NCBI GenBank assembly: GCA_965649765.1
Contig: OZ287749.1
Coordinates: 23,188,001-23,252,000, forward strand
Source: Bispira polyomma
Lineage: Eukaryota
Length of the DNA: 64,000 nt
Direction of reading: 5' to 3'
The notes beneath the pieces were generated by a model. The model had not been told where the DNA came from and did not search any database. It was given only the letters and a program-made list of their open reading frames with translations. Within the stretch, counting starts at the first letter, position 1. Each line of letters opens with the position of its first letter. Below, one piece after another: positions 1-64,000 of this stretch. The position numbers and the translations under genes were made by a program.

Positions 1-1342
1 CAGGTCTGCAAGCAAACGTCAACCCACCACCTCCCCTTCTTCCAAGACAGATATGTGAACATTTGAGCCTAAGGTGTTTCTATAATTTGAATAATTTTAC
101 TGGCCATTACAGCCTAAATTTATAATTTTACCTATAAAATTTATTTGAGTCATAAATGTCTTCTGGACACTGTGCCAGGTTGGCAAAAATGTATAGGTTT
201 GAGACCTGAAGTAACAAGGTCTGTATTAATCGGACTGAGTAGTCGGACAAGTTGGTTAGGCAAGTAGTAAACAAGTTTGATATGAAGTGAGTTATTATGG
301 ACGTGTTAAGCCTTACGAGCTAATGAACTGAATACTTGAGAACCAGCATTTATGTGCCATTTATGGCCGGTTCGTATGGACTAGTAGCAAGTTAGATTAT
401 TGTGAATGTTATGAAATACCACACAATGACTAAGGACATAGATACATCATAGTTGTCGTAGATTTATTTGGTGTTAGAAAAGTGATTACTTTATTGTCAA
501 TATTAGGGACTGACTGTATAGTAGTACTAATAGTAACTTATTTGGGGGTATTAATGTACTAAACAAGCCAGATTACTTGTAACGGCGTATATGTTGTATC
601 AATGAGTAACATTTAGTTTTATTTTACGTCTAACTTTACGTTTTAGTGTTTGTCGTTTCCTTCATTGCCAATGGTTAGGTGTGCATATTTGATAACTATG
701 TATGACTATGTAGTCTGTACTAGGCTTTTAATTTGTCTTGATTTATGGCTAGTCCAAGACTTGTTTACAAGTCTTTACTGTTGGTGAATTACTAAATGAC
801 TGCTATTTACAAGTTTCCATTTTGTTTAAAAGGGGTCAGCACTAGTGTTTTTATAACTGCCAGCTTCTTTATTTTATCCTAAAAGAGAACTTCAATCCAC
901 CACAGAGGGAAAAACTTTCAAATCATAATGCCCTCATTGAAGGACCTTGCACAAGGTCTGGGCTAGTCCTTGTTTTTTGATTGTTCAGGATGTATTACCC
1001 TATGTAATTTTATTTACATGCAAATTTAACATGCAAATTTAACTTATTTTATTTTCAGCCTGTACATAAATATTAACCTGTAAAATAAAACCTTAATTAA
1101 AATATTTTATTGTCTTCCATTTTAACTTACCTCTAACTTCTACCAACTTAACTTGATTTCACCTATCACTTATTATCAGGACTGTATGTAAAATGCTTAC
1201 AAATGCAATTGTAATGCTTACAAAGTACAGTGCTTATGTATGTGTGTACCTTATAAACATAAATAAAAGATCCCAAGATCCCAGTTGGGAAATATAAAAT
1301 TTTATTCTATGTTAGTATTTTTACATTCTGTATAGACTGAGC

Positions 1343-1594
1343 TTAGGGCCACCTTAACCAATGAACTGTTGGGCCACTTTAGGTGACCTCAAATTAAGAA
1401 TTTATTTTGAGTTTAAGTTGGTTGTCAGTAGTCAGTATGGTCACTTCTGGTGACCTTACTTAAAGTGAACTGTGATACAGTTTGAACATTGGTAAGTTAA
1501 GTTTACTTAAAGTACATTTAAAATGTATAGTTAGGTGTACAATATTTAAGTAAAAACATTAAATAAATGTTATATTAATGTAAGGTGGCCCTAA
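1343..1594. repeat. Small inverted-repeat element (MITE-like)
   Basis: 14-bp perfect inverted repeat TTAGGGCCACCTTA / TAAGGTGGCCCTAA. Related GGTGACCTTA motifs recur near 13940-14150 and 52870-53095. Confidence 0.4.
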
Positions 1595-2006
1595 ATATAT
1601 ACATGTAAAACTTTAGTATAATATATATGATATATTGTGTTTGTATGAGTAAGAGAAAGGTTACCCCAAACACAAACTAACTTGGATTCTATTTTTGTGT
1701 CATTCAACTGTGGTCAAAGATAGTAGACTTTGGTGTGTTTTGTCGATGTTTAAGTTATTATTTTTTTCTGTTTGAGTACACTGATGTACTAACATCATTT
1801 CTGCACAATACTGATTTATACAGTAATGAGTAATTAGAAGATGTATGCAGTATTGTGTTAGTGCAAGATTGTGCTGATATTAAAACATAAATCTATGTAC
1901 TTTAATGTGTTACATCATTAATATTGTTTCTTTTTTTCCTTTGACAATACCTATTAATATTAATTTAACACAAAGACTTACAAAAAGCGTGATGTAAGCG
2001 CACAAA

Positions 2007-2442
2007 GGGTATACTTCATAAAATGTGTTAGTCTTAAGCCTAACATTTATGTCTAAAATATTTTAACACTGTTCTACTGTTAATCTTAGTGTTAAGAACA
2101 AAGTTAACATTAAGCGTACTAATGGTACGAAATACGTCCAAGTGACAATGAGAAAAGATCTTGGCTTAACTTTGTTCTACTAACCGTGAACAGTCTTATA
2201 TATTATTTTAGGCATTAATGTTAGCCTAAAGTAGCGATTTTACTTCCAAATCCGTCATTTGACGTCCGTTTCCGTCATCTCAGGTGACATCGGCCAGATG
2301 TATTCTACTCTCTTTTTCTTTAAATTCAGATATTTTCGGTTAACGGAAACGGACGTCAGATAACGGATTTGGAAGCAAAATCGGACATGTGTATTACCCA
2401 TTTAGACTGTTAGGACTAACACCTTTTTGTATCGACGGCCCC
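2007..2442. mobile_element. Degenerate MITE carrying a nested MITE
   Basis: Imperfect inverted ends (..GTGTTAGTCTTAA / TTAGGACTAACAC..GGCCCC). Shares CATTTATGTCTAAAATATTT (reverse complement) with the MITE at 30754..31989. Confidence 0.5.
2235..2383. mobile_element. Truncated palindromic MITE, same family as 2553..2912
   Basis: ~40-bp inverted arms CGATTTTACTTCCAAATCCGTCATTTGACGTCCGTTTCCGT / ACGGAAACGGACGTCAGATAACGGATTTGGAAGCAAAATCG. Confidence 0.65.
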
Positions 2443-2552
2443 GATGTGGGGTTTTTTACAAACATGCAATTGGTAATCTAGAATGGTCTAGTATTTTCTA
2501 TCTACCATTAATAGTAGTGTGACTATTTAACAAAAATAAAAAAGATACCTAC

Positions 2553-2912
2553 AGGGGCGAATATACCTGTCCGATTTCACTTCCGAATCCGTCATCCGAC
2601 GTGTGTTTCCGTCATCCAAAATTGAAATAATTGAAATATAATAAAACATAGCAGCATACACATGGCCGACGTCACTTCAGATTCGGGAGCCGATTTTTGA
2701 AAATTGGTCATGGACTAATTTATTTTTTTTCGGATGATGGATGGGTAGGTCAAGGTATTTAATTTTTTTTTAAATTTTTTTTTAAATCATGAACATTAAA
2801 AAATTGGCCAGGTTTTCGGATGTAGTGTCTCTGCAATTTCGGACGTCGGATGACGGAAACGGACGTCAAATGACGGATTCGGAGGCAAAGTCGGCCAGGT
2901 CTTTTCGCCCCT
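2553..2912. mobile_element. MITE with ~65-bp TIRs and 3-bp TSD (TAC), possibly PIF/Harbinger-derived
   Basis: Ends AGGGGCGAA..TTCGCCCCT, long imperfect inverted arms, TAC on both flanks. A further fragment lies near 37934..37978. Confidence 0.7.
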
Positions 2913-3007
2913 TACTACTGGTCTATTTACCAGCACACAGCAACACTACAAGAAATGCTATTTAAGCACAACAAGGGCAAACTTGTCTCAGCTTTCTCCT
3001 TTCACAC

Positions 3008-3077
3008 TGCGCATGCGTGGATCTATAGCATTATACTAATCAGAAGCTGGCATAATAAAAGCTTAGAAGGCGGGAAA
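3008..3077 (+). promoter_or_regulatory. Candidate promoter of the GPCR gene
   Basis: NRF1-type TGCGCATGCG (3008..3017) and GGCGGGAAA (3069..3077) in AT-rich DNA about 1.5 kb upstream of the ATG. Confidence 0.35.
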
Positions 3078-3762
3078 TCTGTGAGGCATTGTGTTTGTGA
3101 TTTTGTGTGCCAGTGAAGTCTTGCAGTTGTGTTTGGAAAAGAAATAACGGACGTTTGCGAAGCCACTAAAATATCTTGATATTTAAACAATAAAAATAGT
3201 TGGTGGGAGTGTGTGCTGTGAAGGGATAGTAAACAACAAGGGAACATTTGTCTTAGAATAATTACAGTAACTGTCGTCTTTGAAACAAAAATATCATTTA
3301 TTATTTGGTGTTATATAGTTATTTTAACTTCTATATGTCTGTGGGATGTTATGCTACTAAATAAAAAATTTCTACAGACTATCTGTATCTAACGATATGT
3401 GCTGGAGGTGATACTTGAAACTTTGGTTGTTTATAACACAATTGTCACAATTTGGAAATTCTACAGATTTGTGAGGTGGTATATATATTAGAATTAGAAA
3501 GTTTTCAACAAAAAAAACTCAGAAATTGATACAGAACCCAACTGCTTCTAGCTATATTCTGATTAATTATTTGTATATTTAACCAAATAATTATGTGTTT
3601 TAAAACAGTTACTGAAATGAATAATCTTATCTAGAAAAAAAGCACACCACACTAGTTTATAACTATCAAGACTTTAACATCTATTTTAAAGTGAAAACCT
3701 TAAGTTCCTTTTCTTTTAGTGTATATGGGGTGGAGTTTGAAGCAAGCATTGCTGGCTTGTAG

Positions 3763-4360
3763 GTAAGTGTGCTGAATTATCACGACCCTATTATTTTTAT
3801 CTCAACTCACACGACAATATGTTGAACTAGGATGTTAAGGTGCATGAAACCTAAGACATGAAAGGTTAAGAAAAGGGGAGGGAGAGAGCAGGGAGTAAGG
3901 GAGGTAATTTGTAGTGTGTTGCTTGACATCCAAGCTGACTCAAGAGTTAAGAAGTTACTTAAGGAATTAAAGTCGAAGTACACTGTATAAATATAAATAC
4001 AGATATATTAATAGATGTGTGAGGTTATACGTCTTTTATAAATATTGTGGTTCAAAGATTTTGCATTTATTTAAGCATGCATCTCCATATTAAATAAATT
4101 TTCCCAAATAGTCAATTTATTTTAATGGTATAAGATTCTGCATTTCAGTTTTTCTTTTTTTTTTAAATCTTAAGGAGACCGTTACTTACCTTTTCTTTAA
4201 AATGTTATCCTATTATTATGTCAAAAAAAACAAACAACACTTTTAATCGTAAAAAATTGAAAACCACTTGTTAATACAATTACAAAAACTGCTTGGTTTC
4301 AAGTAAAACTGCTGGCTTAATTAAAGTTGAAGGTCTAAACCTTCTATTTCTATATTTCAG
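3763..4360 (+). other. Predicted 5'-UTR intron of the GPCR gene
   Basis: Donor AG|GTAAGT at 3763; acceptor CTTCTATTTCTATATTTCAG| ending at 4360. Confidence 0.45.
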
Positions 4361-4583
4361 GCCTTATGTGAAGGACAAACACACATTGTCACCAGATACA
4401 CATCCAAGACTTTGTCAACACCAAAAATACAATTTCTGGGAAGCTAGGGTTTCAATTAATTAGTTTGCGTCATTTGCAACTGATCTAGTTACATTTCTCT
4501 CTGAACACATGACAGATATTGAAAAAAACTAATAATACCATTAAAAATAATAGTAGAAAACAAAAAATTGTTACCTTCAAAAG

Positions 4584-5936
4584 ATGCTGCAAGTCAATTC
4601 AACCTCAACTTTAGGAGACATAGATGGGAATGAGAAATCGCCTGATTCACATGGAGACTTGTACAATGGATACTCAGAAGAATATGAAAGTGATGATGTA
4701 AATTCTTCAACCATGGACAGACACGGCATCAATAACACCTATTTCTATGATGACAGTGATTTAGTGAAGGTGGTCTACAGTTCTAAGATTGCCACCACTT
4801 GTTTGGGAGTTGCTTCTATTATATTGAACGTCTTCTTCCTGGTTGCAGTTCAGACGTCAAAGGAGAGGCATTCCCCGTTCCACAGGTTTATGAAAAGCCT
4901 GTCCATTGCGGACATTTTGGCATCTTTGATGTTCATGCTGACACAGAACTGGCCTGAGGGACCGTTTTCCTTCATCTACCCCTCTGACCACTTTCTGTTG
5001 AGCCAACTGGTGCCATACATCTTCCGCGGGATGCCCTGGATGTTCTTCACCTGCTACCTGCTGACGCTCACCTGCCTCAGCATCAACCAGTACGTAGCAG
5101 TATGCAAACCCTGGAAGTACTCCATGATCTCCAGTCAGAAGTGGGTCACTGGCACTCTCTGCTCTGTATGGCTTCTATCCTCACTACAGATCCTGATGCC
5201 CAGCTTAGTGCTGCTAATCCTGGGTTGTACTACAGACCGCAGTGTGGCCATCAGACGACTCTACACCATCTCGAAACTAGAGATGCAACTCTGGATGGGC
5301 ATCTTTATGGCGACCACCTTCATCAGTATTGTCCTAAACTTTTTGATCTACCGGAAAATTCGGGAACTGAAATGGAAACGGCGGATGAGTCTGACTTCGC
5401 AGGAAACTCTGAACATTCGGATGAAGCAGGAAGCATTTATTACCATCACTTTGTTGTTAGTTACCGCAGTGCTACTCAGACTTCCATTTCCCATAGTTAG
5501 CATCACCATCATAGAATTAGACATGGCAATGTTAATTGGACAGAAAACCTCGGTCATCACTAATGCAGTGGTGCTGTTCCTCCTATTCAGTAACTTCTTT
5601 ACAGATCCAATTATTTACACACTGAGGATGAAGGAAGCCCGGCAGCTGTATAAATGGTGTTTTTGCAAATGCTACTGTTGTGGCTGGACAGGTGAAAGGA
5701 ACGGATCACGGCCATTAAAACTGCAGCAGGATAAGAGGAAAGCTTTCTGTTGTAGTGCTAACAGAAGTTTTGACAACACTGATCCAAGGGCCAGAATGAG
5801 TCTGACAGGGGAGAGAACTGAGATTACTATGGCTTTGGTTGAAAATGGGAATAAGTATACCCAGGAGTCATTTGGACCATCTGAACTGGCCCATACCAAA
5901 GATCCTGAGAACAGTTCACCAGAACCATCACTGTGA
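4584..5936 (+). CDS. Class A (rhodopsin-like) orphan GPCR, 450 aa, intronless CDS
   Basis: Seven hydrophobic segments; N-terminal glycosylation sequons; TM1 IILN, TM2 LSIAD, TM3 NQYVAVCKP, TM4 Trp, TM7 DPIIY; Cys cluster after helix 8. Confidence 0.93.
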   Translation: MLQVNSTSTLGDIDGNEKSPDSHGDLYNGYSEEYESDDVNSSTMDRHGINNTYFYDDSDLVKVVYSSKIATTCLGVASIILNVFFLVAVQTSKERHSPFHRFMKSLSIADILASLMFMLTQNWPEGPFSFIYPSDHFLLSQLVPYIFRGMPWMFFTCYLLTLTCLSINQYVAVCKPWKYSMISSQKWVTGTLCSVWLLSSLQILMPSLVLLILGCTTDRSVAIRRLYTISKLEMQLWMGIFMATTFISIVLNFLIYRKIRELKWKRRMSLTSQETLNIRMKQEAFITITLLLVTAVLLRLPFPIVSITIIELDMAMLIGQKTSVITNAVVLFLLFSNFFTDPIIYTLRMKEARQLYKWCFCKCYCCGWTGERNGSRPLKLQQDKRKAFCCSANRSFDNTDPRARMSLTGERTEITMALVENGNKYTQESFGPSELAHTKDPENSSPEPSL

Positions 5937-7303
5937 TGTAGATACCACAAATATATTAACAACATTTTATCAACAGAAGACTTTGTTCATGAAGAAAATT
6001 ATTTACTGTAGGACAGGTGGAATGGTGTAAGACCAACTGAAAATACCATAATGGCATAATATAAAATATATATATATATATATACATGTTGATACACATG
6101 GATCCGCCTTTTTAGAGACTATGTAAGGCCATCATGTATTCATTGGAAGCACATTCTAGGCCTGAGTATTTAGCGGCCATATCAACAGAAGTGTATTACA
6201 AACTCTGCGCCAAGGTCTTTTTCAAAAAACAACTCCTTTGAATGATTTGCTAAGGTCAAGACTAATCCTAAAAGATGGAGGTTATATTTTCATTATGCCT
6301 ATTGCCCTCTATTTGACCTAATTTTACAACTCTTAATCAGTGTAGGGGACCAACTAAATCTGGAGCCTCTGGAAATATAGAAAATGCATGTACAATACCT
6401 GTAAATCTCTTTCATTTTTCATTTATTAAAATGTTGCATCCTTCTGAATGAATGGGTTTGTGGAAATGGTCAAAAAATATTACAACAGAACTATCCTAGA
6501 AAATTACTGTACTATACTTTCTATCACTGTGTCACCTGGATTGACTGGTAAACAAGGAATCAAAATATTAGTTATTGTTATTTTGAAACTCTTAACATTT
6601 AAGGTGATAGTTTGTTGAAAACTGAGGCCACCGAATGAAATTTCCAAATGAAATCATCAGACAGTTGCTGCTGTGCATTTAGTTTGGGTTTAATGTCATA
6701 TATCATGATGGACAGTTCACTGGTTAATGAAATCAGAACCGGGTCATTAGAAGGTCAAGGTTTTTTAATCCACAAACCACCAATCTTCAACAATTTCACT
6801 GCCAACATTTTTACGTACAAACCGGGACCTAAGATTTGAAATATGATAGTTCAGAACTGTAAACAGAATTGTAATATTGTGTCTTATAAAGCAGTTTGAG
6901 CGTTGTGTAATTGTTACTGAATATACATTGGATTTATGTGTCACTTTTGCATTCATAAGTGAAGGGAGTATATCTACAGCAACGGCAACTTGCAGGTTAG
7001 AGACATTGGCAATCACAAAAACCTACTTCAAAAGTGTACAATGTAATTTTTGTTTTGTAAAATAATCTGACATGAAACATCTGTGTAAGATGTAACAGGC
7101 AACTCCAATAAAGGGAGAGTATAACCTTTATATACACTTTGACGATCAAATGGTACATTGAGAAAATTACTGGGAGTTCTGGGAGATAGTTAATGAGGAA
7201 TCGTGAAATGCATGATCTTTGTATTTTAATATGGTTCAGACGAAGTAAAATGTATCCATGACCATAAAGATGTTACATATAGAGGCAAATTGAACGGAAA
7301 AAA

Positions 7304-7430
7304 GGGAGCTGGTCTGGTCACAAGAAGGCCCCTTGGTACAACTCCCGGTTGGAGAGTTTGCCTGGTGATCAGATGGTTCCCGGTTCAATTCCCAGTTGGA
7401 CAGTTGGGGCTGGTGTACTCCAGGCTATGA
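7304..7430 (+). mobile_element. tRNA-derived SINE fragment with internal tandem units
   Basis: B-box-like GGTTCAATTCCC; reverse-complement match to 41880..42052. Confidence 0.5.
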
Positions 7431-8572
7431 CGCATAGTAACACTTTAATTGTCATTGGGAGAATATAACACGCCATTTCCCACAATTGGCAGAAATTAAA
7501 GATAAAGTACTATGGTAACAACATGTACATATCCCTAAGTGTAAATATGTTTATGGTCTTGTTTATTATACACAGATGCTAATTCTTAGATGTAGAGTGC
7601 ACTTTGATTTCCATACTGTAATTATGATACTGCGTTTATTTTTTTACTACAGTGTGTTCTTATCACATTCTGCTTGTAACTATTTCCAATAATTATATGG
7701 TGTACCTCAACGTTGGCAAATTTACTTAGTAGTTTTATTTGTTTAATTTTAGCTTATTTGGTTCTTTACATTTTGTGATGTTATTGTGTTCTGTAATGCA
7801 TTTCAGTTGTTACGTCAGATTTTGCTCTTTTATTGTTAAATAAAAAAAATTTCAAATGATATAATTATGTTGTTTTGCACTTTAAAAAAAAAATGGTAAT
7901 TAAGTTGTGGAATCTGTAAAAATGCTTATTAAAAGCTTCATGAAAAAGTTTAAAACACATCTGTATAAATTAGCTTTTCCGATTTAACATTCGTCTGCTG
8001 GTCACGACTGCACTCTGAAAAAAAAAAAGTTCCTTTTTGCGTTGGATTTAAAAGCCTTGTAAATATTTTATAGATGTTCCATATTAGCATGGAACAGTAT
8101 ATTTTACATTTTGTGTCAAATAAGTATAAAATAATAATTTTTTGCTGTAGATTGTCAGAATTGTTAAGTCAACCTACTAACCTGCTTAAGGCTATGCCAA
8201 ATAAAAATTTACCCAAGATAGTACCAGTTATGGGCAATTCATTCAACAACCATCTACTAGCTGTAATATAACCGGAAGTCACATTGTAGTTAATAAATTA
8301 AACTAAGGACAAAAACTAAATTGATGTGTGAGTGTATTAAAATTATTAATGTTTCTAAACCTGGAATAGTAACATATCTCAAGTGTCTATGCATTTGACT
8401 AAATGTAGAATTTAATTGTTAACTCTAGAGGATAGCATGGTGTTGAGGAGATATTGTCAGTTACATTATCACATACCATGTTATCCATGAAGTCCATGCT
8501 TGTAAGTGATGTCTGGAATACAATAAATGGAAATGAAAATATTGAAACTACAATTCCCTGTGCTACGGTTTT

Positions 8573-8574
<2 letters not shown>

Positions 8575-8646
<72 letters not shown>
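8575..8646. repeat. (AT)n microsatellite
   Basis: About 36 perfect AT units. Confidence 0.98.
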
Positions 8647-8649
<3 letters not shown>

Positions 8650-9308
8650 AATGTTAGTTTATTAACCCTTTTTTGTACAGCAAACATCAGAAAGCATAGG
8701 AAAATCCAAAAGGAGTTGAGGGTAGTCCCCCCCCCCCCTTCCCTTACTAAGCCTTTGCAAAAAATACTTTATTCGCAGTATAAGTAACTGACAAAACTAC
8801 TTTTCCGAATATCTTCAAATATAACTGGGCTAACTCAACTGTATTATATATATATTACAATAATCGACAACTATATATTAATGTTTTCATTAAAAGGATG
8901 CTGGATATTCAAAAGATATTTATTTGTTAATGGCTACCTTCAACTTCATTGAGTAGTGGAAACTATACAGATGAAATTGACTACTAGACTAGCTAGTTAT
9001 TTTCAGTAGCTTCATTTAGGCATCTTCCATGAGAGAAAAGTTTAGTTCAGAGGAAAAAATGACATAATAACATTTCATGTGTGATTAAAAAATTTCTAAG
9101 CTGCATCAAAATAAAATTTCAGATGAACTAGAATATAATAGCACTTGATGTTTCATCAAATAATCTCTCAGGAAGGTAATAATGCAGGACTTGTTCATGT
9201 GTTTCATCATTTTAACCTGTTTTGAACCACTAAAAGGGTCTCAGATCTCGTCTGATGGCACTCTAACTTTGTTTTAAAAGCCACTACCATTATTGAAATG
9301 GTATCTTA

Positions 9309-9576
9309 GTACAGTTTAGTACTCAGGGGTCTTCTTTTTTTACAACAAACATACTATACACTAATTAAGTTTGACAGAGGCAAAAAATATCATTTGAAAA
9401 GTGTAAAAAATATGCCGCAAGCTAAATTAAAACTTTGAAGTACAGTTCAGTACTCAGGGGTCTCTTTTTTGTACCACAAACATACTATACACTAATTAAG
9501 TTTGACATAGGCAAAAAATACCATTTGAAAAGTGTAAAAAAAACATGCCGCAAGCTAAATTGAAACTATAAAGTAC
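9309..9576. repeat. Two-copy tandem duplication, ~130-bp unit
   Basis: AGTACAGTT..GTACTCAGGGGTCT..ATGCCGCAAGCTAAATT occurs twice in tandem. Confidence 0.85.
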
Positions 9577-10469
9577 ATGTGGATCTCACTTTTCTTTAAC
9601 TTGGCTCATGCTAGAAAATCTCACACACAGCTCAAACAAAGGTTTTGCGAAGATCCATACATGGTAAAATAGAAATAATAGTGCAGAGAATTGTAACAAT
9701 TATTTTAAAATGTAACATTTATAACTGCAGGCATATATGATATCGAATATTAAGTTGTAGAGCCCACAGAGATGTTTATTCCTAAATATTTCTGTCTCGA
9801 GCAATTTGATTGGATGAACCCATTGTCTCCAAGAATTTGATTGGCTGAGAATAAGAAAATTCTACGAATATGACCACTGATATTTGTAGCTTGATTCTTT
9901 TGAGTTCAGTTTAAGAACACTGGCTAACACATATGTATTAATAAATTCAGTTGGTGCATCATGCTACAGCTAAATAAACAACTTCATTCTTTTCTTATAC
10001 ATAATGTATATCTCAGCCTTTGAAGATATATTTATATATCAATACCAGTACAGTAAGGTGATGATGGAAAAAATAGCAGGCTTTGTAATTTATGTTGTGT
10101 GAAAGTCCTTACCTTATAGGTTGTGATTCTATTTTTTACGTTACAAAAATAATTCCATGTTGAATTAAGTGAAATAAAGTTAAGTTATTTTAAATTTATA
10201 TTTTGTACTCTAAAAAGCTACATATGATAACCCAGAGATTTGAGGTCAAACTAATTCTGTACTGAAAATGTTATTTTGAGTAGAAAAAAATAGAATCTTT
10301 AAGTGTGTCAAAATATTTGTGCAGTGATAACTTTGTTATAATGAATGTAGTGCTTCTATTCAAATAAGTAAACAACATAACAAAATACAATCTGCTTCAT
10401 ATAATTTGGTTTGAAATCTTGGCAAAAAAAGAAACATTAAAAAAAATTGAAGTCATTTAACAATTTAGG

Positions 10470-10720
10470 AATTTGAATTGGGATATTTAACGTCCACTCT
10501 AGTACCTGTTGAGGTTATATTGGGACGGGTAGTTGGAAACGCTTGAGGAAACACTGCATACAGTTGATCAAGGTTCTGCACTGAAACCAGTGGCCTACAG
10601 TAAGGAACTACCACCTTTCCCACATAGGCATCGACGGGATTCGAACTCACACTGCCCAGAGGTGAGAGACCAGTGATTGTGAAGGGCAATGCTTGCTAAC
10701 CACTAGACCACCGCGGCCCC
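10470..10720 (-). mobile_element. tRNA-derived SINE
   Basis: Minus strand begins GGGGCCGCGGTGGTCTAGTGGTTAG (A box), has GAGTTCGAATCCC (B box) and ends GGACGTTAAA..; flanks resemble a TSD. Confidence 0.8.
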
Positions 10721-13700
10721 TTAAACATTTTAGGAACATTGCTGTTGCCATGCAGTTAGATATATGAATATATTTTCATTTCTTTATATAAAAAGTATGT
10801 GCCCTGTACCAAAGAAATGTAGTGTGATACTTTATTTCATGGTATCTGTGTGCACTATTCCATAGGTTTATTATAAGATGTGAGCTGATTTAAACCGGCA
10901 AGCAGTAAATGATGCAATTAGAAGGTTAAAAATTAAATCAAACGTCATAAACCTTTGCACAATGGCTTATATTATTCAGAACTAGCTTTACATGAATGCT
11001 TTATATGCTGCACATAATTACTAGTTTTATGATTTGCCATGATATGAAAAGTGACCTTTGGGATTCATATGAATTGTAATTATTCCACTTCTTTGCAAGA
11101 AAGTTAATAAAATATTTACGACATAAACATGAACATGACATTTCATATGAAGGATTCCCAAATGCCCCCATTTTTGTTGCAGTTGTCATGCAAGATTTTA
11201 GCTTATGTTTGAAAATGTGAATAGAATAGACTAACATTAAAGGACACCTCCATAGATATCTGTAACCATTAAATAATCAAAGTACCATATTATCAGCTTA
11301 TTTGATTTGGATTTTTTAACAGAACTTGCAACATATTTAGTCATATTGTTAAACCAATAGTAGTTATTCTGTAAAAAATCAATCTACCCCAATACCTCAC
11401 AAACTTTTCCACATGAAGGTAGCAATAGGATTGGTTCAACTTTCCTCAAAGGTGACATTAAAGCAGATGCTGAAAAGCACCCACCCTTATCTCTAAATGC
11501 ACCTTTTAGGGTTCCATTGCACCATCCAGGACTAATCACCAGGAGGAAGGGATTGTGATGTCCCACTCATCCATTTATATGTGGTAATGTCAACTTAGTA
11601 TGTCCAAAAAAATGTCTACAATTGCAAGGTCATGATCCCTTAAAACAAATATTCCAAGTCATCTGCTCAAATATCTAATTCTAGTAGTCTTTGGAGGTGA
11701 AACTTATTTTTCTAAACGGGCAATCAGTGTGCCAAATCAAAAACAATCATTAAACAAACAGTTGACAACTGAGGGACATAAAGGGGTCAGTCACCCAGAG
11801 AGATGTGATTTCGTGACCAGGAAAGGCTTAAGTGGATGCTAAGCTGATGCAAATAGGTGACTTTCTAAGTGACTTCTAAAAGAGGCCACAAACCAACTGA
11901 ATCTAATATGTGAAGGTAAATAATTTCCAAAAATAAACAATGTCAAACATTCTATGGAAGTACGGAACCTGAAGACAATTTAGCTTTTAGCAACTGTGTC
12001 TCATGTTTCTGACGGATGTGTAAGAGTGTAAAAGAACTTTACTTTATATGCTTATGGTATTCTGTCTTGTACAGACTCTTTTCAAATCTTCTCCTGTTAT
12101 TGTATAGTGAGATATATTCTGTACTGCAGCCACTTACGGTCTGAGTGAGTTCTGTCAGAGCATGTTATGAGAAAACTCTAATTGACCATGTCATAGGCTT
12201 TTAGAGACCAGATGATTTTGTTTTATCCTTCTTGTCTTTTCTAATTACATCATTGACTTTTCCTACACTTTCTATCTCATAATTTTAAATAAATTTTAAA
12301 TGTTTACTAAATATACAAAGTTTTTAAGAGTCACCTTTGTTGTTAATTATAGTTTGGGGGCAGTTATATTTTGCCGTCATACAAACTTTGTTAAAATGGT
12401 TGAAACATTTCATATAAAGCGATCATTTTAGACTAGACTTGTTTTCAAACATGCTCTTAGAAGCATTTTCATTCATGCTCAATGATGACATCATTAATTA
12501 ACCTAGTCAGATATATTTGGGGTTTTTAATGTTTTGTAATAGCAGAGGCATATTTTTGGAACTTGGCTATCACGACCATAGGATCTGATGTTTCAGTTCT
12601 TCCACATAATATATTATATCAACCTAAATCTCTGGGGGCCCAGTTGACCAAGTTTCACTCTCTCTATCTACCCACACACTTGACCATTCTCTTAGCAATA
12701 TCAGACTAGTCCTGATAAAAATAACCTTTGCTGTACATATAATTGCTAGAGTTATTAAATCTGCCCAAGCTGCTCCTGGTGGTGGTTGTCCCATTAGGAA
12801 GCAATTTCCCCCCTAAATCCTTACCATGCTGTTACCTTTCATCCATTTTTTGTGCATTGGCTATTACTATAAACACTATTAATAAGCTCATTAGAATCTA
12901 TGCTGTGCACATATAATAGCTAGTTATTAGTCTACCCATGCTGTTGCTCTTTATGACCTGGGGGTTCTCCCATTACCAATATTTACATCTTCTCTAATTC
13001 TTGAAGTTTGTAACTCAATGCTTTTATGTGGTTGTATTATTCTTATAATGTATTTCATGAAACGGCTTTAAGTATATTTGTCCTGGCAGATGAAAACAGA
13101 CTTGCTTTTTAGATATCAGAAGGCACGCTTTTTTAAAAGAAATTGATATTGTTCCTATGTAACTCTTTGGTTACTATTATCCAAGTCATTCTACCAGTGT
13201 GTAAAGCTCATACTTGTGAATGTTAATCAGAAAGAAACGTCTCAGCTAAATAAGTCATGAATAATTGAACAAGGGCACTGGTATGGACGTGTGGTGGCTG
13301 TTGTGTGGAACCTTATGATTAATTTTTATGACAGTACAAATAAAGGGATAAGATTACACATCTAATTACATTCACTTCCCATGTGTATGTGTGTGTTGCT
13401 GGGTGATTGCAAACAAATGCTCTTCTGATGATTAAAAGGGAATCTTATGTTTAACGTAGGGGTAAAATCAACAACGGTAGTGAAGCCAGAAAATATTAGT
13501 TAATCAGGTAGAGTTTCTAAGAATACAAAACACAATACTGTATTACCATCACAAATTGTACCAAAAAGTTGAGATATGATATGGCAGATAAACTTCTTCT
13601 AGTGTTGGGTTGACCTTAATTTCAATCATTATATAAACATCCAATCTTCTTCTAATTCTTGTTTACATTTCTGTCATAGTAAATGTGACACACAAATTAC

Positions 13701-15007
13701 AGTTACACTAATAAACACCTGTTTTAGGCAAAAGTTTTGGTTACTGTTATTTTTTATTTTTTTTGACACTCCCGACACCCCTGAGCCGAATAAGACATTA
13801 TATGAGGGTACATAATTTTATTATACATATATGTAAACATAAATACAATCTAAACTACTGTGTATATACATTTCTTGATTTCATCATACAAAAATCTTTA
13901 AATGTGCATAATACTGATTTAAGTTATCGTGCTAAATTTTTATAAGTTAAGGTCATCTTAAATTGTTGTAAGTTAAGGTCATCTTTACTTATTGTTTATA
14001 AAGTTTTAGTTTTTGCTTAAGGTGATCCTACGTTTAGGGTCCAATTTGTAAAGATTTAAGTTATAAATTAAGGTGACCCTACCTCGAGGGTCCATTTTAG
14101 TATTTAACTTAAAGTGAACGATGTCCGAAATTAAACCTAAGATGACCATAGCTTGCACATCAACATATAAAATTTAACTTGTATAGATCATGTGAACATA
14201 TATAATGAACCTCAATACTGATACTTAAAAGACTAAAATGCAGTAATGTAAAAACAATTGATAAGTTGGTTGTGTGTAAATGTTGATTTCCTCTTAAGGT
14301 TTTACAGCAACAAAAAACTTTATAGTTATATCAAGTCTTCTAGGCCCATTTGCATCAGAAGGTGCTTTTTTGCAAATGTCCAGTTTGGTTTAGACTCTAC
14401 TGTCCTACAAAGTTGTTCAGAATATCAATGGTAAATCTATTGTACAAAGACCACGACCTTGTCTGAAGGACAATACATAGTAAATGGTCAGAATGTAAAG
14501 AACTGTTGTGAAGTTGCTAAATGGTTATCCTTAAGCATCTATCTTCATTTAGTGATATGACAGGTAATGCTGCTGGTTAGCTATACTTTGGCAATTCAGA
14601 AAAGGTAATTCAGAGCTTGAGTCCAACAGTGCATGGAGATACTGTACTGAGTATAAAAGTACAATCTATCCATCTGATCGAACTTTTGTAGTGCCTTATC
14701 TCTATTAAGGCGAATTCTAACGCGCATATTACATGATCATATTCGATTCCTCTTCTGTAAAGTAGTTCTATCTCAGGAGACGCCGGAATCAATATGCGAC
14801 TAGGGAGGGAAAGCCTTGAAAAACAAATAGATCTTAAGTTTGCCTTTAAAGGATGACTAGGTGGGAGCAGCACAAATTTCTTGTGGCAGACTGTTCTATA
14901 ATTTTTGTGCACTGTAGAAGAAACTGATCGATTTGGATTTGTGAATTAAAGGTGAGTAGACTGGAACCTGAAGGAAAACCTTACTGCGCCTTGTTTGGGC
15001 TTGGCAT

Positions 15008-15170
15008 GTGTATCTAGACAAATTGCATTACTTCACCAATGATGTAGGCAATGGATCTACCATACAGAATTTGCATACAGAATTTGGTTGGAGATCCCTT
15101 GGCAAAATTCAAAACATCTTCCTCTGTGACATTAGCAAAAGCTGTCAAAGAAACAATCTCAATGAAAAAC
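15008..15170 (+). pseudogene. Possible decayed 3' fragment of a LINE ORF2
   Basis: STIQNLHTEFGWRSL resembles the LxxELGWxSL motif found after RT in CR1/L2-type LINEs; short and degenerate. Confidence 0.3.
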
Positions 15171-17851
15171 TGTTTCTTATGTCTTTAATTTTATCAATGA
15201 AAAAGTAGCCAAAGTGATTGGCCAGAGACTTATTGGAAGAGAATGATGGGTAGACAGCTTCAGGGGGGGTGGGGCGTGAATAACATTTTCAAGAGCATTT
15301 GGGACACTGCAATTCATAACATGCTGTACACTAACAGCAAATGATAATAAAATGCCTCTGTTTTGCCATATGTAAATTGTTGAATTATTATATGGGCAAA
15401 TTTTGTCTAATGCGTGAGCATATGATACACAAATATTCAAAGCGTGTTGCAGTCTCCATGATAGAATAATTTCAGTTACAAAGACAAACGCCTCTGGTCT
15501 GTTAAAGTTATTTTTTTGTTACAGTTGTTTTATTTGTCAGGATGAAGAAGAAGCCAAATACTAGATCTTCAATGAGTAATCTAAAAAAAATGATCTTTTC
15601 TTACAACACCCTTTTCTATCTGTCCAGGAAATCTGACCAGTTTTTTATTTTGTGGGACTCCTACATTAGAGAAATAGCAGCAGACTTCATTAGCATATTG
15701 TCATAAAGTTGTCATGGCATGTCAGAAATAAAAGCACTTCTAACTGGTGGTTCTGGAGATAAAGCCAAAGATATGTAGCTTTCTATTTATAGCAACAGCC
15801 CTCTTTTTATATAGAATTAACATAATATGGATGTCTTGGACATGGAAAATGGACAAACAAATAAAACCTTAGACAAAGGGTAATGATATATGTTGGCAAT
15901 GGGTGAATATATTTAATTTCTGGACATAAACAAGCCTTTGCAGTCTAATATGGTGTTTTTACCTCATATACCAGTTCATTAGAAACGTGTTATGTGGCAA
16001 AATCAGTAAAGATATCCCTGAAAGGCATATGTATAGAAAAAAAACTATCAATTACAAGCCCACATTGAAATATAACAGAAACTCAAAGGTCAAGGTGAGA
16101 AGGTAAGTTTAAGTAACATTAAGTAAAACATTGAAAAAATCCTGACAGTTGGCCACTACCTAATTTAGAGACTCACGCTCAAGGCTTTTGTTCACTCTTA
16201 GTCATTATTAGTTATTGGACCAGTTGTGCCTATGGGTATGCAAGCAACATACGACAGGTTTTGCTACTACAATCACTCAGCATCAGTCAGCGATCATGTA
16301 TAATCTACCGAACTTCTTCCAAGTGAAAGCAAATAGTCCTACAATACAAACAACCTGTCAGTAGCCAGTCGGAGACCACCAAGTTCCACCACTAACCAGA
16401 TTGTTACCATTGGGAGGTGATTTGCCACCAATCGGCCACTGCTTGGCTACCGCTCTCCCACCTTTAAAATACCTCCTGTGATTGTTTGAGGTATGCACTC
16501 TACTGTGAGGTCTGCCAATTATTTCTCCTGGAAACTTATATTCATACCCCCAATCTAGTGTTGTCTGCAGTGATCTATCACAAATATTAGCATGACAGTT
16601 GTAAAATTTCGCAAAACAGGTCTGCAATGATCTTACAACTGGGTGTACTATAATCACTCATCAGAATATATATGTGACTGCTGTTTAGATCTGGGGAATG
16701 AATTCTCAGGTAGTCACTGGTGGTCTCACCTTTGGGGGATTGCAGATGGTTTCTAGAAGATCACAGGTTTTGTGTGTGACTGCAGTTAGTGGATAAAGAT
16801 GACTGTGTTAATACCATGTTGTGATATCTCGTGTTCCCTCTTAACTCTGCGGGACAAAAATAATACCTCGATGAGATTTGACATCAATCCAGTTTTTAAT
16901 AATTCAAAATGTTTGCAAAAATGGGATGGCAGTTTAATAAAGGGTGAACAAGACATGAGACATTGGGTTAATAAAAAGTATAAAGGTAGTCTTCAGCCAT
17001 AGTAAGGCGAACTAAAATGTCAGGAAATGAAATAATACTCAAATATGTGACTGGACAAATCAGGAAAAACACCCATATGCCAACAGAAAATGAACCAAAC
17101 TTAACAGTTTTTACAAATAAGCTTCATTCATGTCCATATCTGTTTGTGTACCACGGAATACAGCAGTGTGTGTGACTGAACAAATGTGGCACAGCACTAT
17201 AATATACATTCAAGTTATTTATATCAGGAAAGACACCTATCTGCAAAAAAGAAAATCAACAAAGCTTAACAGTTTATACAAATAAGCCTAATACATGTCC
17301 TTGTTTGTTTGAGTACCAACTCCAAAGTTTTGACAATGTTTCCACTTTTTTAGTACAACAACTTGTTTGTTGTTGACTTCCTCTTTTGAGATGCTCACTT
17401 GTATGTTTATAACATCGAATTTGAATAACATTATAGATTCCCAATGACAACTGATTACTTTGAAATAATCTTAAAGATGCATATGTTACTGTGAAAGCTA
17501 TGAACACATCATTTATTAAAATCCCATATGTGATAACTTCACTAAATTAGCACAAATAGCCAGACACAAAAAAAGCCCAATAGCTGAGCGGTTCTGATCA
17601 ATAAATAGATGGCACAAATTAGGTTCATATCATGTTTCTTCATTTGAATATTACAATTAACTCAGCTTTTGATAACAGATATTGTTATTAAGTCTCAGTG
17701 ATAATTCATCGTTTTCATTGGTTGATACAGGATCACATGACATGTTATGTACCATGGGCCCTCAGACTGCAGTAAATCTCATGTAACCATTTGGGAAATA
17801 GTGATGTGTACTAGTTATTGATATTATGGGCTATTTTATAACTATGTTTAT

Positions 17852-18503
17852 GTCAGCCCAAATTCAGGAATATTTATAAACTAAGATGAAAACACAAGAT
17901 GTGGATTGAAATGGCCAGTTTGTTCAACTGACAAAAACAGGTATATATCAAAACAAGCATACAAGATTCCTTAACAATATGGTTACATAACACAATTGAC
18001 TTATATATACATTATTTATTTTTATAAATGCTGTGAGCGACACTAACCCACCATCATTAAAAAGTATGATTTACAAAACAAAACGAAAACTAAACTTACA
18101 GAAATGGTTATATAGAAAAGGACCATACGAATAGTCATATTTGAGAGTGGGGACTGGAGTGGAGGTGGGTTATTTTTTCCACTTGTATTAATTCATGAAA
18201 CGGAAGAACAATATAATAATATATATCTGTGTCAGTGAAGAGCAAGTCTTCGAATGGCCGACACACACTCAATCCCCAGTTGGAAAATATTAGTGATGGA
18301 CTAAGCCTCACATACAAAGTTAGCCTTCCTTTGGCGATATAAATGTGATTATATATATTTGATATAATCATTATTTATATCAGCCAAAATTCAGGAATAT
18401 TTATAAACTAAGTTGAAAACACAAGATGTGGAAGATATGGATTAAAATGGCCAGTTCATTCAACTGACTAAAAATGTTTATATTAAACCAAGCATACGAG
18501 ATA
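17852..18503. repeat. ~120-bp direct repeat pair (17852..17968 and 18380..18503)
   Basis: TCAGCC..AAATTCAGGAATATTTATAAACTAAG..GAAAACACAAGATGTGGA..CAAGCATAC occurs twice. Confidence 0.7.
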
Positions 18504-18989
18504 TTGGAAATCAATGGAAAGGTCCTTGCTTTCAGCATAATCTCTCTGAGTAAGTTTTTCAATCTTAGATATCCTACTTGTCTTTATGTGTAACACCATC
18601 TTCTAAATAATATGTCTTGCTTAGTTTTTCATTTAATGTTTGCAGGAGAGCCAAAAAGAAAAAAAAACGTAAACTAATCTTTCATTTTGTTTTTCATTAG
18701 TAGATTTTATGAGTAATACTGATTCTTATTATTATATAATATAGCTCACCATTTAACAATGTTTGGTAGAATAGAATGAATGTATTGTTTAATTAATGTA
18801 GTTAATTAATTTAGTTCATATTTCGTGTAATTGGTTTATGACTTATTGACCATATCCAACAAGTAAAGCCCACTTAAAGAGTGTTACAAATCCTTTAGTG
18901 CACACTATCATCCAGTTATTAATACTGACAGGGATACCTTCAACAACAGGATGAATAATGTAATAGGTATTATGATGTATTTCTAATAT

Positions 18990-19300
18990 AGGAGTAAAAA
19001 ATCCAAACCGGTGTTTTATGTTCATTTTAAATGATCGATAAGGTTGGTGTAATGCACGAACCCCACAGATTGCTAATGCTGTTTGGGATAATTTTATTTA
19101 CAAATTCCATGGATTTGAAAATATTTTCATCTACATAATAATTTTTGGATTTAAAATTTTTTAAATGCCAACACAAGGCTACTTGTTCATAAAAAAAAGG
19201 ATATACCTAAAAGGTATATTTACATAAAATAAGAATATACATAAAACGTATATCAGACACTTTGCCACATAAATAGATATACTTGTTCATACATAGGACT
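18990..19300 (-). mobile_element. Remnant of a Ngaro-like element 3' end (B repeat plus part of the spacer)
   Basis: Contains the B hallmarks ATGCTGTTTGGGATAATTTTATT and TTTTTTAAATGCCA, followed by ..GGCTAC as in E1 and E4. Boundaries approximate. Confidence 0.6.
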
Positions 19301-20986
19301 ACTCGTCAGTAATGATTTACTTTACTTACCTTACTTTCTATATTATTCATTATCATTCTTGCAATATAGTTACAGTCAAAGTGACCGTTGGGATTTATAT
19401 ATGTTGTTGTAATTATTCTACTTCTTTTCCAAAAAAGGTAATAAAATATTCACAAGTTTTAGCTGATATTTAAAGCATAATAGAACAAAATGAAAGTAAA
19501 CCTCCATAGATATCTCTGACCATTGAATGATCTGATTATTAAATCTTCAGCTTATTTATTTTGTTTGGATCTTTTAATAAAACTTGCAACATATTAGGTC
19601 ATATTGCAAAACCAGTAGTAGTTATACTGTAAACAATCAAACTACCGTCAACACAAACTTTCCCACATGAAGGCAGCGGAATGATTGGTGCAACTTTCAT
19701 CAAATGTGTTATTAAAAGCAGATGCTGATAAGCACTCACCCTTATCCCCAACTGCACCTGTTAGGATTCTAATGCACCCTCTGGAACTAATCACCAGGAG
19801 AAAGGGGTGATGTTCCACTTAGCGCCTTTATGTAACAGGGGGGAAGAATGAGGTGGAGCATGCTGTCTTGCACTAATTAAGGTGGTAGCCTCATCCTCCT
19901 TGTTTCCAAAAACTCTACTGGCTAGAACCGGCCTGCTGTATAAAGCACTGCCACCTCTGACAGCACCCATTCAGGTGCTCTATCAATTTATATATAATAA
20001 TGTCAACTCAGTATGTCTATAATAATGTCTGGGTCACTGTGGTCACAAATATTCCAAGTCATCTGCTCAAATATCTAATTCTAATAGTCTTTGGAGGTGA
20101 AACTTATTCTTCTAAACGGGCAATCAGTGTGCCAAATCAAAAATAATCATTAAACAAACAGTTGACAACTAAGGCACATAAAAGGGTCAGTCACCCAGAG
20201 AGATATGATTTTGTGACCAAGAAAGGCTTAAGTGGGGTAAGCTGATGCAAATTGGTGACCTTCTAAGTGAGTTCCGAAGGAGGAAACATGCGAACTAGAT
20301 CTCACAAAGGTAAATAATTCCTAAAAATGAAACAATATTAAACATTCTATGAAAGTAAGGAAATTAAAAACACTTCAGCTTTTGCCAACTGTGACTCATG
20401 TTTCTAAGGATGTGTAAGAGTCGAGGGTGTCCTTGAAATAGACTGCATGTATGAAACCAGTTTGAATTGAAGTTTAACTAAAACCAATGTATAGGTGGAT
20501 CCAGGATTTTGAAAGAGGGGGATATTTTTTTTTCGAATATATTGTGAAAATAATTTCGCACTCACTGCAATATTTTTAAGCCATGGTTAGATAAAACAGT
20601 AAAAAGAGATTTGCTGTGCGTGCTATTATAGTTTTATAAAGAAAAATCCTGTTTTCGAATTCAAAAGGATTATGGTGCCGCATTTACCACATTATAGTAA
20701 GGGGAGTCTAAGTAGCTTCATCTGTGTATATGTCACGATGGTTCCATGCCTCCAGTCTCCTTTAACCTCACAGCATATCTCATAACTGGTGGGACGTTGG
20801 AGGTCTTAGCACAACTTCCAATAAATTTCTATTTTTTACCCTTAAGTCCATTCTAGTGTATAGCTATGCATATCGAAGTGTAATTCAATTTATTATAAGT
20901 TCCAATTAGATACATGGGTAGGACAACAAGTGTGACAAGATGGCTCACAATTATTTGGAATTACAGACTCATATGGATATACTACA

Positions 20987-21140
20987 AAGTCAAAGTTAGG
21001 GTTTTTACGTCCGGTTCAACAGCCAGGGTCATATTGGGACAGGCCCACAACATTTGTCACTTGTGGGAGGCGAACCCACACAGAGGTGACAGCCTGTGAT
21101 TAGATGCCAGACTTGCTAACCACTCGGCCACTGAGGACCC
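20987..21140 (-). mobile_element. Short tRNA-derived SINE with 13-bp TSD
   Basis: A box TGGCCGAGTGG, B-box-like GGTTCGCCTCCC, (ACTTTG) tail; TGGATATACTACA at 20974..20986 and 21141..21153. Confidence 0.88.
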
Positions 21141-21460
21141 TGGATATACTACAGATGCCCTCACAAGGATACTGTTGGCACCAGAAAGTGAAAAGAATTA
21201 TTCTAACAACTGGTCACAGCAGCTTTGCTTTATATACTTATCGTTTTCTGTCCTGTACAGACTCTCCTTTCAAACCACCTTCTATTATTGTATAGTGAGA
21301 TATATTCTGTACTGCAGCCGCTTACATTCTGAGTGAGTTCTGTCAAAGCATGTTATTAAAAGACCCTAATTGACCATGTTAGAGAATAGGCTTTTAGTGA
21401 CCAGATGATTTTGTTTTATCCTTCTTATTTTTTCCAATTACATCGTTGACTTTTTCTACA

Positions 21461-21643
21461 CAGTCGTTTAAGTTGTGGGTGAAATTGAACCAATGTTGTC
21501 CTGGGCTAGGGGTGACCTTTAAAGGTCATAGTTATTGAGAGTGAGGAATCAGATGCTGTTTGGGATAATTTTTATTCTAACTACTCGTCTCTATATACAA
21601 CTGTACAAAAAATCATTTTTGATTAAAAATTTTTAAAATGCCA
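21461..21643 (-). repeat. E1 repeat B2
   Basis: Near-identical to 22438..22619; AATAAA on the minus strand. Confidence 0.95.
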
Positions 21644-22009
21644 TCATGGCTACATGAACAAGAACCAAGAACTGGCTAAAATACGAAAGGGGGTAAAAAT
21701 AACCCTGAAAGCATGTAAAGTGCTAAGATAAAAGTCAACCACCTAATTGGGCGACATAAAGTTGAGTACTACAACAAATAATATATATCGCCAACCACGT
21801 ACAAGGTGGGACATAAACAATAATACTAAGTCAAATGACATAAGATTACGTACTACAATAATAGATATAGTCGACCACATAAAGGTGACATATATAGTAG
21901 TAGTCAACCACGCATTCGGGCGACAAAATAACTCAGAATATCAGAGTTCAGAAGAGTAAAATAAGTTAGTGATTACTGGCTAAGGAATTTTGTTTTAAAA
22001 TTTAAATAT

Positions 22010-22151
22010 GAATGGGAGCTCGAAACGCTGGGCACCTATTCGCCTGCAGAAAGTCCTACCTCACAGAGCTCTTTTTCAACCCTGGAACCCTAAACGTGAA
22101 CTCAGAGGAAGGGTAAGAGATAAGACTTTCCACATGGTTAATGAGCTTCAT
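22010..22151 (-). ncRNA. Putative structured RNA in the E1 spacer
   Basis: 14-bp stem GAAAGUCUUAUCUC/GAGGUAGGACUUUC (2 G-U pairs on minus), inner ACCCU/AGGGU, loop GAGUUC complementary to downstream GAGCUC, and CUGC-AGGCGAAUAGGUGCC shared with E2 and E4. Confidence 0.6.
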
Positions 22152-22215
22152 CTAAGTCCGAAAAATTTAAATTCACTTTAACTTTAGCCTGTAAAAAGAG
22201 GAGTGGTGGGTGGGG

Positions 22216-22437
22216 ATTTCAAGGTGTTGCTACATTAACTTGCAACTTAATAATGACCAAATGTGAGAAAGGCGGGAAATTGATTTAAACCTAAGGGATT
22301 TGATTGGTAGTGAAGTGAAAGAGGTTCTGGTCTAGGATTGGTGTATCTGGGTAAACAATTCTTAAGTAGGTAAATAATACAGTAAGATATTACAACTTCA
22401 CGACTGACTAGCCATGCTTTGCGAGCAGTGACTACAA
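22216..22437 (-). repeat. E1 repeat A2 (abuts B1, forming the circle-junction sequence)
   Basis: Near-identical to 27680..27902. Confidence 0.95.
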
Positions 22438-22619
22438 CAGTCGTTTAAGTTGTGGGTGAAATTGAACCAATGTTGTCCTGGGCTGGGGTGACCTTTAAAG
22501 GTCATAGTTATTGAGAGTGAGGAATCAGATGCTGTTTGGGATAATTTTTATTCTAACTACTCGTCTCTATATACAACTGTACAAAAAATTATTTTTGATT
22601 AAAAAATTTTAAAATGCCA
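22438..22619 (-). repeat. E1 repeat B1
   Basis: Near-identical to 21461..21643; begins 8 nt after the YR stop. Confidence 0.95.
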
Positions 22620-22627
22620 AAGCCAAA

Positions 22628-23606
22628 TTAGAAAGTAGAAGAGACGAGGGATGCGAACGTTGTTGGAATAATTGTGGAAGCATGAGAGGTAGATTGAAGG
22701 TAAGACCAAACAGCATCTGATTTCCAGCATCCATGTTTTTGAATATGCTGAAGCTTAACATTAGCATTAAATGCCAAGGAGGCACCTGAGCGCCTGAAGC
22801 AATGGAAGGAATGCCCTTCTTTTGGGATTTTCAACTGAGTTAAGATAGAGCTAAGAGTATGCCTTAAACTCGAGTCTGAGAGGCACTGGTCTTTATTTAG
22901 TGGGTTTGCCAGTAATGGATAAGAAGGGGGGAGAGGATATTTATTAAATAGAGAAGTGGCTGCCTTCACAGGACAGAGCCATGGGTTTGAGAGTTCTGGT
23001 AGTTGTATGATGTCTGGGTTTTTTCTGGTTTGGTTAGTCTTACTCCATTTTAATATGAGGTGAATGCCTGGGGGGGCGAACAACACGTCAGCCCTTGTCA
23101 GGTGTCTGGTAGGGTCAAAGGGGAAACCTGATGTGGTGGTCAGGTTAGAAATGCGTAAAAAACCAAAATAAGCAAACAAAAAAGCTGTTCTGAATAAGTC
23201 AGGAAATTGAAACTGGTTACAAGCTTGTGAAATTTGTTGTAATTGGTGTAAATCGAATACCCCTTTGACCCGAGGTGTGTATTTCGAAGTGAGTTCTAAT
23301 GACCTCAAATATAATGGCAATCTAGGGTCATAAAGACCGGTTTGCTGAATGTTAAGAATTTTTGTGTTGTGCCTAATGGAAGCTAAGTAATTACTCAATA
23401 CTTTGTAAGAGACACCTGTTTGTGTCATAAATTCCAAAAAAGCTATAATGCTGTTAAAGCAAAGGTTTCCCTTAAATCAAAGTAAACTGTAAAGCTCAAA
23501 AAGAGTCTGAACTGGCTGTCATATTGTCTTTGTGTCCTAGGTCTGTGACTGTGTCTCAGCCATCTCAAAGCTCCTTTGATCAGTGAGGAGGCTGGGTCAG
23601 AAGTAT
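22628..23606 (-). pseudogene. E1 tyrosine recombinase (one frameshift near 23455)
   Basis: Catalytic set R (FLRISN), K (WSKTNQ), HxxR (HCFRR), W (GCW), Y (VWSY). The N-terminal part TSDPA..HRPRTQ is in a shifted frame. Confidence 0.9.
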
Positions 23607-23612
23607 CTGAAA

Positions 23613-26141
23613 TTACACATAAGTATCTAAGGTAAAAAATTCAATGGGTATGTCATGCATGATGAAGTTGTGTAGGAGTTCCTGTCTTATTGTGTTGTCA
23701 TAATGGTCTAATTCAAACCACCTAGATAGAGCGTCTGCTATTATGTTGTCTTTGCCAGGTATATGTCTGATAGTCAAGTCAATATTCATTAAGGCACAGA
23801 TCTGCCAGATGTTCCTTAAACACAAACCTAAATAGTCGTCCCTGGTTCTGGATGACTGTACGACAGACACCACAGCCATGTTATCCGATTGTATCTTGAT
23901 CTTTTTATTACTCCATTTGTGACCCCATAATTTGAAAGCTATGAGAATACTGACCATTTTGAAATGGACAATGGAAAGTGTTTGTTTAAGGAAGCATGGT
24001 AGAGGAGCTTTGAAAACCTCTAAACCAGAAATGCCACCGATTCCGGATAAACAAGCGTCGACTTGTAATGACACGTCATGTGAACTATTCAGGTATGTGT
24101 ATTTAGTTGTACCATTGAATTGTCTGAGAAAAGTTAAAAACCATTGTAAATCCTTATGAAACTCGCTTGTCAAAAGTACTGTTTTACTACTAGTAGACTG
24201 CCTTAATAAAGTTAACATTCTGTTCATGAATATCCGAGAATTCTTCACACAGCGCTGTATGTATAACAACTTTCCCAGTAGTGACTGGTACTTCTGTTTA
24301 CGTACTTTATGCAAGTATTTAAATTCCATACAGGTGTCAAATATGGAGTCTAATTTAGTTTGTTCAATACTGAGTGTTTGGAGGTCTATGTCAATAGTGA
24401 TGCCCATGCAAGTTACACGCTTACTGGGGGGAACTAGTTTCTTGGTATTAATAGGGAGACCTAGGTCTGCTAGGATTTCTTGCAAAGTAGTGTAAACTAA
24501 GTCAGCCTTATCTTCAGTCTCAACGAGTATAAAATCGTCGATATAGTTGTAAACTATATATCCTTTCTGTCTCATAATATAAGTAATACAATCAGAAATC
24601 ACCATAAAGGCCGCCGTGTCATGAGTGAGTCCAAAAGTGAGACTGAGATCAATGAAATAATTATTTTTCCAAAGGTAACCTAACTTTAAACAATCAAAAG
24701 GATCAATTCTTAAATTTCTAAATGCGTGAGCGATGTCCACTTCGCTAAGGTGGCCTTAGACGTTATCATATTTATTTTTAATTGTACAATCATTTACAGA
24801 TTGTCCAAGGGGGTGAGAAAGGTTTAGAACTAAACGACGCTGATCAATATCTTTAGGTACCGTTAATAAAGGTGAGCAATGTATATCCGCGTGAAGTTTT
24901 CCTAAAATAGGGCCCACTATGGTGCCCTTAGCTACTTCTGTAACGAAATACTTGTCAATGGCTTGTGGAAATGCCATAGCCGAATAATGGTTTTTGACAT
25001 TTATGACCTTCAATCTGTCCCTCTCATACAGAGATATAGGAAACCCGAATTCTACATACTGTAGAACGATTTGATCCGGATAATCGACTAAGTATTTCTT
25101 CCAATTGAGAACATTGAGATCACTTTTGATGGGGAAACGCGCTTGTCTGTAGTTTGGTACCTTAGTGGTCTTTATGATATCAGCTACTTCAAATAACTTA
25201 TCATAAGAAGTCAAGTCTACCTGTTGTCTGTCTGGTCCTATGAAGTTAAAATGGTTTCTCCCGTGAGGGATGAAGCCATAAGTTCTTTGGTCAGTAAGTA
25301 AAATGTCCTCATTCACAATTTCTTCCCTTATGGGCGAGTGCTGTATGTCATTGTTCTATAATACAACGTCCTGTGGAATGTTGGTTACTATATGTGTGTC
25401 CTCAGTTATTGTATGGTTCCGTGAAAGGAACTTGTCATTCACACGTGCGTTTATATGCTTGTTGTATGTTGTTTGCGTGGTTCGTCTACAAATGTTGTCA
25501 ATGATGGTAATATAATAATCAGAAGAAGTGATGTTTGTACGGGTATGGGTGACCTTCTTATGTTTTGGTAAAGGTCAAACCTTGCTATATGAAACAGTAT
25601 TTCTAACTAAAACAGGTACAGATACAGTGCAAACAAAAGTGATGGGCCACATTCTTTCTAGAGAGAGATCATGTTTCTGAAGTGACCATTGACCTTGAAA
25701 GAAAACCCAAGTGTATACACCTGACACACTGGAGTCAGCATTACAAACAATATAATACACTGGGCCTTTAAGGACATCATAACTGTGACTACTATACAAA
25801 TCAACCAAAAAAGAGGTTGCAATAAAATTACTACTGCCATGAACTTTTGCTGGAAATAACTTGTGACCAACAGGACATGAAGCGGAGTTGCTACTACACG
25901 AGACGTTATTTTGTCCATCTGTCCTGAATACATCACGAAAACAATCATTTAAGAACTGTCCATCCTTAAAGCTCATACTGTTCATAAAAATGTTCCTTTG
26001 GTTAACTAACTCAGAATTTTGCTTATTATACTCATGTCTTAAGTTCATGCTCTCAGAATGCTCCTGCTCTGCAATCTCGACATCCAGTTTAACATACTGT
26101 ATATAACCACTGGCTGTGGTGACTGTCGACAGTCCGCGCCC
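23613..26141 (-). pseudogene. E1 pol: unknown N-terminal domain, RT and RNase H (frameshifted)
   Basis: DIAHAFRNL, YIDD, and RNase H motifs DAC / SDN / NIIADALSR; split over ORFs 25575..26048, 24756..25316 and 23613..24740. Confidence 0.9.
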
Positions 26142-27509
26142 CTATTGGGGTGCGTTTGCGGGCACTGCAGGGCGTCCGTGAAATTTAAAACACTTGGATT
26201 CTGGATGTGCATTGTGCTTCTTATGCAAACGAAAACAATTGGCACAGATGTGTTTAAAAATGGCGTTGTTGCCCTCATGGTCTTTTTGATGCTGACACGT
26301 GTTCTTCTGATAGTGCCTGCATGGCATCTCATGCTTTCCGGTGGCCAAGGAGGAATTCGAGGAGGTTGAATTTGAAGATGAGCCGTTCGAAATTAAGGCC
26401 TGGGAATAGGACAGTCGGTTCATTGTCCACCTAGTTTCATCTACCCAGCTGAGGCGCCCCACTTCCACATTGTGCATGTTACATGCATACGAACCTCTGG
26501 CTACCTGCCAGGAGATATTAGAAGCATCTTTTAAAGTATCTTCTAACTGGATTAACATGGCGCGAGAAATAGTAGGGTTTCTCACTTCTAAGATGTTCTG
26601 CAACTGACCTGCAGCAAATTGTGACACAGTAAGCTCATTATAAGAAACTCGTTTCTTATTCACACCAGATAAACATGCTTCATTAGGCCAACGTTTCATT
26701 GGGTCGGTAACACACACTTCAGATACATTGTAGCGACCAAATTTGCGTTTAGTACTGAGCTTACCTTGAAGCGATTCGTCAGCGGCCCACGCCTCGTAAC
26801 GGGCTAATCGTTGTGAAACCTCGTTCTGTATCATAGCGGACTGCTTTAATACATCTGGAGTAGGCAGGATTGCATCCTGTAGCGACCTCTGAGCGTGGTC
26901 CTGTGTGTAACCCTCCCGTTGAGCTGTCAAATGGTCTGGTCGTGTTTATGGGAACTGAGTCTTGTAACGTGTCGGGTACGTGTCATGAGAAACGTGAGAA
27001 CGAAGATCGTTGACTCCTGTGTAATTCACTGCAGAGTTCTGAAACTGAGGGAAGCTCTGAGTAAATGGTCAAGAAGAGCCTATGTTTTGTGTAAAAGGTG
27101 CTGGAAGCTTAGGTGGAGCTGCCATCTGAGGCCTAATCGTCTGAGGTGTTGACGAGACCTGAGGGGAACATGAACGAGATGTCTTTAAGTCGGATACGTC
27201 TTCCTGTAATTTAGCTACCGTGGACACTAGTGTTTTCATCATAGACTGCTGCTCTGTGAAAATGTCTTTGTAAAACTGACCAAAACTCACGTGATCTTCA
27301 GAAATGTGACTCGAGTCGGCAACGGAGTTGAGCGTGCTGGTTTCACCTTCTGCTCCATGAACTTCAGTAGAAAAAACTCTGCTGGCTTTTGCCTCCGACA
27401 TAGCGTCTTCAATGACTAGACGACACCTATTACCCACTGGTCGAGGGTGTGAAAAATTACAGCGTGAACACAAAGCTACAGTCACTTGCTTCTTCTTCCC
27501 ACGGCCCAT
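26142..27509 (-). pseudogene. E1 gag-like ORF1 (interrupted between 27069 and 26930)
   Basis: N-terminal CSRCNFSHPRPVGNRC and C-terminal Cys/His fingers; homologous to the intact E3 gag. Confidence 0.85.
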
Positions 27510-27679
27510 AATAAGATATCCAATACAAAAGGCACACTATAAGATGACAGAAGTTAAAACTGACTAAAATCACTAAACGTAAACGTAAAATAATGTCTAA
27601 TAAATATAAAATAAGCTTGTTTCCATTCGCGCAATCACTTATTTCCAATATGGCAGCTCTATTTGCCGATTCCAATGTA

Positions 27680-27902
27680 ATTTCAAGGTGTTGCTACATT
27701 AACTTGCAACTTAATAATGACCAAATGTGAGAAAAGGCGGGAAATTGACTTAAACCTAAGGGATTTGATTGGTAGTGAAGTGAAAGAGGTTCTGGTCTAG
27801 GATTGGTGTATCTGGGTAAACAATTCTTAAGTAGGTAAATAATACAGTAAGGTATTACAACTTCACGACTGACTAGCCATGCTTTGCGAGCAGTGACTAC
27901 AA
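27680..27902 (-). repeat. E1 repeat A1 (putative promoter)
   Basis: Matches A2; two CCAAT boxes and TTTCCCGCC on the minus strand. Confidence 0.93.
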
Positions 27903-30843
27903 CTTTCTATCTCATAATTTTAAATAACTTTTTAAATGTTAACTAAATTTAAGATTGATGTAAACTCAATCTACCTCAAAATTAGGGCCACCTTCTATTG
28001 AACTCAGCTTAAGTTAGAGTCAACATCGTTTAAACATATACAAAGATTTTGAGAGTCACCGTTGTTGATAATTATAGTTTGGGGGCAATAACATTTTGCT
28101 GTCATACAAACTTTGTTATAATGGTTGGATCTTTTCAAAAACAGTGATTTGGACTAGACTTGTTTCAAAACATGCTCTTAGAAACATTTTCGTTCCTGCT
28201 CAAAGATGACATCATTATTAACCTAGTCAGATATGTTTTTGGTTTTTAATAATGTTTTGTAACAGCAGAGGTGTATTTGGCGAATTTAGCCATCACGACC
28301 ATAGAGGGGTCTGATTTTTTAGTTTGCCCTATTACAAAATATATTATATCAACCTTAATCCCTGGGGTCCAATTGACCAAGTTTCACTCTGTCTATCCAC
28401 CCACACACTTAACCATTCTCTTAAAAATATCAGGCTACTCCTGATTGAAAAAAACCCTCTGCTATTCACATATTTGTGAGAGTTATTAAATCTACCCATG
28501 CTGTTCCTGGTAGTGTTCCTGGTCCCATTAAGAAACAATGTTCATATTTCCCCCTAATTCCAACCCATTGTGTTACCTTTCACCCATTTCTATTGCATTG
28601 GCCATTACTATGTACACTATCAACAAGCTAATTAGTATCTTTGCTGTGCACACATAATTGCTAGAGTTATTAGTCTGCCCATGCTGGTCATCTTTATGAC
28701 CTGGTGGTTCTCCCATTAATAAACAATGTTCATATTTCTTCTAAATCTTAAACTCTGTATCTCAATGCTTTAATGTGGTTAGATTATTCTGATAATGTAC
28801 TTCAAGCTCTTAGTATATTTGTCATATGTGTGAGAATATTGTCATTCTGAGCTGACGGATAAAAACCAGACTTAGTTTTCAGATATCAGAAGCAACTCTT
28901 TTTAATAAAAATTGACCTTGTTCCCATGTAAGTCTTAGGTGGAGAAAAACTATTATCCAAGTCGTTCTACCAGTGTGTGAAGCTCATACTAGTAAATCTT
29001 AATCAGAAAGAAATATCTCAGCTAAACAAGTCAAGAGTAATTGAACAGGGGCACTGGTATGGACGTGTGTTTGTTGTGTGGAACCTAATGATTAATTTTT
29101 ATGACAGTACAAATAAAGGGATAAGATTACACATTCCAATTACCTTCACTTTTCCTTTGTATGTCTGTGTTTCTCGGTGTCTGCTAACAAATTATCGTCT
29201 GATCATTAAAACTAAATCTTATGTTTAACATTGGAGATAAAATCAACGGTAGTAAAGCCAAAAATATTAGTTATTTAGGTATATTTTTGAAGAATACAAA
29301 ACACAATACTGTATTACCATTGCACATTGTACATAAAGGTTGAGATATGGTGTAGCTGATCAACTCCTTATACCTTTTGACCTTAAGTCAAATCTTTATA
29401 TAAACATCCAATCTTCTGCTGATTCTTGTTCACATTCCTGCAAAAGTAAATGTGACACACAAATCATAGTTACACTAATAAACTCCTGTCTTGGGCAAAG
29501 TTTTGGTTACAGTTATTTTTGAATTTCTTCTGATAACAGATTCACGAGCTTTTACGGGAAAAAAACCTCTATAGTTATATTAAGTTTTCTGGGCCTATAT
29601 GCATCAGGGGGTAATTGTTTCTCAAAGATTTCATGTCCAGTATCCATTTCATTTCAGTGCAATTCTAATATTAAACTGGACCCTGATTTTAGGTATTGGT
29701 TAATTCGTTGCAGTATAAGATACACAATTTTGTGGAATTGGATTAAAGTGTCCTGTACAACGACCTTGTTTAAATGAGAATACATGTAAATGTTCAGAAT
29801 TAAAACCTTAATAATTGTCATGCAGGTTAAAACTAATATGATGTTTATAGGCAAGGATTTGTTTTTTCTCCATTGGATTTTTATTTACTCATTTTTCACA
29901 TCAGTGCGAGAATCTGGGAGGGCGAGGGTAGTCAACCCTCCATCAGATCTTTTTTACAAGTGCAGTATTGTTATAAATTCTTTAACAACATTTAAAAAAC
30001 TATATTAAGCTCTCCGCAATTGCATACCACTAAATTGGCCTTGGGGTAAGAAACATGGACTACCTAATTTTTTATATACTATATGCTGAACCTATTCAAC
30101 TCACCATAAGTGGCAAGGATTTTTGGCCCTTATCCCCAATGGTGGGCTAGCAAACCTTTGTGAGAATGCTAAGATATACTCAAGCATTTCTTCACTTAGT
30201 GGGATGCCAGTTAATGGTGCTCATTGGCTGTACTTTTGCAAATTGAGAAAAGGTAAATTAGAGCTCTGTGCCCTACCGTGCCTGGAGGTACTGTACTGGG
30301 TATACAGGTACAGTGCAATTATTAACATGCTGTAAACGGAGAGCAAATGATAATATAGTGTCTTAGAGGACTTTTCATCACTTTTATACTCGTTTAATTA
30401 TTTTTAACGTTATATGGGCCTAATGCATGAGAATAACATATATAGATATCCAAAGCTTGTTGCAATCTCCAAAGAAACAAATATCAGTTATCAAGACAAA
30501 CATAAAAATAATCACTTTAGGAAAAGTAATTTTGAGCCTAAGGTATGTTCTAATTTCTGTCCAGTCGTTTGCTGTTATACTGGTTTACTTGTCGGGGTGA
30601 AAAAAGAAGTCAAATGCCTGGTATTTTAGCTGCCTTCATGTTTTTAATAGACTGACATTGTGTATTATAATGAATACATGCCGGATGATGTATCTAAGAA
30701 ACTAATACAAATACACTAGGTATCTCCAGGTAAATTAAGTTATAAAAAACCCAGGGGCGATATTCAGCAAACGTCTCAGTCTTAACTTAGTCCTAAAGAT
30801 TTTGGTCTTTGTTTTTTGACTGACAAGGTTACGATTTTTGTCT

Positions 30844-31859
30844 CAGTCGCTTTCAAAAGTGGGTATATGACCTTTAAGGTCAGAAGTGATGACCTTGCAG
30901 GTTAGGAATTATGATTGTGACCTTGAGTTGATCAATTTGATGCAGTTTGGGACAAATTATTTTGTCATCAAAATTTCTATATACAGCTCTATGCAAAAAT
31001 TTTAAGGTTAAAATTTTTAGAAAATGCCTGTCATATAAACATGGCAAGTAATTACTTGGGGTGTAAGTTCCCCTTACAAATAAAATAATAAAATTACTTT
31101 AAAACATGCCTTATAGCAAGTATGGCCAACCTAGGCCTATGACAAGTAGTAAATATTAAGAACATTTATATTAGGCATACGTAAGCCTTGTAAATAAAAT
31201 GTTACTAAGCATACGGCTTGATGTGAGTTCTTGTACTCAAGTATTATTTGTGGTATGTGCTAAACGCTAATATATGTGTTTTCAAGATGGCCGTTGTACA
31301 GCCTACATTTATGTCAAGATTGGCTGTCTTACAGCTTGTAAGTGATGAGCCATTTGTGGTTTCAGGTAACTTTGCTGTTTGCCAGTACATTATGTTTAGT
31401 GATAAGTCAATTTCTATCTCAAACAAAATCTCCACCCAGATTGGAACCCGGGTCCTATGGCACCTATTCGTGTAGCAGTGAAGGCCCTCAGCTGCAGAGC
31501 TTTAATCGCCGGTAGCCCACACCAGGGGGTAGCTGCATGCTGAGGACCAGCACCACATGGATCCGGGGTCGGATCTGTTGGTTTGGACACGTGAGATATA
31601 TATAAAGACAAGTTTCTCGACCATACTAAGTTAAGGGTGGTGGGTAGGGTCAAATTTTTACTTGTTGTCTCGTTGCTTTCAAAGTTTATAATGCTAACAT
31701 AAAGGGAAAGGCGGGAAATCACCCAGGAATCGAAGTATTTGATTGGTCTTAATCTGCCAACTAATTGGCTTTAGGTTGGTATACAAATAATCTTACAGTA
31801 CACTTCTACTTTTTAGCGCCTGAAATGCCATGCAGACTTAATGTCTGCAGTGACGTTCA
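30844..31859 (-). mobile_element. E2: solo A-spacer-B unit of a Ngaro-like element (no ORFs)
   Basis: Starts CAGTCG like E1; B motifs GATGCAGTTTGGG and AAAATGCC; structured core closely matching E4; G-rich tract; GGCGGGAAA and CCAAT; ends GCAGTGACGTTCA. Confidence 0.85.
31444..31570 (-). ncRNA. Putative structured RNA in the E2 spacer
   Basis: Aligns without gaps to 60010..60136, with compensatory and G-U-preserving changes in the stems. Confidence 0.7.
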
Positions 31860-32761
31860 TAGTCCCAGTGACAGTAAAATATACTTTCTCAGTGTTAACA
31901 CTGAGACAGTAGGCAGTCTCAAATATTTTAGACATAAATGGTAAGCTTTAGACTAAGGTAAGAGTAAAACCTTTTCTTTATACGACCCCAAGTAATTTAG
32001 AAAAGAGGGAATTTTCTTACAATTCCCATTTTTTTTTTTCTTTCCAGGAAATCTGACCACTTTCACCTTTTGTGTGACTGTTACATTAGAGGAATAGCAG
32101 CAGAATTTATGAAAGTTGCCATGGCAGCAAGAAAATGTCACAAATAAAAGCATTTCTAACTGGTGGTTCTGGAGATAAAACCAAAGATATGTAGCTTTCT
32201 GTTTATTGCAACAGTCCTCTTTCAATATAGAAGTAAAGTAATAAATATACCTTGGACATAGAAAAGGGGACCAAGAAAAAAACCTTGGACAAAGGGTGAT
32301 GCTATATTGTTGGCAATAGGTCGTTTTTTTAATTTCTGGACCCAAGCAAGCCTTTGCATTTTTATATGGCTTTTTAAAACTTATACTAATGAGAACGTGC
32401 GATGTAGTAAAATCAGTTAAGGTATCATTAACAGGCATAAATGTAGGATATAACTGTCAATCACACACCCACATTAAAATTTAACTAAAGGTCCAAGGTC
32501 AAGATGAGAAGGTAAGTTGAAGTGACATTAGTAAAACTTGGAATAAAATACTGACAGGTCTGCCACTGATCTTACAAGCTCCCATCAGGATATATATCTG
32601 ACTGCTATTGAGATCTGGGGCTGATGTCTTTGGTATTTACTGGTGGTATCACCTTTGTGGGGAGGGGGGGGGGGGGGTGTGCAGGTGGTCTCTATGAGAT
32701 TGAAGGTCCTGTGTGACTAGGATTAGTGAATAAAGGTCACTGTGTTAATGTTGTGATGTCT

Positions 32762-32995
32762 GGGGCCATATTCTCGAGGGTATACTTAGGTCCAACTCAT
32801 ACTCAACTCACATCTGGATTTTCTACAACCATGGATACAGTAAACATATCTAAAATTTGACTCCATATTTAAATTCAGTGTTAAAAATTATATTGAAATT
32901 AATTGTCACATGTATAGATTATTTCCATGTACTTGGAATTGCACACACCAGTTGAGTTGAGTATAAGTTTAAGCATTTTTTGAGAATACCAAGCC
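32762..32995. mobile_element. MITE-like insertion
   Basis: Imperfect inverted ends (TATTCTC..ATACTCAACTCA / TGAGTTGAGTAT..GAGAATA); absent from duplicate copy A. Confidence 0.55.
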
Positions 32996-34823
32996 TAGTG
33001 ATCACTCCCAAGCCCTGCAGGGGACAAAAATAAGACCTTAATGAGATTTGACATGAATCCAGTTTGTGACATTTCAACATGATTTTAGTTCTCAAAAGTG
33101 GAAGAGCGGCTTTATAAAGGGTGAATAAGACATGAGGCATTGAGTTATTAAAAGCATAAAAGTAACCTTAAACTGTAGTAAGGTGAACTAAGATGTCAGG
33201 AAATAAAAGAATACTGACATCCAAGTTAGTTATATCAGGAAAAATACCCATCCGCAAAGAGAATATTGTTGGTGTCCATGCTTTATTGTGACAGACAAAA
33301 GTTAGATCTACAATATAATTTGTACAAAAAATTATTAAATATAATAAATCAGTTGAAGGGAATGATTACCATTAAAAAGATGGCAAACTACATTCAGGAG
33401 TTTTATTCATGAATATCATAAATGCTTCTATGGCCCTTAAAGCTGCTGTAGGTCAATTACAGTGAATCACCTCATGCCAACAAACCGAACAGCCCTTCAT
33501 ATGCTGCCTGATTGCTTCTATTTCCACAGCACGTCACCAGAAGGATTTTGGACACAAAGTGACACTTTCACTCAGCCAGTTATCCCTGTAAATAACAATT
33601 GTCCATTATTGAACATAAAAAACTCATACTAGAATAATATGACTTAGTTATAGTTCATTACCCATAATGGCGCTCAAGATCAGATTCAGGATGGAGAAAG
33701 GAAATGTGACCTGTAGGCTAGAAGTAATGAGATAAATTGGGCTTTCTGTACAAGCAAGTATTTACATGGAAAAAGTTTATTCCACTTAGACTTTCCCCAT
33801 ATAAAAAGTACGGTTATTTGTAATATATATATACATAAAAATATCAAACACCATCTTCTTCTTATAATAACATGTCTCACTAAGTTTTTCATTTAATGTT
33901 TGCAAAAGGGGGAGGGGGGGAGAACAAAAAGTTAATTAATGTGTCATTTTTGAGTTACATGTTAGCCTATAATACTGCACATTATTGGTTGAATTTTTTG
34001 GTTGAATAGAATAAATGGATTGCTTATTTATAAATGTATTCCATCCATTGTGTAATTTGGTTATTAATATTTCACTTTAAGGTTATCCTACATCCAAACT
34101 AGTGAATGTCGTACAACTCTTTCAGTGCACAGGCACCATCATCAAGTGATTATTACTGACAGGTACAACTTCAACAACAAGATGAATAATTCAATGGATA
34201 TTATGATGTATTTCTAATAAGTTTCTTACAAACAATAATGAGCTTCACAGCAGATACTTGGCACTCCTATTTAAGAGGGTGGCCAATGAGTTATATAAAC
34301 AGTCACTGACTTTGCTAGTAACTGTATTTGCAATGTAAAATGTTTATGGACTTTCCCTGTTTTTTTGGTGTGTGTTGTTTTCGTGACCAAGGGTCATGGG
34401 AGAAAAAAAAGCAATTACCTACCTCATAACCGGGGAGTTTACAATGAGAATTTTTTTTTTTTGCTTTTGACACCAAAGTAATGTTAATAGAGTGTCCTGT
34501 CTTATAAACGAAAAAAGCCCTTAAAGATATATTGACATCACTTCAGTACATATACTTCATAACAGAACTAGAACATGAGCACAGAGTAGAGTATACACCT
34601 CCGACATATAATACAAAATATGAAAAGCTGATAGAATGAGTAGATGAAAAACTATTTTGGATCTGAATCTGCTCTAAAATTTAATGTATTTCTTGACCCA
34701 TGCCCTAGCCCTATTGTTATTATAAAGTGTATTTAATTTTCTACATAATTGAATTTAGTTGAGTTTTACGTAGACCAAGTTTTCTGCCACCAATGACGGA
34801 CGTATAGCTGATTGGCGACAGAG

Positions 34824-35063
34824 CGGCTACCATAAGCAAAATGTTGTAAATCCCACTCGGCATACATAGAGATACAATCTGGTTGAAATAAATACATATT
34901 CCCATTGCTTTTATATGGTATAGTAGCCGATTTTCTGTTATTTCATGCTCACATGGTACATATTAATTATAATAAAATAAAAACTAAAAAAGCATATATT
35001 GGCACAACTCTGTCGGCCATTTTAAGTCAGGCTAAATTTACAACATTTTGCTTATGGTAGCCG
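34824..35063. repeat. 28-bp perfect inverted repeat (MITE-like)
   Basis: CGGCTACCATAAGCAAAATGTTGTAAAT and its exact reverse complement. Confidence 0.75.
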
Positions 35064-35149
35064 TTTTTGTGTATTCCTTCATCAAAATAACAGCAAGGAA
35101 TTTCGCTAAATAGGGACAGATTATTTGGTCTAGGTTTTACGTAACTTTA

Positions 35150-35330
35150 GTCACAGCTTAGGCCATATCAAGATGGTCAGATTTAATGGTGGAAAAAACC
35201 CAGTGCCAAAGCACTGTAAACCAGCGGCATACAGCAAAGTACCTGACATACTTACCCATGGAGGAACACACTGGATTCGAACTCACATTGGTGAGAGAAC
35301 AGGGATTGTGAAGCTAATGTTTATAACCAT
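35150..35330 (-). mobile_element. Degenerate SINE
   Basis: B box (GGATTCGAACTC on plus); shares ATTTAATGGTGGA..CACTGTAAAC..AGTACCTGAC with 57630..57820. Confidence 0.55.
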
Positions 35331-37294
35331 CATATGATAGTGTATTACTAAATAATGATTTTAATTGTTGCGCCTTAGAGCCAGCCAGTACGGAGATTAA
35401 GCGCCATTACGAAATTGATTAGATTAGATGATGATAAGACCCCCGATGTGGCGGTGTACGAATAAATAGTACTAATGGGTGACAGGATACAGTGATTACT
35501 GCACAAGGCACAATTTGATGATGATTCTTTGGTCAAAAAGGATAATAACTAGAATATAATCAGTAACAATTCACATATAAGTCTGTTTAAAGCTTTTAAG
35601 AGTAATATTACTCTGATTATGGTACCTCTACTCCTTAATGCATCCATCTAGAGTGCTAATTAATGCATTTACAACCCTTGCTTGGTCTTATTACAAATGT
35701 CATTGAATTTTAAACTAAGTTATTTATTTTAAGTTTCAGAATGACCCAGCTATTCAGATTTGCAAAAATGATAAAAAAAGTGATATATTTATGTACAATT
35801 ATTCTGCTAAATCATGTTTATTATAAGGTACATGAGTTTTAATTATTCTATTATCTTATTGCCTATTCTCTTCAGAGAACCAAAACCATTGTATTTTTTT
35901 GTGGCAAAATAATGCCCCAGCATTTACCCCCAGCATTTACCAGGGAAATCAAATTCATTCTGAATTTACTAATGTCAATCTATCCGTATCAATTGGACAC
36001 AAATTAATTGCATGTTCGTGATTTACTTCTGAATCCCGGGAGAGTATTTCCCTTTTATATTGCAGCATGAAGGTGGCTCATTCACAAGATGAAAGGGTTC
36101 ATGACCCTTAGTTGGTAATTACTGTCCTACCAAAAGAAAGTGATGTAGAAAAAAATGTCACATTAAATATCATGGGGGGTCTCACAGTTAATAGCTGTAC
36201 CATTTAACTTTTCGGGAACCCGTCCTCATGCCTTTACAATATACCTAAGTTTGAAAACTTAAATTTGTTTGGAAAAACTGATTCAAAGATTTAAAATGCT
36301 CCAATCTCCTGTTTTTATTGCCATGGCAAATGACAAATAAACTGCTTACTCACAGAGTAGAATATTTGAGCTCAATGCTAATCCGAATACTATTAAGTAG
36401 TTTCTGCGGTAGTTTTTCTTGCAAGCTAGTTAATTTGTCAAATAATTTTTTTTGGGTTAATCCCCATGGTCATGTGTCTTTCTCATTCTATACCATTGGT
36501 AACTACGGAACTTAAAGTTCAGCATTTTAGTATTTGCATGAACATAATTTTAGTCCATATTTAATTTCTCCTAATTCACAAATACTCACCTGATAGTCAA
36601 ACTGTATTTATAATTAAAAGTCACTTGGAACCATTTATAATGGGAAAATAATCGAGTCCACTACCATATTACATTTTACTGCAGTGGTTAAGCCAATGCT
36701 ATAACGTATTAATGTAATCTATGTTGCCATTGCTGGAAGAAGTTTTACTCAAAGTCTTAGTTGAGAATTGTTTGTGTCTCTGAATAATCACCTGGACGAC
36801 ATATATGGTGGAAGTCAATATAATGGGGTAAAATGTGCTCATTCTACCAAATTAAAATCTTTACAGAACAAAACTAAATATAAGAGTAAAATCAAATAAC
36901 CCAGAAAGTAACAATATGGGGCAATTCAAGAAAAGGCACTCCCTGGTTAGCTTTGCTTTACTCTGGGAGTAATTCTGGTGTCTTTCATTTATACCTTTAA
37001 TAAAATCTTTGTAACTACTAAGTGTCAGCTGTCACTAAAAACATCGGTAATTAATTAGTGACAAGTTTCTTATCTAAAATTGTGTTCTTCTTGACATTCA
37101 TTAATTTTTGGTAAACAATTATTTTAAGAACGCGCAATTGAATTAATATACTTTAGTTAAAACAAATATTCTACAATAAACATCAATAATAGCTGATATG
37201 TAATAGTGGTGGTGAAATAATGAGTTTATTGATGTTGCAGTGGCACATGGTTTCAGTCACAACCACCAGTTTAGTCAACCTTAACACCCCCCTC

Positions 37295-37770
37295 TACCCA
37301 ACTCCTTGCTCTGTCTGAGGTCACCCTTAAACATTTCACCCCCTCTAGTTATACCCCCTTTCTCTCAATCTTTATCTCTCTCCCCTACCCAACTCTTACC
37401 TCTGTCTGAGATCATCCTCAAACATTTCACCCCCATCTAATTATACCCTCTTTCTCCCAGTTTTTAGTCTTTCCTACCCAACTCCTTGCTCTGTCTGAGG
37501 TCACCCTTAAACATTTCACCCCCTTTAGTTATACCCCCTTTCTCTCAACTTCTACTCTCCCCTACCCGACTCTTACCTCTGTCTGAGGTCACCCTTAAAC
37601 ATTTCACCCCCCTTTAGTTATACCCCCTTTCTCTTAACCTTTACTCTCCCCTAGCCGACTCTTACCTCTGTCTGAGGTCACATTAAACATTTCACCCCAT
37701 CTAGTTATACCCTCTTTCAACCTTTATAAATCTCCCCTACCCAACTCTTACCTCTTTCTGCGGTCACTTT
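37295..37770. repeat. Minisatellite, ~88-bp unit, 5 full copies plus a partial
   Basis: Units start near 37295, 37385, 37474, 37562, 37651 and 37737 (CTACCCAACTC..CTCTGTCTGAGGTCACCCTTAAACATTTCACCCC). Confidence 0.92.
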
Positions 37771-38546
37771 TAAATTTAATTCACTTACTTCCCATGTTTA
37801 TTTACAATTCATCTCCTTTTTAGTGTAATACTTTAAGTTTAAGTTATCCTTTAATTACTTATGGTTTTCTAAACCTTTGAATTACTCACTTCAGTAATTT
37901 ATCTGTTTCCTTTTCTTCCACTTCTGGTTCTTCAGGGGGCAAATAGACCTGGCCGATTTTGTTTCCGAATCCGTCATCTCCTTTCTGCTGTCTGTATAAA
38001 CTCCCCTTTCTGTACTTCTGGTTCATAAGTAAATATGCACTAAAATGCTGTCAGATTTTTCCCCACCCTGTTGTTACAGTGTTACTATTAATTACTTTGT
38101 AATCTGTGCATATGTGTCATAACTATAGCATTGTAATATACTGGTATTACAATTTAGTTTAACTAGTGTTATAATTAGGTTAATAAGGGTTAATCATCAT
38201 TGTATTGCATTAATAACTTGTGACTCACTAGTTACAATTGTAACTTACAATTGTAACTTTAAGTGTTTTAGTACTTTATTAGAGTAAGAGATTTTCCCCT
38301 CACTTTAAATTTTATTTATTTCTTTTATAAATTAAGTACACTGTGTTGCTATTTTATTGTTATAATCAAATTATATGTTTATTTAATAAATGGTAGTAGC
38401 CTAACACTTGGTTCCTTATTCAACTTGTTTCTCTTCGCTTGTATTACCTGAACCAAAAATATGACCATCTTGGTTTATCATTTCATCTTTAGCCACTCCT
38501 GTTATACTAACTTTAGTGTCGCCTATTTCAACCTCTCATACTTCCT

Positions 38547-39948
38547 CTAAGCCTACGCTTCCTTTCAGCACATTTCGACGTCGGCCGACGTCGGATCGGA
38601 CACCTTTAATTTGTTGTGCTTCCTTTCATCTGATGTACACTCATCGGATGTTGACTTTAAAAATGGCATCATTAAGCCTATTTTATTGTGATTACTGTGC
38701 TTTCTTTTCCACCAAAATCCGAAATGGCGGATATATATACGGTTAAGTAAGGTTACCCAAAGTTAAGTAAGGGTACCCATTTTTACTTCCTCATGCGTAA
38801 GCTGTGACGTAGCTACAAAAAATGAAGTCATTATGATGTTATGTGACGTATTATTTACAATATAAGGAGGCAGTTAAGTGGGGTACCCATCAATAAACTT
38901 AAATATCGGAGCCGTTTATCAACGGATTTTTGTAAAATAAAACAGCAGCACAGTAACCACAATAAAATAAGCCTGCTGATGCCATTTTCAACTTAAACAT
39001 CTGACGAATAATGAGTATATATCAGAAAGAAACTATACCTATAACAGTGTTTTTGTTGCCCTTTTTGCTTCAAAATCTGATGGATCTGATGCAAATCTGC
39101 TGAAAGGTTTTGTACATAATGGATCTACAAGAGAAAAACAGTTACAATTGATGATTGTTACAGCTGTATTCAAAACATTTATCTAATAGATAAAAAGTTA
39201 CAGTTTAAGTCCATTTGCTGCATAAAAGTATTTCATATTCCTTTTTAACATAAATGTACAATATGCTATAGTGAATGTAGATTTACACAATTCCCTATAA
39301 AAGGACCTTTTCGTTTTTGTATGGTCCAGTGATTACACCTTTGGCGAACCATGCTTTGTTTGTGTATTTCTTAAATTAATCTAAGCTCCCTTTTCAGCTT
39401 GTCGGTCGACTTCGGCCGATTTTTTCGCTTATTACACAATACTACAATGTGCTTACTTTCATCATATTTGCAACAAAAATTGCCTCAAAAATACTATCAT
39501 TTGTATAGTTTTCATCAATATTCGTCGGATGTTGACATTGAAAATAGCATGTAAGAGCTGTGTTGGTTTTATTGCATCAAAATCTGTTAGAAACAGCTGA
39601 GATATTTAAGTTTATAGACGGGTACCCCACCGAACTTTCCCCTTCTACTGTGACTTGTACGTCACAGCGACGTCGTAATGACGTCAGTTTTGTGGCTGCG
39701 TCACAGATTACACTTCAGGAAGTAAATATGGGTACCATTATTTAACTGTAAATATCTCAGCCGTTTCTCAACGGATTTTGGTGGAAAAAAAAAGCACAGT
39801 AATCACAGCCTTCTCGTGGCATTTTACAACGTTAACATCCAATGAATTTTACATATATATCGGATGAAAGGAAGCACAACGACGGACCGGATCCGACACC
39901 TAAAAATCGGCCGACATAAGAATGTGCTGAAAGGAAGCGTTGGCTTAG
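38547..39948. mobile_element. Two adjacent palindromic MITE copies (~38547..39110 and ~39385..39948) forming long inverted arms
   Basis: CTAAGCCTACGCTTCCTTTCAGCACATT.. versus ..AATGTGCTGAAAGGAAGCGTTGGCTTAG; GGGTACC and TGACGT cores in both halves. Confidence 0.65.
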
Positions 39949-41879
39949 CATCTCTATAGGCAGAACAAACTAAAAAGGTTTTTGCAATAAATTTATATTT
40001 CCATGGTGTACACATTGTATGTAAACATATTTACATCTATAAAGCATCTAATGGTTGCTGCAGCTGTGTCCAATGAAATATGCTGATGGATAAGACATTA
40101 ACACTTATTTTTTTGTATACCTTTCCAGACTGCCTTTTGGATATGCACTCATAAATTTGATGTATTAAATAAACAGGACTTTTTTTAGTCAGAAATCTTA
40201 AAAGTTCCTCCAACTATTGTAAACACGAATACAGATCTCAGTCTGTTATATTTCCATGAAAAACACTCAAATTGAAGCTATTGTTGGATCGTATTTAACT
40301 CAAAATATTTTTGGTACAGAATTTAGTTGCAAAGAGGCTTTTCGGTTACAGCAGCTTCACCCAAAGAAGGGCCCATTAGTCTAAACAGTGCACAATTTAC
40401 TTCTATTTTGATCAAGGACTTATTTATAGTAAGTGAGGATTTGCAATAAAGTGGTCCACTCAGACGATATTATTATTATCATGGAGACTATTTATTTTTT
40501 ACTTAGTGGAGGATATTGCTGCCTATATTGAGACTATTCGCAAAGAGTTTTAGTACATGGCATGACATAAAGATTTAAAATACTTTTCTATTCACTTGTC
40601 ACATCGTGTAATATTTAAATAAATATTGAATTATATTTAGCTTGATATATTGGTGTAATTTATAAAAAAAGATCAGCAGCAAAACTAAATATTCAGAATA
40701 AACAGATGTTTGTCATTGCCGTCAAGACCTTGGTCTTTGGCAGTACAATGGTTTAAAGAAACCAAAATCCCCAAGGATATTGAAGGTAAAAAAACGGCTA
40801 AGAAGGCTTCCCACAATTATTTATACAAAGTGTACTAACAATCCATAGTTTTTCCAACAGTTCTTTGTCAGCAGAAACTTAGTTGTTGTTATACAATAAT
40901 CCTTGAATTATATGTATATATCATCGGTTATTAACTTCATCAGTTGTCATGGGTTGAATTACTTTCTTAGTTTAAGATATTCAAAAATATTTTTTGAAAA
41001 AAAAAACATCAAGACTATAATTGATAATAATTACTCTAAAACAAGTATAGTTTCTTAACCATAACTCTGTGCATAAATGCTGCTTAAGAGGCACATTTTT
41101 TTTACATACTTGATTAATCATTAAGGAGCAAAATAGTTGTGTGTGTTCCCTGAGTAAATTGTGTTTTTGTTATAATCGACAAAATAAATCATTAGTCTAT
41201 TGTGGCTATATCCACCTATGCTGCCAGGAAGGGTTGGCAGTTATTTTCTTCTTTGTATGTATTAACCATTTAAAGGAACCAATTAAAACATTTGGATTTC
41301 ACTAAATTTGAAAATAATAGTAAAATTAAATGATGATTGCCAAGGTTGTGTAAGCCTCATACTCTTGGTATTTACAAAAGTTTTCAGGATTAGCCTTGAA
41401 TCTCAGATTGTGGTCTGTAGGTTTGAGCTTTTAACTAAAGGGTTCAGATGTTGGTTTTTAGTTCCAGTTTCTTAGATTATTATAAACTTGGCTCTTTGCT
41501 CTGCAACTAACTGTAGTTAATGCTTAGTTTTTAATTATTGACTCTCTAATAAGTATAACGATTGTATTATATTTAAGATCACAATTACTTTCCTTACGAA
41601 GACCTTACTGACCTTACTGTTTCAATTCTGTCTCCGCTAAGTGGATACCACACCGAATTAACAACTTTTTGTATTTTGTAGATAACATACCTTACTTTTT
41701 ATGTTCCTTATTAATACCAGCTATATTCTAAAATACAACTTCAAAATCTATAAATTATTAATCCTAACCCAAATACTGAGGACCAATTGTTCCTCATAGG
41801 CAATGCTGTGTTCACATATCTTGCACCAAGCATGTTATTCCTAAGTGCCCATTATGGTGTTACCAAGAGTCAAATCAAC

Positions 41880-42052
41880 GATCACCATATCAACTCCGTT
41901 GCCAGGACTCAAACCGAGAACCTTCTGATCACCTGACCAACTCCCCAGTTGGGAGTCGAATCAGGGACCTTCGGATCACCAGATCAACACCCCAACCTAG
42001 AGTCACACCAGGGATCTTGTCTTCACCAGACCAACTCCCTGACCACTAAGCC
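41880..42052 (-). mobile_element. tRNA-derived SINE with a triplicated ~45-bp unit
   Basis: A box TGGCTTAGTGGT, then three units of GAGTTGGTCTGGTGA..B-box-like. Confidence 0.55.
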
Positions 42053-42496
42053 ATTGAATATCACAATCTTTAATCACTGTGTCAGTGATTTGTCCTTGTC
42101 TATATTTTACTTTATTATCACTTCTCCTGCTAATATGAAAGCTGAATCTTCATTATTTTTTTTTGTATTTTATCATCCAAGTTTAGAAATTTGAGAAACA
42201 AACATACCTTTGTGGATACCTTTCAGTTTTACTGTGTACATTATTGTATATAACGATCCTTCCCCCAAAGCATGGAAACATATTGGGAAAGCAGCTGACA
42301 TATAAAGAATAAAAAAATAATAAAGCTTTCTTCAAAATAACTGCAAAGCACCACCCCGGTCGTGGAGAGTTCAGTTCTTGGGGGACCAGCCTAATCCTCG
42401 TCACGGCTCACTGGGCGGTACTATATAAGCTGTCTCTCGTCACTAATTCTACCTTTTCAAACTCGGCAGCAGAGGAAACAGGTTCAACACAGTCCA

Positions 42497-42704
42497 ACAC
42501 CGCAGATCAGCCACAACTAATAGGGCGGCAATATTAACAAAGGGCGTTGTTGTTGATATTGTGTTTATATGTTTTAATCTACTGTTTTAGTATTTTATAT
42601 AAACACCGTAAATCAGCCACAATTAAAAGGGCGGCAATATTAACAAACGGATGTTGATAATTTGTTTTATATGTGTCTAATTTACTGTTTTTAATATTTT
42701 ATAT
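42497..42704 (+). repeat. Two-copy ~105-bp tandem repeat in the E5 leader
   Basis: ACACCG..ATCAGCCACAA..AGGGCGGCAATATTAACAAA occurs twice. Confidence 0.8.
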
Positions 42705-42734
42705 TGTTGTACATTAACTCACTGTGATATAAAT

Positions 42735-43571
42735 ATGCCTAAAGTCAAGGTATACGGTTGTACGAAATGTGGTACTAAGCACGCCCGTCCGGTAAGCAGC
42801 AAATGTCAGGTCGTGCTATCAGAAGAAGTAGCTATTGAAGAAATTCTGTCGGATGAAGAAACTATTGACACCAGTTTGGCTGATGCTGATAGTCTGGCTG
42901 TTGTTTCCGGGCAAATATTATCACAGTTACAGGCTATGGGCCAGTTAATGGAAAAACTAGACAAGCAAGTTTCTGCAACCGAAATGACTCTTGCAGCCAC
43001 TAACTGTGTCAGCACTACTAACACACAGGCAAAGTCAGATACTGCTTCCAGCACCACTTCCACCAGTTCGAGTGGGGAGAGCACAGCGAATAGTGAAAAT
43101 ACTGTGGTACCAAGTGTACAGTTTCTTAAGCAGAATAACATTCAAAACCAAGTCGAGTTACGACTCACTGAGCTTAAGCAGTTGAACGAGAACTCGGTGA
43201 AAGGTAAGATCAAATCACAAAGGGGGGAGGTGTTGACGTCATAGTTAATCGCGTGGTGGAATGGCCTCAAAATCATGTCCTATCCAGGAACAAGACCGTC
43301 TTACGATGACCTAATTTTAAATCAGTGGGTCTGCAGATTCACACGCATAATACAGGACGAAAAATCTCCCGAAACCAAAGAGATCATGCTCGATTACATG
43401 GCCGGATTGATAGAGGATTTTTCCTGGGAGGCCACCAAAGCATGTCACGCGGTTGTATTAACAACTATGGAGATGGATAAGCTTACTTGGAGTGACGTCA
43501 AGCACGTGTGTGAAACCTGTAGTGGAACTCATAAAACCGCAAACTGTAGTAAAAAAGCAGCAAAAAACTAA
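42735..43571 (+). pseudogene. E5 gag-like ORF1 (frameshifted)
   Basis: CTKCGTKHARPVSSKC; IQNQVELRL..KGK; SYDDL..SWE..LTW, matching E1 and E3 gag. Confidence 0.8.
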
Positions 43572-45728
43572 GGGGCTACTGCAGAGATGCAGTGGCTGAA
43601 AATCTGGTTTATAGTGGGCAGTTTTACAGGACTGACTTTAGTGTGGCGAATAAATGTAGTTATAGTGAGGTTCTGAAACAAACACGGAGACCTGAAAGGT
43701 CACAGAGAAATCTGTCAAGTCAAAAGTGTCTTTCCAGGTCAAATCTAAATGGTAGGCACCATGCCAGGCGGGTCAAGTGTTCTAATGCTGATTTTAAAAA
43801 TGACTGTAACAGATCTATTGTCCCCCATAAGTTCACGTCACACAGTACCACCCAGCACAAGGGCAAGACTAGTGTTGGAGGGAAAAGCACTGTACAGGGG
43901 GAAACTGAGGGCAAATCCGTCAAATACAAATGTAAATGCATGTGTGAATGCAAACAATAACTCCAGTGGGGTCTCTGTCTATAATAGATTTGAAGTGTTA
44001 AACCAAATCGATGCCAATGGTTTAGAAAATCACACTGTTGGTGCTACCGTGTGTAGTCCAAAAAAGGAGCCAACAGGGGCTTGTAAAAATAATTCAGTTA
44101 GAAAACTTAAGGCCATCGCTGATGTGGTGGATCCTTGTAAAAGTATCGAGACTGAAAGCAGTACAAATAGTATTGAAACTGACAAATATGCGTTTGAGTT
44201 AAAACAAAAGGCAAATAAGAGGGAACTCCTGGATAAAGCAAAAAACTGTAAAACTTATTGTGCTTGGCGTGCTCAGAGCAGAGTGGCCTATGGCTTCACA
44301 CCACTGTCAGACTTGGGCTGCAGGGTGTGGGACCATGGCTCTACAAATTATAGTTCTGATATTTTTAGAATGCATAAATTACTCCGCCAAGATGGCAGAC
44401 AAAACTTTAAAGGGTTGCAATTACCGGTTACTTCTCAGTTAAAACCTGAAAAGTGGGCTCAGTACCTCGAGAATTACTGGGACTGGCAGTTACCGTTACT
44501 TATTAAATATGGCTTCCCCCTCGATGTCAGTCGTGACAACATCGATCAGTCGCATGAGGAAAACCATAAATCGGCAATTGACTTTCCCGAACACGTGGAC
44601 ACCTATTTTCGGGGCAATACTGGGTCCTTTCGACAAACCTCCTATAAAGAATATGCACTTCTCTCCCATGATGACCCGTGACAAGTCTAGTTCAACCAAC
44701 AGAAGGGTCATTGTAGGCCCCAGTTGGCCTCTTGATTGTTCTGTTAATGCGGGGGCTTCTGCGTGCGAGTATCTGGGAACAGAATTTTTGTTGTCCTATC
44801 CCTCGGTAGATAATGTAACTAGGGAAGTGGCAGAGCTGGGCAGAGGTTGCCATATCTTTAAAGTCGATATTAGTCGCGCATTTAGGAATGTGCCTATAGA
44901 CCCTGGGGATGTGGATTTGCTTGGTCTTAAATAGGGGTCCTATTATCTGGACAGATCGTTACCATTCAGATATCAGAATGGCTCCACTATTTTCCAGCAA
45001 ATTTCTGACTTGGTAAGACACATCATGGCACAGGAAGGCTACCATATACACGGAGGAGCTGGGGGAAATCAAAGCATTATGTAAGCAGTGGGAGGGTAAG
45101 AGTACTTGTACTAAGAGACAATTACAATCACTGCTAGGGTCCCTTCTTTATGTGTCGAAATGCACAAGATATTCTTGGGTATACCTCAACCACATGTTGC
45201 AAACTTTAAGAGACAATCACAGTAAGAAACACTTCCCTTTTAATAAAGATTTTAGGAGAGATCTCAAGTCGTTCCTCAGGTTCATGCAGCAGTTCAATGG
45301 AGTCAGTTTTTTGCCCATAGACCAACTTATGCACAGGTAGAGCTGGATGCCTGCCTAACTGGGATGGGGGCATCTATGATAACCAAGTATACAAGCTCTT
45401 AGTGGCCTTAAGGCTTTGGGCTTCATCCTGGAAGGGCAAACGTGTACTTTTTAAGTGCGATAACCAGGCCGTTGTCAGCGTACTTATGCATGGGGGCACA
45501 CAGGATCAACTTTTGGCCACCTATTCTCGAAATATCTATATGATTGCCAGTCAGTTTGACATTGATCTCAGAGTAATCCATATAATGGGAGTGAAAAACA
45601 AGGTGGCGGATTTGTTTTCCAGGTGGGACAAGACTAACAATAATCTCATATTGCTGCATGAATGGGTGGGACCAGTAGTATGGATTCCCATACATACAAA
45701 CCTCTTAAAGGTTGACAAGAGTATATAA
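43568..45728 (+). pseudogene. E5 pol (RT/RNase H), disrupted
   Basis: YGFPLD, NHKSA, KVDISRAFRNVPIDP, LDAC, CDNQAVV, NKVADLFSR. Confidence 0.85.
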
Positions 45729-46352
45729 TATTTTAAGATTGTTATTTGTATTTTGTGTCAGGTTCAAGTCCAGCGGGTGCACTGCTTACCACGTTAGCTT
45801 GTGACAGATTGCATACAGCCTTTGCTACGTCCACTTGGAAGGCCCACAGCAGTATGTTCAGGCTCTTTCTGGCCTTTAACATTTTCATGGATTGGCAGAT
45901 AAATCAGGTGAATGCGTCCCAATTACTTGCTTACTTGGAGTTCCTTAATTTTAACAGCGTCACCCCTTCCTACATATCTAACCACTTGGCAGCTATTAAG
46001 GCCAAGTTTAATTTGTTTCAACTAAAAACTGAGGTGTTCTCAGACGCTAGAATTGCCTATTACACAAAGGCCTTATTGGTAAATAGACCTCTTAAAGTGA
46101 AACTAAAAAGTTTATTTGACATTCTCCTGCTCTTGAACCTTATTCAGCCAGTCTATGTCACAAGCCTATGAGTGTGACCTTCAAGCCAGGTAAGGTTAAC
46201 TCTGATGCGTGATCAGTGGATGGTTGACCTTGGATGTTGGAAAAGACTCTGACTCTGTTTGGGATATTTATTTTAAGGCATAAAGTTTTTGCCTCTATAT
46301 ACACAAATTTTTAAGCCATGTTAAAATTAAAAAAGGAATGCCAAAGCCAAAA

Positions 46353-47323
46353 TTACAGGGAAGGAGGTATGATGGCGGCAAAAGTAGAAGGAATGATAGA
46401 TGAGGCATGGGAAGTTGATTCTAAGTATGACCAAACAGCGTCAGATTTCCAGCATCCGTGTTTTTGTATGTGTTGTGGCTTTATATTATTGTTGAAGGCC
46501 AGGGATGCCCCTGACCTTCTAAAGCAATGAAAAGAGTGGCCTTCTCTAGGAATATTTAAAGTAGTTAGCACTTTTCTGAGGTGTTCCCTTAGTTTTGTAT
46601 CTGAGACACGTATACCTTTTTGTGCTGGGTCTGCCAATAAAGGATTCTGTGGTTTTAATGAGAATTTTTGTTGAAAAGAAGTGAAGGCTCTGACTGGGCA
46701 GAGCCAAGGGTTGTTAAGTTTTGGTAGTTGGATGATGTTTGGTGAGTTTCTGGTTTGATTTGTTTTGCTCCACTTTAGGATAAGGTGAATGCCTGGTGGT
46801 GCTAAGATGACGTCAGAGATGGTGATGTGACGGGTAGGATCAAAGTTTGCCCCTGAGGTGGGAGTGAGGTTTGAAATTCTCAGGAATCCGAAATAAGCGA
46901 ACAGAAAAGCTGTCCTGAATAGTTCAGGACAGTATAAGGTTTCACATGTCATAGAAATTTGTTTCAGGTCGAAGATGCTTTTGACCTTGGGGGCAAACTT
47001 AGAGTTGATTTTTAATGATCTCTGGTATAGTGCAATTCTGGGGTCATACAGGCCCGTGTCGAGTACGTTAAGTAATTTGCAATTAAACCTGATGGCTGAG
47101 AGGTAATTGTTAATTACCTTGTAAGAAATGTTATTTTCTTGTAAGTATTCCATTAAAGAAATCACAGATGCAAAGTTAAAAGAATCCTGTAGTCGGTAGT
47201 ATACTGTGAAGGCAATGAACAATCTAAATTGGTTATTGTAGGCTTTCTGCGTCCGAGGTCTGTGCGTCTGTTGTAGTCGTTTCACTGCTTTCTCCAGCAA
47301 TGGTCTGGCTGAGTCAGATGTCC
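46353..47323 (-). CDS. E3 tyrosine recombinase (intact; predicted 3' exon of a spliced Gag-YR)
   Basis: Open 327-codon frame with catalytic R, K, HxxR, W and Y; no ATG at its start; TTTAG acceptor ending at 47324. Confidence 0.9.
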
Positions 47324-47328
47324 CTAAA

Positions 47329-50031
47329 TTAAACAAAATTATTCATTATAAACATGTCTGTTGTCACGTCAGTATACTTGAAATTTGCATTTATTAGACT
47401 TCTGATATTATAGGCCTGCGGTCCTAGCTCCTGCCATCTAGACAAGGTATCTGCGAGTATATTTAATTTTCCTGGTATGTGTTCTATTAGCATGTTTATA
47501 TTATATTTTGCACATATCAGCCATATGTTTCTTAAGCATAAACTTAGATATTTATCTCTAGTACGTGAGGACTGCACAACAGAAACCACTGCCATGTTAT
47601 CCGATTTTATGGTGATCTGTTTGTTTTTCCAGAGTTCACCCCATAATCGTAATGCGATGAATGCACTCAACATTTCAAAATGTACGATTGTCAACGTTTC
47701 ATTAATATACATAGGCAAAGGTGCTCTGTAGACATTTCTACCCCATGCGCCTCCTATTCCCAATAAACATACGTCAACATATAATGCTATTTCTTTATTT
47801 TCATTATCCAAATTATATTTGGTTTTACCATTATAATCCAGAAGGAAAGTTAGGAACCATTTTAAGTCCTTATGGAATTCTTCTGTTAATTTTATTTTGG
47901 TGTCACTTTTGGACTCCCGTAGCAAAGTCAGCATTCTATTCATAAATACACGTGCAGGCTTGATGCACCTGTGTACATAAAGCAGTTTGCCCAGGAGTGA
48001 CTGGTAGTTATGTTTATTAGTTTTCTTTAGCGCTTTAAATTCAGTGCATGTTCCATAAATAGAAAGTAATTTGTCGTCATCTATTCCTAGTGTTTCCTGA
48101 TCTACATCTATTGTAATACCCATGCAGGTGACGCGCCTGCTGGGAGGAACAAGTTTCTTTTCATTAATTGGGAGACCTAGTTCGCGAAGGATTTTTTTCG
48201 GAAATTCATAGGCTAAGGTAGCCTTATCTTTAGTTTCGCAAATGATAAAATCGTCTATGTAGTTCCATACTTTAAAGCCGTGTACTTTCATTATATATGT
48301 TACTGCATCTGAGGCCTTCATAAAGATGGCCGTTCCATGTGTTAACCCGAAGGCTACACTTAAATCTAAGTAACAGTTATTATTCCATTGATAACCTAGT
48401 TTGAGGGAGTCGTAAGGATCTATTTTTAAATTTCGAAACGCGTGGGCTATGTCGACCTTCGCTAACATGCCTTTACTTCCTAATGTCTTTAAATGTGTAG
48501 TAATTTGGTCAATTGTCGGCAAGGTCAATTGAAAGGGGGTGCCATCATAGCTGTTTTTTATAGTACAATCGTTTACTGAATGACCCGTGGGGTGTGAAAG
48601 GTTCAGTATTAATCTTTGCTTATTGTTGTCTTTCGGACGCGTTAGCAAGGGTGAGAAGTGGCATTCTTTATGTATATCGCCTTGTATGGGCCCAAGTATG
48701 GCGCCTCTTTCTACCTCTGTCTCAAAATAGCTGTTTATGTCATCTGGGTAAATTTGGGCCGAATGGTGGTTATCTACTGATTGTACGTTGACCCTGTCTC
48801 TATCATATAGAGATATAGGGAAACCAAATTGTAAATATTCTATCAAAGTTTTATCACAGTAGTTTTTTAAATATTTCTTCCAGTTCGGTATATTGAGGTC
48901 GCTTTTTATTGGGATTCTAGCTCTCTGATAATTTGGTACTTCAGTAGCTTTTATTATTTCTGCGACTTTAATCAGCGTGTCGTAATCATTTAAAGTGACA
49001 GCTTCTCTGTCAGGGCCAATAAATGTGAATTTATTATCATTCGGTTTAAACCCATAGTCTCTCTCATTGTCGTCTGTTCGTTTGTCTGAAGTACTGTCTG
49101 TCTTTCCTATCTTGTCATGCTTGTCATTATTTATGAAACTGTTTAATACTGCTTGTGCGTCATCTATGACATCAGTATTTAACTCAACAGTCGATGTACT
49201 GTCTAGAACTGCATGTTCTGTCTGATTGTGTGTTATATGTTGTGTGATTGTGTGTTTTCCCATCCCAAGATTTGTATCCTGACGTGAATGGTTTCTTATG
49301 TCTCTTTTACATATGCTATCAATCATCTCTGTGTAATAATGTGTACTCTTGATTTTTGTCCATGTGTGTGTTTTATCCACGAGTTTTTGTATGTGTTGTC
49401 GTGTATTATTTGGTTGGACTGTAAGTGTTGTGGTGTTGACGTACATGACAGGCCAAATATGTTGAATGTCTGTTTTTAGTCTGTGAAGAGTATTTGTGCT
49501 GTCTGTTTGTCTGTTGCAACATATGCCTGTAATATGGGGGTCTTTTATGCCCCTTACATAATATATGCTATCACCATGAATTGTTTTACACATACTATCA
49601 TATAGATCAATAGTATGACATTCACAGTTGCTACTCTCTATCTTTGTCGAGTGCACTGTACTGTTAGACACATAATTGTTACATAACTGCTTCTGTACAT
49701 GGTTAGTATACATATAGGATGTGTTAGGTATATTAGTACATTGATCTACAGATCTTGTATCACAGTGATTAACTACTGAGTTCAATTTACCATCATTACC
49801 CCTGATGTTTAGCTTCTTATTATCACATCCTAAAATAGTGTTATCAGTTTCACTGTACCCATTACATGTATTACTATTCGTATGATCATTGCCTGAAGCC
49901 TGATTACTATTATCAGCCCACAGCCTTGTGTCTCTATTCAGTGTTTCTTCAATTAAGGTTCTGTTATCTGAACCTGTTATATACCCATTTGTATTTTCAC
50001 TTAACGTCTCATTAACCAGAGTTCTGTTATT
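47329..50031 (-). CDS. E3 pol: N-terminal domain, RT and RNase H (frame open from ~50031; 5' part disrupted)
   Basis: 818-aa ORF plus open upstream codons; KVDIAHAFRNL, FGL, YIDD, DVC..E..SDN..NILADTLSR. Confidence 0.9.
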   Translation of the reverse strand, partial: NNRTLVNETLSENTNGYITGSDNRTLIEETLNRDTRLWADNSNQASGNDHTNSNTCNGYSETDNTILGCDNKKLNIRGNDGKLNSVVNHCDTRSVDQCTNIPNTSYMYTNHVQKQLCNNYVSNSTVHSTKIESSNCECHTIDLYDSMCKTIHGDSIYYVRGIKDPHITGICCNRQTDSTNTLHRLKTDIQHIWPVMYVNTTTLTVQPNNTRQHIQKLVDKTHTWTKIKSTHYYTEMIDSICKRDIRNHSRQDTNLGMGKHTITQHITHNQTEHAVLDSTSTVELNTDVIDDAQAVLNSFINNDKHDKIGKTDSTSDKRTDDNERDYGFKPNDNKFTFIGPDREAVTLNDYDTLIKVAEIIKATEVPNYQRARIPIKSDLNIPNWKKYLKNYCDKTLIEYLQFGFPISLYDRDRVNVQSVDNHHSAQIYPDDINSYFETEVERGAILGPIQGDIHKECHFSPLLTRPKDNNKQRLILNLSHPTGHSVNDCTIKNSYDGTPFQLTLPTIDQITTHLKTLGSKGMLAKVDIAHAFRNLKIDPYDSLKLGYQWNNNCYLDLSVAFGLTHGTAIFMKASDAVTYIMKVHGFKVWNYIDDFIICETKDKATLAYEFPKKILRELGLPINEKKLVPPSRRVTCMGITIDVDQETLGIDDDKLLSIYGTCTEFKALKKTNKHNYQSLLGKLLYVHRCIKPARVFMNRMLTLLRESKSDTKIKLTEEFHKDLKWFLTFLLDYNGKTKYNLDNENKEIALYVDVCLLGIGGAWGRNVYRAPLPMYINETLTIVHFEMLSAFIALRLWGELWKNKQITIKSDNMAVVSVVQSSRTRDKYLSLCLRNIWLICAKYNINMLIEHIPGKLNILADTLSRWQELGPQAYNIRSLINANFKYTDVTTDMFIMNNFV

Positions 50032-50237
50032 TTAACTCGTCTGTTTTATGTCATTTCTCTTTAAATAAACCATTTTTTTGTTCAGAAACATAATGCTCAC
50101 AATTGTTCCTATTACAATTTTTTTCAAAATTATTTTTATTACTGTCAACCTTGTAATTACTTTCGTTACTACCTTTATACCAATAATGAAACTTGTTGTG
50201 TACTCTGTCAGTGGTCACTGTTGTCAGCACCTGGTGC

Positions 50238-51590
50238 CTATTGTGTGGTTACTGGAGCTGTGGAATCTGGTTTTCCGTGTAGCTTGTAGCATTTCATCTC
50301 TGGGTGTGGGTTGGCTCGTTTATTGAGCTTATAGCAATGTGCGCAAATATGACGGAACGACATCGTGGCGGATTCGTGGTCTGCCCTATATTGGCATTGG
50401 TTGCGCTGGAAATGCCTGCATGGCATTTCCTTCTTACTGCTGCCATTTCCCGTTGATGTGCCCGTGAGGGGGGAAGTGGAATTGGATATAAGCGCCTGTG
50501 AATAGGATAACCTATTCATGGTCCATTTTGTGTCGTCTGTCCAAGTTAAGCGTCCTTCCTCGATGTCGTGCATGTTGCTAGCATAAGCTCCTCGTGCAAC
50601 ATGCCATGAGATATTAGCCGAATCTTTTAGTGTATCCGCAAGTTGCTTTAACATGGCTCGAGATACGACAGGGTGCTTAGTTTCGAGGGGGTTTTGTATT
50701 TGTCCAGAGGCAAATTGAGCGACCGACAGGTCGTCATACGTTATGCGTTTTCTACCTACCCCTGCTAGGCACCCTTCGTTGGGCCAGCGCAGTGATGGGT
50801 CTGAAGTGCAAACCTCAGAGACATTAAATCTTCCTGACTTTTTCTTAGACAAAAGCTTACCCTGCAAGTTGTTTTCTGTAGCCCATGTCTTGTACTGTGC
50901 AAGTCGTTGATTGACTTCATTCTGTATAAGAGTTGAATGGCGTAGAATATCCATCGAAGGTGGTATGGCATCATGTGTATGAGGTACTGTCGGTTCAGCC
51001 GTGTGTGGTGTGTGTGTGGTATGACCAGCGCTTAACTGCAGAGGAGTAGTCGTGTGTGCCTCTATAATCCCATAATGCCTGGGAGTTGGCAGTAAGACAG
51101 CGTTTGGTGCTGCTAGCGAGTGTACTTGTTGTGCGGCCGGGGTGTCCTGCATGTGACCGTTGTGATTTGTTGTTCTGCGTATTCTAGAAACTGGTGTTGG
51201 CCTCGAGTGCATGTTGAGGTTAGCTTGAGTTAAAGAGCTGACGAGGGGGACCGTCACTGGGTTGTTCTGCGGTAACGACTTAACTTCTCTAGCTTTAAGA
51301 CCTGAGACGTCACTCGCTAGCTTTGTGACTGATTTTAGTATGGACTCCATCATTACAGACTGTCTCTCAAAAAGGGACTGGTAAATGTTATCAGTACTTA
51401 CGGCTGCTATGCTTTGTCCTTCTGAGACGACTCTATTGTTGTCCTCGTCCGTTAATTGTCTCTCTATGTCAGTTTGCTGCAAATCAGTTTCCCTTGTGCA
51501 TCTGTTACCTACTGGCCTTGGGTGAATAATATTGCATCTAGAACAGGATGCTCCCTGTTGTGTTAGTTGTCGTTTTCTTCCTCTTCCCAT
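50238..51590 (-). CDS. E3 gag-like ORF1, 450 aa
   Basis: ATG start, N-terminal CxxCxxxHxxxxxxxC, coiled-coil-like segment, C-terminal CCH and CCHC-type clusters. Confidence 0.88.
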   Translation of the reverse strand: MGRGRKRQLTQQGASCSRCNIIHPRPVGNRCTRETDLQQTDIERQLTDEDNNRVVSEGQSIAAVSTDNIYQSLFERQSVMMESILKSVTKLASDVSGLKAREVKSLPQNNPVTVPLVSSLTQANLNMHSRPTPVSRIRRTTNHNGHMQDTPAAQQVHSLAAPNAVLLPTPRHYGIIEAHTTTPLQLSAGHTTHTPHTAEPTVPHTHDAIPPSMDILRHSTLIQNEVNQRLAQYKTWATENNLQGKLLSKKKSGRFNVSEVCTSDPSLRWPNEGCLAGVGRKRITYDDLSVAQFASGQIQNPLETKHPVVSRAMLKQLADTLKDSANISWHVARGAYASNMHDIEEGRLTWTDDTKWTMNRLSYSQALISNSTSPLTGTSTGNGSSKKEMPCRHFQRNQCQYRADHESATMSFRHICAHCYKLNKRANPHPEMKCYKLHGKPDSTAPVTTQ

Positions 51591-53214
51591 TGTGTCCTAC
51601 TGATATATTCAGAGTGTCCGTTTGTGTATGATTTCCACCACTTTATCACAATAAAAAATTACTCCACAATATGTAAAACACGTATATTTGTAAAAGTAAC
51701 ACGTAAAACACTAAAATAGGTAACACTAAAAGGTTTAAAATCGTTGTATTTCTTTCTAAAATATGTGACATTCAAGATGGCTGTCGTTTTCCTAACTTTT
51801 TGTATGCTAGCTCTTGTGTGTCTAGCTAATTTGTGAGCCCACAATGGGAAAGGCGGGAAAAACTTTGAGGTAAATAATTTTTTATTGGTTGTGTAGGTCA
51901 TGCCTGATTGGGTCCTAAGTTATAAACATTTGTTGTTAAGTGGACTGATGTAAACGTGTGATATTGTGCCTAGCATAGCTAGCTAGGAAGTAAAGGTGTT
52001 TTATTGTGCCCTCGACTGAAGGGTCATGCCGTGCCTGCAGTGACTACTAAATGTGACTGTACATACATGGGGCAAATTTTTAAGGCTGTATATCTCACCA
52101 GTTTCTTTAGCTTTCTTAGACTTTCTAATCCGTGCCCACATTCGGTGGCTGCATTTCCCCTTTGAAACATTTGGCCAGGGGGAACATCATGTTTAAATCT
52201 GGCTATGTCATACTATTAGTGAAATGGACTAAAGCAATGCAGAAAAGAGATTCAGTTAGGCTGCTTTCCCTTCCTGCCCTCCCAGGTTCGAGTTTATGTC
52301 CGGTTAAGGCTATCAAGGCAGCTTTGGCTCTTGCACCCCCTGGCCCTAATGCTCCCCTCTTCCAGTACAAACTACACTCCACCTGGATTCCCCTTACTGA
52401 TTCACATGTTCGTAGCCATTTAAAAAACCTCCTTCACTTGTTAAAATTGCAAGATTCTAATCTTGCATTTCACGCCTTCCGGCATTCAGGTGCCACTTTT
52501 GCTTACAACAATAATGTTCCCTTACAGGACATCCAGCGTCATGGCACCTGGACGTCGGATTACATCACTGACTCAGCTGATGTTGGTACCAAGGTGGCTG
52601 ACTTCTTCCAGGTTGCTTTATAACGTCTACACTAATTTGGTATTTGGGGTCTGGGACAATTCATGTCCCCTCTGTATAACAGAAAATGTTTTTCAAGAAA
52701 TATAAATACTCAATTAAATTAGAAAACCACTTTTGTTTGGGGCATAAGGTAACCTTACATTTGGCTAGTACATAACGTACTCATCCAAATTTTTATAAAA
52801 TTCTAATCTAATTTCAGTGAATGATTTAATCCTTTCACTTTATATATTAAACTTAACTTCATCTAACTTTTTACTTAGTTTATGGTAACCTCTAACTCCC
52901 TCTAAATTATTTTCCTATTTATGGTTACCTTAATCTTTTATCGGGCACTTTATGGTCACCTAAATTTATGGTTTCCTTAAACTCTCTGAAAATTCATTTT
53001 ACTCTATGGTTACCTTTAGTACTTACCGTGCTTTCCATGGTTACCCTAATTTATGGTGACCTTAAATTTTTCTACATTTATGGTTACCTTATGCCCCTCT
53101 CGCTTAACTGAATATAGTGAATGTTAGTCTAACCCTAGACACTAATAAAGTAATGTACCGCAATTGTTTTTCCTGTGTTAATAAGTTAAGTCACTTATAT
53201 AACTGGCCTAAGGG

Positions 53215-54630
53215 AACTGAATGAACTCGACAACAACTGTCTTGCCTTACAAATGATGCTTCTAATTGTGGTTAATTTCTGTCCCATTTTATACATTGGC
53301 TTATATGGCAAGTGTTGCAGTAAATGTTCCTCATTTCTCAAATGGAAAATTGTCTTTCTGCCTTAATGGCTTATTATGTCATTATAATGTTGCAAATTAT
53401 GTCTTTATAGACCCTAAAACAAGAGTAGTAGAGTGAAGTTTCTTTATATGTACCCCACTAAATAAATATCAATAGTATAAACTAATTTCCTTTAACAAGT
53501 GCAAGCATGGGTTAAGCTGAAACAAGATTTAGGGGAGTAAATATCCAAAGGCTATATACACACTGTCATTCTATGTCTTGCTTTATAAATCATATCAAAC
53601 ATCACACTATACCTATGGCTGTATACATGGTATATACACATACCATAACATTAATTTAAAGAATGTTAAACATGCAAAGAAAACTAAAAACAAAGTGAAA
53701 TGTTAGTCAATGGTTAAGGTTTAGTTAAGGAATTAATTTGTACCTTTCATAACGTGACTTCCAGGATTAAAGTGACAAGTAGGAAGCACCAAAATAAAAG
53801 CGAGAGGCCTGCTGGCATGTCTGTGATATCAAAATTAGACAAGAATAGTGACAGAGATGCTGAAGTGGACTTGGGGGTGAATAGACTGGCTAATCATGCA
53901 TCACTGCAGTATTGATAAGCAAGGTTTGCACAGGGGTGGTCATTCTAATTACACTATTTCTTGTATAGAGGGGAAACAAGGTTCCACATAAGTGTCCATT
54001 TTAATTATATTATATCATGCATACATGAGAAACTTGCTTTGTTTACATGATACATTGTACAAAGTTACAGTGGTGACTTTTAAAGAAAGCAAAATCGGAC
54101 AGAATTTCATGAAATATGTTTGTGTATATAATTACTTTTGTGTGTATGTTTTGTTTTAATAATTTCTGACACATTACTCATTTTGTGTACTGTGATCGAA
54201 ATCCAAAAGGAACAATGCTGAACATTAAAAAAACATGTTTAAAGTGTCAGTTACAAAATGCAACATTATATTGAGCATACAATTATAATTATTAAAAAGT
54301 CCCTTAAAAAAGATTTTTATTTATATTGAACACATTCAACACAAGTTTTATACTTATTTTTGGGGTATTGTTTGCTGATATACCGTCACATAGATTATGG
54401 GTGAATGCTGGATTTGCATGGCAAGTCGCAATAACTTATACTGTGTGATTTCAGGTTTTTTCTTCATTCATGATGTATTAGGACATTAGTGCCATAGCTC
54501 AAGGGATATTATCACAAATCTGATAATAACACTTTTTTTTCTATGTGAACATAAAGTTTTCCTACTAAATGATGTATTTTTATAGCTTCAATGAGGAGTT
54601 TGCCTTGGGTATCTGTTCCTTTTGTTCAAT
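53215..54630. repeat. Local duplication, copy 1 (contains the empty site for E4)
   Basis: Collinear with 58670..59609, e.g. TGCTTCTAATTGTGG, AAAGAAAGCAAAATCGGACAG, GAGGAGTTTGCCTTGGGTATC. Confidence 0.85.
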
Positions 54631-54781
54631 GTCAATACACATAGACTTTAAGCTGATGGCAACACTACTCTTTTGGCTGAAATATTTATGACTCCCATAC
54701 TCTGAGAAAGGATATGGATACGACGTAGCATTTGTCATAATTAGGAGTCAATGACCAGGCCAACTCCTAGAACACTAGGAG

Positions 54782-54820
54782 TATAGTATAGTATAGTATA
54801 GTATAGTATAGTATAGTATA
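54782..54820. repeat. (TATAG)n microsatellite
   Basis: About 8 pentamer units. Confidence 0.95.
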
Positions 54821-55699
54821 TAGAGTTAAATTCACCAACAACAATACAGTTGCACTAATACAGAAAATGTCAATTAGATATTGATATGTTTAGCACTAAA
54901 ATATGATGTTCTGTGGAATTTTCTTTTTCTCATGTCTGTCTCCTGATTAAAGCTTAAGAGATCAGATGTCACTTCAGGTAAATGATAAAACACTCTGATC
55001 TTCTGATGGATCAGAAAGCTGATAAGTAGTCTATTTTCTAGCATGACAATCTCATCTATCATATTTCTAGAAAACAGGGATGCTCCCCCCCCACTTTTTT
55101 TGTTATTATAACCATGGGCATCCCATGTTCATATTTTAGGCATTGTTCCATATGTTATTTTGTCCAGATAGAATAATTCTAAAAATGCAAGACACATGCT
55201 AAAAAATTTCAATTTACTCAACTAGTAATTTCAGACTGTTCCAAGTATAAATTGTAGGTAACTAAATGGTTTATTGAATCACTTTATTATTTATGTTAAA
55301 TGGGTCCTCAGGCATATGAGTAAATGATTATTTTCTCTTTTATAATGTCATTGAATTTAACTAACTGACCATCTGTCACTGTGGCCTCAAACACAGAGGA
55401 CCTGGGAGGTAGAATCCGATACATAGTGGCTAGGATAAAATGGTGGTCCTCTGTCATTAGGTCTGATCTGCAGTGACAGACTAAAGATCCTTGTGACTTT
55501 TATAAATGATGCAATCCTTCAGCCTCTTTCTTCAGTTAGTGAATTTTTATCGTTTTTTTATAGAAATATTTTTATAAAATCCAATTTAATGATATAATTT
55601 ATGTTTTTCACTCTAGCATCTTTGGCGGTGAAGAAATTAAATGTACAAATATTTTTACGACACCACTGAACATAGCTTCTGGGGGTTTTATAGGTAAAA

Positions 55700-56362
55700 T
55701 GGTGGTTCCACTATGCTGATTTTTCCGTGATCTTGCCGATTTTGAGGTCCCAGGCATGTCTGTATAGATCCGGAGGCGAAAACGGGGTAGTCGGGAAGGA
55801 TATCCAACATGTTTGATATATTCTAAAAGTACCTCAACTTACCTCCCTGACCTCTAAAAACGGAAATGTCGGCTTCGGCGAATAAGTTCAATTGGATTGT
55901 CATTACATTCTGTCTGATAGGTCTTATCTCACTCCAGGCATGTTCTAACACTGGCCCACTAAAATGTATAGGTCGGTGGGCAAAAATGGGGCGAATAGGG
56001 CGGTCTGAAAGAATATAAGACCATTTTGTCAGTTATTATACCATAACTGTCCCGACTTTTAAACTTTCGATCCTGATGGTCAAGGATATGAATTCGTCAG
56101 ATCCTATTTGTGATACATTCGATCCTAGGGCGATACATAAGTTCCTATCGCCAGTAAGTTTGATCCTAACCTGGGTTGGGCAGGACAGGGCTGTTTGAGA
56201 ACGGACTTCAAATTTGATCGTGGTCGGTGTCCTGTCAATACGGGATGCAATCAGTTTGATCTCACACACTTTCATTTTTTTGTCTTTTTCACGCCTACCC
56301 TACCCCTTTCGATCTTAAAATTAGGCCCATTTTGCTGATCGAACTTGAATATAGAACCACCA
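55700..56362. mobile_element. Possible non-autonomous DNA transposon
   Basis: Short TIR TGGTGGTTC / GAACCACCA around CpG-richer sequence. Confidence 0.45.
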
Positions 56363-57629
56363 CTTAAATTATATTTGAAATATTTATAGAGAATACTGTT
56401 TAAATAGAGCTTGTGGTGATTAGGGGGGTTTGAGGCACTGCCATTGTTTTTTTCTCTGTCTTTTTATTCATGAAATATATAGTGTAAGATCTGAAGAAAT
56501 CATGTTTTAATGGATATTCTCAGGACCTTGCACTACAAGGTACTGTACATGTATTTTCCTTGACTAACAACCAAAGCTAATGAAATTCAGGTCTATGTAA
56601 ACACTCACATGTCCAACCAATGTGACAATAAACAAAAGCAACAACTCTTGAAACACAGTGACAGCCAACGTTAAAATTGAAAAAAAAGAGTAAATACTCT
56701 CCAGTTTGATAAATGTAGAGAGCTATGCCACAGCAGTGAAAGCAATAAACATTACTTATCGTCGCTAAGTAAAGTGAGCCTAGGAAATGTATTTAACTTC
56801 CCAACAGGATCGCACAACAATTAGAGGGTCAGTGAAAAACAGTCACACCAAAAGTGCATTTGACAAGGAAAGTCAAAAGACCCAAAAAGAGCAATAGATC
56901 TCATTTTGTATTCTAACCATCATCTTCAATTGAAAAAAAACAATAGGGACTTGCACTGGATCAATGGTAACAAAAAAGTTTTCTTTTCAGTAACAGGTAA
57001 TGGGAAATAATAGGCAAAAATGTCTAATGGTTTTTTTCTAATGGACTATACATACAAAAAAACAATTCTCAATATCTAGACCAAAGACCATAAGGGAGAA
57101 AATGCAAAATTCTGGTATAAAGCATGTTTTAGCTTTGAATGGATAATAAACCTTGCCTAATTAAATTGAATTCAGTGACTTGTTTTGCAGGCTTATGAGC
57201 CTACAGGTCCACCAGAAAGTCTGTAAAGTGATCATGTGACTAGTCAAAAGGTTAAAATGATGCTTAAAGTAGAACACAGCACATAAAAATTTATAGCACT
57301 TCGGGGTATTTATTTTAGCTTTATATTAACATTACATAAACATTACAAAATGTTATATTACAAAAACATAGTCCCAAAATTTACGAGTATATAATTATTA
57401 TTGTTGAGTATACAATTGAAAATAAATGTATTTCATAGCCCTGCATGCTGTACGTTAGCTGCCATATGCATGGCTTAGTATAAAAAGCATGGTTCATACA
57501 GTCCATATATAATTACTGATTGCCACAGAGCATATATTTAGTCTATTGTTTCTCTGGACCTTGAAATATAAATATGCAGTGATAATATGGTGCCCCTTAC
57601 TATAAGTTAACGTTGTTTTTCGTTGGTTT

Positions 57630-57820
57630 GAACAGCTAAGGTCATATCACAAAAGGTAGATTTAATGGTGGAGAAAACCAGTGCTGAATCACTGTAAACA
57701 ACCGACATACAGTACCTGACAAACTTTCTCACATAAGGAGACGAACATGATTCAAACTTACTTTGGTGAGAGGCTAATGATTTTGTAGCAGGTGCTTCTA
57801 ACCATTAGGCCATTGTGGCT
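57630..57820 (-). mobile_element. Degenerate SINE, same family as 35150..35330
   Basis: Shared sequence blocks and degenerate A and B boxes. Confidence 0.5.
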
Positions 57821-58669
57821 TCGATGACCACATAAACTGGTGGTCCTCTGCTATTGGGTCTCATCCAAAAGTAAAACACCTTGGGGACCAGTCATTTTCT
57901 ATTTTATCTCCTCATTGGGGTAAACAAAACATACCGGAGCTGGTTAGCTCTACTTGGGCAGCCAAGAAAAGTTAATTAGCTCTTTGAATATAAGATATGT
58001 CAATTTGATACCATACAACTTTGTCTTTGCAAAGAAATGGTTACTGCAAAAACAAAATTGATATTATTAATACTACAGAGAAAAGATGTTTTTGTTTAGT
58101 TCTACAAGTTTCACAATCACCATTTGGTGTACTTTACTTTAATGGTGGTAAACACATGGAATGCAATACTTTAGCTGTATGTTATACTGTCGATGGCTGT
58201 CACCTTTAAATTCACAGAAACAGACTTAGTTAAAATGAATGGACTGTACTCTTTATAAAACCAAAACTGTTCTCAAATGACATGTGTGACATCATGCTAT
58301 TGTTTAAATATTTAAGTTAAGCACAACTGATTCCTTACACAATACGGGGCCCGTCCATGGGTTAGTAAACTGTCTTTTTAGGGACATATGTTAAGATAAA
58401 AAAAATTGTCATCTGATGAGATTTGAAAAATATTATTTAAAGACAATACTTACTGTTGTTTAATTAGTAGTAGCTTATAATTAGTTTCAAAGAAATATAC
58501 AAATGGTATGCCTTAGGAACCGCTAGTACAGGGATTAAGCACAATGGTATCTAACTTTACTTCTCCCAAAACATGTAAGTCTATTGGAGAAGCATCTCAC
58601 AACATACAACACAAAAAATATAAAGAATAAAAAATACAAAATAAACCTTTTTGCAAAATAACAACAAAC

Positions 58670-59609
58670 TCAGCAACAACTGTCTGACATTACAATTGGT
58701 GCTTCTAATTGTGGAACATTTCATATATTGGCTTATTTGGCAAGTATTGCAGTAAATTTAAGTTCCTATTTCTCAAATGAAAACTTGTTTTTCTGCCTTA
58801 ATGGCTTATTGTGTCATTATACTGTTGTAAATTATGTCTTAAGGGTTAAACTGAAAACATGATTTATGTGAGTAAATATCCATAGGCCGTAGACACACTG
58901 TCATTTTACGTCTTCCTTTATAAAACATATCAAATATCACTTATACCTAGTGTTGTACATATCTTATAATAACATACCATAACATTAATCTAAAGAATGT
59001 TAAACATACAAACAATTCTAAATAAAAAGGTACATTGTATTTACTTACAATGCTGATTTTAAAGAAAGCAAAATCGGACAGAATTTTATGAAATGTGTTT
59101 GTGTATATAATTACTTATGTATGTATATTTTGTTTTAGTAATTTCGGAAACATTACTCATTGTTGTGTACTGCAATTGAAATCCAATAAAGTGCAAAATA
59201 TTTAACAAAAACCATGTTTACAATGTCAGTTACAAAATGCAACATTATATTTAGCATACAATTATAAGTATTAAAAAGTCCCTTAAAAAAAGATTTTTAT
59301 TTATATTGAGCACATTCCACACAAGTTTTATGCTTATTTTTAATGTAATGTTTTCTTGTACACCGTCCCACAGATTATAGCTTAGTGTAAAATTTCCATG
59401 TCAAGTCGCAATAAGGTGTACTGTGTGATTTCGGGGTTTTTATTTTTCATTCATGATGTATTGGGACATTAGTGACATAGCTCGAGGGATATTATCACAA
59501 ATCTGATAATAACACTTTTTTCCTATGTGAACATAAATTTATGCTACTAAATGATGTATTTTTATAGCTTAAATGAGGAGTTTGCCTTGGGTATCTATTC
59601 CTTTTGTTC
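58670..59609. repeat. Local duplication, copy 2 (interrupted by E4)
   Basis: Collinear with 53215..54630. Confidence 0.85.
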
Positions 59610-59990
59610 CAGTAGTCAAAAATATAATTTGATTTAATGCCAGAGAGAGAGAGACGTGTAAGAAGTTTGATAAGTTTTTGTGAGGTTTGGAAACTAGATG
59701 CTGTTTGGGATGTATTTATTTCTATCTACTGCCTCTATGTACAACTATACAATTAAAATTTTAGTTAATATTTTAAAAAATGCCAATATGGCTACATAAT
59801 AAATTACAAAACAAGAGTATGTTATGCGAAATATAAAGGGATAAAAAAGGTCCCGAAAGAACAACATAAAAGTTGAACACAAGAATACCCAGGATGACTG
59901 AGAGTGTTAAAATTGTTTATAAAAGCTGAAGGAATTGTATATATGAGCTTGTGTGTATATGAATCTTAAGTTCCTCACTATCTCTGACAA

Positions 59991-60150
59991 GACTCAACCT
60001 CCGAGGTCAGAACCCCGGTCCTGCGGCACCTAATCGCCTAGCAGTGAAGGTTCCCAGCTGCAGAGCTTTAATCCTCGGTAGCCCACACCGAGGGGTAGTT
60101 GCGAGCTGAAAACCAGCACCACACGGACCGAGGTTCGAACCCAGGTGGAG
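59991..60150 (-). ncRNA. Putative structured RNA in the E4 spacer
   Basis: Nested stems whose plus-strand C-A mismatches become G-U pairs on minus; hairpin CCUCGGU/ACCGAGG whose loop GGGCU can pair with downstream AGCUC. Confidence 0.72.
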
Positions 60151-60594
60151 TCACGTGGGCAAGTGAGATTATAATTTTGGGTGGAGGGTTGGGAAAAAGA
60201 CGTGTTGCTTACTTAACTTGCAACTTAATAATGCCTTTCTGTGAGAAAAGGGCGGCAAGGAGTTTATTCTGAAGGAAGGTGATTGGTTGCCTGGTTTAAA
60301 TGACCTAAAATCTGATTGGGATAGCTAGGTAAACAATTCTTAAGAAGGGTTTTACAGTAAAGTATTCAATTTTTTCTACTGACTTGCCATGCTATACTAG
60401 CAGTGACATCAACAGTAGTCAAAAATATAATTTGATTTAATGCCAGAGAGAGAGACCTGTAAGAAGTTTGATAAGTTTTTGTGAGGTTTGGAAACTAGAT
60501 GCTGTTTGGGATGTATTTATTTCTATCTACTGCCTCTATGTACAACTATACAATTAAAATTTTAGTTATAATTTAAAAAAATGCCAAAGCCAAA

Positions 60595-61574
60595 TTAGAA
60601 AGTAGAGGAGACAATGGAGGAAAAAGTAGAGGGAATGATAGAGGCTGCATGAGAAGTGGATTGTAAATATGACCAGACAGCATCGGATTTCCAGCATCCA
60701 TGTTTTTGTATATCTTGAAGTTTAACATTGGAATTAAAGGCTAGGGAGGCTCCAGAGCGACGGAAGCAGTGAAATGAATGACCTATGTGTGGAATGTCAA
60801 GGTGAGTGAGGATGTTCTTGAGTGTAAGCCTAAGCTTGGTGTCTGATAAGCAGTTTCCTCTATCACATGGGTTGGCCAGTAATGGGGCCATGGAGTGTAA
60901 AGGGTATTTGTTAAATAAGGCTGTGGCAGCTCTGACAGGACATAGCCAGGGGTTTGATAAGGAAGGTAGTTGAATGATGTCTGGATTTGTCCTACTTTGG
61001 TTAGTTTTACTCCATTTAAGGATAAGGTGAATACCTGGTGGGGCGAATACTATGTCTGCCCTTGTGAGGTGTCTTGTAGGGTCAAAAGGTGAACCGGAAG
61101 TAGTAGTAAGATTGGAAATTCTGAGGAACCCAAAGAAGGCGAAAAGAAAAGCTGTCCTGTATAGTTCAGGGAAGTGAAGTAAATCACAAGCTTGTGAAAT
61201 TTTGGCTAGTTGTAGTAAGTCAAACACTCCCTTTATTCCGGGGGTGTAGTTAGAGGTGAGTTCTAAGGACCTAGTGTACAAGGTCAGTCTGGGGTCATAA
61301 AGACCTGTGTGTAGTATATTCAATAGTTTGGCATTGTGCCTTAGAGCTGATATGTAATTTGCAATCACTTTGTGGGATTTCCCTGTTTGAGTCAGGAACT
61401 CTAGAAATGCCAAAATGGTGTTGAAACTGAAGGTATGATGTAAATCATAATATACAGTGAAGGCTAAAAAGAGTCTGAATTGGCTGTTGTATTGTCTCTG
61501 AGTTCTAGGTCTGTGGCTCTGTCGTAGTCTTGTGAGGGCACCTTGGATCAGTGAGTTTGCTGAGTCAGAAGTGC
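60595..61574 (-). CDS. E4 tyrosine recombinase (intact frame from the predicted splice acceptor)
   Basis: Open from TTTCAG|GC ACT TCT GAC to the stop; full catalytic residue set; no N-terminal ATG. Confidence 0.88.
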
Positions 61575-61580
61575 CTGAAA

Positions 61581-64000
61581 TTATAAATAAGTATCTAATG
61601 TAAAAAAGTTAAGAGGAATGTCATGCATGGTGAAGTTGTGAGTGATGGTTGACCTTATGTGTTCACCACCCGTGTTGAGTTCATACCATCTCGAAAGTGC
61701 GTCAGCAATGATATTTTCTTTACCTGGGATGTGACTAATGAGAAGGTCAATGTTTTCTGCTGCACAAATTTGCCAAATATTCCTTAAACATAGTCCTAAG
61801 TAAGTGTCCTTGGTTTTTGATGACTGCACTACAGCCACCACGGCCATGTTATCTGACTGTACCTTAACTTTTTTGTTTTTCCATCTGTGACCCCATAGTT
61901 TGAGAGCAATTAAAATGCTCACCATTTCAAAATGTACGATTGATAAAGTATGAGACATGAAGAGAGGAAGGGGAGTTTTAAACACGTTTCTGTTCCATAT
62001 ACCTCCAATGCCAGATAAACAAGCGTCAACTTGTAGTAGAGCATCGTGTGGCTTGTTTATGTAGTTATAAGTAGTAGTACCGTTAAACTGTAAAAGAAAT
62101 CTTACAAACCAAGCAAGGTCTTGGTGGAAATCCATATTCAAGATGACTGTGTTACTGCTAGTGGATTGTCGTAGTAATGTTAGCATCCGATTCATGAATA
62201 TACGAGAAGGTTTAATACACCGGTGAATGTAAAGGAGTTTTCCTAGTAGTGACTGGTATTTTTGTTTACGTACTTTATTTAGGTATTTAAACTCGAGACA
62301 GGTATCATAAATGGAAATCAGTTTATCCTCGTCAATACTGAGAGTTTCGTTGGTGATATTAATGGTAATGCCCATACAAGTGACACGTTTACTGGGGGGG
62401 ACTAGCTTTTTTGCGTTTATGGGGAGGCCTAGATCTGTGAGAATTTGTTGCAAAGTATTGTAAGCTAAGGTAGCCCTATCTTCAGATTCTAGGAGTATGA
62501 AGTCATCGATTTAGTTGTATACTGTGAAGCCTTTAAGTTTCATAATATAAGTCACGCAATCTGAGGCCATCATAAAGACTGCTGTGCCATGAGTTAGGCC
62601 AAAAGTCAAGGTTAAATCTATATAATAATTATTTTTCCAAAAATATCCAAGTTTAAGGCAATCATAAGGGTCAATTCTGATATTTCGAAATGCGTGGGAA
62701 ATGTCCACTTTTGCTAAGGTGGCCTTAGGTCCAATAGTCAAGATTTGAGAAGTTATTTGATCAATAGATGGAAGTTTTAGGTTGAAGTCTATGTGGTCAT
62801 ACTTTGTTTTTACAGTACACGGATTGGCCTGTAGGGTGAGATAAATCTAAGACTAACCTACGTTGGTCAACGTCCTTGGGAACTGTCAATAAGGGAGAAC
62901 AGTGTAAATCTGGGTGTAAGTTATCATTAATGGGGCCAATTATGGTACCTCTGTTGACCTCAGTAATGAAATATTTGTCTATTGCCTGAGGAAAAGCTTT
63001 GGCTGAGTAATGATTTTTGACATTTGTGACGTGTAGTCGGTCCCTGTCGTATAAGGAAATGGGGAATCCGAATTCTACGTACTGTAAAATGATTTTGTCT
63101 GGGTAGTCAACCAAATACACTTTCCATTTAGCTACGTTAAGGTTGCTCTTAAGTGGTATACGTGCTGATTTATAGTTGGGGACCTTAGTGGTTTTAATGA
63201 TTTAACTTCTACCAGTTTGCCGTACGAGTCAATGTTGACCTCTTGTCTAACAGGACCCATAAAGGTAAAGTTGTTATATCTGTGTGGGGTGTAACCAAAA
63301 GGTTTGTGTGTGTTGGCTAAAGTGTCCCCTTGTGTGTTGTTGTTGTTGGGAAGTACATGTGAACATTGTTGTGAAACTGCCTGAGTCATAACGACCTCAT
63401 GATGTGTACAGTGTGTGTGTGTGACAGTAGTGTGAGGGTTGTGAGTGTGCAAGTTGTGTGATGGCATTTCAAGTTCTACAGTAATTGTTTTTGCTTGTGT
63501 GAGTGTCTGTTCATCACGTCTACATAAGCTGTCAATGATGTCATTGTAATACAAAGTGCTACCTAATTTAGTACGTGTGTGTGAGAGTTGTTTGTCTAAT
63601 CTCGGTTTTGTGAGTCTCTTTACTTGGGGGAAATTCCTGCCTAATTCTGAGATGTGCATAGAGCTAGAGTAAGTTATGGGCCAAATGTGTTCTAATGACC
63701 AATCAGATAGTTGGAATGTCCAACTATCTTGTACAAAGTTGTACACATAAACGCCCGACAGAGATGTATCTTGGCGACATACTAGGTAACAAAGGTTTAA
63801 CGTATTACAGCCATGTTGACTGTTACTGAGATATATATCACAAAGTTTAGAGTCACAATGTAAACTGTTATCAGCTCTATATGTGACAACATTGTCTATA
63901 GTGCCTGGGTAGGCGGTTAAACTTGCATTAGCATTTTTAACTTGACAGTTGTCAACACTTGAAATAATAGAATTATTACAGTCTGATGAAGTCTGTGACC
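61581..64000 (-). pseudogene. E4 pol (RT/RNase H), with frameshifts and a stop in the YIDD motif (YN*IDD)
   Basis: ORF pieces 63132..63746, 62797..63120, 62511..62741 and 61581..62453 are homologous to E1 and E3 pol. Confidence 0.9.

Follow-up and report, generated by a model that had tools for sequence, protein, structure and literature searches.

Ngaro elements belong to the order DIRS and are described, for Xenopus DIRS-53_XT and Cafeteria Ngaro1-4, with gag, RT/RH and YR genes and with split direct repeats in the order A1..B1A2..B2 (PMC8547959, PMC9210276, PMC3783388). Their published 3′ end is written B1A2B2, and the word ‘spacer’ does not occur in the main texts of PMC8547959, PMC9210276, PMC4157794 and PMC6681497, whose supplementary element tables may list spacers. 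For the solo copies of Cafeteria, recombination between repeats is the origin proposed in the account of these elements (PMC8547959). Unique sequence between A2 and B2 is described for Pat1-like elements in their nematode form and Kangaroo, whose YR gene lies in this interval and which also have a methyltransferase; Pat1-like, Kangaroo and, by description, the related PAT have internal repeats before YR (PMC4157794). SIRE of VIPER in Trypanosoma cruzi is described as A2, a unique interior of about 30 bp and B2 alone (PMC6681497). In the inverted-repeat element DIRS-1 of Dictyostelium, the ICR is reported to be an internal template for the circle junction that is essential in cis, and the primer is stated there to be unknown (PMC7192593).

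We analysed a stretch of 64,000 nt (the window) and searched the 1.04-Gb genome of Bispira polyomma, from which it comes. The window contains four related Ngaro-type elements (E1–E4), all on the minus strand (Table 1). E1 is complete in the order A1-gag-RT/RH-YR-B1-A2-spacer-B2, with frames broken by stops. Like the described Ngaro elements, those of Bispira have gag, RT/RH and YR on one strand, split direct repeats and solo AB units, which the descriptions attribute to interior loss; they differ from the published B1A2B2 end in a spacer of 41–947 nt between A2 and B2, with a fixed C-rich tract (C-tract) and an optional structured domain (PMC8547959, PMC9210276, PMC3783388). They share an occupied A2–B2 interval with Pat1-like elements and Kangaroo, but in Bispira the interval is non-coding and no methyltransferase domain was found (PMC4157794). 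The solo unit E2 resembles SIRE, except that the interiors measure 400–620 nt in the Bispira elements and that the Bispira solos give no sign of amplification of their own (PMC6681497). The B1–A2 junction is the counterpart of the DIRS-1 ICR, with direct instead of inverted repeats (PMC7192593).

Table 1. Parts of the Ngaro-type elements E1–E4 in the window (positions are window coordinates)
Feature	Position	Strand	Details
A1, 5′ repeat of E1	27902-27680	minus	CCAAT 27806 and 27772, GC box 27741, TATA-like 27718
CCATNTT motif, downstream of A1 only	27645..27654	minus	
gag, RT/RH and YR frames of E1	27536-22628	minus	broken by stops and frameshifts
B1 of E1	22619-22438	minus	AATAAA 22552-22547; GACTG end at the B1–A2 junction
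A2 of E1	22437-22216	minus	CCAAT 22341 and 22307, GC box 22276, TATA-like 22254
Spacer of E1	22215-21644	minus	572 nt, ORF-free
C-rich tract adjoining the A2 3′ edge, E1	22203..22215	minus	G-rich on opposite strand
Covarying structured domain of E1	22160-22006	minus	
Degenerate family-specific repeats, 3′ half of E1 spacer	21730..21930	minus	short GTC/GAC palindromes
Border hairpins of E1	GGG..CCC 21705-21689; GCCA-n3-TGGC 21650-21640	minus	TGTA word directly before B2
B2, 3′ repeat of E1	21643-21461	minus	AATAAA 21576-21571
E2, solo A-spacer-B unit of another family, no ORFs	~31860-30844	minus	spacer 31649-31029 (~620 nt); domain 31583-31434
E3, A-ORFs-B element without A2-spacer-B2	~52052-46149	minus	sits in YR of an older plus-strand element
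E4 3′ set: B1, A2, 407-nt spacer, B2	60587-59610	minus	domain 60149-60000; element runs past the window end

Its domains and the order of its repeats class E1 as a Ngaro-type tyrosine-recombinase retrotransposon, a placement by layout; the YR tree covers YRs of the Bispira polyomma genome. Pfam matches to RVT_1, RVT_3 and Phage_integrase (below the curated cut-offs for E1) together with a tblastn map give the order gag, RT/RH, YR on one strand. With Pfam, neither the E1 and E4 pieces nor the 900-aa pol of E3 gave a methyltransferase family, and RT/RH stops where YR starts. The repeat copies of E1 are 98.7% (A1/A2) and 97.9% (B1/B2) identical, and the sequence where B1 meets A2 agrees with that of both host junctions (junction table, 18 families). 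Local segmental duplications of about 70–87% identity (11048-17091 versus 19378-21461 plus 28036-33266; 53224-54627 versus 58667-59609) supply empty sites for E1 and E4, and comparison with the empty paralogue at 12268-12311 shows that E1 inserted without a target duplication. The older element interrupted by E3 is Ngaro-like, belongs to a second YR clade and lies on the plus strand at about 42740-46170 and 52130-52620, its YR split by E3. Elsewhere in the window we observed a remnant like the first half of a B repeat, without A or ORFs (~19075-19175); a very high-copy short interspersed repeat adjoining E1 (21003-21139), with a summed contig depth thousands of times that of the flank; a 459-codon plus-strand open frame for a rhodopsin-family 7-transmembrane receptor (4557-5936); an 89-bp tandem array (37270-37777); and a nested element, about 1.4 kb long, with inverted repeats (38547-39948). 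ARAGORN found no tRNA gene, the 21003-21139 repeat included. The contigs of three sequencing runs give even coverage of the unique flanks and behave like DNA.

A preliminary description of this locus had read A2-spacer-B2 as a second, non-coding transcription unit, so that the element would make one mRNA and one dedicated ncRNA. Its measurements all hold. The positions that it gave, 21461 and 22437, are the exact end of B2 and start of A2, and A2 and B2 are parted by a spacer at the three places named (exactly 572 nt in E1, 407 nt in E4 and about 620 nt in E2). There is no sense ORF; ATG frames on the element strand reach 45 codons at most in A2-spacer-B2 of E1. E1 holds all parts of the layout, E2 has no ORFs and E3 has no A2-spacer-B2. 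The spacer, which had been called unique, is family-specific in its 3′ half, while its 5′ part is structurally conserved across families.

For a wider survey we took 60 stretches around YR matches from the 300 matches listed, with long open frames preferred. All four repeats were present in 27 of the 60, and these fell into 14 families (<90% nucleotide identity over the YR end); four later elements brought the set to 18 family representatives. A spacer separates A2 from B2 in all 27 four-repeat loci and in 18/18 representatives. The shortest (41 nt) belongs to an element with an internally deleted B2, and lengths of 72 and 86 nt were measured in elements whose repeats are 95–98% identical. The full relatives of E3 have a spacer of 175 nt without the structured domain.

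The promoter-like words claimed earlier for the A repeat are, in E1, a pair of CCAAT boxes, one GC box and a TATA-like word, with every upstream A1 motif also held by A2. Among the 11 closest families, the A repeat has CCAAT-like words in 10, a GC box 61–68 nt before the A end in six and a TATA-like word 39–45 nt before the A end in seven. From this spacing, transcription would start about 10–15 nt before the A end. AATAAA likewise recurs, in both B copies of E1 and in the B repeat of 16/18 representatives. Of the regulatory frame that the preliminary description saw in both A1-ORFs-B1 and A2-spacer-B2, the upstream motifs and AATAAA are present in each. The identity of these motifs follows from templating: regeneration of the ends requires A2 and B2 to be copies of A1 and B1, so their motifs are not independent evidence of use. 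The words outside the repeats are distributed unequally. CCATNTT, which we take to be YY1-like, lies within 60 nt after A1 in 9/18 families and after A2 in 0/18, and TGTA, presumably CFIm-like, lies within 70 nt before B2 in 13/18 families (6.9 expected by shuffling) versus 2/18 before B1. Such a distribution agrees with RNA that starts mainly at A1 and ends mainly at B2, which means read-through. The border hairpins, supposed to be conserved by position, are both present in E1 but recur in a minority of families: GCCR-n-TGGC in 5/18, and GGG..CCC in 7/18, all seven among the 11 closest (shuffling expectation 0–3% per family). We also found a donor-like GGTAAG in gag (E1 26767-26760) and an acceptor-like YAG before YR (E1 ~23610), with corresponding sites in E3, E4 and other families; the gag donor-like site is present in 7/7 spacer-type or E3 elements. 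These donor-like and acceptor-like motifs suggest a spliced gag–YR mRNA.

The spacer opens with the C-tract in 18/18 families. The tract has 9–12 C in 14 nt and starts −3 to +5 nt from the A2 end in 17/18 families and at +11 in the remaining one, and it is kept across families whose YR identity falls to about 35%. The best 14-nt window after A1 has only 2–6 C in the 18 families, and in 14/18 no other 14-mer anywhere in the element is as rich in C as the C-tract. The opposite strand scores 1.2–2.45 on a G4Hunter-type scale. The simplest reading of a tract that abuts the repeat edge in such distant families would be that it defines the A boundary during copying. No sense-strand partner or primer for the tract, as in self-priming, was found in the element, the best helices being scattered and 6–10 bp long. 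In L329 (oriented 7950-7975), the sole full copy of its family, a TATA-like word stands directly after the C-tract.

In E1, E2 and E4 the spacers can be aligned over their 5′ parts, which take a common shape with differing stem sequences. This domain of about 130 nt comprises an outer stem, a three-way junction bearing a short hairpin (E1 22044-22031) of about 4–5 bp, a long stem and an upper junction with a GCTCTG strand (E1 ~22069-22064). In a MAFFT alignment of 14 diverse copies, 92.5% of cells pair, 20/36 pairs have two-sided changes and 76 cells are changed on both sides versus 29.8 when shuffled, while slid controls pair at 38–49%; in 35 model-aligned copies the values are 94.9%, 23/36 and 199 versus 70 cells, all counts being over related sequences with the structure derived from (14 copies) or fitted to (35 copies) the same alignment. 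The stems vary and covary, the junction nucleotides are invariant, and most invariant bases are paired. Folding z-scores against shuffles are −1.1 for E1 (weak), −2.6 for E2 and −4.0 for E4. Over the 35 copies they average −3.0 for the sense and −3.2 for the antisense strand and so do not separate the strands; we assign the domain to the element sense strand because of near-invariant G–U pairs (35/35, 33/35 and 31/35 copies). Within the E1 family, diversity per 40 nt is 0.015–0.037 in the domain bins, about as conserved as YR, and rises to as much as 0.11 across the spacer's 3′ half; the whole spacer (0.059) is more diverse than YR (0.043). The strongly covarying spacer fold most likely acts as RNA. 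The GCTCTG hairpin can form in 29/35 copies, a competing 7-bp upstream partner is available in 15/35 and both are in 13/35, so the upper arm may be a structural switch.

Rfam covariance models gave no relevant match in the window (E≤5) or on two domain copies (E≤10). An HDV-like reading was dropped because the would-be P2 strand has no partner, and a hammerhead reading because no hammerhead core is conserved across families; both comparisons were made by eye. In its three-way junction and adjacent short hairpin, the domain resembles CR4/5 with P6.1 of telomerase RNA, an RT-associated RNA, and a few of its letters seemed to us like CR4/5. P6.1 is described as having 4 bp in its stem and 5 nt in its loop (PMC4993307). 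The domain has a 5-bp stem with loops of 7–11 nt or longer and no Rfam telomerase match, and we rejected identity with CR4/5. On the minus strand of L169, upstream of an unrelated full element, are two divergent tandem domain copies without the GCTCTG arm, at 450-606 (35 bits) and 294-409 (10 bits). The L154 family has, where the domain would be, a repeated unit with ATTGG and CCATATT words, and families differ in their degenerate tandem repeats. A different conserved spacer block occurs in the second YR clade (L192, L193, L195 and 21 genome places; 21 pattern matches versus 0 for the control; 7/50 loci). It contains a short hairpin with exchanged G–U pairs, and some of its words are reminiscent of twister-sister ribozymes.

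We then located the domain across families. It is in the spacer in 9/18, between RT/RH and YR in 2/18, both of them distant, and absent from 7/18; it is thus not present as conserved RNA content in all families and cannot be a universal packaging signal. No comparably stable fold was found in 120-nt windows of the spacers of the domain-less families. A short domain pattern matches 1,125 places in the genome versus 6 for the reversed control. Among the first 30 of these places, 27 are model matches: 10 between B copies behind YR, one between B copies, five behind a recognisable A, seven behind a C-tract (by eye) and four between the RT/RH stop and YR. None of the 27 lies outside an element context. 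The carriers of the RT/RH–YR domain have RTs 30–44% identical to that of E3, and no A repeat stands in front of the domain. An acceptor-like YAG follows it in 7/7 loci, and a donor-like GGTAAG stands in gag in 4/7, whereas the corresponding place of the other 3/7 showed none, so this domain is predicted to lie inside the intron. In these two distant families, A2 and B2 are kept at 2/14 loci, with spacers of 41 and 103 nt that have the C-tract and lack the domain. In either position, the domain would be carried solely by RNA that escapes splicing and continues past B1.

The domain tree and the YR tree disagree. Domains are 85–89% identical at 34–48% YR identity and 66% identical at 82% YR identity, with a Spearman coefficient of 0.14 over 120 non-independent pairs. 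Moreover, four of the seven domain-less families are nested among carriers and have A/B copies 93–98% identical. This conflict and the nested non-carriers call for exchange between families or for strong selection on one subtype; it is likely that the domain was swapped and moved between families. The domain model gave no match in 30 YR loci from metagenomes (best E 1.8), on 6 viral pattern matches (best 11.8 bits) or among the 80 matches listed of 104 prokaryotic pattern matches (best 13 bits); among eukaryotes the search covered the Bispira polyomma genome.

Copies with only one half of the element are of two types. Solo A-spacer-B copies make up 4/30 of the E1 family, 4/21 of the E4 family and 7/13 of the E2 family, the last with 5 loci left out as incomplete and 2 as overlapping. 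The solos are dispersed among full copies in the three family trees (4, 4 and 5 changes versus 3.9, 3.8 and 4.6 when shuffled), with no sign of a self-amplifying solo lineage in the E1, E4 or E2 tree. Copies of the A-ORFs-B type account for 15/40 closest-clade loci (10 by script and 5 by eye, with one script assignment re-read as a full 3′ end and one locus ambiguous) and for 12/14 loci in the two distant families. Both types can arise by repeat–repeat recombination or by the copying route. The order A-spacer-B-A-ORFs-B, with A after B2, occurs in 0/64 units, and for this reason bipartite integration of two circles was rejected. At L018 we observed a copy with tandem YR end-B-A repeats before the spacer.

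On balance we lean towards the spacer being a cis signal region on an A1-to-B2 read-through RNA, in which the C-tract fixes the A edge and the domain marks the genomic RNA for packaging or RT loading. Transcription would start near the 3′ end of A1, and RNAs that stop at B1 or are spliced from gag to YR would serve as mRNAs. The unspliced RNA reading through B1 to B2 would be the genomic RNA, the sole RNA holding the B–A junction from which both ends could be rebuilt. An A1-to-B1 RNA and an A2-to-B2 RNA would both lack this junction, so that a read-through RNA would be required anyway. The C-tract would set the 3′ boundary of A as the priming site of minus-strand DNA, in place of the primer-binding site behind a 5′ LTR; alternatively, being G-rich on the minus cDNA, it could halt plus-strand synthesis there before the jump. 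Priming at the tract would copy A2 and B1 and, after a jump to B2, give a full element, and a failed jump would leave A-ORFs-B. The folded domain would mark the genomic RNA much as retroviral psi does, and a short A2-to-B2 transcript could arise as a by-product. The U5-PBS-psi leader of retroviruses also has a short fixed signal at the 3′ edge of a repeat and, behind it, a structured region that is restricted to the unspliced genomic RNA. The likeness would be one of working, since in Bispira the tract is C-rich and not complementary to a tRNA 3′ end, stands behind an internal repeat and is followed by a domain that is optional.

We consider a dedicated second transcript less likely than this role in cis. 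Such an ncRNA, of about 0.5–0.8 kb, would start in A2, end in B2 and act in trans as an RT-bound RNA subunit or a primer donor; we think this unlikely, although several features suit it. A2 has the CCAAT-like, GC-box and TATA-like words in the proportions given for the closest families, B2 has AATAAA and an upstream TGTA more often than B1, the spacer is ORF-free with a covarying fold, and elements without A2-spacer-B2 are as common as a trans helper would allow. By analogy, the A2 upstream motifs together with the internal repeats before YR in Pat1-like, Kangaroo and PAT suggest that an A repeat within the element can act as promoter for a second unit. Against it, the identity of the A2 motifs is that of templating, the downstream A1 motif is absent after A2, spacers of 72 and 86 nt accompany nearly identical repeats, and the fold is missing from seven families and elsewhere sits at a site without an A repeat. 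The dispersal of the solos and the absence of the permuted order also argue against it. Somewhat more doubtful still is a bolder combination, in which the C-tract would be the primer site of split-repeat YR elements and the domain a portable RT-loading RNA, exchanged among distant families, that A2 also releases as a short RNA; replication would then use an RNA subunit as in retrons or telomerase, and the A-ORFs-B daughters would be a direct product of tract priming.

Two other functions for the domain seem improbable to us. Ribozymes occur in other retrotransposon groups, and the domain could be a ribozyme of an undescribed class that cleaves or ligates itself and, by cutting the read-through RNA, yields either an RNA with terminal redundancy or a primer end. 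The compact portable fold, its variable covarying stems and invariant junction nucleotides, and its exchange between families and positions are compatible with this, but no Rfam ribozyme matched at E up to 5–10, the invariant bases are mostly paired, and an unregulated cut within the predicted intron or the spacer would ruin the genomic RNA. We give as little weight to a nuclear-export or stability element for intron-retaining RNA, modelled on the CTE/RTE elements of simple retroviruses and IAP: it would account for an optional and portable domain whose two positions are confined to unspliced or read-through RNA, but it has no likeness in sequence or in Rfam and leaves the C-tract unexplained. 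That the spacer is neutral filler with a hitch-hiking parasitic insert is very improbable, since its wide length range, its diversity above that of YR in the E1 family and the patchy distribution of the domain are set against a C-tract at a fixed place in 18/18 families, domain bins conserved about like YR, compensatory changes across families and 0/27 model matches outside elements.

Among papers listed for Ngaro ribozymes, polypurine tracts or primer binding sites, and secondary structure, none on the C-tract or the fold was found, and the original Ngaro papers and Repbase reports may describe the spacer; so far as this literature search reaches, the C-tract and the portable fold are undescribed. 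The cis signal region that we favour addresses how reverse transcription is primed and how the genomic RNA is chosen in elements of the DIRS order. A C-tract fixed at the A2 edge in every family examined predicts the exact position of a cDNA end, and the abundant mobile RNA fold would offer a defined substrate for tests of binding, cleavage and packaging.

What the first reader, a model, noticed from the sequence alone, without database searches (positions are those of the whole stretch)
22523..22722. Repeat B carries an antisense copy of the YR 3' coding segment, just after the poly(A) signal, co-varying per element
Seen: in E1, B1 22523..22539 (AATCAGATGCTGTTTGG) is the exact 17-bp reverse complement of 22706..22722, the YR codons for SDAVW. 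In E3, B 46232..46262 GGATGTTGGAAA[AGAC]TCTGACTCTGTTTGG mirrors YR 46431..46457 (sense GGATGCTGGAAATCTGACGCTGTTTGG); both partners carry TCTGAC where both E1 partners carry TCAGAT. E4 shows the same pairing imperfectly (60490..60509 with 60673..60692). On the sense RNA the segment begins about 7 nt after AATAAA, spanning the expected cleavage site. Inference: (a) the local hairpin masks the B1 poly(A) site so transcription reads through the B1-A2 junction to B2, or (b) an RNA 3' end in B anneals to the YR region and primes reverse transcription in cis or in trans. This resembles an internal complementary region in an element type defined by direct repeats.
Basis: partly seen in the sequence, partly recalled or inferred. 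Interest (0 to 1): 0.85.

Follow-up and report, generated by a model that had tools for sequence, protein, structure and literature searches.

The report
Hairpin beside Ngaro retrotransposon poly(A) signal
These jumping genes carry the same RNA-end signal twice, and a short stretch right after it is kept complementary to the end of their own recombinase gene by matching mutations; most likely this hides the first signal so the full-length RNA needed for copying is made, but no RNA data could be obtained to prove it.

Summary
In these Ngaro-like tyrosine-recombinase (YR) retrotransposons, repeat B carries, 3-7 nt after AATAAA, an antisense copy of the YR codons K-S-D-A-V-W: 17/17 in E1, 20-30 bp with the outer helix. 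All 11 families sampled from this genome (65-79% identical) have it. On a tree, 10 of 14 YR-side changes come with a pair-restoring change in B; 0/500 shuffles match the covariation. Predicted pairing covers the usual cleavage zone at B1 (0.72-1.0) far more than at the identical B2 (mostly 0.3-0.45). Best reading (0.5): co-transcriptional masking of the B1 poly(A) site, HIV-like in logic but using coding sequence found only upstream of B1. The long pairing is lineage-specific: a young close relative (L061) lacks it, and distant Ngaro elements show only a weaker pairing to a G-rich motif at the B1 edge. It is not a DIRS ICR. I found no paper or earlier scan note on other DNA describing it.

The parts
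22523..22539 (-). E1 B1 antisense arm, 7 nt 3' of AATAAA, over the expected cleavage zone
   Evidence: 17/17 reverse complement of the YR arm; predicted paired P=1.0 at +10..+20
22706..22732 (-). E1 YR arm: codons G-C-W-K-S-D-A-V-W, two codons before the presumed catalytic Tyr; core 22706-22722
22547..22552 (-). B1 poly(A) signal AATAAA, inside the ~165-nt loop
   Evidence: sequence; present in all 11 family representatives
22572..22583 (-). Two TGTA motifs upstream of the signal (CFIm-type upstream elements, from general knowledge)
   Evidence: invariant TGTA columns in alignment A2; positions
22616..22627 (-). TTTGGCTTTGGC motif at the 5' edge of B1; G-richer in distant Ngaro elements, where it is the likelier partner of the post-signal segment
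22439..22619 (-). Split direct repeat B1
   Evidence: 97.9% to B2
22216..22438 (-). Split direct repeat A2
   Evidence: 98.7% to A1
21644..22215 (-). A2-B2 spacer, with a covarying structured stretch near 22015-22156
   Evidence: no Rfam match in relatives
21456..21643 (-). Split direct repeat B2 with its own AATAAA (21571-21576) and identical arm (21547-21563)
   Evidence: local P(paired) 0.28 at +10..+20
27680..27903 (-). Split direct repeat A1 (5' end of E1)
22628..27509 (-). E1 coding region: gag-like ORF1, RT/RNase H, YR; several frame breaks, longest YR frame 22628-23437
46431..46457 (-). E3 YR arm
46232..46262 (-). E3 B arm with 4-nt insertion, after AATAAA at 46267-46272; E3 has a single B
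60673..60692 (-). E4 YR arm
60490..60509 (-). E4 B1 arm after AATAAA at 60516-60521; the weakest duplex of the 11 families
59689..59708 (-). E4 B2 arm, identical to the B1 arm

Best explanation
A split-direct-repeat element must transcribe through the poly(A) signal in B1 to include the B1-A2 junction and reach the identical signal in B2 (inferred from the architecture). As the RNA emerges, the segment at about +4 to +30 after the B1 AAUAAA pairs with the YR arm about 165 nt upstream, forming a 17-30 bp stem. The stem leaves the hexamer in the loop but buries the zone where cleavage normally occurs, so B1 is skipped or used less. By the time B2 is made, 0.5-1.1 kb later, the YR arm is taken and B2 has no local partner, so the RNA is cut there. 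Shown: sequence, position, covariation, predicted B1/B2 asymmetry. Inferred: that the RNA folds this way in vivo, that B2 is the site used, and that the stem represses cleavage.
For: Arm starts 3-7 nt after AATAAA in 11/11 families; cognate duplex -32.5 against non-cognate -25.7 kcal/mol, permutation p 5e-6, not tree-corrected. 10 of 14 YR-side parsimony steps are shared with a pair-restoring B change (K3 x3, D3 x2, A3 x3, A2, S3). 90.4% of cells paired, 0/500 shuffles. The partner lies in sequence unique to the B1 side. P(paired) at +10..+20 is 0.72-1.0 at B1 and 0.28-0.77 at B2, six of nine families at or below 0.43. The constraint is tightest at the end nearest the hexamer. Distant elements repeat the geometry with a G-rich motif at the B1 edge (cognate -13.4 against -11.9, p 0.017, post hoc). 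Precedent: an RNA hairpin represses the upstream copy of the duplicated HIV-1 poly(A) site (PMC2645353); single-strandedness across poly(A) sites is associated with their use in plants (PMC7784297).
Against: At equilibrium the YR arm prefers B2 in 6 of 9 families. L061, a young close relative with 99% identical repeats and a 64% identical YR, keeps a B arm of the same look but no YR match; only a short pairing of about 7 bp with the B1-edge motif remains. Mismatches are fixed in several multi-copy families. AAUAAA itself is not masked. Single-B copies show no clear link to weaker stems.
Confidence: 0.5

Rival explanations
1. Primer and primer-binding site, the reverse of the reader's (b). The B2 arm near the RNA 3' end is the binding site; an RNA piece ending at the YR ...GUUUGG-3', cut from a second RNA molecule, primes minus-strand DNA toward AAUAAA, spacer, A2, B1 and the ORFs, as in Tf1 self-priming.
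For: The polarity would copy the whole RNA (inference). The inner end of the stem is at the W codon in 9 of 11 families, like a fixed primer end. YR-B2 pairing is favoured at equilibrium. The primer of DIRS-order elements is unknown (PMC7192593). Self-priming with RNase H cleavage is known for Tf1 (PMC4600332).
Against: It needs cleavage inside the YR frame, which would break a cis template, and a poly(A) site beyond about +25. Fixed mismatches show the primer is not copied into B. The pairing is absent in L061 and distant lineages, unexpected for an essential priming step.
Confidence: 0.15
2. The stem acts during reverse transcription, in RNA or single-stranded cDNA, as a pause or bridge that sets where strand transfer between B copies happens or ends.
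For: DIRS-1 cDNA is single-stranded (PMC7192593). The arm sits where the RNA end and the regenerated 3' part of B must meet (inference). G-U counts do not single out one strand.
Against: B1 and B2 share no family-wide differences that mark a transfer point at the arm. Direct-repeat homology alone could guide transfer.
Confidence: 0.13
3. No function: an old fold-back duplication of YR sequence into B, refreshed now and then by template switching or hairpin-templated repair, which mimics compensatory change.
For: The 27-nt reach over G-C-W codons suggests a templated origin. The arm has decayed in L061 and partly in E4 (recoding control p 0.26). Synonymous change in the YR arm is only mildly reduced (S 3, V 2 steps against a mean of 4.3), and the within-family deficit is not significant on the YR side (p 0.11).
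Against: Mismatches, wobbles and bulges persist across many young copies. F10 G-U beside F6 G-C looks stepwise. The position next to AATAAA is fixed while the rest of B diverges; B-arm polymorphism is 6/85 against 80/365 sites downstream (p 0.001 with F1, 0.09 without).
Confidence: 0.12
4. One reading: an RNA 3' end inside B folds onto the YR arm and is extended by RT.
For: The geometry allows it; a 3' hairpin was suggested as primer for DIRS-1 (PMC7192593). It could explain how the arm first arose, and perhaps some of the 12 single-B copies.
Against: Extension runs upstream from the YR arm and leaves A2-spacer-B2 uncopied (inference), yet most copies run on into A2 (41 of 53). A poly(A) tail would have to be removed first.
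Confidence: 0.06

Closest known systems
Ngaro-like YR retrotransposons (order DIRS)
   Same: A1-gag-RT/RH-YR-B1-A2-B2 split direct repeats, no room for a methyltransferase domain (definitions in PMC9210276, PMC4157794).
   Different: No paper I could search describes an antisense copy of YR coding sequence in B, or how B1 is read through. The founding papers were not held.
HIV-1 polyA hairpin
   Same: An RNA stem represses the upstream copy of a duplicated poly(A) site (PMC2645353).
   Different: The HIV hairpin encloses AAUAAA, exists at both ends and is overcome by 3' enhancers. Here the partner is coding sequence unique to the first copy, about 165 nt away, and the stem covers the cleavage zone rather than the hexamer. 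Function here is untested.
DIRS-1 internal complementary region (ICR)
   Same: An internal stretch complementary to part of a terminal repeat.
   Different: The ICR matches the outer ends of inverted repeats and acts after first-strand synthesis (PMC7192593). Here the match is mid-repeat, to coding sequence, in a direct-repeat element.
Tf1/sushi self-priming LTR retrotransposons
   Same: An element-encoded RNA segment complementary to another part of the same RNA (PMC4600332).
   Different: The Tf1 primer is the 5' end of the RNA and its binding site follows the 5' LTR. Here both arms are at the 3' end, one inside a gene.

Membership tests
Ngaro-like retrotransposon | Split direct repeats A1...B1 A2 B2 downstream of YR | tested here: met
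   E1: A1/A2 98.7%, B1/B2 97.9%; same layout in most loci
Ngaro-like retrotransposon | gag-like, RT/RNase H and YR ORFs in that order, same strand | tested here: met
   RVT_1 E 1.3e-8, RNase H-like RVT_3 weak, Phage_integrase weak and below cut-off; R, H-x-x-R, W and Y columns conserved. ORF1 is called gag-like by position only.
Ngaro-like retrotransposon | No methyltransferase domain after RNase H | tested here: met
   In E3 the RNase H match is at 704-784 of an 818-aa frame that abuts the YR frame; no MT hit
Ngaro-like retrotransposon | RT groups with reference Ngaro elements in a tree | not tested
   No reference Ngaro sequences were available from the tools
DIRS-1 ICR | Inverted terminal repeats | tested here: not met
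   Repeats are direct
DIRS-1 ICR | Internal region complementary to both outer ends of the element | tested here: not met
   The B arm lies about 85-105 nt inside the B 3' end and its partner is YR coding sequence
HIV-type poly(A)-masking hairpin | AAUAAA enclosed in the hairpin | tested here: not met
   Hexamer P(paired) about the same at B1 and B2; it is the +10..+20 zone that is paired
HIV-type poly(A)-masking hairpin | Structure represses the upstream site experimentally | not testable with these tools
   No RNA reads and no reporter
Tf1-type self-priming | Primer is the 5' end of the transcript, binding just after the 5' repeat | tested here: not met
   The best partner over the whole element is the YR arm
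Tf1-type self-priming | RNase H cleavage creates the primer 3' end | not testable with these tools
   Needs biochemistry or RNA-end mapping

The most novel reading that the evidence does not exclude
The B arm is the unknown primer-binding site of split-direct-repeat YR retrotransposons, and the primer is cut from the element's own upstream RNA (YR codons here, the G-rich B1-edge motif in other lineages): a self-priming route that uses an internal fragment.
Probability: 0.15. Interest if true: 0.9.

Novelty: new variant of a known kind. Interest (0 to 1): 0.62.

Why it matters
Elements with split direct repeats (Ngaro, PAT, VIPER) must read through one poly(A) signal to stop at an identical one downstream, and must prime reverse transcription without a known primer; I found neither step explained in the papers searched. 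This stem is a small, defined cis-element with natural compensatory alleles, so both questions can be tested with a 300-nt fragment. It also shows codons next to the recombinase active site doing double duty as RNA structure, and a partner that seems to have moved between lineages.

Tried and rejected
Long-range partners in RT/RNase H of distant elements looked promising by eye but were mostly not above shuffles; only L062 stood out (z -3.4), at a site not shared by its relatives, so I do not claim them. Viral contigs held no relatives. Rfam had no match for the tails. No poly(A)-tailed retrocopies and no shared B1/B2 differences were found to map the RNA end. The p 0.04 link between single-B copies and weak stems is an artefact of a mis-registered L051 (-5.3; the right value is -32.8); corrected by hand the means are about equal (-31.8 against -31.6). 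One search used a structure off by one column; one search is the valid run. The plus-strand distant element E2 shows no YR-B pairing, but its B could not be defined. The original Ngaro, PAT and TOC1 papers were not held.

Full report
The setting. The window holds three related minus-strand YR retrotransposons (E1, E3, E4) and a distant plus-strand one (E2) into whose recombinase gene E3 has inserted. E1 is laid out as A1 (27903-27680), gag-like, RT/RNase H, YR (stop at 22628), B1 (22619-22439), A2 (22438-22216), a 570-nt spacer and B2 (21643-21456); A1/A2 are 98.7% and B1/B2 97.9% identical. With RVT_1 and weak RNase H and integrase matches and no room for a methyltransferase, this fits the published Ngaro definition (PMC9210276, PMC4157794). 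An RT tree with reference elements was not made. The host is a 1.04-Gb eukaryotic genome with at least 143 such YR matches.

The observation. 22523-22539 is the exact reverse complement of 22706-22722; about 0.005 such repeats are expected by chance in the window. On the sense strand the arm begins 7 nt after AATAAA, which is preceded by two conserved TGTA motifs. Scanned against the whole element, the YR arm is the best partner in all three (z -6.2, -2.6, -4.4).

Covariation. Sixty loci from the same genome plus E4 fall into 11 families at 65-79% nucleotide identity, one pair at 61-64%. Every family has the arm, 3-7 nt after AATAAA, closing a loop of 160-181 nt. Own pairs are more stable than mixed pairs (-32.5 against -25.7 kcal/mol, permutation p 5e-6, ignoring relatedness). 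In 10 of 11 families the real codons pair better than at least 94% of synonymous recodings; E4 is the exception. On the MAFFT alignment 90.4% of cells pair, five columns change on both sides, and no shuffle of 500 reaches the covariation score. To allow for relatedness I mapped changes on a tree built from upstream sequence, with bulges removed by hand in F4, F7 and F9. Of 14 YR-side steps, 10 coincide with a B change that restores a Watson-Crick pair: Lys third position three times, Asp twice, Ala three times, Ser at least once, and an Ala-to-Val replacement once. F10 has G-U where its sister F6 has G-C. Uncompensated changes exist too: Val third position in F0 and F8, Ser in F0 and F3, and B-only breaks, mostly at the outer end. 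The full duplex reaches 20-30 pairs over the G-C-W codons, which suggests the arm began as a fold-back copy (inference).

B1 against B2. The two B copies are near identical within each element, so anything that tells them apart must lie outside B. The YR arm does. In local folds the +10..+20 zone after AAUAAA, where cleavage usually falls (general knowledge), is paired with P 0.72-1.0 at B1, always to the YR arm, and 0.28-0.77 at B2, at or below 0.43 in six of nine families; the hexamer shows no such difference. When the whole 3' end is folded at equilibrium the YR arm takes B2 in six of nine families. Masking therefore depends on B1 being made first, and a later YR-B2 pairing is possible.

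How general. Outside this genome the long pairing is not found. L061, the closest outside relative (YR 64% identical, repeats 99% identical, so young), has a B segment that resembles the F7 arm but a YR that no longer matches. This is the main counter-example. Across about 20 more distant elements from ENA and JGI assemblies two short motifs recur: a TTTGGG-type run at the 5' edge of B1 and a CCCA-type run about 3-15 nt after AATAAA. They are complementary, partly unique to the B1 side, and appear to change together in places (L077, L082, and by eye L075). Own pairs beat mixed pairs modestly (-13.4 against -11.9, p 0.017), but the motif was chosen after looking, and only L082 is significant alone. 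In E1 and E4 that motif is G-poorer and pairs weakly (-6). A consistent but unproven story is that an ancestral short stem at the B1 edge was replaced here by a longer stem to the YR codons.

Mechanism. I favour co-transcriptional masking of the B1 cleavage zone (0.5): it explains the position, the B1-only partner and the tight inner end, and has a precedent in the HIV-1 polyA hairpin (PMC2645353), though the architecture differs. The reverse arrangement, a YR-derived RNA priming on the B2 arm, has the right polarity and a Tf1 precedent (PMC4600332), and the primer for this order is unknown (PMC7192593). It needs a cut inside the YR frame and should be universal, which the long pairing is not (0.15). 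A role in strand transfer (0.13) and functionless templated refreshing (0.12) remain; the second cannot be excluded by covariation alone.

Limits. F7, F9, F10 and F0 rest on single copies.

Novelty. Searches for Ngaro with poly(A) signal, stem-loop or primer terms returned nothing describing this feature, but the founding papers were not held. The scan's own notes cover the junction hairpin, the spacer RNA and a spliced Gag-YR message, not this stem. Verdict: a real, covarying RNA-type stem in a known element type, probably a new version of poly(A)-site masking, untested; interest 0.62.

Noticed in passing
window 22015-22156, 59985-60175, 31405-31600; L023, L024, L037: A structured stretch in the A2-B2 spacer with covarying outer helices, in F0, F1, F2, F3 and F5 and absent from F4, F6, F8 and F10; no Rfam match. 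The scan noted it earlier.
   Followed up: partly
E3 and L003, L007, L032, L034, L036, L039, L044, L045, L049, L051, L054, L058: About a fifth of the copies end exactly after a single B with no A2-B2, including five of six readable F4 copies. They could come from B1-ended RNA, template switching or recombination; no link to stem strength was seen.
   Followed up: partly
window 22616-22627 and the B1 edge of L061-L088: The conserved G-rich motif sits at the 5' boundary of B1 in most elements, where a plus-strand primer site (PPT analogue) would be expected.
   Followed up: partly
window about 22200-22216; L062 8258, L063 8201, L061 8361, L076 4300: A CCCACCC-type motif directly follows A2 in nearly all elements, where a primer-binding site follows an LTR; it is loosely complementary to the G-rich B1-edge motif.
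   Followed up: no
window about 22489-22506 and the 3' half of B in most families: TGACC...GGTCA inverted repeats recur in the 3' half of B despite low overall identity.
   Followed up: no
window 21644-21654 and before B2 in F0, F1, F3, F4, F5: GCCA just before B2 can pair with the TGGC that opens B, a small B2-only hairpin.
   Followed up: no
window 42700-46170 and 52050-52623 (+): A distant YR element (E2, 30-40% protein identity) split by the E3 insertion inside its YR gene; a 16-bp inverted repeat at 52739-53097 lies in its tail.
   Followed up: partly
window 31400-31830 (-): A solitary A repeat plus spacer remnant of another family, with no YR or B arm next to it.
   Followed up: no
window 4584-5936 (+): Single-exon rhodopsin-family GPCR ORF of 450 aa (7tm_1, E 8.5e-18).
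   Followed up: no

Follow-up and report, generated by a model that had tools for sequence, protein, structure and literature searches.

A maintained sense-strand RNA structure in the non-coding regions of Ngaro-type tyrosine recombinase retrotransposons

The analyzed window, a stretch of 64,000 nucleotides in total, carries several Ngaro-type retrotransposons on its minus strand. Split direct repeats, RT/RNase H and a tyrosine recombinase (YR), which characterize Ngaro elements, were all found, and the Pfam matches within the window elements were RVT_1, RVT_3 and a weak Phage_integrase. In the sense direction, element E1 is arranged as repeat A1 (27903-27680), the ORFs with RT, RNase H and tyrosine recombinase, repeat B1 (22619-22437), repeat A2 (22438-22216), a spacer of ~570 nt and repeat B2 (21643-21460). 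An RNA module, the subject of this study, is located within this spacer. Further copies are present in elements E4 and E2, and all three lie on the minus strand, i.e. the sense strand. A previous reading made from the letters of the window (here referred to as the sequence-only reading) had placed the module at these three sites on that strand, which was borne out by the covariance-model matches described below. The features of the three elements are:

60595-61413, minus strand: E4 tyrosine recombinase ORF (BLASTP against the E1 and E3 recombinases)
60413-60587, minus strand: E4 repeat B1 (direct repeats D3 and D12, 97-100% identical to 59610-59786)
59974-60167, minus strand: E4 module, full rod, of the E4/E2 type (type I), with outer helix, stem 2, long arm, tip and small hairpin (MFE -95.4 kcal/mol, z = -4.1, 0/200 shuffles as good)
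60025-60038, minus strand: E4 small hairpin P5, GGCG-AUUAGG-UGCC, a motif kept in both types (exact motif match; hairpin predicted by RNAalifold in type I)
59610-59786, minus strand: E4 repeat B2 (direct repeats D3 and D12)
31432-31584, minus strand: E2 module (type I), in a putative solo A-spacer-B unit without ORFs (R1, 167 bits)
31459-31472, minus strand: E2 small-hairpin site, which reads CACGAAUAGGUGCC, so that its stem lacks the first two pairs (motif match; alignment row)
22628-23437, minus strand: E1 tyrosine recombinase ORF, 77% identical to that of E4 (BLASTP; weak Pfam Phage_integrase match)
22437-22619, minus strand: E1 repeat B1 (direct repeats D2 and D4, 98-99% identical to B2)
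22216-22438, minus strand: E1 repeat A2, a copy of A1 (27680-27903), just upstream of the module-bearing spacer (direct repeats D1 and D3, 94-99% identical)
21998-22174, minus strand: E1 module, full rod, of the E1 type (type II), with the three-way junction and an 18-bp arm of unrelated sequence (MFE -53.1 kcal/mol, z = -2.4)
22031-22044, minus strand: E1 small hairpin P5, GGCG-AAUAGG-UGCC (motif match; same hairpin in the MFE fold of the related copy L132)
21460-21643, minus strand: E1 repeat B2, with AATAAA at 21571-21576; the module lies ~360 nt upstream (direct repeats; sequence reading)

The three module copies could be aligned to each other. The flanking spacers had been described as unalignable and this was confirmed, the only BLAST match between those of E1 and E4 being 20 nt long. 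Two other repeats were noted in the window. In the E1 spacer, downstream of the module (21700-21960), a motif similar to TGTCGCCC..GTGGTTGAC recurs loosely three times, and six tandem units of ~89 nt (37270-37766), 63-99% alike and C/T-rich, are unrelated to the Ngaro elements.

The genome containing the window comprises 1.04 Gb in 75 contigs. A covariance model built from 18 diverse E4/E2-type copies (R1) matched E4 at 59998-60150 (minus strand) with 172 bits and E2 at 31432-31584 (minus strand) with 167 bits, but E1 at 22004-22161 (minus strand) with only 21 bits. On the antisense strands of the window copies R1 scored 14-18 bits (18 bits antisense versus 172 bits sense). A second model, R2, built from E1 and the copy L132, matched E1 at 22003-22161 (minus strand) with 186 bits. 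Genome-wide, R1 found at least 150 copies at 141-189 bits and R2 at least 150 further copies with scores from 193 down to 50 bits. By BLAST, 550-600 candidate copies were obtained. The module has a length of ~160-230 nt.

Several observations on the distribution of copies stand apart from this count. Type II modules with identical scores are located 0.2-0.4 Mb from the starts of seven contigs of this genome, G000 (C3:315681, C8:375499, C11:236439, C15:313621, C7:280019, C12:265352 and C6:197764). A second set lies ~11 kb away, which suggests a duplicated block common to several chromosome ends. Eight type I copies at C7:24444218-24985677, spaced 55-132 kb apart and with two alternating scores, look like a large tandem segmental duplication. 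Furthermore, a 5S rRNA array of at least 47 copies, some of them 269 nt apart, is present at C1:22582037-22986122.

Three public runs with module sequence gave contigs of DNA-like depth, in which the module bin was 10-25 times deeper than the rest of E4. At 60075, E4 has a private base (A on the sense strand, which makes a U-A pair in the inner hairpin); nearly all contig depth of the three runs carried another base. Additionally, one DNA contig in each run joined 60052 to 60113, omitting the upper long arm and the tip of an E4-type module (60053-60112).

With regard to the host elements, a match to RNase H or YR was present within 1.5 kb of 64 of the 90 module loci. Proteins were missing at 16 of the first 60 sampled loci, and the flanks of these matched the non-coding ends of Ngaro elements. 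Judged by their flanks, they appear to be solo A-spacer-B units or truncated elements, like E2, around which neither YR nor RNase H was matched within 1.5 kb and which is likewise flanked by Ngaro non-coding ends. Module copies outside of Ngaro-derived sequence were not found among the sampled loci.

The sequence-only reading had assigned the module to one and the same place, the spacer between A2 and B2. This holds for E1 and E4 but not for a group of loci around L041, which is the exception in module position. Here the module is located between two genes, with 125 nt separating it from the preceding RNase H ORF and 180 nt from the recombinase ORF that follows. This position was seen in seven independent loci (L041, L042, L043, L053, L055, L056 and L060). 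L041 and L114 (G000:C9:49916100-49921265, minus sense) represent a divergent Ngaro lineage, with a YR that is 28-34% identical to those of the window. The 400-nt gap between RNase H and YR in this lineage is filled by a type I module, and the 2.3 kb that follow the YR did not show a repeat pair of the B1/B2 type.

In the E3 lineage the module was not found within 1.7 kb after the YR of one copy that is 96% identical to that of the window. After B1 these elements (window 45200-46250; L131 200-900) continue with GC-richer sequence, and A2, module and B2 are all absent within 1.7 kb; the two copies diverge ~210 nt past the YR stop. In repeat B, AATAAA is followed by a conserved (T)TATCCCAAAC (21571-21560; 46267-46250). 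The same combination is present at L111 4895-4915 in a Ngaro element of another assembly, which suggests that the motif AATAAA-(T)TATCCCAAAC is older than the module. Downstream of this element of another species lies a 97-nt tandem repeat (L111 7157-7932, six overlapping 291-nt matches). Since AATAAA is located within repeat B, the poly(A) signal of B1 precedes the module.

Structural comparison of the copies revealed four common features: an outer helix, the pairing YRUGUGG/CUGC with the arm, a tip and a small hairpin. In both types YRUGUGG pairs with CUGC and the helix continues into an arm of 18-19 bp of free sequence. The tip is formed by CCYCUG..CAGGG (in type I CCCUGGU/ACCGGGG) together with an invariant AGCUCUG. 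The small hairpin reads GGCG-ANUNGG-UGCC, and its stem pairing is kept in 95.7% of cells of the type II alignment. According to this model, the outer helix, the 18-19 bp arm and the small hairpin are predicted to form a three-way junction shared by both types. The outer stem, stem 2, stem 3 and inner hairpin named by the sequence-only reading were all recovered.

Not all of these helices can form at the same time. Stem 2 (UGUGGUGCU/AGGUGCCRYA) competes with the pairing GUGGUG/CACUGC plus the small hairpin. None of the natural variants breaks stem 2 in type I; the second fold is the sole one of the two possible in E1. As stem 2 excludes the small hairpin and is impossible in E1, two conformers may exist. 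A similar competition concerns the tip, where the inner hairpin with the pseudoknot and a nested helix pair draw on identical bases. The pseudoknot strands are invariant within the E4/E2 type. Between the types its pairing is retained, as GGGCU, AGGGUU and AGAGUC each pair with AGCUC(U) or GGCUCU, and one change from U-A to C-G in L150/L153 favours it. However, 80.6% of tip cells are paired in the pseudoknot fold compared to 91.1% in the competing nested helix, and this favours the latter. The H-type pseudoknot is possible as one of two tip folds that are equally compatible with the variation. A second pseudoknot of UYGC with GCRA was considered but was not supported: changes in L021 and L033 look compensatory, but A-C mismatches are as frequent (L016, L039 and L052).

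That the module covaries had been claimed from the three window copies, and larger alignments agree. In an alignment of 56 distinct E4/E2-type copies, 92.9% of cells were paired. Here, 81 cells were changed on both sides compared to 34.5 ± 4.8 after shuffling (0/500) and at most 19 in slid controls, copies inside one lineage being non-independent in counts of this kind. The type II alignment of 26 copies is mostly of the E1 type, includes one E4-type row and one antisense match, and has twenty rows that are low R2 scorers; 24 of its 43 pairs were changed on both sides compared to 12.9 ± 2.2 after shuffling (0/500), a count that leans towards the structure, since covariance-model alignments are fitted to their models. 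The two independent alignments therefore exceeded their shuffles, and type I exceeded the slid controls as well.

The clearest compensatory pairs of the type I outer helix were G-C/A-U/C-G, U-A/C-G and G-C/C-G, and in stem 3 of this type C-G/U-A exchanges occurred in 27 and 22 rows. Compensatory changes were found in 9 of 11 pairs of the type II long arm, whereas 7 of 11 pairs in the type I long arm showed merely sporadic single-copy changes across deep lineages. The outermost arms are lineage specific yet complementary (for example CCACCUCC/GGAGGUGG, CACUGC/GCAGUG and CUACUAUA/UAUAGUAG). The rod therefore spans ~195 nt in E4 (59974-60167) and contains the ~130-160 nt recognized earlier, which had been set too short.

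The paired cells comprised 254 G-U compared to 105 A-C, and several tandem G-U pairs were invariant. Both favour the sense RNA, as the sequence-only reading had proposed. We conclude that the module is a maintained, structured RNA on the sense strand of YR retrotransposons.

The range of R2 scores from 193 down to 50 bits indicates that type II is far more diverse than type I. L132, a copy downstream of another recombinase gene, has an E1-like module with compensatory changes in the long arm. Several copies found by R2 read CUGCUAGGCGAYUAGGUGCC, as in type I, and the presence of this stretch in both sets links the types. The arm length is constant (18-19 bp) despite the free sequence, and both types retain the motifs of junction and tip. 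Types I and II would therefore represent one family and the two ends of a spectrum.

The distribution of the types did not follow the phylogeny of the proteins. The recombinases of E1 and E4 are 77% identical, yet their module types differ. Conversely, in 210 pairs of type I loci the core identity was 88-91% whether the recombinases were 28% or 80% identical. In the recombinase tree all deep branches, that of the L041 group (branch length 1.8) among them, bear type I; type II is limited to one shallow clade, the internal branching of which is without resolution. This discordance argues against a tight co-evolution of the module with an element protein. Together with the one lineage that carries the module at another site, it indicates that the module appears to move between lineages. 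Since the arm sequence is free in type II and nearly unchanged across deep lineages in type I, the spread of type I would be recent. Type I has probably passed between lineages in recent times, by recombination or re-acquisition, rather than having been held still by selection alone.

To relate the module to known RNA families, we analyzed the whole window with Rfam 15 (4227 models, including hammerhead, HDV, twister, twister-sister, pistol, hatchet, hairpin, tRNA, 5S and SRP), and nothing was found at the gathering score. At E<=10, nothing was found on E4, on type II or on five type I variants. The sequence-only reading had not recognised it as a known family, in agreement with this. ARAGORN did not find a tRNA gene in the window and the Rfam tRNA models were blank at E<=10. 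A stretch of the arms, GGTTCGAACC, is similar to a tRNA B box; the E2-type arms do not have it. An origin from 5S rRNA, suggested by a likeness to the 3' end of 5S, was rejected, since the similarity of E4, E2 and E1 to the 5S of the genome itself (L115) was within that of shuffles (fraction as good 0.11-0.94).

Known ribozyme folds were also mapped by hand. The layout of an HDV-like ribozyme requires a nested double pseudoknot (P1-P2-P3-L3-P1'-P1.1-P4-J4/2(C)-P2'). GGCGAAU-AGGUGCC could serve as J4/2 and P2', but GGUGCU is the sole partner for P2' and at the same time the sole candidate for P1. Furthermore, room for P3/L3 is lacking before the long arm and E1 is without any P2 partner. The core strands of the hammerhead, CUGANGA and GAAA, are absent; the junction strands of type I measure 1-3 nt (G/GU, UA and RYA) and those of type II are CA, A and GAGC (E1: CAGCG). 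The mappings to twister and pistol failed on topology.

In the searched literature Ngaro is given as A1-ORFs-B1A2B2, and a structured RNA like the module is not described there. The module was also not found in seven loci of other species with Ngaro-type recombinase genes (L111-L113 and L127-L130, from two ENA assemblies), one of which has a recombinase 65% identical to that of E4. R1 gave zero matches on L111-L113, the three loci searched with it. Their spacers were without similarity to E1 or E4. Downstream of six of the seven loci (L129 left out), a module common to distant lineages was not present; a long hairpin in L112 was non-significant (z = -1.1). In a pattern scan of metagenomes all 11 matches were due to chance, and a scan of viral contigs gave zero. 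On the data sampled, the module appears to be specific to this genome or its near kin.

In DIRS-order elements the primer and packaging signals are unidentified (PMC7192593), in agreement with the earlier remark that priming in YR retrotransposons is unclear. Our proposal on function starts from the structure, conservation, strand, copy number, two positions and protein-tree mismatch of the module as observed. It may be regarded as the best candidate so far for a signal that marks Ngaro RNA for copying or packaging. Tentatively, we propose that it acts in cis and singles out the full-length RNA for replication: it would be a signal for packaging/dimerisation, or else a site where the RT complex is recruited and assembled. 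The sense genomic RNA would fold into a long rod that opens into the three-way junction, with an arm carrying the conserved and possibly pseudoknotted tip and with the invariant small hairpin. In most lineages the module follows the first poly(A) signal (in B1) and would hence be present on read-through RNA only, which would also be the bearer of the B1-A2 junction needed by the published model of Ngaro replication. In the L041 group, just upstream of the recombinase gene, it would be intronic in a hypothetical spliced Gag-YR message. Common to both positions is that shorter messages would be without the module. One common module would allow distant lineages to co-package and recombine, and this would explain its spread.

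However, a signal that is read by the Gag or RT of the element should co-evolve with it. Lineages with 28% identical recombinases share the module and E1 and E4 (77%) differ in it, which counts against the proposed cis-signal, as does the absence of the module from the Ngaro loci of other species and from the E3 lineage (within 1.7 kb). The main rival, which we consider somewhat unlikely, is a docking element for a host factor comparable to the constitutive transport element (CTE) of simian type D retroviruses, by which intron-containing or read-through RNA would be exported, stabilised or translated. One partner per host would fit a module that is constant over lineages with proteins down to 28% identity and discordant with the YR tree, and it explains this indifference to protein divergence better than the cis-signal does. 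The two different non-coding positions, the lack of the module in the sampled Ngaro elements of other species and the shape of the module, an extended hairpin that lies in the 3' part of the element and has conserved internal features, point in the same direction. Explained worse is the wide drift of type II (50-193 bits) within one host, which is odd for a fixed partner, and neither a CTE-like sequence nor the two-fold loop symmetry of the CTE was seen.

Three further explanations have less in their favour. That the module belongs to a separate short non-coding transcript, with A2 as putative promoter and B2 as terminator, acting in trans as primer, decoy or regulator, is improbable: repeat A does have CCAAT-like and TTTAAA motifs, B has AATAAA and solo A-spacer-B units are frequent, with 16 among the first 60 loci sampled, but the L041-group module lies between two ORFs, where a flanking repeat pair was not found. 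It seems quite improbable that a host RNA gene or SINE-like sequence was captured or that the module acts in DNA as a hairpin or recombination site. Its restriction to the host genome, its presence in unrelated lineages, its long inverted repeat and the resemblance of GGTTCGAACC in the arms to a B box would suit these roles. On the other hand, ARAGORN and the Rfam tRNA models were blank, similarity to the 5S rRNA of the genome was within shuffles and no copies outside of Ngaro sequence were found among those sampled; the lineage-specific complementary outer arms with compensatory changes and the G-U excess point to the sense RNA, not to duplex DNA or antisense cDNA. Ribozymes are employed by other classes of retrotransposons, and the sequence-only reading had listed a new ribozyme among its options. 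Conserved unpaired stretches beside variable helices, the possible pseudoknot and the stretch GGCGAAU-AGG, which resembles J4/2-P2 of HDV ribozymes, could speak for a new self-cleaving ribozyme that trims the element RNA. We regard this as highly improbable, because the Rfam ribozyme families were blank even at E<=10, the HDV topology is impossible on these helices with P1 and P2 strands made of the same bases, the hammerhead core is absent and cleavage in the L041 group would sever the genomic RNA between pol and YR.

A replication signal of the kind preferred here, marking the full-length RNA in cis, would resemble the Psi/DIS of retroviruses and LTR retrotransposons, which are also structured cis elements on the sense genomic RNA and confined to the full-length RNA. 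Shared Psi/DIS signals permit co-packaging and recombination, as would explain the spread of the module. However, the place of Psi/DIS is the 5' leader, and it is the Gag of the same element that reads them. The module, by contrast, is found in the 3' part or between pol and YR and shows no co-variation with the proteins of the element, and any binding partner of it is putative. The CTE of the Mason-Pfizer monkey virus (simian type D) and the RTE of murine IAP are, like the module, long imperfect hairpins (150-230 nt) in the 3' part of a retroelement. They have a constant partner and are needed where unspliced RNA leaves the nucleus, while a host partner of the module is hypothetical. Two identical internal loops in 180-degree symmetry bind NXF1 in the CTE. 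Neither common sequence nor such duplicated, rotationally symmetric loops were seen in the module, which instead has a three-way junction and the small hairpin, and the quasi-symmetric pair GGUGCU/GGUGCC was the sole symmetry seen in it.

The 3' stem-loops shared by LINEs and SINEs offer a further parallel, as they are structured tails exchanged among unrelated elements that give access to a reverse transcriptase, that of the LINE, which recognises them stringently. In this case, non-autonomous SINEs borrow the tail of one LINE, whereas the module is common to autonomous lineages with their own RT, which integrate by tyrosine recombinase and are not target-primed. It is conceivable, if rather unlikely, that the module is a replication signal of YR retrotransposons, at which genomic RNAs dimerise, are packaged or enter reverse transcription, and that it serves as an exchangeable cassette. 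Distant lineages of one genome would then have obtained one and the same version, which would open the machinery of other lineages to them and let them recombine, and the module would be the counterpart of the LINE/SINE tail partnership among autonomous elements. The HDV-like ribozymes of R2 and other non-LTR retrotransposons resemble the module as structured RNAs with a pseudoknot option and a motif resembling GGCGAAUGGGAC, but their nested double-pseudoknot topology is unformable here and an Rfam match is lacking. Within the DIRS order, a hairpin of ~14 nt at the 3' terminus of the DIRS-1 mRNA was put forward as a possible self-primer by Poulter and Goodwin, as cited in PMC7192593. As far as that citation goes, it matches the module in being a hairpin from the 3' region of an element of the DIRS order and was proposed for the priming step; it lies at the very 3' end, in contrast to the 160-230 nt of the module, located 200-360 nt upstream of B2 or between genes. 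From these positions, simple fold-back priming from the 3' end would be impossible.

The module provides a concrete object of ~160 nt, with a mapped junction and an invariant 14-nt hairpin, for the question how DIRS, Ngaro and PAT elements choose and prime their RNA (PMC7192593). Its hundreds of copies supply natural compensatory mutants. If binding of a host factor were to prove true, an invertebrate-style genome would have supplied a new element for RNA export or stability. Furthermore, the mismatch between module and protein tree suggests that lineages trade non-coding signals, which would bear on the definition of families among these elements and on their competition.
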